DNA from: an uncultured Actinomycetota bacterium
GTDB lineage: Bacteria > Actinomycetota > Actinomycetes > Actinomycetales > Dermatophilaceae
Reading direction: 5' to 3'
Assembly: GCA_963834225.1 (NCBI GenBank)
Contig: CAWIAT010000009.1
Coordinates: 450,992 to 474,991 of the forward strand
DNA length: 24,000 nt
Part shown: one piece after another, positions 1 through 24,000 of the stretch
How the letters are laid out: every line of letters starts with the position of its first letter
Position numbering within the stretch: position 1 is the first letter of the stretch
Program-made: the position numbers and the translations under genes
The notes under the pieces: model-generated
Told to the model about the DNA's origin: nothing
The model's database searches: none
What the model saw: the letters and a program-made list of their open reading frames with translations, nothing else

Positions 1-158
1 CGGGTGGCGACCCGCAGCGGGTCGACCTCGGCCAGACCGTCGCTGACCCGGTCGACGGCCCGGACGATCTTGTTGACGTCGACGGGCTCGGCGTCGCCGT
101 TGCGCTTGCGGACCTGCATCGTGCGGGTGGGGGCCGGGGCCTGCGTGATGGTCGTCAT
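1..158 (-). CDS. Ribonucleoside-diphosphate reductase alpha subunit, N-terminal fragment (ATP-cone); gene continues off the left edge
   Basis: The reverse strand reads GAGGAGAGAGC-ATG, then MTTITQAPAPTRTMQVRKRNGDAEPVDVNKIVRAVDRVSDGLAEVDPLRVATR. The VRKRNG..EP.D..KI motif is the ATP-cone start. The following ..DGL.EVDP..V resembles the E. coli NrdA N-terminus (LDKIHRVLDWAAEGLHNVS). It is preceded by a cobalamin riboswitch, as in Streptomyces nrdAB. The class assignment (Ia versus II) is uncertain from 52 aa. Confidence 0.6.
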   Translation of the reverse strand, partial: MTTITQAPAPTRTMQVRKRNGDAEPVDVNKIVRAVDRVSDGLAEVDPLRVAT

Positions 159-307
159 GCTCTCTCCTCGCGAGCTGGAACTGCTCCGCGGGCGCACGAG
201 GGGTGACGAGGACGGCAGGAGGGCGGCGGAGACCGCCACCCGAGGACCCACCAGCTCCCGTCGGCCGTCCCGCGCGACCGTGGAGATGCCGCACCCGGGC
301 GGGCGCG

Positions 308-482
308 GCGCGACTGGCAGGTCTTCGGACTCGTGGGCGTGGCTCGCGCCTCCTACTGCCCGTCGCTTCCCAGGCCCGAAGGCCCAGTGCTCTCGTGACG
401 GGGGTCGTTCCCACTCACCGCTGCGGGGCAGTCCCGGACTCTCACCGGGTTCCCTCTTGCCCCACCACCCGCCCTGACGGCC
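308..482 (-). ncRNA. Cobalamin (AdoCbl/B12) riboswitch in the 5' leader of the nrd gene
   Basis: The reverse complement reads GGTGGGGCAAGAGGGAACCCGGTGAGAGTCCGGGACTGCCCCGCAGCGGTGAG...AGCACTGGGCCTTCGGGCCTGGGAAGCGACGGG...GAGTCCGAAGACCTGCCAGTC. This matches the conserved cobalamin-riboswitch core (AGGGAA..GGTGnnAnTCC..GCTGcCCCGCA, GCCACTG-like, GGGAAG) and the B12 box (AGyCnGgAGACCTGCC). About 150 nt of expression platform follows before the GAGGAG SD. Confidence 0.85.
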
Positions 483-505
483 GGGAGGTGGACCAGCTGC
501 GTGAC

Positions 506-553
506 CCACCATATGTGGGGGTCAGGACCCGGCGCGGGACCCACATGGTGTGG
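506..553 (-). promoter_or_regulatory. Two candidate NrdR boxes (CCAC-N5-GTGG palindromes) in the nrd promoter region
   Basis: The plus strand has CCACCATATGTGG (506-518) and CCACATGGTGTGG (541-553). Aligned to the published NrdR-box consensus acaCwAtATaTwGtgt, they match at about 10/16 and 9/16 positions. One alignment gives a centre-to-centre spacing of 32 bp, which is the typical tandem spacing. They lie between the hisD stop (567) and the riboswitch. Confidence 0.4.
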
Positions 554-566
554 CGTGTCGGCGCGG

Positions 567-1916
567 TCAGGCGCTCGGCTCGACCTCGGGGTGGCGGGCG
601 AGGACGGCCTCGCCGTGCGCGGGGAGGTCCTCGGCCCGCGCGAGGGTGACGACGTGAGCCCCCACGTCGCGCAGCGCCTCCGACGAGTAGGTGACGACGT
701 GGATCCCGCGCAGGAACGACTGCACCGACAGGCCGCTGCTGTGGCAGGCGCACCCTCCGGTGGGCAGGACGTGGTTGGAGCCGGCGCAGTAGTCGCCGAG
801 GCTCACGGGCGACCACGGCCCGACGAACACGGCGCCGGCGTTGCGCACCCGCGCGGCGACCGCCTCGGCGTCGCGCGTCTGGATCTCGAGGTGCTCGGCG
901 GCGTAGGCGTTGACGAGCGCGAGGCCGGCCTCGAGGTCGTCGACGAGGACGACGGCGGACTGCCGTCCCGCGAGGGCGGTCGCCACCCGCTGCGTGTGCT
1001 TGGTGGCGGCGACGCGTCGCACGAGCGCCTCCTCGACGGCCTCGGCCAGCGCGGGGCTGTCGGTGACGAGGACCGCGGCGGCGAGGGGGTCGTGCTCGGC
1101 CTGCGAGACGAGGTCGGAGGCGACGTGCTCGGCATCGGCGGAGTCGTCGGCGAGGACGGCGATCTCGGTGGGACCGGCCTCGGCGTCGATGCCGATGACG
1201 CCCTTGAGCATCCGCTTGGCCGCCGCGACGTAGATGTTGCCGGGGCCGGTGACGAGGCTGACGGGGTCGCAGGCGTCGTCGCCGTCGTCGACGCCGAGGG
1301 CGAAGGCGGCGACCGCCTGGGCACCACCCATCGCCCACACCTCGTCGACCCCGAGGAGGGCGCACGCGGCGAGGATCGTCGGGTGCGGCCAGCCACCGTG
1401 GTCGCGCTGGGGCGGGCTCGCGACGGCGAGGCTCGGGACCCCGGCGAGCTGGGCCGGGACGACGTTCATGACGACGCTGCTCGGGTACACCGCCAGGCCA
1501 CCGGGCACGTAGAGGCCGACCCGGTCGACGGGCACCCAGCGCTCGGTGACGGTCCCGCCGTCGACGACGCGGGTCGTGGCGTCGGTGCGGCGCTGGTCGG
1601 CGTGGACGATCCGGGCCCGCCGGATCGACTCCTCGAGGGCGGCGCGCACGGCGGGGTCGAGGGCCGTGAGGGCGTCCTCGATGACCTCGGCCGGCACCCG
1701 CAGCCGCGGGGGGCGGATGCCGTCGAAGCGCTCGGCCGCGTCGTAGAGCGCCGCGGCCCCGCGGTCGCGGACGTCCTCGACGATGGGGCGCACGGTGCCG
1801 AGCGCCGCCTCGACGTCGAACTCGGCCCGCGGGAGGACAGCCCGCAGCTCGCGCAGCCCGAGGGTGCGCCCGCGCAGGTCGAGCCGCGGGATGACGCCGG
1901 TCGTCGTGTCGGACAT
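567..1916 (-). CDS. hisD: Histidinol dehydrogenase
   Basis: The 449-aa ORF shows full-length HisD-like sequence, including [29 protein letters not shown] and SQAEHDP motifs. Confidence 0.95.
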
Positions 1917-1937
1917 GGCGACCAGTCTAGGGAGGGC

Positions 1938-4934
1938 TCAGGTGCCGTAGAACGCGGCCTCGTGTGCCGCCCGGGAGTGGCGCGCCACCCGTCGGTACCG
2001 CTCCCCCAGCTCGTGGCCCGATCCTCCGGGCAGGCCGAGGATGCGGGCGATGCCGTCGGCGTCGCGCGGGTCGCTCGGCACGGCCTCGAGCGACTTGGCG
2101 CGAAAGAGCACCCCGGCGTTGCGCATCGACGACGCGAGCCGCCACGCCGCCGACAGGTCGACGGCGACCTGGGGGTCGACGAGGCCGAGGTGCTCGGCGG
2201 CCCGCAGCGCCCCCATCGTCGAGGTGGTCCGCAGCTCGGGGTGCTCGTGGGCGTGGCGCAGCTGGACGAGCTGGACGACCCACTCGACATCGGACAGGCC
2301 GCCGTGGCCGAGCTTGAAGTGCGTCTTGCGGTCGGCGCCGCGCGGGAGGCGCTCGGCCTCCATCCGGGCCTTGAGGGTGCGGATCTCGCGGACCTGGTCG
2401 GCGGTCAGGCCTCCCTCGGGCCAGCGGAGCGGGGCGATGAGCCCGAGGAAGCGCCGGCCCAGCTCCTCGTCGCCGGCGACCGGGGTGGCGCGCAGCAGGG
2501 CCTGCGCCTCCCACACGAGCGACCAGCGCCCGTAGTACTCGCGGTACGAGGCGAGGGACCGGACGAGCGGGCCGCTCTTGCCCTCGGGGCGCAGGGACGC
2601 GTCGACGTCGAGGTTGGGGTCGGGACCGCGCAGCCCGAGCAGCCGGATCAGCTCCCTGACGACCTCCATCGCCTGGGCCTGCGCCTCGTTCTCGTCGGCG
2701 CCGGGGACGGGGTCGTGGACGAGGATGACGTCGGCATCGGACCCGTACCCCTGTTCGGCTCCACCGAGGCGCCCCATCCCCACGATGAGCAGGCGCGTGA
2801 GCGCCGGTGCGCCGGAACGTTGTTCGGCGTCGTGCAGGCACACCTCGAGGGTCACCTCGAGCAGGGCGGACGTGAGGTCGGTCATGGCCGCGCCCAGGGC
2901 GTCGAGGGTCAGCGCCCCCGAGAGGTCGGCCACCGCGATCCGGAACAGCTCGGACCGGCGCACCGTCCGGGCGGCCAGCACGGCTGCCTCACGGTCGTCC
3001 TTGCGTCCGGCCGCCGAGCGCATCCGGCGCAGCACGTCGTCCCGCGAACGCGGCGTGAGGCCGGCCGAGTCGCCGAGGAACTGGACGCACTCCGGGGCCT
3101 GCTCGAGGAGGTCGGCGGCGAACCGGCTGCGAGCCAGGGTGTGCGCGAGCCGCTCGGCGGCCGAGCCCTCGTCGCGCAGCAGACGCAGGTACCAGTGGGT
3201 GGAGCCGAGCTCGTCACTGATCCGTCGGAACGCGAGCAGCCCCGCATCGGGGTCGGCCTCGTCGGCGAACCAGCCGAGCATGACGGGCAGGAGCTGGCGC
3301 TGGATGGCGGCGCGGCGGCTCAGGCCGTCGGTGAGCGCCTCGAGGTGCTTGAGGGCCCCGCGCGGGTCGCGGAAGCCGAGGGCCGACAACCGTTCGCGCG
3401 CGGCCTCGGGGGTCAGCCGGACCTCGGAGTCCGACAGCCGCGCGACGGCGGCGAGGAGGGGCCGGTAGAAGATGCGCTCGTGGAGCCGGCGCACCTCGCG
3501 CTTCTGGGTGCGCCACTGGGCGAGCACCGCCTCCCCCGGGGACGAGCGGTGGCCGAGGGCGCGGCCGAGGCGCCGCAGGTCGGACTCCGCGGTGGGCATC
3601 AGGTGGGTCCGGCGAAGCCGGAACAGCTGGATGCGGTGCTCGAGGGTGCGCAGCAGCCGGTAGGCCGACCCGAGGGTGGCGGCGTCCTCCCGGCCGACGT
3701 AGCCGCCCGCCGAGAGCGCCGCGAGGCCGTCGAGGGTGGTCCCCGTGCGCAGCGACTCGTCGGCGCGGCCGTGGACGAGCTGGAGCAGCTGGACCGAGAA
3801 CTCGACGTCGCGCAGCCCACCGGCCCCCAGCTTGATCTGGCGCTCGGCCTCGGCGGCGGGGATGTGCTGCTCGACGCGTCGGCGCATCGCCTGGACGTCG
3901 TCGACGAAGTTGTCCCGCGTGGAGGCCTGCCACACCATCGGCTGGACGGCGTCGAGGTAGGCGCGTCCCACCTCGGCGTCCCCGGCGACGGGACGCGCCT
4001 TGAGCAGCGCCTGGAACTCCCACGTCTTGGCCCAGCGCTCGTAGTAGGCACGGTGGCTGGCGACCGTGCGCACGAGCGGACCGTTCTTGCCCTCGGGGCG
4101 CAGCGCGGGGTCGACCTGCCACAGCGACCCGGTCGCCGTCGAGGCGGAGCAGATCCGCATGAGGCGGGTCGCGAGGTCGGTCGCCACCGCCGTCGAGTCC
4201 TCCTCCGCGACACCGTCGGCCGGCTCGGCGACGAAGATGACGTCGACGTCGGAGATGTAGTTGAGCTCGCAGCCCCCCGTCTTGCCCATCGCGATGACGG
4301 CCAGGCGCGTGCGCGAGGCGTCCTCCCCGACCTCGGCACGGGCGATGACGAGGGCGGCCTCCAGCGCCGCCTGGGCGAGGTCGGCCAGCGCGCCGGCGGT
4401 CTCGGGCAGCGTCTCGACCGGGTCGGGCGCCGTGAGGTCGAGCGCCGCGATCGACAGGAGCTGCTCGCGGTAGGCGGTGCGCAGCACGTCGACGGCAGGG
4501 GTCTCCCCCGGCTCGCTGACCGCGCCGACGAGGCGCTCGGCCCGCTGCTCGACGGTGAGCCGGGTCGCCTCGGTGACGGCCTGCCAGTGGTGGGGGTGCG
4601 CGCAGAGGTGGTCGCCGAGCGCCGCCGAGTTGCCGAGCACCGCGAGGAAGCGGTCACGGGCCGGGCCGGGGTCGGCGAGGGCGTCGGTGACCGGCCCCCG
4701 CAGCTCGGGACGGCGGGTCGCGACCTCCATGAATCGGACGAGCCCGAGGAGGGCGCCGTCGGGGTCGGACACCGACGCGAGGGCGGCGGCGAGCCCGTGC
4801 TCCTCGATGTGCTCGCGGGAGCGGATGAGGCCGGCCACCGCCGGGTCCTGGAGGAGGGCGTGGGCGCGCGCGGGGTCGTCGAATCCCAGCCGCGCGATGG
4901 CGACGGGGATGGAGCCGGGACCGCGGGAGCTCAT
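1938..4934 (-). CDS. glnE: Bifunctional glutamine synthetase adenylyltransferase/adenylyl-removing enzyme
   Basis: The 998-aa product starts at MSSRGPGSIPVAIARLGFDD (ATG at 4934) and ends ...AHEAAFYGT. It has two nucleotidyltransferase repeats with GlnE signatures (AMGKTGGCELNYISDVDVIFVA and GMGRLGGAEQGYGSDADVILVH). The start lies 5 nt after the glnA2 stop. The tracked 1478-aa ORF is an out-of-frame read-through over glnA2. Confidence 0.95.
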   Translation of the reverse strand: MSSRGPGSIPVAIARLGFDDPARAHALLQDPAVAGLIRSREHIEEHGLAAALASVSDPDGALLGLVRFMEVATRRPELRGPVTDALADPGPARDRFLAVLGNSAALGDHLCAHPHHWQAVTEATRLTVEQRAERLVGAVSEPGETPAVDVLRTAYREQLLSIAALDLTAPDPVETLPETAGALADLAQAALEAALVIARAEVGEDASRTRLAVIAMGKTGGCELNYISDVDVIFVAEPADGVAEEDSTAVATDLATRLMRICSASTATGSLWQVDPALRPEGKNGPLVRTVASHRAYYERWAKTWEFQALLKARPVAGDAEVGRAYLDAVQPMVWQASTRDNFVDDVQAMRRRVEQHIPAAEAERQIKLGAGGLRDVEFSVQLLQLVHGRADESLRTGTTLDGLAALSAGGYVGREDAATLGSAYRLLRTLEHRIQLFRLRRTHLMPTAESDLRRLGRALGHRSSPGEAVLAQWRTQKREVRRLHERIFYRPLLAAVARLSDSEVRLTPEAARERLSALGFRDPRGALKHLEALTDGLSRRAAIQRQLLPVMLGWFADEADPDAGLLAFRRISDELGSTHWYLRLLRDEGSAAERLAHTLARSRFAADLLEQAPECVQFLGDSAGLTPRSRDDVLRRMRSAAGRKDDREAAVLAARTVRRSELFRIAVADLSGALTLDALGAAMTDLTSALLEVTLEVCLHDAEQRSGAPALTRLLIVGMGRLGGAEQGYGSDADVILVHDPVPGADENEAQAQAMEVVRELIRLLGLRGPDPNLDVDASLRPEGKSGPLVRSLASYREYYGRWSLVWEAQALLRATPVAGDEELGRRFLGLIAPLRWPEGGLTADQVREIRTLKARMEAERLPRGADRKTHFKLGHGGLSDVEWVVQLVQLRHAHEHPELRTTSTMGALRAAEHLGLVDPQVAVDLSAAWRLASSMRNAGVLFRAKSLEAVPSDPRDADGIARILGLPGGSGHELGERYRRVARHSRAAHEAAFYGT

Positions 4935-4939
4935 GCCCG

Positions 4940-6277
4940 TCAGAGTCGGGGCAGGTAGCGCTCGAGCTCGAAGGCCGTCACGGTGTTGCGGTAGTCGTTC
5001 CACTCCGCCCGCTTGTTGCGCAGGAAGAAGTCGAAGGTGTGCTCCCCGAGCGTCTCGGCGACGAGCTCGCTGCTCTCCATCACCGTGATGGCCTCGCTGA
5101 GGCTGGCGGGCAGCGGCTTGATGCCCATGGCCCGGCGCTCGGCGTCGGTGAGGCTCCAGACGTCGTCCTCGGTCTCGGGCGGGAGCTCGTAGCCCTCCTC
5201 GATCCCCTTCATGCCTGCGGCGAGCAGGACGGCGAAGGAGAGGTAGGGGTTGCACGCGGGGTCGATGCTGCGGACCTCGACGCGGCTGCTGTTGCCCTTG
5301 TTCGGCTTGTACATCGGCACCCGGACCAGGGCCGACCGGTTGTTGTGGCCCCACGTGAGGTGGGCGGGGGCCTCGCCGCCGCCCCAGAGCCGCTTGTAGG
5401 AGTTGACCCACTGGTTGGTCACCGCGGTGATCTCGGCCCCGTGGTGGAGCAGGCCCGCGATGAACTGCCGGGCGACCTTGGACAGCTGGTAGGGCGACCC
5501 CGGCTCGTGGAAGGCGTTGGTGTCGCCCTCGAAGAGCGAGAGGTGGGTGTGCATCGCCGACCCGGGGTGCTCGGCGAACGGCTTGGGCATGAAGGAGGCG
5601 AAGATGCCCTGCTCGAGGGCGACCTCCTTGATGACGGCGCGGAAGGTCATGATGTTGTCGGCGGTCGACAGCGCGTCGGCGTAGCGCAGGTCGATCTCGT
5701 TCTGGCCCGGGGCGCCCTCGTGGTGGCTGAACTCGACCGAGATCCCCATCGTCTCGAGCATCGAGATCGCGGCCCGACGGAAGTCGTGGCTGTTGCCGTG
5801 CGGGACGTGGTCGAAGTAGCCGGCCTCGTCGATCGGCTCGGGTCGCTGCCCCGGGACCCAGCCCTGCTTGAGGAGGAAGAACTCGATCTCGGGGTGGGTG
5901 TAGAAGGTGAAGCCCTGGTCGGCGGCCTTGGTCAGGGCCCGCTGGAGGACGTGCCGCGGGTCGGCCATGCTCGGCGTGCCGTCGGGCATCGTGAGGTCGC
6001 AGAACATCCGGGCCGTGCCGGGGCTCTCGCCGCGCCAGGGCAGGACCTGGAAGGTGCTCGGGTCGGGCTTGGCGAGCATGTCGGCCTCGTAGACCCGCGC
6101 GAAGCCCTCGATGACCGACCCGTCGAAGCCGATGCCCTCGGCGAACGCCCCCTCGAGCTCGGCCGGCGCGATGGCCACCGACTTCAGCGTGCCGAGCACG
6201 TCGGTGAACCAGAGCCGGACGAACCGGATGTCGCGCTCTTCGATGGTGCGGAGGACGAACTCCTGCTGACGGTCCAT
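4940..6277 (-). CDS. glnA2: Glutamine synthetase, type I, GlnA2-like
   Basis: MDRQQEFVLRTIEERDIRFVRLWFTDVLGTLKSVAIAPAELEGAF... is near-identical in pattern to the mycobacterial GlnA2 N-terminus. The ATG at 6277 is preferred over the upstream GTG at 6295. The glnA2-glnE tandem is conserved actinobacterial synteny. Confidence 0.95.
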   Translation of the reverse strand: MDRQQEFVLRTIEERDIRFVRLWFTDVLGTLKSVAIAPAELEGAFAEGIGFDGSVIEGFARVYEADMLAKPDPSTFQVLPWRGESPGTARMFCDLTMPDGTPSMADPRHVLQRALTKAADQGFTFYTHPEIEFFLLKQGWVPGQRPEPIDEAGYFDHVPHGNSHDFRRAAISMLETMGISVEFSHHEGAPGQNEIDLRYADALSTADNIMTFRAVIKEVALEQGIFASFMPKPFAEHPGSAMHTHLSLFEGDTNAFHEPGSPYQLSKVARQFIAGLLHHGAEITAVTNQWVNSYKRLWGGGEAPAHLTWGHNNRSALVRVPMYKPNKGNSSRVEVRSIDPACNPYLSFAVLLAAGMKGIEEGYELPPETEDDVWSLTDAERRAMGIKPLPASLSEAITVMESSELVAETLGEHTFDFFLRNKRAEWNDYRNTVTAFELERYLPRL

Positions 6278-6337
6278 GGTCCGATCCTGCCGCACCGGTG
6301 AGTCCTGCGGGTGACACCGACATGCTCCGGACAGGGC

Positions 6338-6369
6338 GAAGGGCCCCGGGCTGGTGCCCGGGGCCCTTC
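6338..6369 (-). terminator. Perfect 13-bp-stem GC hairpin downstream of the M6 protease gene (candidate intrinsic terminator)
   Basis: GAAGGGCCCCGGG-ctggtg-CCCGGGGCCCTTC lies 23 nt after the protease stop (6392) and upstream of the glnA2 start. There is no U-tract, which is common in high-GC actinobacteria. Confidence 0.6.
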
Positions 6370-6391
6370 GTCACTGCGTGGGGTCAGCCCG

Positions 6392-8831
6392 TCAGGGCGT
6401 GACCGCCCGCGTGTCGATCCGGATGCGCACCGAGGTGCCGCTCTCCTTCAGGACCCGGATCTTCGTGCCGCTGCCCGCGACCGTGACGCCACCCGAGGGC
6501 TGGTCGGTCTTGAAGTAGCGGTTCGGTCTGCTGTCGTCGAACAGCGGTTGGGCGGCCTGGCCACGGATGTAGCTGGCCCTGCCGGTGAACTGGCTGTGCA
6601 GCGTGAACGAGTCGGCCTTCTGCAGACCGAACGTCGCGTCGTACATCTGGATGCGCGGCCGCCACGGGTCGCCGTCCAGCGTGTAGATCGAGCGCGGGTG
6701 TGCGTCGATCGGGAGCACGAGACCCTCACCGGGGTGCTGGCTCGTGTTGTTGTCGCCCTGGGAGGTGTCCCACAGGGAGATGAGCAGGCCGTCCTGGTAC
6801 GGGAAGTGCTCCACGAAGTCCGGCTTGTTGAGGAACCCGAAGTTGTACGGGCCGCTCTTGAGGTACTTGTCGTACGAGACGTACTCGCGGTTGCTCGCGA
6901 TGTAGAACCACGGGTAGTCCGTCGACGAGCTGGCCTCCACGGCCGAGAAGCCGTCGAGCGTCCACCCGTTGGAGCCGGACTCGGCGCCGTCCTCGAACAG
7001 CACCGTGGCACCGTTGGTGATCTTGAGAGCGTCGACGAAGATGCCCGACGGCGCGTCCGGGTTCTGCCCCTGGGCGGCACCGTCGGTCGCGTAGCGCACG
7101 CGCAGCCCGACCGACGTGCCGGCGTAGGCCGACAGGTCGAAGGTGGCGGGAGTCCACGCGGCCTGCTCGCCGTCGATGCCGTTGCCCTCGGCGGGGTTGG
7201 TGATCGACCCGGGCACGGCCTTGAAGCCGGTCCCGTCGTCGACCTCGACGAACGCGTAGTCACACGGGTCGGCCGCGCAGTCCTCGATGTTCCAGCGGGC
7301 CTGGAAGGACAGCGTGGAGGTACCGGCCGGCAGGGTCACCGAACGGGACATCGTCGCGTTGAGGTCGTCGCCGGCACCGGAGTACCACTGCTTGGTGCCC
7401 GCGAACGGGGCACCGAGCTCGGCGGTGACGGTCTTGTCCGGGAGGACGACCACGGCGGCCTGGGCCTTGGCGGAGTTGTACTCGTGCGGGCCGAGGTCGA
7501 GCACGCGGTTCTGGCCGGGGACGACCACCTCGTAGTCGAGCCAGCCGAGCTGGAGCTTGTCCCACGCGGACAGGTCAGCGGCCCGAGAGCCGATGGCGTT
7601 GTCACCCTTGGCCGACACGCGGCTCTGGGCCATCAGGGTCCACCAGTTGACGGGGTTCTCGTTGCGGGCCGAGGGCCCCGAGGTGTCGTAGTGGTCGGGC
7701 AGGCCGAGGTCGTGGCCGTACTCGTGCGCGACCACCGAGACGCCGCCGTTCTCGGGCTGGACGGTGTAGTCCGCCGCCCAGACCGAGCTGGTGCCGATCC
7801 GGGTTCCACCGAGGGCCGGGTACGGAGCGGCCGGGTCGGCCGCCTGGAAGGCACGCCAGCGGTGCGACCAGATGGCGTCCTCACCCTGGTACGGGTCGCC
7901 ATCGGCCTGGTCGCCACCCGCGTGGACGATCTGCAGGTGGTCGATGTAGCCGTCGGCCTCGTTGAAGTTGCCGTCGGCGTCCTTGTCGTAGCGGTCCCAG
8001 ATGTCGTACTGCTTGAGCGTCGCGTCGACCTGGGCGTCGGTCTTGCCGGCGGCCTTCTGCTGGGCGACCCAGGCGTTCATCCCGTCGCGCACGAGGTTCC
8101 AGGTGTTGCTGCACACGTTCGACGCGCAGGGGAAGCCGTCGCTCCGGCCGTACCTCGCCTCGTTGTACTGCACCATGACCGGCGCGGTGGCCATGCCCGC
8201 GACCGAGTAGCGGCCGGAGGACTGGCGCTCGTAGTACTGGCGCATCGACTCACGGCCCGTGACCTTGCCCGTGCCGAAGTACAGGTCCTGGTAGTAGGCC
8301 TGGTCGTAGTCGTCGTCCCAGTCGGTGCTGTTGTCCAGGGCACGGTTGGGCTCGGGGATCTCGTTGAACCGGGGACCGTCGAACCGGGTGGGGCCGGGGA
8401 TGTCCGGGTCGGTGTCCTGGTCGGGGTAGCTCGGGTGCCGCTGGTTCCCGAAGTCGACGACGAGGACGAAGAGCTTGTCGGTGGCCTCGCGCGCCACCTC
8501 GACGTACTGGTCCTTCTTCTTGGCCTTGGTGGCCGCGCGCCTCGAGTTCTTGGCCTTGGCCGCGGTCTCGCTCTCGCCGACCTTGACGACGGTGCTGCCG
8601 CCGCGCCTCTCGGCCTTGGCATCCCCCTTGAGGACGGAGGCGATGGCCTGCTCCCGCAAGCGCCGAGCGCTTGTCGGCGATCGGGTCAGGGAGCGAGTCG
8701 CTCGGCGGCGCCGTTGCCGGCTCCCCCCGGCTCGGTGTCGGTGCTGGTGCGGCGACACCGGGTGCGGCGATGGCCGTCCCGAGTCCCGAGGCGAGGGCTA
8801 CTGCGAGTAGCCCCACGGTTGTTCTGCGCAC
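6392..8831 (-). CDS. Secreted M6-family (immune inhibitor A-like) zinc metalloprotease, interrupted by an apparent 1-nt frameshift near 8651-8662
   Basis: The main frame (6392-8758 ORF) carries the M6 signature VVAHEYGHDLGLPDHYD (HEYGH encoded at 7712-7726). The signal peptide and mature N-terminus (GGAGGA-N4-GTG at 8831; VRRTTVGLLAVALASGLGTAIAAPG...DSLPDPIADKRSAL) are in a different frame (8250-8897 ORF). Homology resumes as (L)REQAIASVLKGDAKAE in the main frame. The total span is 2440 nt = 3x813+1. Confidence 0.85.
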
Positions 8832-9040
8832 GTGGTCCTCCTGCGGTGTGGTGGTGGGACCGTGCCGCACACGAGGTAGACGCGGCGACACTGCCATCCG
8901 GGACGTTAGACCTCATCGGCCCGGTTCGCGCGGCGAGGAGCAGGTTGATTTCCGGTGTCGGCCCGTGCCCGCCGGACATCTGGCGGTGTGCGTGCCCTCT
9001 GGCCGCTCCCGCCCGCAGCCGCGCCTCCTAGGCTGTCCCC

Positions 9041-9922
9041 ATGAGCGAGCCGACGCCGTCGTCCACCACGCCCGCGCCCGAGACCACGGCGCCGTACGGC
9101 ACCGGGGCGCAGGCCGCGCCGCAGCGCCGGGTCCGGATCCCGCACCTGCTGCAGATGAAGGAGCGCGGCGAGCGGTGGGCGATGCTCACGGCCTACGACA
9201 TGTACACGGCCGAGATCTTCGACGGGGCAGGCATCCCCGTCCTCCTCGTCGGCGACAGCGCCGGCAACAACGTCTACGGCTTCGAGACCACGGTCCCGGT
9301 CACGGTCGACCACCTCGTCCCCCTCGTCAAGGCCGTCACGAGCGCGGCCCGCCACGCGATGGTCGTCGCCGACCTGCCGTTCGGCTCCTACCAGGCCAGC
9401 CCGCAGCAGGCGCTCGCCACCGCGACCCGGTTCATGAAGGAGGGGCTGGCCCACGCGGTCAAGCTCGAGGGGGGCAAGCCGATGGTCCCGGAGGTCGAGC
9501 TCCTCGTGCGGGCGGGCATCCCCGTCATGGGCCACATCGGGTTCACGCCGCAGAGCGAGCACGTCCTCGGTGGGTACAAGGTGCAGGGGCGCGGGTCGGG
9601 CGCCGACCGGCTGCTCGAGGACGCCCTCGCCCTCGAGGAGGCCGGCTGCTTCGCGGTCGTCATGGAGATGGTCCCCGCTCCCGCAGCCGCCCGGGTCACC
9701 GAGGCGCTGCGGATCCCGACGATCGGCATCGGGGCGGGCCCCCACTGCGACGCCCAGGTCCTCGTGTGGCAGGACATGGCCGGGCTCCGTGGTGGCCGGG
9801 CCCCCCGGTTCGTCAAGAAGTACGCCGACCTGCGGGGCTCGCTCCACGACGCGGCGGCGGCCTACGCCGCCGACGTCGCCGGCGGGACGTTCCCCGCGGC
9901 CGAGCACTCCTTCGACGCCTGA
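9041..9922 (+). CDS. panB: 3-methyl-2-oxobutanoate hydroxymethyltransferase
   Basis: The 293-aa ORF reads MLTAYD...LLVGDS..N...G...T..VT.D....H...V, ADLPFGSY and VKLEGG, which is typical PanB. The glnA2-protease-panB order echoes mycobacterial synteny. Confidence 0.95.
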
Positions 9923-9954
9923 AACCACGAGCACCGAGAGGACGTCGAACCGGC

Positions 9955-10599
9955 ATGTGGCCCATGGACACCCCCAACGCCCCGTCGCCCACGCGCTGGT
10001 CTGCGCTCCAGAGCGGACCCGAGGCGGCCGCCGCCTACCGGCGCCGCTTCCTCGACCTCGAACGCGCCGGTGAGGACCTCCACGGCGAGGCCCGTTTCGT
10101 CACCGAGCTCGCCCCGCCCCCCTCGCGCGTCCTCGACGCCGGGTGCGGCTTCGGCCGCGTCGCCTCTGAGCTGACCCGGCTGGGGCACACCGCGATCGGC
10201 GTCGACGCCGACGCCGACCTCGTGGCCATCGCGCGCTCCGAGGACGTCGACACCCGCTTCGTCGTCGCCGACCTGTCGCGGATGGACCTGCGGACCGAGC
10301 AGGAGTTCCACTGTGTCGTCATGGCCGGCAACGTCGTGCCCTACCTCGCCGACGGGACCCTGGGCGCGACCCTGGAGCGGCTCGCCGCCCACCTCGCGCC
10401 GCACGGCCACCTCGTCTCGGGGTTCGCCCTCGGCGGGTCGCTCCCCCGGGCCGCGGCCGCGGTCGACCTGCGGTCCTACGACCGGCTCGCCGACGCGGCC
10501 GGGCTGTCCTTCATCGGGCGCTGGTCGACGTGGGACAAGCAGCCGTTCGCCGAGGGCGGCGACTACGCCGTCTCGGTGCACCGGCGCCGCGCCGGCTGA
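9955..10599 (+). CDS. Class I SAM-dependent methyltransferase
   Basis: MWPMDTP...RVLDAGCGFGRVASELTRLGHTAIGVDADADLVAIAR contains motif I (DxGCGxG) and an acidic post-I residue. An alternative start is the ATG at 9964. It is the in-frame tail of the 8671-10599 ORF. Confidence 0.8.
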   Translation: MWPMDTPNAPSPTRWSALQSGPEAAAAYRRRFLDLERAGEDLHGEARFVTELAPPPSRVLDAGCGFGRVASELTRLGHTAIGVDADADLVAIARSEDVDTRFVVADLSRMDLRTEQEFHCVVMAGNVVPYLADGTLGATLERLAAHLAPHGHLVSGFALGGSLPRAAAAVDLRSYDRLADAAGLSFIGRWSTWDKQPFAEGGDYAVSVHRRRAG

Positions 10600-10616
10600 C
10601 CCTCGCCCCGGGCACG

Positions 10617-10699
10617 TTTCCCGCCGGATCCCGGAAGTGGGAGGTTCGCCCCACAAAGGAAGCCCTGTGAACCTGGGGCTTCCGGGATGCGGCGGGAAA
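10617..10699. repeat. Long imperfect inverted repeat (21-nt arms, 1 mismatch) with nested small hairpins between convergent genes
   Basis: The left arm TTTCCCGCCGGATCCCGGAAG (10617-10637) pairs with the right arm CTTCCGGGATGCGGCGGGAAA (10679-10699). The interior holds GTGGG-N8-CCCAC and an alternative 8-bp hairpin, GGAAGCCC-N10-GGGCTTCC (10658-10683), that competes for the right arm. Confidence 0.5.
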
Positions 10700-10723
10700 G
10701 GTGCGCATGGTGCGGGGTGGGAG

Positions 10724-10930
10724 TCAGTCTTCCTGCGACTCGGGGTCCCAGCTGCTGCCGGAGGCCCACTCCTTGTCCTCGCGGTCCCACTTCTCGGTGT
10801 TCTCGCGGGCCGAATGGAGCGCGTTCGCCGCGGCCTCCTCGCTGTCGTACGGACCCATGACGTTGGCGTCCTGGCTGCGGTCGTCGTCGGTCTCGACCTG
10901 GCCGGAGTCGACGTTGTACCAGTAGGGCAT
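10724..10930 (-). CDS. Small acidic conserved actinobacterial protein (68 aa), function unknown
   Basis: The sequence is MPYWYNVDSGQVETDDDRSQDANVMGPYDSEEAAANALHSARENTEKWDREDKEW.... A strong SD (GAGGAGGAA) lies just upstream of the ATG at 10930. The W/FYxVxTGxVE...GPY/F.S.EEA..AL pattern resembles small proteins seen in other actinobacteria, sometimes annotated SPOR-like. The upstream part of the 104-aa ORF looks non-coding. Confidence 0.6.
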   Translation of the reverse strand: MPYWYNVDSGQVETDDDRSQDANVMGPYDSEEAAANALHSARENTEKWDREDKEWASGSSWDPESQED

Positions 10931-10977
10931 CGGTTCCTCCTCGAATCGGGTGCTGCGGTCGTGCCTAGACTCACCGT

Positions 10978-11850
10978 ATGCCGTTGACGTACGCCTCCGT
11001 CGCCCCAGGGACGGTCTCTCCGCGCAGACCCGTCCCACCGAGCATCGAGCGACCCGAGTACGTCGACCGGCCGAGCCCTGCCCGCTACACCGGCCCCGAG
11101 GTCAAGGACGCCGAGACGATCGAGCGGATGCGCGTCGCCGGCCGGATCGCGGCCAACGCGATGGCCGCGGCGGCCGCCGTCATCGAGCCGGGCGTCACGA
11201 CCGACGAGATCGACCGGGTCGGCCACGAGTACCTGCTCGACCACGGCGCCTACCCCTCGACGCTGGGCTACAAGGCGTTCCCGAAGTCGCTGTGCACCTC
11301 GGTCAACGAGGTCGTGTGCCACGGCATCCCCGACGACCGGCGCCTCGAGGACGGCGACATCGTCAACATCGACATCACCGCGTTCATCGGGGGCGTCCAC
11401 GGCGACACCGACGCCACCTACCTCGTCGGCGAGGTCGACGAGGAGTCGCGCCTGCTGGTCGAGCGGACCGAGGAGGCGATGATGCGCGGCATCCGCGCCG
11501 CGCGCCCGGGCCGCGAGATCAACGTCGTCGGCCGGGTCATCGAGAGCTACGCCAAGCGGTTCGGCTACGGCGTCGTGCGCGACTTCACCGGGCACGGGAT
11601 CGGCACGGCGTTCCACAGCGGCCTCATCGTCCCGCACTACGACGCGGCGCCGCGGTACGACACCATCATCGAGGCGGGCATGACCTTCACGGTCGAGCCG
11701 ATGCTCAACCTCGGCACGCACGAGTGGGACATGTGGGACGACCGGTGGACGGTCGTCACGAAGGACCGGCGCCGGTCGGCACAGTTCGAGCACACCATCC
11801 TGGTCACCGACCACGGACCCGAGATCCTCACCCAGGGAGACGCAGCATGA
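10978..11850 (+). CDS. map: Methionine aminopeptidase, type Ic (with N-terminal PxxP extension)
   Basis: The 290 aa closely parallel M. tuberculosis MetAP1c: ...[16 protein letters not shown]..., [37 protein letters not shown] and [10 protein letters not shown]. Confidence 0.95.
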
Positions 11851-12626
11851 GCACCGGACACCCCCTCGGCATCGACGTCGGCGGCAGTGGCATCAAGGGC
11901 GCACCCGTCGACCTCGACAAGGGCGAGTTCGCCCGGAAGCGGCTGCGCATCGACACCCCTGACGTCTCGACCCCCGAGGCCGTCTGCGACGTCATCGCGC
12001 AGGTCGTCGACCACTTCGACGAGGTCCGCAGCGACTCCCCCATCGGGGTGACGATCCCCGGCGTCGTCCAGCACGGTGTCGTCAAGACCGCGGCGAACAT
12101 CGACAAGTCCTGGGTCGGCTGCGAGATCGAGAAGCTCCTCGAGGACCGCCTCCAGCACGACGTCGTCGTCGTCAACGACGCCGATGCCGCGGGGGTCGGC
12201 GAGCTGCACTTCGGTGCGGCGAAGGGCCACGAGGGCCTGGTCATCCTCACGACCCTCGGCACCGGTATCGGCACGGCCATCTTCAACCGCGGTGTGCTCG
12301 TGCCGAACTCGGAGCTCGGGCACCTCGAGATCGACGGCGTCGACGCCGAGACCATCGCCGCGTCGTCGGCGAAGACCCGTGAGGAGCTCACCTACCCGCA
12401 GTGGGCCGAGCGGCTCCAGCAGTACTACCGGCGCCTCGAGGACCTCCTGTGGCCCGACCTCATCGTCGTCGGCGGCGGGGTGTCCAAGGACGCCGACCAG
12501 TTCCTGCCGCTCCTCGACCTCCGCACGAAGATCATCCCGGCGACGCTGAAGAACAAGGCGGGCATCATCGGCGCCGCCGTCCTCGCGACCGGCGTGCAGA
12601 ACGAGCGCGGGCGCCACACCACCTGA
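11847..12626 (+). CDS. ppgK: Polyphosphate glucokinase (ROK family)
   Basis: The sequence reads [23 protein letters not shown]..., [21 protein letters not shown] and ELGHLEIDG. The ATG overlaps the map stop (ATGA). The product is 259 aa. Confidence 0.9.
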
Positions 12627-12649
12627 CCGGCGGCCGCCCGCCCGACGCG

Positions 12650-13309
12650 CTACTCCCCTGCGCGGAACTCGGTCGCGCCCTGCCCAGCCAGGTCGTGCAC
12701 CCGCGTGTCGGGCGACCCGAGCTGCCCCGCCTGGCCGAGGTAGAGCCCTCGACCGCGCGCCTGGAGCAGCCCGTCGTGCACCGGCACCGCGTGCGGTGAA
12801 CCGAACCGGCGCAGGAACGCCGTCATGTCGCGGCTGCGCTGCCACGGAGCCTGGAGCGGGAACGCGAGCACGTCGATGTCACCCGGCTCGGCGTCGAGGG
12901 CGTCGCCCGGGTGGAAGAACGACGGCTCGCCGTCGGCGTCGAGGCGCACCCCGACGTTGCTGATCCGCGGGATGTCGTCGTGGATGAGGGCGTGCTGCTC
13001 GCCGAAGGGCGTCACGGTGACGCCCCCCACCGTGCTCGCACCCCCGGCGTGCTCGCGCGCCTCGATGCCGAGCTTCGCCAGCACCTCGACGCTCTGCGGG
13101 TCGCAGAGGACGACGGCGCCCGGGTTGGCCGCGACGACCGACGGGAACCGGTCGGGGTCGAGGTGGTCGGGGTGCTGGTGGGTGACGAGGACGGCGTCGA
13201 GGTCGGTGACCCCGGAGAGGTCGTCGGAGAAGGCGCCCGGGTCGATGAGGATGCGGGTGTCGGCCATCTCCACGAGGAGGCAGGCGTGACCGAGGTGGGT
13301 GAGCAGCAT
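12650..13309 (-). CDS. MBL-fold metallo-hydrolase
   Basis: MLLTHLGHACLLVEMADTRILIDPG...VLVTHQHPDHLD carries the HxHxDH motif. The product is 219 aa from the ATG at 13309. The longer 341-aa ORF N-terminus is low-complexity and implausible. Confidence 0.85.
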   Translation of the reverse strand: MLLTHLGHACLLVEMADTRILIDPGAFSDDLSGVTDLDAVLVTHQHPDHLDPDRFPSVVAANPGAVVLCDPQSVEVLAKLGIEAREHAGGASTVGGVTVTPFGEQHALIHDDIPRISNVGVRLDADGEPSFFHPGDALDAEPGDIDVLAFPLQAPWQRSRDMTAFLRRFGSPHAVPVHDGLLQARGRGLYLGQAGQLGSPDTRVHDLAGQGATEFRAGE

Positions 13310-13394
13310 GTCCCCACCGTAGGCCGCCGAGCACGGCCGCAGCGGCCGAGGGTCCCGCCGAGGGCGAGCCGAGGTCAGGCGGCGCCGGAAGGCG

Positions 13395-14087
13395 TCAGCC
13401 GACGACCGGCTCGGCGCCGTTGCCCGAGCGGTCCCGTGCGGCGCCGGGAGGAGTCGCGCTCCTGACGGCGTCGACGGTGACCGCGGCCAGCCGCAGGTCG
13501 CGGGGCAGCACGGTCGTCGAGGGAGGGGGGGTCGGCAGTGCGTGGGCGCCCTCACCGGCGAGGAACAGCGGGACGCGCGCGCCGAGCCGCGACAGCGACG
13601 GCACCCGCGACTCGAAGGCCGAGCGCCGCACCCCCGCGAGGACGACGGCGTCGGCGCCGAGGAAGCGCACGGCATCGGCGACCGCCGTCATCGGGGTGTT
13701 GGCGCCGAGGCTGACGACGCGCCACCACCGGGCGTGGAGCATCGCGCCGAAGAGCTCGAGCGGCAGGTCGTGCAGCTCGCGCGGAGGGCAGGCGAGGACG
13801 ACGGTGCGCACCTGGCCGCCCTGGACGGGCATTCGCAGCTCGCCGAGGACGCCACGGAAGGCGCTGGAGACGAAGTGCTCGTGGAGCACCCCCAGCTCGC
13901 CGCTCTCCCAGCCGTCCCCGACCTCCTTGAGCACCGGCATGATGACGCGGGTCACGGTGTCGTCGACACCGGAGACGAGGAGGGACTGGAGCAGGGCGTC
14001 GCGCACCGTCCCGCCGTCGAGGTCGCGGACCGCGGCCATGACCGTCGCGCGCGCGTCGGCGGGGCCGAAGTGCGGCGACTCGCTCAT
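13395..14087 (-). CDS. Stand-alone cobalamin-binding photoreceptor-like protein (CarH/LitR C-terminal module, no HTH domain)
   Basis: The 230 aa from MSESPHFG align by eye to the T. thermophilus CarH light-sensing module. IMPVLKEVGDGWESGELGVLHEHFVSSAF contains the Wx9EH AdoCbl motif. VVLACPPRELHDLPLELFGAML...GADAVVLAGV corresponds to the ExHxxG-type lower-ligand His region and Rossmann B12-binding domain. No MerR-type HTH occurs upstream in any frame. An alternative start is at 14171. Confidence 0.8.
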   Translation of the reverse strand: MSESPHFGPADARATVMAAVRDLDGGTVRDALLQSLLVSGVDDTVTRVIMPVLKEVGDGWESGELGVLHEHFVSSAFRGVLGELRMPVQGGQVRTVVLACPPRELHDLPLELFGAMLHARWWRVVSLGANTPMTAVADAVRFLGADAVVLAGVRRSAFESRVPSLSRLGARVPLFLAGEGAHALPTPPPSTTVLPRDLRLAAVTVDAVRSATPPGAARDRSGNGAEPVVG

Positions 14088-14559
14088 CGGCGTCCCGCGA
14101 TCTGGCTGGGTTCCACGCCTGAACGGTACGGCACGAACACCCCCCTGAACGCTTGTCGCCGTCCGGGTCATCGCAGGTCAGGGCCCCCGACAGCGCCTCG
14201 ACACGGGGGTCCGGGCTCGTCCACTCGGCCGAAGGGGGCCGCCGTTCGGACGATCTGCGGGGAAAAAGTCGCCGTTCTCGCCCGCCGAGGTGGAACAGTC
14301 CTCCTCAGGTCGACCGACGGACCCCCTGCACCGGACGTCGACCACCGACCGGCACCAGTCCGGTCAAGGACCCCGGTGCGCCGGAGTCGCCGCGTTCCCC
14401 CTGCCCGCGGCGACACCAAACCGACGCACCGGGGTCGACCGCTGTCCGGGCCCGGGGCGAGGACCAGCGAGCGGCCGCTGCATCACCATCACGCTCGACA
14501 GGTGAGCGCCCAGACTTCCCCCTGGCGCGGGCGGTCGGCGGGTCGCCCATACTGACCGG

Positions 14560-15357
14560 ATGACGAGCAACGAGCATCCCCTCCGCACGTCGCTGGACGC
14601 CGCTTCGGGGGTCGACGAGGCCCGGCTGGTCGACGTCAGGCGGTGGAACCTGGGTCTGACGGTGCTCCACGCCGTTCAGGCGCTCGCCGTGCTGGTCCTC
14701 GCCTCGGACTTCGCCATCGACGTGTCCACGGCCTTCCCCGAGGGCCCGCCCGGCAGCCGTGTCCCACAACCCTCGGTTGCCTTCAGCGTGCCCATCGGCG
14801 TGGCCGTCGCCGCCTTCCTGGCGCTGGCTGCCCTCGACCACGGCGTGACGGCCACGGTGCTCCGCTCCCGTTACGAGGGCGACCTGACGGCCGGGATCAA
14901 CCGGTTCCGCTGGGTCGAGTACTCGTTCAGCGCCACGATCATGATCCTGCTCATCGCCTTCTACGCCGGGATCACCCAGGTTGCCGCTGCGATCACGATC
15001 ATCGGGAGCAACGTGGCGATGATCCTCTTCGGGTGGCTCCAGGAGCGCATGAACCCGCCCGGCCGCGCGTCGACCACGATGCTGCCGTTCTGGTTCGGTT
15101 GCATCGCCGGTGCCGCCCCGTGGGTCGCGATCACCCTCAACATCGTCGGGTCCGAGACGGTCCCCGGCTTCGTCTACGGCATCTTCATCTCGCTGTTCGT
15201 GTTCTTCATGTCCTTCGCCCTCAACCAGTACCTGCAGTACCGCCAAGTCGGTCCATGGCGCTCCTACGCCTTCGGGGAGAAGGTGTACCTGGTGCTGAGC
15301 CTGGGCGCGAAGTCCGCGCTCGCCTGGCAGATCTTCGCTGGATCCCTGGCTGGGTGA
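14560..15357 (+). CDS. Heliorhodopsin (inverted-topology microbial rhodopsin)
   Basis: The 265 aa show block-wise near identity to heliorhodopsin 48C12: FRWVEYSFSATIMILLIA, MILFGWLQER, LPFWFGCIAGAAPW, VPGFVYGIFISLFVFFMSFALNQYLQY and YLVLSLGAKSALAWQIFAGSL. The Schiff-base Lys (K251, codon 15310-15312), counterion Glu (E120 in RWVEYS) and the two conserved His (H37, H94) are all present. Confidence 0.9.
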   Translation: MTSNEHPLRTSLDAASGVDEARLVDVRRWNLGLTVLHAVQALAVLVLASDFAIDVSTAFPEGPPGSRVPQPSVAFSVPIGVAVAAFLALAALDHGVTATVLRSRYEGDLTAGINRFRWVEYSFSATIMILLIAFYAGITQVAAAITIIGSNVAMILFGWLQERMNPPGRASTTMLPFWFGCIAGAAPWVAITLNIVGSETVPGFVYGIFISLFVFFMSFALNQYLQYRQVGPWRSYAFGEKVYLVLSLGAKSALAWQIFAGSLAG

Positions 15358-16019
15358 GGCAGGCCGACCACGAACGGGTGAGAGGTGCGGCGCCTCCGGA
15401 CGGTGGCACCGGGCCCGGAACCACCACCCGACCCGAGGCGAGGCGAGGACGCCCTGCGCTCGTGGTCCGGTACGGCGCCCTGGTGGACGAGTCGGGCTGT
15501 AGGCCGGGTTTGGCTCAACACGGTTGGTATTGATGCCGTCCAGGACGCGCCACACGGCCGGCGGGCGAAACCGGGCCCGTGCGTGTGCCGCGAGGCCGGT
15601 GGCCGAGGGCCATAGGAGTGCGGCGCCAGTTCCCGCCGCGATCGCCCATCGGGCCGAGGTGTTGGCGCAGACGTCGGTATGGCTGTACCTCGTGTCGTGG
15701 CTGACATTCGGCCTCCTGCGCCCACGGGCCGGGTCCCCACACTCGTCGCCGGCGCTTCCTGACGGCGGCGCGAATAAGGCAAGCCAGGTCGTCCCTAGCG
15801 CCCCACGGGCGTCAGAACCCTGACCCGGCCAGGTCAGGGAGGCGGCTCGAGGAGGTCGCCTGCCCGGGACAAGGTCTCGCGGGCCTGGCGGACCGTCGCC
15901 GGTCGAGCATCGCCCCATCCGCACCCCGGACGGCACCGTCGCCACTCGCGAGCCCCGCCTGGTAGGAGGCGACGACCTGTCGGGCTGCCCACAACTCGGC
16001 GCGCGTGACGTCACGGCGC

Positions 16020-16415
16020 TGCGCCACGAGAGCACCAGGCCCGACCCGACGACGATGCCGACGAGCGCGGTCCGCGAGGGGCGCGAGCCGAGGGCAAGCC
16101 CGATCGCGAGCGCCCACAACGGCATGCTGGCAATGAGGAGGGAGGCGAGCCCGCTGTCGACGTGCTGCTGTCCCAAGGTGAGCAGGGTGCTGCCGCCCCC
16201 CACGAGGAGGAGCCCCACGAGCGCGGCCGACCGCACCTCCCTGGCGTCCGGCCAGACGCGGCGGCCGAGCAGGGCGGCGCCACGAGGATGAGGGTGCCGG
16301 CCGTGAGGAAGCGTGAGCTCGTGAGCAGCATCGGGGGCAGGGACTCCAGCGCCACCTTGTTGCCGACGTACGTCCCGCCCCACAGGAGGTAGACCCCCAT
16401 GAGCGCGAGCGCCAC
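16020..16415 (-). pseudogene. EamA/DMT-family transporter remnant (frameshifted, 3' half missing)
   Basis: From the GTG at about 16415, the first frame reads VALALMGVYLLWGGTYVGNKVALESLPPMLLTSSRFLTAGTLILVA. At about 16275-16285 the reading switches to another frame: ALLGRRVWPDAREVRSAALVGLLLVGGGSTLLTLGQQHVDSGLASLLIASMPLWALAIGLALGSRPSRTALVGIVVGSGLVLSW. Only about 135 aa (one 5-TM EamA repeat) are recognisable, and similarity ends near 16020. Confidence 0.65.
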
Positions 16416-16467
16416 TGCCCCACCCCGCGCCGAGGGGTGCGGGGTCAGGTGGGTGGCATTCGTCGTC

Positions 16468-16899
16468 TCAGGCACGGCCCACCACGGTGGTCTCGACACG
16501 GACGTTGCCGCGGGTCGCCTTCGAGTAGGGGCACATCGTGTCCGCGAGGGCGACGAGCTCCTCGAGGACGGCCTGGTCGCACTCTGGCGCCGTGACGGTG
16601 AGGACGACCGAGATCGAGTATTGGTTGTCCGGGGTCGCATGGAGCGACACGGCGCCGGTCGTCGTCGACTGCCCGAGCGACACGCTTCGGCGCCGAGCCG
16701 CACCCGCGAGGGCGCTGTCGAAGCACGCGGCATAACCCGCCGCGAAGAGCTCCTCCGGATCGGTGCCGCCTGCGGTGCCGCGCTGGGCGGGGCGGGAGAG
16801 CGAGAGGTCCAGCGAGCCGGACTCGGAGACCGCACGACCGCCCCGTCCCCCAGAGACGGACACGACCGCGGTGTACAGCGTCGTCGTGTCGGTGCTCAT
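16468..16899 (-). CDS. ohr: Organic hydroperoxide resistance protein (OsmC/Ohr family)
   Basis: The 143 aa include GGTDPEELFAAGYAACFDSAL and the C-terminal TMCPYSKATRGNV, the two conserved Cys contexts of Ohr. The ATG overlaps the upstream gene's stop (ATGA). Confidence 0.9.
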   Translation of the reverse strand: MSTDTTTLYTAVVSVSGGRGGRAVSESGSLDLSLSRPAQRGTAGGTDPEELFAAGYAACFDSALAGAARRRSVSLGQSTTTGAVSLHATPDNQYSISVVLTVTAPECDQAVLEELVALADTMCPYSKATRGNVRVETTVVGRA

Positions 16900-17729
16900 G
16901 AGGCACCCCCGGGGACACGGGAGCGGTTGAACGCGTGGGTCCAGCGCGCGACGGCCCGCGTGAACTCCGCGGGGTGCTCGTCCGGGGAGAAGTCCGTGCC
17001 CGGGACGACGTCGAGCTCGGCCCAGGGCAGTGCTGCGGTGACGACGTCCGTGAAGCGGTCCACGAGGTCACGGTCGCCGTGCACGAGGGCGATCGGCACC
17101 GCGCGTAGGGCCTCGGCGTCCACCTCGTACTCGAAGACGGCGCGGTAGGCCGTGGCGTAGTCGGGTCCGGTGGCCAGGTACTCGAGCACCTGGCGGTTGC
17201 ACTCGTCGAGGGCCAGCTCGGGGTAGAGGCCCTGGACCCGATCCCAGATCACCCGCAGGTGGGACCCGTCCAGCGACGGCTCGTACCCCGGCGCGTAGGT
17301 CCGCTTCTTCTCCTCACGCTCGGCCCTCGAGTACAGCGGCAGGCCCTGGAGGACCAGGCCGTGCACGCGGTCGGGCTGCTGCACGGCGGCCTCGCAGGCC
17401 ACGACGGCGCCGGTGTGCTGCCCGAGGATGGTGAGGTCGCCGAGCCCGAGGGCGTCGGCCACCTGCCAGGTCGCCTCGGCGTACTGCTCGATCGACCACG
17501 GCTCTGGGGTCGGGTCGGACATGCCGAAGCCCGGAGTGTCGATGGCGACCGCGTGGATCCCCTGGTCGGACAGGGGCTGAAGCACGACCTCGAAGGTGGC
17601 CGACGACAGCGGCGACTGGTGGAGCAGGAGGAGGGTCGCGCCATCAGCGTCACCGGCCCGGCGGACGTGCACCTGTCCCCACGGCATCCGGACGTAGGAA
17701 CGCTCGGAGCTCCCTCGGAGGTTCCTCAT
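16896..17729 (-). CDS. Alpha/beta-hydrolase-fold protein with non-canonical nucleophile and oxyanion motifs
   Basis: The 277 aa have an alpha/beta-fold layout (LLLLHQSP..., DTPGFGMSD, ...LTILGQHTGAVVA, ...HGDRD). The GxSxG elbow reads G-Q-H-T-G (17409-17423) and the HG motif reads HQ. The ATG overlaps the M20 stop (ATGA). Confidence 0.8.
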   Translation of the reverse strand: MRNLRGSSERSYVRMPWGQVHVRRAGDADGATLLLLHQSPLSSATFEVVLQPLSDQGIHAVAIDTPGFGMSDPTPEPWSIEQYAEATWQVADALGLGDLTILGQHTGAVVACEAAVQQPDRVHGLVLQGLPLYSRAEREEKKRTYAPGYEPSLDGSHLRVIWDRVQGLYPELALDECNRQVLEYLATGPDYATAYRAVFEYEVDAEALRAVPIALVHGDRDLVDRFTDVVTAALPWAELDVVPGTDFSPDEHPAEFTRAVARWTHAFNRSRVPGGAS

Positions 17730-19090
17730 CGGTCCTGCTCCACTGCCATCGCAGCCATGACGGCGATGACGTGGCGGATCCCGTCGCGGTAGTCGTCGAG
17801 GCGGATGTTCTCATTGGGTCCGTCGATGCCGGCGTCGGCGCGCGAGACGCCCACCCCGACGATGGGCAGCCCGGCGAGGACTCCCTGGTTGCCGATCCAC
17901 TGGGTCCACGGCTCGATCACCGGCTCGGTGCCGTAGATCTCCCGTGCCGTGTCGGCGACGAGACCGACGAACGGGTGGTCGTGGGCCGTGCGGTTCGGCC
18001 GGCTCATCGCCATGACGTCGACGGCGACGTCGTCGTACCTCTCCTCGACCAGGTGCTTCTGCACCGATGCCAGGACGGTCTCCGGGTCCTGACCAGGGAC
18101 GAGGCGGATCTCGACCTTCGCCCAAGCGGTGGCGGGGATCCCGAGGGTCACGTCGTCCCGGCGGTCTCCACCCTCGATACCGGCGATGGTGAGGGTCGGC
18201 TTCGTGCGGATGGCGGCTGCAGCGGCCGGGCCGTCCTCACCATGGCGGAAGGTGTCGACACCGGCGCGGCCCTTGAGGAAGTCGACGTCGAACGGAAGCG
18301 CCGCGAGGAGGGCGGCCTCCTCGGGAGTCGGCTCCTCGACCCCGTCGGCGAAGCCGTGCACGGCGCAGTCGCCGTGCTCGTCTACGAGGGTGCCGAGCGC
18401 GCCGACGAGGCGGGTCGTCGCCGAGGGCAGCAGGGCCGTGTTCTGGCTCGTTAGCTCGCGGGCGATGGTCTGCACCGAGAGGCGCAGGTAGAGGACACCC
18501 TTCTCGGACAACTTGAGCAGGAGCCGGTCCTCGTTGTCGACCCACGAGTTCTCCCAGAGGGCGGCATCGCTCTCGAGCTGCTCGTGGTGCGCCTCGACGA
18601 AGCTCCCAAGGCCGGGGCTGTGCAGCCACTGCTTGCCCTCGATGATGAAGCGCGAGGTGACGGGCGCCTCCTGCCCCGACAGGCGCCACGCCGCGGCGGC
18701 GTGGATGCGCGACATGATCGCTCCTTTGTCGTCGGCGACACCTCGGGCGTAGAGCCGGCCGTCCACGACCTCGCCGGCGTACGGCGGCACGATCCACGCG
18801 TCGTCGTCACCGGTCGGCTCGACCTCGACGTCGTAGTGGGTGAAGTGCAGCAGGCGCACGGGGCCTCCGGCCACCTCGCCGATGACGTAGGGGTGGGAGT
18901 CGTCCCAAGGCACGACCGACGACGTCCCGCCCCAGCGGCGCAGTGACGCGGCGAGGAAGTCGGCGGTCAGCGCCATCTGCTCCGGCTCGTGCCGACGACT
19001 ACGGAACCGGCACAGCTCCTGGAGCTCGGCGACGAACTCGTCGAGGTGCTCGTCGACCGCGGCGAGGGCGGCGGCCTTGTCGAAGGACAT
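17726..19090 (-). CDS. M20-family metallopeptidase/amidohydrolase (ArgE/DapE/ACY1/CPG2 type)
   Basis: The 454 aa include LLHFTHYDV (metal-binding His), RLYARGVADDKGAI (Asp bridging ligand/DDKG) and a dimerisation-domain-sized insert. Confidence 0.9.
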   Translation of the reverse strand: MSFDKAAALAAVDEHLDEFVAELQELCRFRSRRHEPEQMALTADFLAASLRRWGGTSSVVPWDDSHPYVIGEVAGGPVRLLHFTHYDVEVEPTGDDDAWIVPPYAGEVVDGRLYARGVADDKGAIMSRIHAAAAWRLSGQEAPVTSRFIIEGKQWLHSPGLGSFVEAHHEQLESDAALWENSWVDNEDRLLLKLSEKGVLYLRLSVQTIARELTSQNTALLPSATTRLVGALGTLVDEHGDCAVHGFADGVEEPTPEEAALLAALPFDVDFLKGRAGVDTFRHGEDGPAAAAAIRTKPTLTIAGIEGGDRRDDVTLGIPATAWAKVEIRLVPGQDPETVLASVQKHLVEERYDDVAVDVMAMSRPNRTAHDHPFVGLVADTAREIYGTEPVIEPWTQWIGNQGVLAGLPIVGVGVSRADAGIDGPNENIRLDDYRDGIRHVIAVMAAMAVEQDR

Positions 19091-19101
19091 GGGGACTCCT
19101 G

Positions 19102-19875
19102 TCAGTGAATGGTGGCGCCGCCGTCGACAAAGACGGTCTGTCCGGTGACCATCGACGCGGCGGGGCTCAGCAGGTAGGTGATGGTGTCGGCGACGTCCTG
19201 TGCCTCGGCCATCCGGCCGAGGGGGATCGAGCCGAGCTTGTCGTCCATATACGCGCCGTCACCGCGCACGTCCGAGGTCATGTCGGTGGGGACGATGGTG
19301 GGGCCGACGGCGTTGACGCGGATGCCGTCGGGCGCCCACTCCAGGGCGAGGACACGTGCCATGTGCATGACGGCCGCCTTGCTCACGCAGTACCCGAGGG
19401 TGTTGGTGACCGCGATGTAGCCGTTGGTGGAGCCGAGGTTCACCACGGTCCCGTGGGCCTTACGCAGCGCGTGGTAGGCGGCGGTGGTGACCCGGAACGT
19501 GCCCACCACGTTGACGTCGAGGACGGTGGAGACGTCCTCGTCCGACATCTGTGTGGCGAGGCCGCGGCGAACGATCCCGGCGTTGTTAACGAGGTGGTCC
19601 AGCCGGCCGTGGGTCGCGACGACCTCGGCGACGAGGGCCCGGCACGACGCGGCGTCACGGACGTCGACCGCATGGCGGCTGTGTCCGTCCTCCTCCGCGC
19701 CCAGGCCGTGCTCCCACGCGTTGGTGGGGAGCAGGTCGGCCATGGCGACCGTCGCACCACGACCCGCGAGGGTCGCCGCCACGACGGCTCCGATGCCACG
19801 TGCGGCCCCCGTCACGAGCGCCACGCGGCCCGTGAAGTCGTATGGGTCGGGCCGACCGCTCTCGATCGTGCTCAC
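19102..19875 (-). CDS. SDR-family oxidoreductase
   Basis: From the GTG at 19875 the sequence reads VSTIESGRPDPYDFTGRVALVTGAARGIG (TGxxxGIG), NNAG and YCVSKAAV (YxxxK). The start overlaps the permease stop (GTGA). The product is 257 aa. Confidence 0.9.
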   Translation of the reverse strand: MSTIESGRPDPYDFTGRVALVTGAARGIGAVVAATLAGRGATVAMADLLPTNAWEHGLGAEEDGHSRHAVDVRDAASCRALVAEVVATHGRLDHLVNNAGIVRRGLATQMSDEDVSTVLDVNVVGTFRVTTAAYHALRKAHGTVVNLGSTNGYIAVTNTLGYCVSKAAVMHMARVLALEWAPDGIRVNAVGPTIVPTDMTSDVRGDGAYMDDKLGSIPLGRMAEAQDVADTITYLLSPAASMVTGQTVFVDGGATIH

Positions 19876-20756
19876 GCCGCGATCACCCGGCTCTCCTCCG
19901 CCCAGAAGGCCACCTTGCGCTGGATGAAGCGGATGAGCGTGTGGGCGATAAGTCCCATGAGGGACAGGACGACCAGCACCGCAAACATGCCCGCGATGTC
20001 GAAGTTGTAGTTGGTCTGGAGCAACAGGTAGCCCAGGCCCTCCTGCGCGCCGATGAACTCGCCGACTACCGCGCCGAGGATGGCGAAGACGATGCCGATG
20101 TCCAGGCCCGCGAAGATGAACGGCATCGCGCTGGGCAGCCGCACCATCCGGAAGATCTGGGTCCGGCTGGCCCCGAACACCGTGAGCATCTGGACCCGGT
20201 CCGCCTCGGCCGAGCGCAGGCCCTCGATGACGTTGATGAGCATCGGGAAGAAGGAGATGACCGCCGCCATGACGACCTTGCTCGTCAGGCCGAAGCCGAA
20301 CCACACGACGAAGAGCGGGGCGAGGGCGACCTTGGGCACCGTCTGGAACATGACGACGTAGGGCATCAGGGTCTTCTCGAGGAGGCTGACCTGCGAGATG
20401 GCGGTGCCGAGGATCAGGGCCGTCGCGACGCCGATGGCAAAACCGAGCAGCGCCTCCTGGCTCGTCACGAGCAGGTGCCGCCAGAAAAGAGCGCTCTCCA
20501 GCTGCATGAGCAAGCTCTCGAAGACCTGGCTCGGGGGCGGCAGGACGAAGTCCTCGACGCCGAGGAGGTCGACGCCGAACTCCCACACCGCAATGACGAG
20601 GACGAACAGGCCGGGGATGAGCCAGACCTCGGGCCGCTCTCGCGGGTCGAGGCGGCTCCAGCGGCTCGGGGTCGCGGCGGTAGGGGCGTCGGCCGCAGCG
20701 CTGTCGGTGATGTCGCCGGTGTCGGCGGGCTCTTGGTTCGTCACGTTGGTGTCCAT
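19872..20756 (-). CDS. ABC transporter permease (NitT/TauT - nitrate/sulfonate/taurine-type family)
   Basis: The 294 aa are multi-TM and SsuC/TauC-like, with an EAA-loop region (GLRSAEADRVQMLTVFGASRTQIFRMVRLPSAMPFIFAGL). Confidence 0.9.
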   Translation of the reverse strand: MDTNVTNQEPADTGDITDSAAADAPTAATPSRWSRLDPRERPEVWLIPGLFVLVIAVWEFGVDLLGVEDFVLPPPSQVFESLLMQLESALFWRHLLVTSQEALLGFAIGVATALILGTAISQVSLLEKTLMPYVVMFQTVPKVALAPLFVVWFGFGLTSKVVMAAVISFFPMLINVIEGLRSAEADRVQMLTVFGASRTQIFRMVRLPSAMPFIFAGLDIGIVFAILGAVVGEFIGAQEGLGYLLLQTNYNFDIAGMFAVLVVLSLMGLIAHTLIRFIQRKVAFWAEESRVIAA

Positions 20757-20764
20757 GGCCGTCC

Positions 20765-21595
20765 TCAGTCGATGACGCTCTGCGCGTTGAAGTACTTGCG
20801 GATGCGGTCCACATAGACCCCCGCCTGGTCGCTCGACATGACGCCGAGCGACCGGGGGCGGGGGATGTCGATCTCCATGACCTCGGCGATCCGACCGGGC
20901 CGAGGGCTCATGACAACGACCCGGTCGGAGAGGAAGACCGCCTCGGGGATGGAGTGGGTGACGAGGACGATGGTCGCCTCACTCTCCTTCCAGATCCGGA
21001 GCAGCTCGACGTTCATGTACTCGCGGGTCATGGCGTCGAGGGCGCCGAACGGCTCGTCCATGAGGAGGACGGCGGGGTCGTGCACCAGCGCCCGGCAGAT
21101 CCCGGCTCGCTGTTGCATCCCCCCGCTCAGCTCGAACGGGTACTTGTCCTCGAAGCCGGTGAGCCCCACGAGGTCGAGGAGCTCCTGAGCCCGCTGCCGG
21201 TGCTTGGTGCGGTCCAGCTTCTGGATCTCGGCCGGCACCATGACGTTGTCGATGATGGAGCGCCAGGGCAGCAGGGTCGCTGCCTGGAACACCATCCCGA
21301 CCTCGCGCAGGGGCCTGGTTACGTCGGTACCCGCGATAGACACCTTCCCCTCCGTCCGGGGGCTGAGCCCCGCGAGGATCTTCAGCAGGGTCGTCTTGCC
21401 GCAGCCCGAGGGACCGACGATCGAGACGAACTCCCCACGGCGGACGCTGAAGTTGATGTCCGACAGCGCGTGGGTGGGTTCCGACCGCTTGGGCCGGTAG
21501 ACCTTGTGGAGTCCGGACACCTCGATCCACGAGGCGTCGCCGGTGGCGTCTGCGGCGGCACCGGAGGTGCTGCTCGAGAGAACGACCTGGCTCAT
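20765..21595 (-). CDS. ABC transporter ATP-binding protein (NitT/TauT family)
   Basis: Walker A is GPSGCGKTT, the signature is LSGGMQQR and Walker B is LLMDEPFGALD. The product is 276 aa. Confidence 0.95.
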   Translation of the reverse strand: MSQVVLSSSTSGAAADATGDASWIEVSGLHKVYRPKRSEPTHALSDINFSVRRGEFVSIVGPSGCGKTTLLKILAGLSPRTEGKVSIAGTDVTRPLREVGMVFQAATLLPWRSIIDNVMVPAEIQKLDRTKHRQRAQELLDLVGLTGFEDKYPFELSGGMQQRAGICRALVHDPAVLLMDEPFGALDAMTREYMNVELLRIWKESEATIVLVTHSIPEAVFLSDRVVVMSPRPGRIAEVMEIDIPRPRSLGVMSSDQAGVYVDRIRKYFNAQSVID

Positions 21596-21644
21596 CGGGT
21601 CACTTCCTTCGGGGGTGGGGTCATGACGGGGTGTGACGCTCAGG

Positions 21645-22769
21645 TCACGGGGTCCACTCGTCGGCCTGCTTGAGCACGGCAGCGGAGTCGAAGTCGTTGA
21701 CCGCGGCGAGCAGGCTGGGGTCCCAGACCTTGCTGACGTCGACGGGAGCGGGGATCTGCCCCGCCGACTGGGTGTAGGCCTGCGTCGCGGTCCAGTCGGA
21801 GTCCGGGATGGCGCCCCAGTCCTTGAAGGACGACGGGTCGCCGGTCTTCGGCGTCGCGGTCTTCAGCCAGGTGGTGAGGCTCTTGACGTCGTTGGTGAGG
21901 CGGGCGTCGGCGCTGTCGCCGCCGAGGATCTGCGGGTAGACCTTGTAGCCGATCTTCATCGCGGCCTCGGGGTTCTTCGCGGAGAAGAGCATCGCCTTGT
22001 AGCCGGCGCGCAGGAAGCGCTCATAGACGCCCTTGTTCTCCTTGAGGGTCTTGCTGGTCACAGCGAAGCTCAGCGATCGGATGCCCGTGAAGACGTCCGG
22101 GTTATCGAGGTAGGCGAGCTGGGTGCCGCTGTTCTCGATGACGGTGTAGGCCTGCGAGTACAGCGCGAGCGCGTCGACGTCGCCGCCGGTTAGGGCCGCC
22201 GCAGCCTGCGCGCCGACACCCACCGGGAGGAGCTGGACGTCCTTCTCGGGGTTCAGGCCGCCGGCCTTGACGAACGCCCGGGCGAACGGGGCGCTGCCCG
22301 ACGCGAGCGAGATGACACCGATCTTCTTGCCCTTGAAGGACTCGGGTGTGGTGAGCGCGCTGCCGGGCAGCGTCGCGATCTGCCACGGCCAGTTCTGGAC
22401 CAGCCCGCCGACGGCCGTCACGGGCACGTTCTTCTGGACGGCCGCGAGGATGGAGCCGGTGTCGGCCGCGGTGACGTCGGCCTGCCCGTTGCCGACGGCC
22501 TGGACGGCCGCAATGGAGCCGTCGGTGTTGATCGTCTTGACGGTCAACTGCTCCTCCTTGTAGTAGCCGAGCTCCTGGGCCACGGCGTACATCGCGACCT
22601 CCTCCTTAGGGCCGATGACGGCGGAGGCGATGGCGAACGTCAGGTCGGCGGGCTGGACGCCACCGGCGGAGCCGGAGGCTGCGGGCTCCTCGGAGCCGCT
22701 GCCGCAGGCCGAGAGGGCGGAGACCGCCAGCGCCGTGAGGACGGCGGTGGTGCGCATGCGAATGGACAT
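21645..22769 (-). CDS. ABC transporter substrate-binding lipoprotein (NMT1/THI5-like, TauA/SsuA-type)
   Basis: The signal peptide and lipobox are MSIRMRTTAVLTALAVSALSAC-GSGS. The body is a periplasmic-binding fold of the type that partners NitT/TauT permeases. The product is 374 aa. Confidence 0.85.
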   Translation of the reverse strand: MSIRMRTTAVLTALAVSALSACGSGSEEPAASGSAGGVQPADLTFAIASAVIGPKEEVAMYAVAQELGYYKEEQLTVKTINTDGSIAAVQAVGNGQADVTAADTGSILAAVQKNVPVTAVGGLVQNWPWQIATLPGSALTTPESFKGKKIGVISLASGSAPFARAFVKAGGLNPEKDVQLLPVGVGAQAAAALTGGDVDALALYSQAYTVIENSGTQLAYLDNPDVFTGIRSLSFAVTSKTLKENKGVYERFLRAGYKAMLFSAKNPEAAMKIGYKVYPQILGGDSADARLTNDVKSLTTWLKTATPKTGDPSSFKDWGAIPDSDWTATQAYTQSAGQIPAPVDVSKVWDPSLLAAVNDFDSAAVLKQADEWTP

Positions 22770-22787
22770 AGTGGAGATTCCTTCGGG

Positions 22788-23261
22788 TCAGGAAACGGGT
22801 GTGGTGTGGGCCGGGGTCTGGGGCGTGGTGCTGTCGTTTGTGGTGCCGTCCGTGGCGGGTGGTGCGGTGGGTGGCGGTGCTGCGAGGACGGGGACACGGA
22901 ACCCGTACTCACTAAGGTCGTTCCAGACGAGCTGCTCGACGATGAGGCCGTTCCGGACGACGAAGACATCGACGTACCGGATGTCCTCGAAGGTGGTGCC
23001 GTCGAGCCGTTCGCCGTACAGGCGGCCGATCGACGTGACGACAGTCGAGTCGCCCTCGGTGCCGACGGCGAACCGGTCGCGGTTCTTCCGCACCCACGTG
23101 TACGACTTCGGCGCGGCAACCAGCTCGGCCAAGGACCCGTACACCTCCCCGGCGGGGAACTGGATGCGGACCGAGGGGGCAAGGTGCGCTACCGCGGCCT
23201 CGACCTCGCGGTCCTCGCAGAGCTGGAGGTACCGGTCGACGAGGGCGGCGGCGTCGTTCAC
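22788..23261 (-). CDS. NTF2/SnoaL-like small protein with Pro/Thr-rich C-terminal tail
   Basis: The preferred GTG start at 23261 overlaps the upstream stop (GTGA), giving (M)NDAAALVDRYLQLCEDREVEAAVAHLAPSV...VDVFVVRNGLIVEQLVWNDL, an NTF2-like alpha+beta cone pattern. The tail is AAPPPTAPPATDGTTNDSTTPQTPAHTTPVS. An alternative ATG is at 23294. Confidence 0.55.
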   Translation of the reverse strand: MNDAAALVDRYLQLCEDREVEAAVAHLAPSVRIQFPAGEVYGSLAELVAAPKSYTWVRKNRDRFAVGTEGDSTVVTSIGRLYGERLDGTTFEDIRYVDVFVVRNGLIVEQLVWNDLSEYGFRVPVLAAPPPTAPPATDGTTNDSTTPQTPAHTTPVS

Positions 23262-23572
23262 GACTCCGACTTGGTGGCGAGGGCCGAATCCCACTGCTCG
23301 CGCAGCGGGTGCTCGGCGGGGCCGTTCTCGGTGATGATCCGCACCAGGCGGGCCATGTAGGCGGTACGGGTGTCGTCCAGGACGCGCGCCTCCTTCTCTT
23401 GGGGGGTGAAGGCGTCGAGCTCACCCTCGGAAAGGACGCCCTGACGGACCAGGAGCGCCTCAAGGGCCCGAACGCGGTGGGTCGCGACGTGGAGGTCGGT
23501 CGCGAGCTGAAGCACGAGGTCGAATAGCTTCGAGGTCTCGGGCGAGCTGAGGTAGCGGAACTCGTCGGCCAT
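23258..23572 (-). CDS. Hypothetical helical protein, 104 aa, no family recognised
   Basis: The sequence is MADEFRYLSSPETSKLFDLVLQLATDLHVATHRVRALEALLVRQGVLSEGELDAFTPQEKEARVLDD.... The ATG at 23572 overlaps the upstream methyltransferase stop (ATGA). Coding-like composition and translational coupling on both sides support it. The 150-aa ORF N-terminus is Arg-rich junk. Confidence 0.5.
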   Translation of the reverse strand: MADEFRYLSSPETSKLFDLVLQLATDLHVATHRVRALEALLVRQGVLSEGELDAFTPQEKEARVLDDTRTAYMARLVRIITENGPAEHPLREQWDSALATKSES

Positions 23573-24000
23573 CACGCCGCCTTCGTAGCCGACAGGACGG
23601 CCCAGGGGAAGTGCCACTCGGTGCGCTCGCCCCAGCCGTCGGGCTGGACGCCGAGGTTGCGCTCGTCGAACGGGCGCCACTTCACGTCGATGAGGCCCGC
23701 GTCCTTGCACGCCTGGATGGTGTCCGTGGCGAACAGGGCGCGGAAGAAGGGCTCGTTATTGCGCTCGGCGTGCTCGATGATCGTGGCGTCGCGCAGCGGG
23801 TCACCGGTCATCATGAACTCGAGGAAGTGCACCTCACCGCCGGGCTTGACCAGGCGCGCGGCCTCGGTGATCGTCTCGACGATCGCCTCAGGCGGCATCT
23901 CGTGCAGGACCATCGTGCCGGTGACGACGTCGCACGAGCCGTCCTCCAGCCCGGTCCGGCGGGCGTCGCCCTGAACGTAGCTAATGGCCAGGCCCTCATC
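23572..24000 (-). CDS. Class I SAM-dependent methyltransferase, C-terminal part (gene continues off the right edge)
   Basis: The frame is open to the window edge: DEGLAISYVQGDARRTGLEDGSCDVVTGTMVLHEMPPEAIVETITEAARLVKPGGEVHFLEF. These are motifs post-II/III of the methyltransferase fold. Confidence 0.75.
   Translation of the reverse strand, partial: DEGLAISYVQGDARRTGLEDGSCDVVTGTMVLHEMPPEAIVETITEAARLVKPGGEVHFLEFMMTGDPLRDATIIEHAERNNEPFFRALFATDTIQACKDAGLIDVKWRPFDERNLGVQPDGWGERTEWHFPWAVLSATKAA

Follow-up and report, generated by a model that had tools for sequence, protein, structure and literature searches.

A heliorhodopsin gene beside a gene for a CarH-type cobalamin-binding protein without a DNA-binding domain in an uncultured member of the Dermatophilaceae: probable juxtaposition by recent insertion

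The locus described here lies in a 24,000-nucleotide stretch of DNA, the window, from an uncultured Actinomycetota bacterium of the family Dermatophilaceae (assembly GCA_963834225.1, contig CAWIAT010000009.1, positions 450,992 to 474,991 of the forward strand). A heliorhodopsin (HeR) gene and a gene for a B12-binding protein stand head-to-head on either side of an intergenic region of 472 bp (14088-14559), and the gene for a hydrolase of the metallo-beta-lactamase (MBL) fold begins 85 nt past the stop codon of the B12 gene (Table 1). An earlier note on this DNA had given the same positions for both genes and the same two spacings, and had assigned the products to two photoreceptor families; our analysis confirms each of these points. 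Chance can be dismissed as a source of the family assignments; whether the two genes meet by chance is a separate question.

Table 1. Genes and sequence features of the HeR-B12 locus (window coordinates).
Feature	Position	Strand	Evidence
MBL-fold (Lactamase_B_3) hydrolase with intact HxHxDH	12650..13309	-	Pfam PF13483, E=4e-18; partner of the B12 gene in a conserved operon
CarH-type cobalamin-binding protein without HTH (stand-alone B12-binding domain), 230 aa	13395..14087	-	PF02607 and PF02310, motifs, fold
B12-side upstream region, also present in HeR-less relatives	14088..14465	.	DNA alignment to relatives
Candidate -10 hexamer TACCGT of a putative B12-MBL promoter, 35 nt ahead of the start codon	14123..14128	-	Cross-locus alignment
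HeR-bearing insert of ~1015 bp, flanked by the rnpB 3' end and the B12 upstream region	14466..15480	.	Empty site in relatives
Candidate -10 hexamer CATACT, 6 nt ahead of the HeR start codon (would imply a leaderless mRNA)	14548..14553	+	Conservation of ATACTG
Heliorhodopsin (HeR), 265 aa	14560..15357	+	PF18761, E=1e-99; NCBIfam HeR, 275 bits
Remnant of 30 nt, 3' end of RNase P RNA (rnpB)	15481..15510	-	Identical to rnpB 3' ends of L044 and L001

The HeR product matches the NCBIfam equivalog model NF038020 over its entire profile (positions 1-244 of 244; 275.5 bits, cut-off 100) and reaches 333 bits with the Pfam Heliorhodopsin family, for which the cut-off is 26.7. The Schiff-base lysine in TM7 (K251), the glutamate counterion in TM3 (E120) and the two histidines in TM1 and TM2 (H37 and H94) are all present and invariant in 20 homologues; their counterparts in HeR 48C12 are presumably K241, E107, H23 and H80. 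Glu107 serves as the HeR counterion (PMC10434121). Judged by these features, the product of 14560-15357 is a bona fide heliorhodopsin that is predicted to bind retinal. Its closest homologues, with identities of 94 to 82%, are found in unrelated genomic contexts.

The 230 amino acids of the B12 protein are fully covered by two B12 domains, B12-binding_2 (PF02607, E=5e-11) and B12-binding (PF02310, E=1e-6), the latter with 28.7 bits and so under Pfam's own cut-off of 32.1 bits. The earlier description of the protein as one that keeps the Wx9EH motif and the lower-ligand histidine and has no HTH holds in both parts. Neither W60-x9-E70-H71 nor E104-L-H106 varies among 20 orthologues, and across 72 diverse homologues H71 is invariant and W60 and E70 are at least 90% conserved. 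No HTH is detected by Pfam or NCBIfam profiles, and the NCBIfam CarH model is matched at profile positions 98-251 of 274 only (68.6 bits, cut-off 400). The stop-to-stop reading frame extends no further than 14177 and provides at most 30 extra codons; a start at the other available ATG, 14171, would lengthen the protein by 28 amino acids, too few for a helix-turn-helix. An AF2 model (pLDDT 93.5, pTM 0.87) has its best Foldseek matches in the cobalamin-binding domain of TtCarH (8C31, 8C73 and 5C8D; E~1e-13, TM 0.7-0.84), and a profile search of the PDB returns CarH/LitR at E~1e-14. By sequence and modelled fold, the protein is a CarH-type cobalamin-binding module without a DNA-binding domain, for which binding of adenosylcobalamin (AdoCbl) is predicted. 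Long homologues considered as B12-MBL or B12-HeR fusion proteins turned out to be MerR fusions or read-through artefacts, and a plasmid search with the B12 gene gave no match.

A function as corrinoid carrier or methyl-transfer protein, rather than as photoreceptor, is highly improbable. Some JGI automatic names ('methanogenic corrinoid protein MtbC1') and weak NCBIfam matches to MtgC and MetH (E~1e-3) point in this direction, but CarH/LitR and photocobilins, and not MetH or corrinoid proteins, match best in sequence and fold, Wx9EH is invariant, the nearest relatives of greater length are CarH-type regulators with a MerR HTH, and the operon holds no methyltransferase partner genes.

The likeness to CarH/LitR (TtCarH, PDB 5C8D and 8C31) comprises the four-helix bundle, the Rossmann B12-binding domain, Wx9EH and the E-x-H motif with the lower ligand His106. 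In contrast to these regulators, the B12 protein has no MerR HTH, its lower-ligand motif reads ELHDLP, with Pro109 in place of the Gly of ExHxxG, and the conserved partner of its gene is the MBL hydrolase and not a set of carotenoid genes. A further difference concerns Glu61, which follows W60, is nearly invariant in the 20 orthologues and aligns with the W-H of TtCarH, where His132 is found. This second histidine next to the tryptophan caps the cobalt of TtCarH after photolysis, a role that is also indicated by the titles of H132A PDB entries.

Because it is devoid of a DNA-binding domain, the B12 protein must presumably signal by protein contact, a property shared with AerR/PpaA, B12-binding antirepressors of CrtJ/PpsR in purple bacteria that likewise have no HTH (PMC9144470). 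Unlike the AerR/PpaA systems, the window contains no CrtJ/PpsR-type gene among its Pfam-annotated genes, the host is a non-phototrophic actinobacterium, and the nearest sequence relatives of the B12 protein are of the MerR-CarH type. Photocobilins (PDB 8J2W/8J2X) offer a second parallel: they are photoreceptors with B12 and biliverdin, and their stand-alone forms regulate enzymes by protein contacts (PMC10979010). They share with the B12 protein a CarH-like B12 module without DNA-binding domain and show that B12 can be paired with another chromophore. In photocobilins, however, that other chromophore is bound within the same chain by a globin-like domain that the B12 protein lacks (8J2X aligns to it over the B12 part only; Foldseek TMt 0.53). 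At the present locus, the second chromophore protein is a membrane protein of its own, the HeR, encoded by a recently inserted gene.

The resident genes of the locus were identified by comparing orthologous B12 loci from 43 species of the same family, the Dermatophilaceae (clade 1). An MBL hydrolase gene follows the B12 gene directly and on the same strand in 41 of them, with a median gap of 19 nt, and the translation of the hydrolase in the window contains the motif THQHPDH. Co-transcription of the two genes, which had been suggested from the spacing in the window, is probable on this basis. The ancestral gene order is RNase II, rnpB, B12 and MBL, with rnpB between the RNase II and B12 genes in the genomes L001, L044, L045 and L137. 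The comparison shows what is, as predicted from gene order and spacing, a bicistronic B12-MBL operon resident just downstream of rnpB across the Dermatophilaceae. No regulator gene lies beside the B12 gene in the window or at the 43 orthologous loci, where its neighbours are MBL, ROK, MAP and rnpB. By analogy with photocobilins, the operon may encode a light-switched hydrolase that is gated by protein contact.

The HeR gene has a different history. None of the 43 clade-1 loci has a HeR closer than 8 kb to the B12 gene, and the pair is also missing in the two closest relatives. The DNA of the window can be aligned with L044 (at 94.5% identity) and L045 (91%) as far as 14465, the exact point at which both alignments break. 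L044, the closest relative, has no counterpart of 14466-15316 and retains only the last 12 HeR codons and the stop codon; the HeR has been deleted there, leaving a scar next to an intact B12-MBL operon. The segment 14163-14455 recurs at 86% identity in Oryzobacter terrae L001, which has no HeR; there it follows rnpB directly and represents the empty insertion site. Intact rnpB, present in L001, L044, L045 and L137, is absent from the window, and the DNA past 15510 is unrelated to the sequence of the relatives. The core of the insert (14504-15383) is 88.7% identical to L051, where it occupies another genomic context. When third codon positions are compared with those of L051, the identity amounts to 0.82 in the HeR gene and 0.49 in the B12 gene, which indicates that the HeR moved laterally.

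The site behind rnpB is an insertion hotspot. The interval between rnpB and the B12 gene ranges from ~0.1 to 5 kb across genomes and is occupied, among other things, by genes for arginine deiminase, permeases and two-component systems, by two phage integrases and by an IS110; no light-related cargo was found at this site in other genomes. A search for a target-site duplication or terminal inverted repeats around the HeR insert gave short imperfect matches only, such as a 12-nt repeat at 14453 and 15439. Taken together, the alignments show that the HeR lies in a cassette of ~1 kb inserted directly behind the rnpB 3' end, at this hotspot. Since the adjacency stems from a recent hotspot insertion, is not conserved and was lost in the nearest relative, the locus is weak evidence for a partnership of HeR and B12 protein.

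This history also changes the view of the intergenic region. The 472 bp, previously taken as one shared region, are a composite of 378 bp on the B12 side, which also occur in HeR-less genomes, and 94 bp that travel with the HeR cassette. In 7 HeR loci taken from unrelated contexts, ATACTG is always present and always in the same place, and the cassette probably carries its own leaderless promoter. The start of transcription is predicted at 14560 for the HeR and near 14116 for the B12 gene. On the B12 side, a TAnnnT hexamer is similarly placed upstream of clade-1 B12 genes (TAGCGT, TACCGT, TAGGGT, TATGGT). Both promoter calls derive solely from cross-locus alignment, and a scan of 12500-15700 for consensus sigma-70 promoters and terminators returned nothing. 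The candidate -10 boxes of the two genes lie ~420 bp apart, and no motif common to both upstream regions was seen. The possibility that the 472-bp gap contains a riboswitch or a small RNA was rejected for want of a credible Rfam match, with a fold z-score of -1.6; the B12-side region 14088-14465 likewise gave no match to an Rfam family. The B12 upstream spacer was also considered as a repeat or MITE and occurs at orthologous positions only.

Beyond clade 1, HeR genes and B12 genes of this type do meet. In a sister clade of the same B12 protein family without HTH (clade 2), four of six contexts have a HeR no more than 7 kb from the B12 gene: at 1.5 kb in L051, 3.4 kb upstream in L131, 2.3 kb downstream in L136 and 6.6 kb in L145. 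Two HeR types that are only 46% identical are involved. In L131, a gene for TerC, a known HeR neighbour, lies between the HeR and B12 genes, and IS110 and toxin-antitoxin genes occur near clade-2 loci. At least three times, HeR cassettes of two types have arrived or persisted at a distance of 0.5-7 kb from a member of this B12 family. The recurrence in clade 2 exceeds a uniform-random model and could reflect selection for linkage, an observation that runs against an explanation by insertion without partnership. Starting from the HeR side, a CarH-like gene was found at one of 85 HeR loci, of which ~45 provided full +/-3.5-kb windows, and a rate of 1 in ~45 agrees with the published 0.7-2%.

A survey by Chazan et al. 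(2021, bioRxiv 10.1101/2021.02.16.431466) reported cobalamin-binding proteins as rare HeR neighbours above genome background. Among the HeR windows of Actinobacteria group A, PF02310 was present in 18 of 876 and PF02607 in 6 of 876, and B12-binding_2 near actinobacterial HeRs had a median distance of 1.5 genes, with five of six orientations compatible with co-regulation. The same association was seen for proton-pump rhodopsins, and photolyase and PAS families were also enriched near rhodopsins (bioRxiv 10.1101/2021.02.16.431466). Kim et al. (2024) list MerR-family regulators and TerC among ten frequent groups of co-operonic HeR neighbours. Similar HeR/cobalamin-protein neighbourhoods are therefore already published, and the statement in the earlier note that such a pairing had not been described was too strong. 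The survey resembles the present case in reporting cobalamin-binding genes near HeRs, but it operates at the level of Pfam families and does not separate proteins without HTH from MerR-fused forms. An actinobacterial HeR near a CarH-type B12 gene is rare, yet commoner than a uniform background predicts. In our own counts, the pairing is missing from the clade-1 loci (0/43), rare among HeR loci (1/85) and recurrent, at distances of up to 7 kb, in the clade-2 contexts (4/6).

This excess is best explained by common light-related regulation or by shared residence in flexible regions. It is very unlikely that coincidence in hotspots accounts for the meetings at every level, with HeR cassettes and B12 genes simply gathering in flexible regions and having no functional or regulatory link. 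The clade-1 B12 gene does adjoin the rnpB hotspot, mobile and toxin-antitoxin genes accompany the clade-2 loci, and cargo limited to a few dozen hotspots per genome would be expected to produce meetings in 1-2% of cases, which matches both our rate and the published one. However, four HeRs of two unrelated types in six clade-2 contexts are well above 2%, and the enrichment of photolyase and PAS proteins near rhodopsins points to a light-related theme.

The opposite proposal, made in the earlier note, sees the HeR and the B12 module as a coupled two-chromophore sensor, in which the soluble B12 protein would bind the cytoplasmic face of the HeR or relay its state to a regulator of HeR expression. 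HeRs are known to work through partners encoded nearby, namely glutamine synthetase for AbHeR (PMC9529153), a photolyase for TfHeR (PMC9769723) and the OmrDE ABC transporter for OcHeR (PMC11109279), which weighs against treating the two genes as independent. As in these pairs, the HeR of the window adjoins a gene for a possible protein partner, but those pairs are co-operonic and recurrent within HeR groups, whereas the genes considered here are divergent, ~0.5 kb apart and not conserved as a pair. At least three apparently independent juxtapositions, covering two B12 clades and two HeR types, the published enrichment of B12-binding_2 (6/876) and the ability of stand-alone B12 photoreceptors to work by protein contacts would fit a coupled sensor, as would the regulation of adjacently encoded enzymes and transporter by HeRs. 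Nevertheless, we consider it unlikely: the arrangement is missing in 43 of 43 clade-1 species, the nearest relative has lost the HeR and kept B12-MBL, arrangement, distance and orientation vary from case to case, HeR and B12 genes never form one operon, the candidate promoters are separate, the published association extends to proton pumps, and in L131 the intervening TerC could be the real attraction. Coupling is not supported at the locus for which it was proposed and is supported in part at the level of the family, through the clade-2 contexts.

We consider it moderately probable that the locus consists of two independent light-related genes joined by a recent insertion, and not of an evolved two-gene unit. 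According to this explanation, in the dark the B12 protein would bind adenosylcobalamin, using His106 as the lower ligand and covering the upper face with Wx9EH; green or UV light would cleave the Co-C bond and change the conformation or oligomeric state of the protein; and the signal would be handed on through contact with another protein, for which the co-transcribed hydrolase or a regulator encoded elsewhere is the most plausible candidate. The HeR cassette was inserted behind the rnpB 3' end and has since been lost in the nearest sampled relative, and the HeR is presumably a retinal-based regulatory photoreceptor that acts with some partner protein. A more far-reaching possibility, which we regard as distinctly unlikely, is that actinobacterial Wx9EH B12 proteins without HTH are soluble partners or light-gated regulators of HeRs and build a two-chromophore system from separate proteins, or else that the B12-MBL operon constitutes a light-switched hydrolase.

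Partners of HeRs are being found neighbourhood by neighbourhood. If a B12 photoreceptor were a HeR partner, this would link two light-sensing chemistries of non-phototrophic bacteria that are neither flavin- nor bilin-based. Better material for this idea is provided by the sister-clade loci L051, L131, L136 and L145 with their recurrent linkage, by the window genome and L044, a natural pair of which L044 has lost the HeR, and by the conserved B12-MBL operon, which represents a putative B12 sensor free of a DNA-binding domain and equipped with a candidate enzyme output.

Forty-three loci orthologous to the gene for the cobalamin-binding protein (B12 protein) were found in a scan of one genome per species, all of them in Dermatophilaceae (Oryzobacter, Phycicoccus, Ornithinibacter, Tetrasphaera, Nostocoides and Fodinibacter). 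The gene for an MBL-fold hydrolase (MBL) directly follows the B12 gene on the same strand in 41 of these loci, and is itself followed by the genes for a ROK protein and methionine aminopeptidase (MAP). The distance from B12 stop to MBL start has a median of 19 nt, and in the window MBL starts 85 nt past the B12 gene. None of the 43 loci contains a heliorhodopsin (HeR) gene in the 8 kb that flank the B12 gene on each side. It is the MBL hydrolase, and not HeR, that the B12 gene has as its conserved partner. The earlier note had described the pair accurately (B12 domains without HTH, the Wx9EH motif and lower-ligand His, HeR, a 472-bp gap and MBL at 85 nt), but its proposal of a coupled, two-chromophore light-sensing locus is not supported by these 43 loci. 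Its suggestion that MBL is co-transcribed with B12 is supported by the same-strand adjacency and the short median gap, and the two genes would form an operon. A small conserved ORF without Pfam match adjoins MAP throughout the family (window 10724-11038, minus strand; a 68-aa gene at 11114-11320 in L044 and 11149-11355 in L137, two of the compared loci).

The window has a G+C content of about 71%, and protein identity to Oryzobacter terrae (96.5% for MAP, 86% for the B12 protein) identifies its source as an Oryzobacter relative (Dermatophilaceae/Intrasporangiaceae). HeR carries the expected, invariant Lys, Glu and two His, and its nearest named relatives belong to Nocardioides, Aeromicrobium, Geodermatophilus and Egicoccus, not to Dermatophilaceae. 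Its closest homologues (92%, 88% and 82% identity) reside in unrelated neighbourhoods, one of them between IS elements. The closest relative of the window found, L044, shares 94.5% DNA identity from 5364 to exactly 14465, where the alignment jumps to 15317-15510. At the jump, L044 still has the HeR stop codon and the 12 codons before it (LAWQIFAGSLAG, then stop), which indicates that HeR was deleted there; since it was lost in the nearest relative, HeR is dispensable. The alignment to L045 (91%) stops at the same base, with other DNA beyond, and O. terrae (L001) presents the empty site, in which the end of rnpB is followed by about 20 nt and then by the same B12 upstream region.

Alignment of several genomes revealed that the conserved sequence in the apparently empty B12 upstream region of about 0.5 kb is RNase P RNA (Rfam, 284-298 bits), and that the family-wide gene order is RNase II, rnpB, B12, MBL. 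The distance between RNase II and B12 varies from 0.5 to 5.5 kb, and expanded intervals contain arginine deiminase pathway genes, permeases, two tyrosine integrases, an IS110 transposase, NYN and BNR proteins, two-component genes and, in one lineage, a PIN toxin-antitoxin pair. No light-related genes were found among this cargo in the other genomes. The variable and unrelated cargo points to an insertion hotspot just behind rnpB. In the window, only the last 30 nt of rnpB are present and the DNA past 15510 is unrelated to that of the relatives, which suggests either an att-like duplicate or that the DNA was rearranged once more; the rnpB fragment may be such a duplicate, if an integrative element used the 3' end of rnpB as its target. 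The essential rnpB must be located elsewhere in this genome. Phage-type integrases occur in the same rnpB-B12 interval of two other genomes. Right of HeR, at about 15984-16430 on the minus strand, one EamA-transporter domain is split over two frames, with Pfam EamA in both pieces; it is the remnant of a pseudogene, disrupted by a frameshift and lying in rearranged DNA.

Features of the window and of compared loci
Feature	Locus	Position	Strand	Remarks
HeR	window	14560-15357	+	full length; Pfam E=1e-99, NCBIfam 275 bits
B12 protein ORF	window	13395-14087	-	230 aa; Pfam B12-binding_2 and B12-binding
Candidate B12 promoter hexamer TACCGT	window	14123-14128		35 nt from ATG; cross-locus alignment
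Candidate HeR promoter hexamer CATACT	window	14548-14553		6 nt before start codon; cross-locus alignment
rnpB 3'-end remnant	window	15481-15510	-	last 30 nt only
rnpB, full-length	L001	7220-7606
rnpB, full-length	L044	7062-7448
rnpB, full-length	L045	4817-5202
rnpB, full-length	L137	7515-7895
Cobalamin riboswitch	window	299-512	-	Rfam RF00174, 84 bits; upstream of gene running off left end
Glutamine synthetase	window	4940-6295	-	about 8 kb from HeR (with GlnE)
GlnE	window	1938-4940	-
Clade-2 context	L131			HeR 3.4 kb upstream of B12; MarR, TerC, baeRF3 genes between
Clade-2 context	L136			HeR 2.3 kb downstream of B12
Clade-2 context	L145			HeR 6.6 kb downstream of B12, cut by contig end
Clade-2 context	L132			no HeR within sequence examined; IS110 adjoins B12 gene
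Clade-2 context	L143			no HeR within sequence examined

The 472-bp intergenic gap is itself composite, consisting of 378 bp from upstream of B12, which occur irrespective of HeR, and 94 bp of the HeR insert. Clade-1 B12 genes (the family of the window and the 43 loci) have a common TAnnnT hexamer in the last 70 nt or so before the start codon, in most cases about 35-45 nt away, and an invariant ATACTG precedes HeR genes at a similar position in seven unrelated contexts. A promoter hexamer so near the start codon is typical of leaderless actinobacterial mRNAs. The two putative promoters are about 420 bp apart, and no motif common to both upstream regions was seen. Scanning for generic sigma-70 promoters and for terminators gave no hits, and no Rfam family fits the gap. 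By eye, about 170 nt of the B12 spacer (window about 14290-14460, L001 about 7640-7800) are nearly identical in the alignment, against 86% for the whole spacer, and include a long perfect hairpin (GACCCCGGTGCGTCGG...CCGGCGCACCGGGGTC around GTCGCCGCG...CGCGGCGAC) without Rfam match, which could represent the terminator of rnpB or some unrecognised element.

The B12 protein has no Pfam DNA-binding domain within its 230 residues, and its frame stays open for at most 30 further upstream codons, too few for an HTH. The NCBIfam CarH model covers only the C-terminal two thirds (68.6 bits, cut-off 400). AlphaFold2, run on an alignment of 72 sequences, gave a confident model (pLDDT 93.5), which matches best the cobalamin-binding domain of Thermus CarH/LitR (TM 0.7-0.84), followed by a Chloracidobacterium MerR-family B12 domain and a photocobilin; a profile search of PDB sequences ranks alike, with methionine synthase far lower. 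Among 1.8 billion cluster representatives, searched exhaustively, the relatives at about 40% identity are a mixture of stand-alone proteins of about 220 aa and proteins of about 300 aa with an N-terminal MerR HTH. W60-x9-E70-H71 and E104-L-H106-D-L-P are invariant in 20 orthologues. In the profile alignment, however, Glu61 replaces His132, which lies beside the Trp in TtCarH, and the lower-ligand motif ends in Pro instead of the Gly of CarH. The matches to CarH and the missing DNA-binding head mark the protein as a CarH-type light-sensing module and not as CarH proper; it would bind cofactor and undergo photochemistry. Photocobilins illustrate that CarH-like modules without DNA-binding domain can regulate enzymes via protein contact, and that pairing such a module with a second chromophore is possible. 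Clade-1 proteins have a variable linker and, behind it, a conserved C-terminal tail, (A/S)EP(A/V)(V/L)G (residues about 224-230; window 13395-13415, minus strand), which has low model confidence, is absent from the clade-2 protein of locus L051 and could be a short docking motif. The riboswitch indicates that the organism senses AdoCbl, which bears on cofactor supply for the B12 protein; the N-terminus (MTTITQAPAPTRTMQVRKRNGDAEPVDVNKIVRAV...) of the left-end gene (1 to about 160, minus strand) looks like the ATP-cone of a ribonucleotide reductase.

On the HeR side, 85 loci (494 kb, equivalent to about 45 complete ±3.5-kb windows) were scanned with an HMM derived from 136 CarH-like proteins, both stand-alone and MerR-fused, and only L051 had a CarH-like gene nearby. 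Its HeR is 89% identical to that of the window (DNA 88.7% over 14504-15383), whereas its B12 protein shares 61% identity, belongs to clade 2, a sister clade of the same HTH-less family that is equidistant from every clade-1 member, and has no MBL gene after it. At third codon positions, identity reaches 0.82 in HeR but 0.49 in B12; HeR was therefore shared laterally. Five further clade-2 contexts were looked up (see table). The HeRs of L131, L136 and L145 are of a second type, 46% identical to that of the window and 92-97% among each other. Their block of about 1.1 kb keeps its orientation on either side of MarR-TerC-baeRF3-B12 (L131 2741-3834, left; L136 5972-7034, right) and resembles the window HeR in behaving like a small mobile cassette in which no mobility gene can be recognised. 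Clade-2 B12 genes (L131 at about 6950-7000, L132, L136, L143, L133) have a TAGCCT -10-like box just upstream of the start codon, and the near-perfect palindrome between them (GACGTCATCCGC...GCGGATGACGC) could serve as an operator or form a hairpin in the 5'-UTR. In L131, L136 and L143, B12 is preceded on the same strand by a baeRF_family3 gene.

HeR and B12 genes were thus apparently juxtaposed at least three times independently (window lineage, L051, L131/L136/L145 group). The pairing is rare among HeR loci and recurs with clade 2. Uniform random placement would give about 0.2-0.4% per locus. The sample is small, L051 was found via both genes, and the three second-type loci are related. Among thousands of HeR neighbourhoods, cobalamin-binding proteins, photolyase and PAS proteins exceed background, as they do near proton pumps (Chazan et al., bioRxiv 10.1101/2021.02.16.431466). 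Around actinobacterial group-A HeRs, their Dataset S3 lists PF02310 in 18/876 windows (2.05%) and PF02607 in 6/876 (0.68%; median distance 1.5 genes), with an orientation fitting co-regulation in 5 of the 6; P is 1e-9 to 1e-20 in the comparison with genome background, and the comparison with pump neighbours is not significant. The neighbourhood association is therefore published, and it is physical retinal-B12 coupling that has not been described. MerR-family regulators and TerC belong to ten kinds of neighbour that frequently share an operon with HeR (Kim et al. 2024, PMC11109279), and Bulzu et al. (PMC8612252) do not mention B12. An actinobacterial HeR binds and regulates glutamine synthetase (PMC9529153); the proximity of glnA-glnE in the window is probably coincidental, because this block belongs to a conserved synteny found without HeR.

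HeR and CarH-type B12 genes do co-locate, weakly but recurrently. The pattern would fit common light-related regulation or shared residence in flexible regions, where a null limited to hotspots would alone give about 1-2%; direct coupling of HeR and the B12 protein is a less likely explanation. In the window, the pair is dispensable and not conserved, and is best read as a HeR cassette that landed in the hotspot next to rnpB, beside an already resident operon for the B12 sensor and the MBL hydrolase.

Follow-up and report, generated by a model that had tools for sequence, protein, structure and literature searches.

A conserved CarH-type cobalamin-binding module without a predicted DNA-binding head in Oryzobacter and related actinobacteria

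The window analyzed here, a stretch of 24,000 nucleotides from an uncultured actinobacterium whose genome is placed by kinship in Oryzobacter (Intrasporangiaceae, Micrococcales), carries on its minus strand a gene (13395..14087, TGA stop at 13395-13397) for a putative HTH-less CarH-type cobalamin-binding protein of 230 aa. An MBL-fold metal-dependent hydrolase gene (12650..13309, minus strand; HxHxDH; Pfam Lactamase_B_3, E 4e-18) follows 85 nt downstream in the same direction, and an intact heliorhodopsin gene (14560-15357, plus strand; Pfam Heliorhodopsin, E 1e-99, retinal Lys kept) is divergent from the B12 gene, with an intergenic region of 472 nt between them. The heliorhodopsin gene lies in a segment of ~1 kb (14456..15484) that is unique to this genome and stands for a 31-nt spacer, which in Oryzobacter terrae separates the RNase P RNA gene (rnpB) from the conserved upstream region of the B12 gene. 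On one side of this segment the ancestral upstream region of the B12 gene is found (14088..14455, of which 14163-14455 is 86% identical to O. terrae intergenic DNA), and on the other side a 26-nt copy of the rnpB 3' end (15485..15510, minus strand), which is parted by 12.3 kb of metabolic genes from the complete rnpB (window-equivalent positions 27777-28163, ~12.3 kb further on) that ends in the same 26 nt; no integrase was seen in this 12.3-kb stretch. Among relatives rnpB and the B12 gene are ~100 nt to 4 kb apart, and the rnpB-proximal site is an insertion hot spot. Near the left edge of the window, a cobalamin riboswitch (299-512, minus strand, 84 bits) precedes the gene for the class I ribonucleotide reductase large subunit, which extends from near position 158 past that edge, so that the B12 riboswitch on nrd reported in an earlier note on this DNA was confirmed. 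Scans of 12400-15700 for promoters and terminators were negative, no LitR-type operator candidate was found near the B12 gene, and the aligned upstream regions of relatives revealed no convincing common promoter or operator.

Domain scans of the 230-aa protein detected only the two Pfam domains B12-binding_2 (residues 46-112 of a 258-aa extended frame, E 5e-11, above the cut-off) and B12-binding (E 1.2e-6; 28.7 bits, slightly below the cut-off of 32.1) and zero others. The top NCBIfam model was CarH, of which only model positions 98-251 of 274 were matched, and since positions 1-97 remained unmatched the HTH part is missing from the protein. Corrinoid-protein and MetH models reached 11-18 bits, compared to corrinoid-protein cut-offs of 215-450, and a methyltransferase corrinoid protein (MtbC/MtgC/MtaC) was rejected as an identity on account of these scores and of the lack of a methyltransferase neighbor. 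An AF2 model computed with 40 input sequences (pLDDT 92.3, pTM 0.86) has the four-helix bundle (~residues 9-84) and the Rossmann subdomain (~residues 94-182) of the CarH B12 domain, followed by a conserved C-terminal helix (residues 198-206) and a loosely constrained tail; the B12 module thereby spans residues 9-206, and the remaining ~25 aa are poorly ordered. The top 13 Foldseek matches of this model in the PDB were all TtCarH B12 domains (TM 0.79-0.85, E ~3e-13). Likewise, when the PDB was searched with a profile of the HTH-less clade described below, the 26 matches were headed by TtCarH (E 2e-26), CtMerR (3e-22) and photocobilins (4e-19), with MetH (6e-11) and corrinoid proteins (1e-7) at the weaker end and AerR (7te2; 0.037, 16.7 bits) last. 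These results bear out the assignment of the earlier note to the CarH type and not to the methyltransferase or mutase type of B12 domain, and by sequence the protein is CarH-type, not AerR-type.

In an HMMER alignment to Thermus thermophilus CarH (TtCarH), which was gap-free across the key region and for which the codons were checked in the DNA, W60, E70 and H71 match TtCarH W131, E141 and H142 of the Wx9EH motif, defined as capping the adenosyl group (PMC8156234), and H106 in 'PPRELHDLP' pairs with TtCarH H177 in 'PPGERHEIG'. The codons of the cap occupy 13875..13910 (W60 13908-13910, E70 13878-13880, H71 13875-13877), those of R103-E104-L-H106-D-L-P109 with H106 as predicted lower-axial ligand 13761..13781, and those of the 'GxxxP' loop G128-A-N-T-P132 13692..13706, all on the minus strand. 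W60, E70 and H71 are unchanged and the loop is invariant throughout both alignments (A1 and A2). With these four residues aligning to their TtCarH counterparts, the AdoCbl contacts that had been predicted from the W and E-H of Wx9EH and the His in ELHDLP appear to be kept. From the signature of light-responsive CBDs (SignatureFinder: GxxW, EH, GxxH, GxxxP; PMC11796333), three of four elements are present as G57xxW60, E70-H71 and G128xxxP132, and the GxxH element reads R103xxH106. The Gly position of GxxH is R, H, G or A in the HTH-less clade and Gly in 47/63 LitRs, and because of R103 at this position the protein would be missed by signature-based mining. Of the classic motif ExHx2Gx41SxV/Tx22-27GG, E104 and H106 are present, P109 takes the place of the Gly, A151 that of the Ser and A177-G178 that of the GG, resulting in ExHx2P...AxV...AG; most of these changes also occur in HTH-bearing actinobacterial LitRs, the consensus of which likewise has ELHDLP, VLA and LAGxGA. 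E61 (codon 13905-13907, minus strand) stands where TtCarH has His132, which serves as upper ligand in the light state and is required for the tetramer to break up (PMC10442372), and this position is His in merely 2/63 LitR representatives. The adjacent cap region contains the clade-invariant H69 (codon 13881-13883, minus strand), a position that is His in 17/63 LitRs, and the residues immediately preceding the LG(x)3P loop are V/S in the clade and R/T and Y/F in LitRs. Tetramer-interface residues known from the CarH field are G160, G192 and D201.

The claim of the earlier note that a DNA-binding domain is truly absent was upheld by a MerR_1 search that covered all six frames of the entire genome and read through stops: of the 11 MerR HTHs returned, none lies in the window. 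An in-frame ATG further upstream (14171) would add 28 non-HTH residues, and orthologs share the start site of the protein. Moreover, a gap of ~100-190 nt separates the start from the 3' terminus of the RNase P RNA gene in 14 of the 21 related loci, which is too short for a 70-aa HTH and linker. Since no frame encodes an HTH and rnpB is directly upstream in relatives, the gene is not a simple frameshifted LitR, as the note had also held, and a hidden upstream HTH was ruled out. The MerR-type winged-helix domain that is defining for CarH/class I LitR is absent from the protein and from 44/44 ortholog loci. Judged from sequence and predicted fold, the gene is an intact, conserved CarH-type B12-binding module without a DNA-binding head.

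More than 200 homologs (205-250 aa, at least 69% identity) conserve the length and start of the protein; the named ones belong to Oryzobacter, Phycicoccus, Ornithinibacter and Fodinibacter, to which Nostocoides is added by the genome search. Their public annotation is merely 'B12-binding domain-containing protein', and some carry the JGI annotation 'methanogenic corrinoid protein MtbC1'. Among 80 loci recovered with the clade alignment, all 44 with at least 50% identity were HTH-less, and those with at most 46% identity encoded nearly exclusively MerR-fused LitRs, which provided a positive control for the HTH test. The best 150 representatives of 50%-identity clusters comprised 61 proteins with a MerR HTH, ~33 complete HTH-less proteins and 13 more that begin inside the end of the MerR domain, possibly due to mis-called starts. 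With about one third of the nearest 50%-identity clusters being complete and HTH-less, and with a whole HTH-less clade, the earlier description of the protein as unusual in Actinobacteria was overstated. In a maximum-likelihood tree of the B12 module, obtained by a quick search with SH-aLRT support only, with poorly resolved deeper branches and a root on one long outgroup, the protein fell inside a clade (SH-aLRT 99) in which every row is HTH-less. This clade of 17 rows, or 28 once genome-derived members were added, consists of Intrasporangiaceae and relatives, including Kytococcus, Mobilicoccus and Agilicoccus. The dN/dS values relative to three orthologs were 0.09-0.26 for the core (residues 14-185), indicating purifying selection on the core, and 0.64-0.85 for the C-terminal tail. 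As far as phylogeny and conservation can tell, the protein is from an old lineage of headless CarH/LitR-family B12 proteins and not a one-off truncation. No description of the HTH-less lineage was found in the part of the literature that was searched; stand-alone CarH-like B12 domains are mentioned in reviews.

The genome contains four B12-binding_2 loci, namely MetH, a full-length MerR-B12 LitR (contig C2) with 40% identity to the window protein over 168 aa, an MtgC-like corrinoid protein (contig C3) that has DxHxxG and adjoins an MttB-like gene, and the window gene. Since a PduO-type adenosyltransferase is also encoded, in addition to MetH and the nrd riboswitch, B12 is relevant to the organism, consistent with the conclusion drawn earlier from the riboswitch. 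The cell is able to adenosylate cobalamin; neither CobS nor CobD was detected in this genome of 91% completeness. The search for an orphan MerR/LitR or other partner suggested by the earlier note turned up the full-length LitR, but no partner emerged from it. The LitR gene is flanked by CFA-synthase-like, DUF1365-like (assigned by eye from sequence), amine-oxidase and DUF2177 genes. At its promoter lies a candidate operator, the repeat GTCAAAT-N4-GTCAAAT, which occurs nowhere else in the genome and has no copy in the window; with the operator being a guess, this is a weak negative. A split partner of the 'class V LitR' kind, a MerR protein that has no B12 domain, was rejected, the sole CarH-like extra MerR match being HspR of the dnaK operon. 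Each of the 11 sampled family genomes with an ortholog (at least 52% identity) also has a LitR-like paralog. However, five family genomes of at least 98% completeness encode no B12-binding_2 proteins other than MetH and the short HTH-less type, and four of these five short proteins fall in the clade of the window protein, which weakened the case for LitR as obligate partner. The resident full-length LitR is thus a candidate partner in this genome but not one that could serve the clade in general.

The reading that we favor, with confidence that is evenly balanced, is that the product of the gene is a functional photosensor, a stand-alone CarH-type module that binds cobalamin, belongs to an HTH-less lineage and acts in trans. 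In its favor are the domain content and motifs, the AF2 model with its TtCarH matches, the ranking of the profile matches, the three signature elements, the lack of an HTH in 44/44 loci and in the 28-row clade, the core dN/dS, the adenosyltransferase, MetH and riboswitch of the genome, and the NmrA-like and DUF2177 genes beside a clade member in one LitR-less genome. Against it stand R103 in GxxH, the deviations from the classic motif, although most of them recur in HTH-bearing actinobacterial LitRs, the Glu at the position of TtCarH His132, and the failure to find a conserved neighbor across the clade or a LitR-type operator candidate near the gene. Since the protein has no DNA-binding head and belongs to an old headless lineage, it probably signals through another protein. 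The isolated B12 domain of TtCarH is enough for AdoCbl binding, dark tetramers and a light response (PMC10442372; PMC11796333), and for the window protein we infer AdoCbl binding, assembly, a photolysis-driven change and signaling in trans, as well as an antirepressor or adaptor role. In the dark, the protein would bind adenosylcobalamin made by the cell from salvaged B12, with H106 as lower ligand and with W60, E70 and H71 capping the adenosyl group, and head-to-tail assembly as in CarH B12 domains would be probable given the conserved W60 and P132. Green or blue light would then cleave the Co-C bond and lead to a change in conformation or oligomeric state, and because a DNA-binding domain is lacking the signal would be passed on through the binding or release of another protein. 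By analogy, the signaling logic would be that of three established in-trans photosensors, AerR acting as stand-alone protein on the separate CrtJ (PMC9144470), the short LOV protein acting with class II LitR (PMC9758184) and the stand-alone photocobilin acting with its cyclase (PMC10979010).

A further version of this idea, which we put forward only tentatively, is that the HTH-less clade comprises autonomous AdoCbl photoreceptors that operate independently of CarH/LitR through light-switched protein contacts with non-transcriptional or non-LitR targets. In some genera the candidate targets would include an ABC-2 exporter, and in Oryzobacter a regulator that has yet to be seen. Across the HTH-less clade no conserved gene neighbor or partner was found, and the gene contexts are diverse: in one genus an ABC ATPase and an ABC-2 permease gene lie upstream of the B12 gene, in another, with a LitR-less genome, a LysR gene is followed by NmrA-like and DUF2177 genes, another member has a divergent DJ-1/PfpI gene as neighbor, and the Kytococcus member neighbors histidine ammonia-lyase and formate-dehydrogenase-like genes. 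Elsewhere, genes of the NmrA-like and DUF2177 families occur beside LitR or fused to it, so these neighbors give a weak hint at a light-response setting.

Such variable contexts are fitted equally well by a carrier or buffer role without a partner, and the partner-less B12 buffer is the main rival to signaling in trans. In this case the protein would be a cobalamin buffer, carrier or photoprotective store that holds scarce salvaged AdoCbl for enzymes like NrdJ, MCM or MetH, keeps the photolyzed cofactor bound as well and has no signaling partner. The genome appears to salvage B12, as indicated by the adenosyltransferase and by CobS and CobD not being found, the clade has no conserved partner or neighbor, and the five genomes mentioned above possess MetH and the HTH-less type as their only B12-binding_2 proteins. 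However, the Wx9EH cap is a hallmark of the photoreceptor branch that is missing in B12 enzymes (PMC8156234), the nearest relatives are all light sensors, and at 91% completeness of the genome the absence of biosynthesis genes is uncertain, so that we regard a mere store as rather improbable.

Somewhat less probable still is that the protein modulates LitR, either by forming heteromers with the B12 domain of the resident LitR, which would then carry fewer DNA-binding heads, or by competing for AdoCbl, and thereby tunes the light or B12 threshold of the LitR regulon. The presence of a LitR-like paralog in 11/11 ortholog-bearing family genomes and the conservation of the interface-related W60 and P132 are in line with this possibility. 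The co-occurrence is weak, however, since LitR is common in the family anyway and the genomes are mutually related, and it is opposed by the four clade members in LitR-less genomes and by the clade-specific V/S adjoining the LG(x)3P loop in place of the R/T and Y/F of LitRs.

The divergent heliorhodopsin gene with its common 472-nt intergenic region raised the idea of a two-chromophore locus, in which heliorhodopsin and B12 module form one light-sensing unit, and in three actinobacterial MAG loci a heliorhodopsin gene is found within ~2 kb of a full-length LitR. Comparison of loci has largely refuted this idea, which we now consider very unlikely. The pairing occurs in this genome only: a heliorhodopsin gene was beside the B12 gene in none of 44 ortholog loci, a B12 domain was found neither within 1.5 kb of the 29 other heliorhodopsin loci of the family nor within 6 kb of 80 wider ones, and heliorhodopsin is missing from both other genomes of the genus. 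Moreover, the heliorhodopsin gene is part of the ~1-kb hot-spot insertion, and its closest relatives (78% identity) are from MAGs of Nocardioides, which belongs to another order. Since the pairing did not recur in any of these loci, a functional link between heliorhodopsin and B12 module was rejected.

Equally doubtful is a role of the protein as light-gated regulator of the downstream co-directional MBL-fold hydrolase. The order of B12 gene and MBL gene, with a gap of 20-140 nt, is kept in ~40 of the 44 ortholog loci. However, the MBL ortholog is a single-copy, near-universal gene that is found in 130 of 151 family genomes, compared to 11 of 151 for the B12 protein, and hence also where the latter is absent; in other clade members it is far from the B12 gene, and in one Dermatophilaceae MAG the B12 gene is next to ROK/MAP without an MBL gene. 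Flanked by rnpB on one side and a conserved MBL-ROK-MAP block on the other, the B12 gene resembles an insertion. The MBL hydrolase is therefore a syntenic core gene and not a dedicated partner, and an operon partnership was ruled out on this basis. Finally, a decaying LitR remnant, an assembly or frameshift artifact or a methyltransferase corrinoid protein, to which the JGI labels of some homologs and the B12-binding score slightly below the Pfam cut-off might have pointed, has a next to negligible probability and is refuted by the length and start conserved in >200 homologs, the purifying selection on the core, the confident AF2 model, the position of rnpB directly upstream in relatives, the low scores of the corrinoid models (11-18 bits vs cut-offs of 215-450) and the location elsewhere in the genome of its true MtgC-like protein, with DxHxxG and beside an MttB-like gene.

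CarH-type B12 domains are known mainly from repressors or multi-domain enzymes and are used as optogenetic parts. A stand-alone photosensor acting in trans, as we favor it here, would belong to a selected, monophyletic, sensor-only lineage that is present partly in CarH/LitR-less genomes and thus raises the question of what a headless B12 photosensor talks to. Signature searches that require GxxH would miss the HTH-less lineage, which constitutes a mining gap. Since close orthologs are present in cultured isolates, including Oryzobacter terrae (strain NBRC 109598), whose ortholog is 86% identical to the window protein, O. telluris and several Phycicoccus species, the question is directly testable, and if members of the clade did prove to be autonomous photoreceptors they would add a new class of outputs to the B12 photobiology of non-phototrophic Actinobacteria.

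Among known systems, CarH and class I LitR (TtCarH, 5C8A/5C8D/8C31; CtMerR, 8JBS; homologs in Streptomyces, Bacillus and Myxococcus) have the same two-subdomain B12 module with the Wx9EH cap, the lower-axial His and the GxxxP interface loop in common with the window protein, and CarH is the closest by sequence (E 2e-26) and by fold (TM ~0.8-0.85). Unlike CarH/LitR, the protein has no MerR HTH or linker and is therefore unable to repress on its own; it also differs from TtCarH by Glu at His132 and Arg at the Gly of GxxH, and from LitRs by clade-specific residues including the invariant H69 and the V/S before the LG loop. The actinobacterial photocobilin SasPcob from Saccharothrix syringae (8J2W/8J2X) is likewise a stand-alone CarH-like B12 photoreceptor with a good sequence match (4e-19), for which an action via protein-protein interactions has been proposed (PMC10979010), but photocobilins have ~340 aa and an extra globin-like biliverdin-binding domain, whereas the window protein has 230 aa and no further domain. 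An analogous logic is also found in Pseudomonas mendocina, where PmSB-LOV as effector-less photoreceptor controls the separate regulator class II LitR in trans (PMC9758184), although it has an FMN chromophore, an unrelated fold and an adjacent LitR gene, while the window gene has no adjacent regulator. AerR/PpaA from Rhodobacter (7TE2) is, like the window protein, a stand-alone B12-binding four-helix bundle plus Rossmann protein with a conserved cap Trp, and it signals by binding a transcription factor. However, its sequence kinship is marginal (E 0.037, the weakest PDB match), it gave no match in a single-sequence search with the window protein, it has no cap E-H, and its light-state ligand is the N-terminal His10; in addition, TIGR02040 for its partner CrtJ/PpsR had no match in the 91% complete genome. 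From the term AerR-like used in the earlier note, the analogy in architecture, a stand-alone protein with no output domain, can thus be retained, but not kinship by sequence, for which TtCarH is by far the better match, nor the presence of a PpsR/CrtJ partner. In summary, the protein is like AerR in its logic and not in its family, and it is a CarH-type module without the HTH by which CarH/LitR are defined.

An intact heliorhodopsin gene is located on the plus strand at window positions 14560-15357. Its best relatives are found in Nocardioides MAGs (78% identity), whereas full-length matches from the host's own family reach at most 68% identity, with a single partial match at 85%. Heliorhodopsin is furthermore absent from both other genomes of the host genus, and the gene was probably acquired horizontally. 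In three loci from actinobacterial MAGs, heliorhodopsin is encoded close to a full-length LitR, the light regulator with MerR-type HTH and B12 domains (L025 2095-5558, L026 1938-5597 and L132 about 5016-5132); in L025 and L026, a small ORF and litR are divergent from a fasciclin-heliorhodopsin pair. Such proximity is rare overall, being found at none of the 80 other heliorhodopsin loci. These arrangements suggest that heliorhodopsin may be part of a LitR light regulon in the organisms concerned.

The host's own litR gene, on contig C2, is separated from a divergent amine-oxidase gene by a short intergenic region that contains the direct repeat GTCAAAT-N4-GTCAAAT with 11-bp spacing (L001 6330-6347, G000:C2:85330-85347). 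This sequence occurs only once in the genome when up to two mismatches are allowed and is a candidate operator for LitR, of the direct-repeat type associated with CarH. With regard to the supply of the cofactor, a cobalamin riboswitch (window 299-512, minus strand, 84 bits) precedes the gene for a class I ribonucleotide reductase large subunit with an ATP-cone; this gene extends past the left edge of the window. Neither CobS nor CobD was found in the genome, which is 91% complete, whereas a PduO-type adenosyltransferase is encoded, and the host organism is probably a B12 salvager.

The 3' end of rnpB, the RNase P RNA gene, is present as two 26-nt direct-repeat copies, one at window 15485-15510 (minus strand) and the other at about 478768-478793 of contig C9 in the same genome (L139 4770-4795). 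The approximately 12.3 kb enclosed between them carries genes for OsmC, an alpha/beta hydrolase, an M20 peptidase, an SDR, an NMT1-type ABC transporter, a methyltransferase and an OYE-type reductase. The stretch resembles an old island that inserted into rnpB, although no integrase was found there. Apart from a weak remnant of an EamA transporter (Pfam E 4e-4), positions 15511-16467 of the window, about 1 kb, contain no convincing ORF; they look like decayed DNA at the island edge. Among relatives (L003-L023), the spacing between rnpB and the downstream B12 gene is about 100 nt at its shortest and about 4 kb at its longest, and in L020 the rnpB 3' end is present twice. This site seems to be a hot spot at which insertions recur.

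A natural 768-aa fusion (L027 4716-7022) combines a MerR HTH and B12-binding_2 with an NmrA-like NAD-binding domain and DUF2867, joining LitR to a gene type that elsewhere adjoins LitR or the HTH-less B12 protein. In orthologs of the window's B12 protein (C-terminus encoded at window 13398-13412), the variable tail is followed by a conserved C-terminus, (A/N)EP(A/V)VG, that could be a docking motif. Thirteen relatives of 230-285 aa (P0153, P0156, P0166, P0180, P0192 and others) begin within the final helix of the MerR domain, at a conserved Met in the motif M-x3-L-x2-G-L-S-x2-E-A-A. These starts could be mis-called or could give rise to internal-start short isoforms; the latter would be comparable to AerR, which has short and long forms.

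Follow-up and report, generated by a model that had tools for sequence, protein, structure and literature searches.

Does the open reading frame at positions 14560-15357 of this window (the whole 24,000-nucleotide stretch of DNA that was analysed) encode a working heliorhodopsin (HeR), and, if so, where would its retinal come from, how did the gene come to stand where it does, and what may it do there? The best overall explanation, to which a probability of roughly 85% can be attached, is that it encodes a functional actinobacterial HeR of the 48C12-like type, forming a stand-alone, probably leaderless unit in an accessory cassette beside the RNase P RNA gene (rnpB).

Identity, retinal pocket and chromophore supply

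14560-15357, plus strand: HeR coding sequence (PF18761, NCBIfam NF038020, PDB 6su3, residues, dN/dS), with the K251 codon at 15310-15312 and the E120 codon at 14917-14919

The gene, located exactly where the original prediction had placed it, is initiated by ATG and encodes 265 amino acids followed by a stop codon. Its frame opens at 14506, after an upstream stop codon, and contains no in-frame ATG, GTG or TTG between that position and 14560; as homologues, including the two closest relatives, can moreover be aligned from residue 1, the start codon is secure. The protein matched the Pfam Heliorhodopsin model (PF18761) over positions 2-242 of its 242 (E-value 1.2e-99; 333 bits versus a cut-off of 26.7), and no other model, Bac_rhodopsin included, was found in a Pfam scan at an E-value of 1 or lower. 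Similarly, the HeR equivalog model of NCBIfam (NF038020) was matched with 275.5 bits (cut-off of 100). Furthermore, all six PDB entries retrieved at an E-value of 1 or lower were heliorhodopsins, the best being those of 48C12 (6su3; E-value 1.9e-69), followed by TaHeR (6e-52) and the eukaryotic Cv06 (4e-42). On the basis of these matches and of the full-length frame, the product is a genuine, intact heliorhodopsin of the common actinobacterial 48C12-like type, as had been predicted. No type-1 rhodopsin was encountered in the profile and sequence searches, and the Schiff-base lysine was not lost upon alignment.

Indeed, the four pocket residues named beforehand, namely K251 (Schiff base), E120 (counterion), H37 and H94, were all present in the translation and aligned with K241, E107, H23 and H80 of 48C12, respectively. 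K251 is part of the motif AKSALAWQIF and occupies a position that was invariant in 80 relatives, as were all core positions in the alignment of these related HeRs. The original prediction had called the sequence block-wise near identical to 48C12 across TM3-TM7. Exact blocks do occur (FRWVEYS, MILFGWLQE, LPFWFGCIAG, VPGFVYGI, QYLQY and AKSALAWQIF), but the identity amounted to 60% over TM3-TM7, 38% over TM1-TM2 and 52% overall (236 aligned positions), so that only the block-wise part of that description holds.

When the 40 residues named as structurally important in the 48C12 structure paper (PMC7049168) were mapped onto the window protein, 31 were identical and nine differed. The environment of the Schiff base was kept whole (K251, E120, S247, and S124), and the polar cavity next to it (H37, H94, N30, Y105, N114, R117, Y121, and E240) consisted of the same residues as in 48C12 (H23, H80, N16, Y92, N101, R104, Y108, and E230, in that order). 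The E162/Q223/Q226/Y236 cluster was identical too. In 48C12, E107 is the sole glutamate counterion and S237 replaces Asp212 of type-1 rhodopsins (PMC7049168); both the single glutamate (E120) and the serine (S247) were found in the window HeR. The nine differences were, in 48C12 numbering, S76A, S112A, S113T, N207M, I170A, Y179N, L227A, D127Q, and P40D. Seven of them involve a residue that is the most common one, or at least frequent, at its position in the 80 relatives, S76A being universal and S113T, S112A, Y179N and L227A occurring in 79, 78, 74 and 69 sequences, respectively, with alanine as the commonest residue at position 170 and with F (47), M (16) and N (12) at position 207. The other two, D127Q (5/80) and P40D (1/80), are rare variants at variable positions. 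This suggests that the differences from 48C12 are mostly typical of the actinobacterial clade and not idiosyncratic. Because of the second-shell changes S76A, S112A, S113T and N207M, the spectral and kinetic properties may differ from those of 48C12.

The window HeR is predicted to be a seven-helix protein with inverted topology, i.e. with its N-terminus inside. Its lysine and arginine residues are split 13 to 1 between the side of the N-terminus and the BC, DE and FG loops and the opposite side, a bias that, following the positive-inside rule, fits the topology of the family. In addition, a lateral fenestration, proposed as a carotenoid-binding site of HeRs, has been associated with an aromatic pair at residues 162 and 206 (48C12 numbering), with Gly169, and with the absence of bulky residues at positions 166 and 210 (Kornilov et al., 2025, preprint). 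This pattern was present in the window HeR, as the aromatic pair F177/F216, G184, and the non-bulky C181 and A220. The asparagine at position 207, which is typical yet not strictly required (Kornilov et al., 2025, preprint), is replaced by M217.

As to the chromophore, every ORF of the 24 kb that was supported by GC3 was either assigned to a Pfam family or inspected. Upstream of the HeR gene and including it, this inventory consisted of an ATP-cone ORF behind a cobalamin riboswitch, hisD, glnE, glnA, and genes coding for an M6 peptidase, PanB, a methyltransferase, a small unannotated ORF (10724-11038; about 104 amino acids), Map, a ROK protein, an MBL-fold protein, a B12-binding protein, and the HeR. 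The remainder comprised EamA remnants, an OsmC/Ohr protein, an alpha/beta hydrolase, an M20 peptidase, an SDR protein, an NMT1-type ABC importer (three genes), a SnoaL-like protein, and a second methyltransferase. None of these 24-kb ORFs was assigned by Pfam to crtE, crtB, crtI, crtY, blh, or any other carotenoid or retinal gene, which bears out the claim that blh and crtEBIY are missing from the window. This is the published norm for the family and not a peculiarity of this locus, as blh genes are rare among HeR neighbours and HeR and blh co-occur mostly where another rhodopsin is present; an unknown retinal pathway has been suggested for some Actinobacteria (Chazan et al., bioRxiv 10.1101/2021.02.16.431466). 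The retinal would have to be supplied by genes located outside these 24 kb or by an extracellular source.

Composition, selection and start of transcription

The GC content of the HeR gene was 67.3%, compared with 71.4% for the window, and four of its 14 60-nt lines were at 57-63% GC, so that the earlier sampling of low-GC lines was accurate. Two causes had been proposed for this dip, namely the codon content of a membrane protein and a foreign origin. GC at the three codon positions amounted to 0.62 (GC1), 0.48 (GC2) and 0.92 (GC3). As the GC3 value is native-like, lying within the range of the neighbouring genes (0.85-0.98), the dip can be ascribed to the amino acids that make up a membrane protein, visible in GC2. 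Codon usage is thus native, and a foreign origin as judged from composition could be discarded. Furthermore, dN/dS values of 0.19-0.22 compared with two 85%-identical relatives indicate that the gene is under purifying selection.

14466-14559, plus strand: cassette-specific upstream region, putative promoter, absent from sibling genomes
14548-14553, plus strand: -10-like CATACT hexamer in leaderless-mRNA geometry, identical in the two closest relatives (loci L001 and L033), with ANNNT in 16 of 80 loci

Homology to three related loci (L081, L082, and L083) breaks off at about 14455-14465, and a nucleotide search with 14466-14559 gave no match in any relative's locus compared. No purine run resembling a Shine-Dalgarno (SD) sequence precedes the ATG, and the CATACT hexamer is separated from it by 6 nt, both as noted originally. 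This geometry is the one expected if transcription begins at the A of the start codon. The hexamer is imperfect as a -10 element, given the C at its first position, and a generic sigma-70 promoter scan returned nothing at the HeR locus. Comparison with other HeR genes nevertheless strengthens the earlier view that the sequence is compatible with a leaderless transcript. Indeed, CATACT, a 6-nt spacer and the start codon are common to the three closest HeRs (window, L001, and L033), whose upstream sequences are unrelated apart from this. With the same spacing, TAGGTT, TAGGCT or GATACT occurs elsewhere among the relatives, and a further subset displays clear GGAGG-type sites instead. Counted over the 80 loci, ANNNT preceded the start codon at a 6-nt spacer in 16 cases, compared with five at 7 nt and about two at other offsets. 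The HeR mRNA is therefore probably leaderless, starting from the -10-like CATACT, and the comparative evidence suggests that this applies to a subset of actinobacterial HeR genes.

A cassette beside rnpB

13398-14171, minus strand: stand-alone CarH-type B12-binding light-sensor module (Pfam B12-binding_2 and B12-binding)
14361-14441, no strand assigned: very stable hairpin in the conserved flank (MFE -54.5/-62.9 kcal/mol on the two strands; z -5.6/-5.8)
15358-15484, plus strand: downstream tail of the HeR cassette, a 3' untranslated spacer, kept in L081 beside an HeR stub
15485-15510, minus strand: rnpB 3'-end remnant of 26 nt, 100% identical to positions 361-386 of rnpB in L082
15511-16009, no strand assigned: orphan junction DNA between the rnpB remnant and a truncated EamA gene, with no match
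16010-16450, minus strand: truncated, frameshifted EamA transporter gene (tblastn with the EamA protein of L085; Pfam EamA fragment)

The locus was compared with those of four relatives (L081, L082 of Oryzobacter terrae, L083, and L084) and, on its right side, with that of L085. On the left, the order B12-binding protein, MBL-fold protein, ROK protein, map, methyltransferase, panB and M6 peptidase was common to L081-L084, and glnA and glnE were also conserved wherever the compared locus extends that far (L081, L083, and L084). None of these four loci contained a called HeR gene. The sibling locus L081 shared 94.7% nucleotide identity with window positions 3364-14465, then skipped about 850 bp and resumed at 15317-15510 (84.5%; L081 positions 9609-9422, blastn). 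The resumed stretch contains the last 13 HeR codons plus the stop codon, with synonymous changes only, and about 150 bp of downstream spacer. This stub and the retained spacer indicate that the ancestor of L081 possessed the HeR gene at this site and that it was deleted afterwards; its loss in so close a sibling shows that HeR is dispensable. In O. terrae, the same left flank is followed by about 26 nt and then by rnpB, without HeR at the site.

An intact RNase P RNA was present at the equivalent position in L081 and L082 (Rfam RF00010; 286-287 bits). None was detected in an Rfam search of the window, which retains the 26-nt remnant; there the synteny with the siblings stops. The HeR gene thus constitutes a cassette of about 1 kb (14466-15484) between a conserved core flank and the rnpB remnant. 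Its 3' spacer displayed neither a significant RNA fold (z -0.11) nor, in the scan performed, an intrinsic terminator, and nothing convincing was found in the way of repeats bounding the cassette. The hairpin at 14361-14441, conserved in L081 and L082, was also found as an inverted repeat and is situated between HeR and the B12-binding gene. Since the ancestral layout places it just past the 3' end of rnpB, it probably serves as the rnpB terminator.

The other two relatives carry different DNA at this place. In L084, an intact rnpB is followed by an integrase-like ORF, about 4.5 kb of DNA of lower GC content, and a 35-nt repeat of the rnpB 3' end. This ORF matches the catalytic box of tyrosine integrases (PF00589; E-value 9e-4), as a fragment below the Pfam cut-off. 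Similarly, an integrase-like fragment (E-value 0.017, below the Pfam cut-off) adjoins rnpB in L083, with 2.4 kb at 65.5% GC. L084 thus combines rnpB, an integrase fragment and a repeat; of these marks of an island, the window displays only the 26-nt repeat, the far end of its insert lying beyond the 24 kb. From these sequences, the stretch separating the B12-binding gene from rnpB is a hypervariable slot, and the 3' end of rnpB seems to behave as an attachment site and to act as an integration hotspot in this lineage. Placement of HeR beside rnpB is lineage-specific, as rnpB was found next to none of 80 other HeRs (0/80 loci). It is conceivable, and put forward here tentatively, that the rnpB 3' end is a hotspot for integrase-bearing elements and that HeR is a small, leaderless light-sensor cassette gained and lost there and exchanged among soil Actinobacteria.

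To the right of the remnant, 15511-16009 gave no match in any relative's locus compared. The EamA copy begins abruptly, residues 1-130 of about 333 being left, with one frameshift. It marks the edge of a segment (16010-23996) that is collinear with positions 13091-5129 of L085 (78%; blastn), where the cluster is flanked by an HTH_17 and integrase pair on one side and by a transposase fragment on the other. The M20 peptidase of this segment has its nearest named relatives in Nocardioides and Streptomyces, not in Oryzobacter or Phycicoccus. The HeR cassette is hence bordered by the conserved core on one side and by a series of recombination scars on the other. As a separate observation, the nearest named relatives of the HeR itself belong to Nocardioides, as do those of the adjoining acquired segment.

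Neither the protein nor the missing retinal genes will surprise a specialist, this being one more sequence in a well-populated family that is already covered by Pfam, NCBIfam and several crystal structures. The sole unusual point is the location of HeR in a fast-changing spot beside the RNase P RNA gene and its deletion in a sister genome. The near-identical genomes offer a natural presence/absence series, in which the gene is intact, reduced to a stub of 13 codons, or absent from a site of only about 26 nt; this series can be used to ask what HeR does for a soil actinobacterium.

Function, rival readings and known systems

No partner of the window HeR can be named from its context. Its upstream neighbour is divergent, and downstream there is non-coding DNA followed by gene remnants on the opposite strand, so that HeR is a stand-alone unit. 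The partner groups published for helR consist of glutamine synthetase (GS), NAD synthetase, photolyase, MerR, TerC, ABC transporter, SDR, alpha/beta hydrolase, DUF2177, and DUF2238, although the majority of helR genes are transcribed separately from their neighbours (PMC11109279). In the window, no gene shared operon and orientation with HeR, the SDR, alpha/beta hydrolase, ABC and GS genes being 1.5-9 kb off and on the other strand. Moreover, tblastn of 16 window-encoded neighbours against the 80 HeR loci yielded nothing recurrent, and unbiased clustering of the neighbours within four genes at these loci gave, as best result, a generic SDR-like cluster in 11 loci. The window HeR fits the majority class of helR standing alone. 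By analogy with the family, all-trans-retinal would be bound at K251 and absorb green light near 550 nm; upon illumination, it would isomerise and drive a slow photocycle with no net ion transport, and this photocycle would alter the cytoplasmic surface and modulate a partner protein via the arginine-rich cytoplasmic loops. The residues required are those found above; the photochemistry and the regulation are carried over from HeRs with a regulatory, non-pumping function and known partners (PMC9529153, PMC11109279, PMC7049168).

One candidate for such a partner is encoded next door in the window. The B12-binding protein aligns with CarH of T. thermophilus (5c8a; E-value 6e-14), including the photoreceptor-specific Wx9EH motif and the histidine ligand, and has no DNA-binding domain, so that it would need a partner. 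Its gene is adjacent to and divergent from HeR, with starts about 390-470 bp apart, and the published classes of HeR neighbours include MerR-family (LitR-like) regulators (PMC11109279). A two-photoreceptor unit with a shared regulatory region or a physical interaction is nevertheless highly improbable. In L081-L084, which lack HeR, the B12-binding gene and the MBL gene paired with it keep their place in the conserved gene order, on which ground the link was rejected; a B12-binding match occurred near only one of 80 other HeR loci, and a weak one; and both the cassette boundary at 14466 and the strong hairpin lie between the two genes. Their adjacency is best read as coincidence, and the bolder variant, in which the cassette has been retained through cooperation with the CarH-type module, is unlikely as well. 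The stand-alone module, of which one 100%-identical database protein exists along with orthologues in Oryzobacter, Phycicoccus, Ornithinibacter and Fodinibacter, is a further side result of possible use. These orthologues place the window in an actinobacterium of the Dermatophilaceae/Intrasporangiaceae. Somewhat less remote, albeit still unlikely, is an action on the product of glnA, 8 kb away, as AbHeR acts on GS. Both glnA (4940-6295) and glnE (1938 to about 4940) are located in the window, and AbHeR binds GS through the positive FG-loop residue K216 (PMC9529153), which corresponds to R228 of the window HeR, with the charge kept, according to our own numbering (AbHeR E105/S235 equal to 48C12 E107/S237, an offset of 2). 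Yet, AbHeR and GS share an operon in the published case (PMC9529153), whereas glnA here is on the opposite strand, 8.3 kb and seven genes away, within a glnA-glnE-panB-map housekeeping block that relatives without HeR have also conserved, and a GS-like gene was found within 10 kb at only one of 80 related HeR loci.

That the gene might have no present function at all, being a decaying or chromophore-less relic, is suggested by its deletion in the sibling genome and its absence from the site in O. terrae, by the lack of retinal genes nearby, and by its position amid the rnpB fragment, the truncated EamA gene and the orphan DNA. A relic is improbable, however, in view of the full-length frame with every core residue intact, the dN/dS of about 0.2 compared with relatives, the native GC3, and the conserved promoter-like hexamer. 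Light-driven ion transport in place of sensing or regulation has to be considered too, as some viral HeRs are reported to transport protons (cited in PMC11109279 and PMC12873467). The transporting HeRs belong to a divergent viral subfamily 2 without the fenestration motif and with a different pocket, whereas the window HeR has a 48C12-type core and its extracellular half is hydrophobic. As 48C12 itself gave no sign of translocation (PMC7049168), a transporter is very unlikely here. A functional, 48C12-like HeR in an accessory cassette thus remains the preferred reading.

Regarding known systems, the likeness to 48C12, which stems from a freshwater actinobacterial fosmid (PDB 6SU3, 6SU4, and 6UH3), extends over a full-length alignment (E-value 2e-69) with the identical 48C12/window pairs K241/K251, E107/E120, H23/H37, H80/H94, S237/S247, R104/R117, E149/E162, E230/E240, Q213/Q223, and W246/W256; the N-terminus of the window HeR is 14 residues longer and its EF loop shorter. 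The HeRs of Nocardioides kribbensis DSM 16314 (L033) and of a Dermatophilaceae metagenome-assembled genome (L001) are closer, with 85% amino-acid identity across all 265 residues, the same length and the same start geometry of CATACT plus 6 nt, but their neighbourhoods are wholly different, with neither rnpB nor a B12-binding gene nearby. The features at the rnpB end in L084, L083 and the window resemble islands at the 3' ends of small stable RNA genes, such as those using tRNA and tmRNA attachment sites, except that the target is rnpB, that the integrase matches are sub-cut-off fragments, and that the window insert ends outside the window. Finally, the characterised regulatory HeRs AbHeR (Actinobacteria bacterium IMCC26103) and OcHeR (Ornithinimicrobium cerasi) belong to the same family, their genes being in operons with their partners (GS and the ABC exporter OmrDE, respectively), whereas the window HeR stands alone. 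As the positively charged FG loop is retained in the window protein, its expected action would, by analogy with these HeRs, consist of the light-dependent modulation of a bound partner.

The rnpB 3' end and the right-hand segment

The 3' end of the RNase P RNA gene (rnpB) seems to act as a hotspot for integration. Only a 26-nt fragment of this gene is present in the window, located at the synteny break, and the following features were found in the window and in four relatives with conserved left-hand synteny, namely L081 to L084, of which L082 is Oryzobacter terrae:

14361-14441, extremely stable hairpin with folding energies of -54 to -63 kcal/mol and a z of about -5.7
15485-15510, minus strand, 26-nt rnpB 3' fragment
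15511-16009, orphan DNA of about 500 bp that separates the rnpB remnant from the truncated EamA transporter gene
15524-15823, plus strand, ORF of 99 codons inside the orphan DNA, of doubtful coding character
16010-24000, minus strand, cluster MTase-SnoaL-NMT1 ABC importer-SDR-M20-alpha/beta hydrolase-OsmC-EamA, collinear with locus L085 (78% nucleotide identity)
L081 9062-9448, rnpB
L082 9220-9606, rnpB
L083 6817-7202, rnpB with an abutting integrase fragment
L084 3214-3593 and 8138-8172, intact rnpB accompanied by an integrase fragment and by a 35-nt repeat of the rnpB 3' end

In the ancestral layout, the rnpB 3' end is followed directly by the hairpin, which is probably the rnpB terminator and is also kept in L081 and O. 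terrae. To the right of the rnpB remnant, the orphan DNA had no match among the fetched loci. The L085 copy of the adjoining cluster is flanked by an HTH_17/integrase pair on one side and by a transposase fragment on the other, and the closest named relatives of the M20 gene belong to Nocardioides and not to the host family. In the window, residues 1-130 of EamA remain, with a frameshift.

Heliorhodopsin loss in a sibling and variation among relatives

In the sibling L081 (94.7% nucleotide identity to the window), only the last 13 codons and the stop codon of heliorhodopsin are left (L081 9570-9634, corresponding to window 15317-15357). All changes in this stub are synonymous. These observations indicate that about 850 bp were deleted recently. 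Many genes (panB, MBL, GS, M6, and Cys_Met_Meta_PP) are broken into two or three pieces in the sibling MAG contigs L081, L083, and L084 (ENA ERZ250395xx). These splits look like indel errors of long-read assembly, and single frameshifts in such data, including that of the EamA remnant in the window, should be read with caution.

Met217 of the window heliorhodopsin (codon 15208-15210) aligns with N207 of the founding heliorhodopsin 48C12, a fenestration Asn described in structural papers as highly conserved. Among the 80 related loci compared, this column holds Phe in 47, Met in 16, and Asn in 12; the S76 column is Ala in all 80. Both substitutions are clade-level variants, possibly affecting lipid or carotenoid binding, or colour.

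B12-related features and adjacent genes

Two pairs of features in the window include a cobalamin-related member:

3-~298, minus strand, ORF with an N-terminal ATP-cone, continuing beyond the window
299-512, minus strand, cobalamin riboswitch (RF00174, 84 bits) upstream of the ATP-cone ORF
12650-~13290, MBL-fold gene, next after the B12-binding gene
13398-14171, minus strand, stand-alone CarH-type B12-binding module, a putative light sensor (B12-binding_2 and B12-binding domains)

The ATP-cone ORF presumably encodes a B12-repressed ribonucleotide reductase, as in the case of Streptomyces nrdAB. The B12-binding gene, the annotated start of which probably lies at 14087, forms a pair with the MBL-fold gene that is kept in Oryzobacter, Phycicoccus, and Ornithinibacter. 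The MerR HTH is absent from its product, and the Wx9EH motif and the His ligand align with those of Thermus thermophilus CarH.
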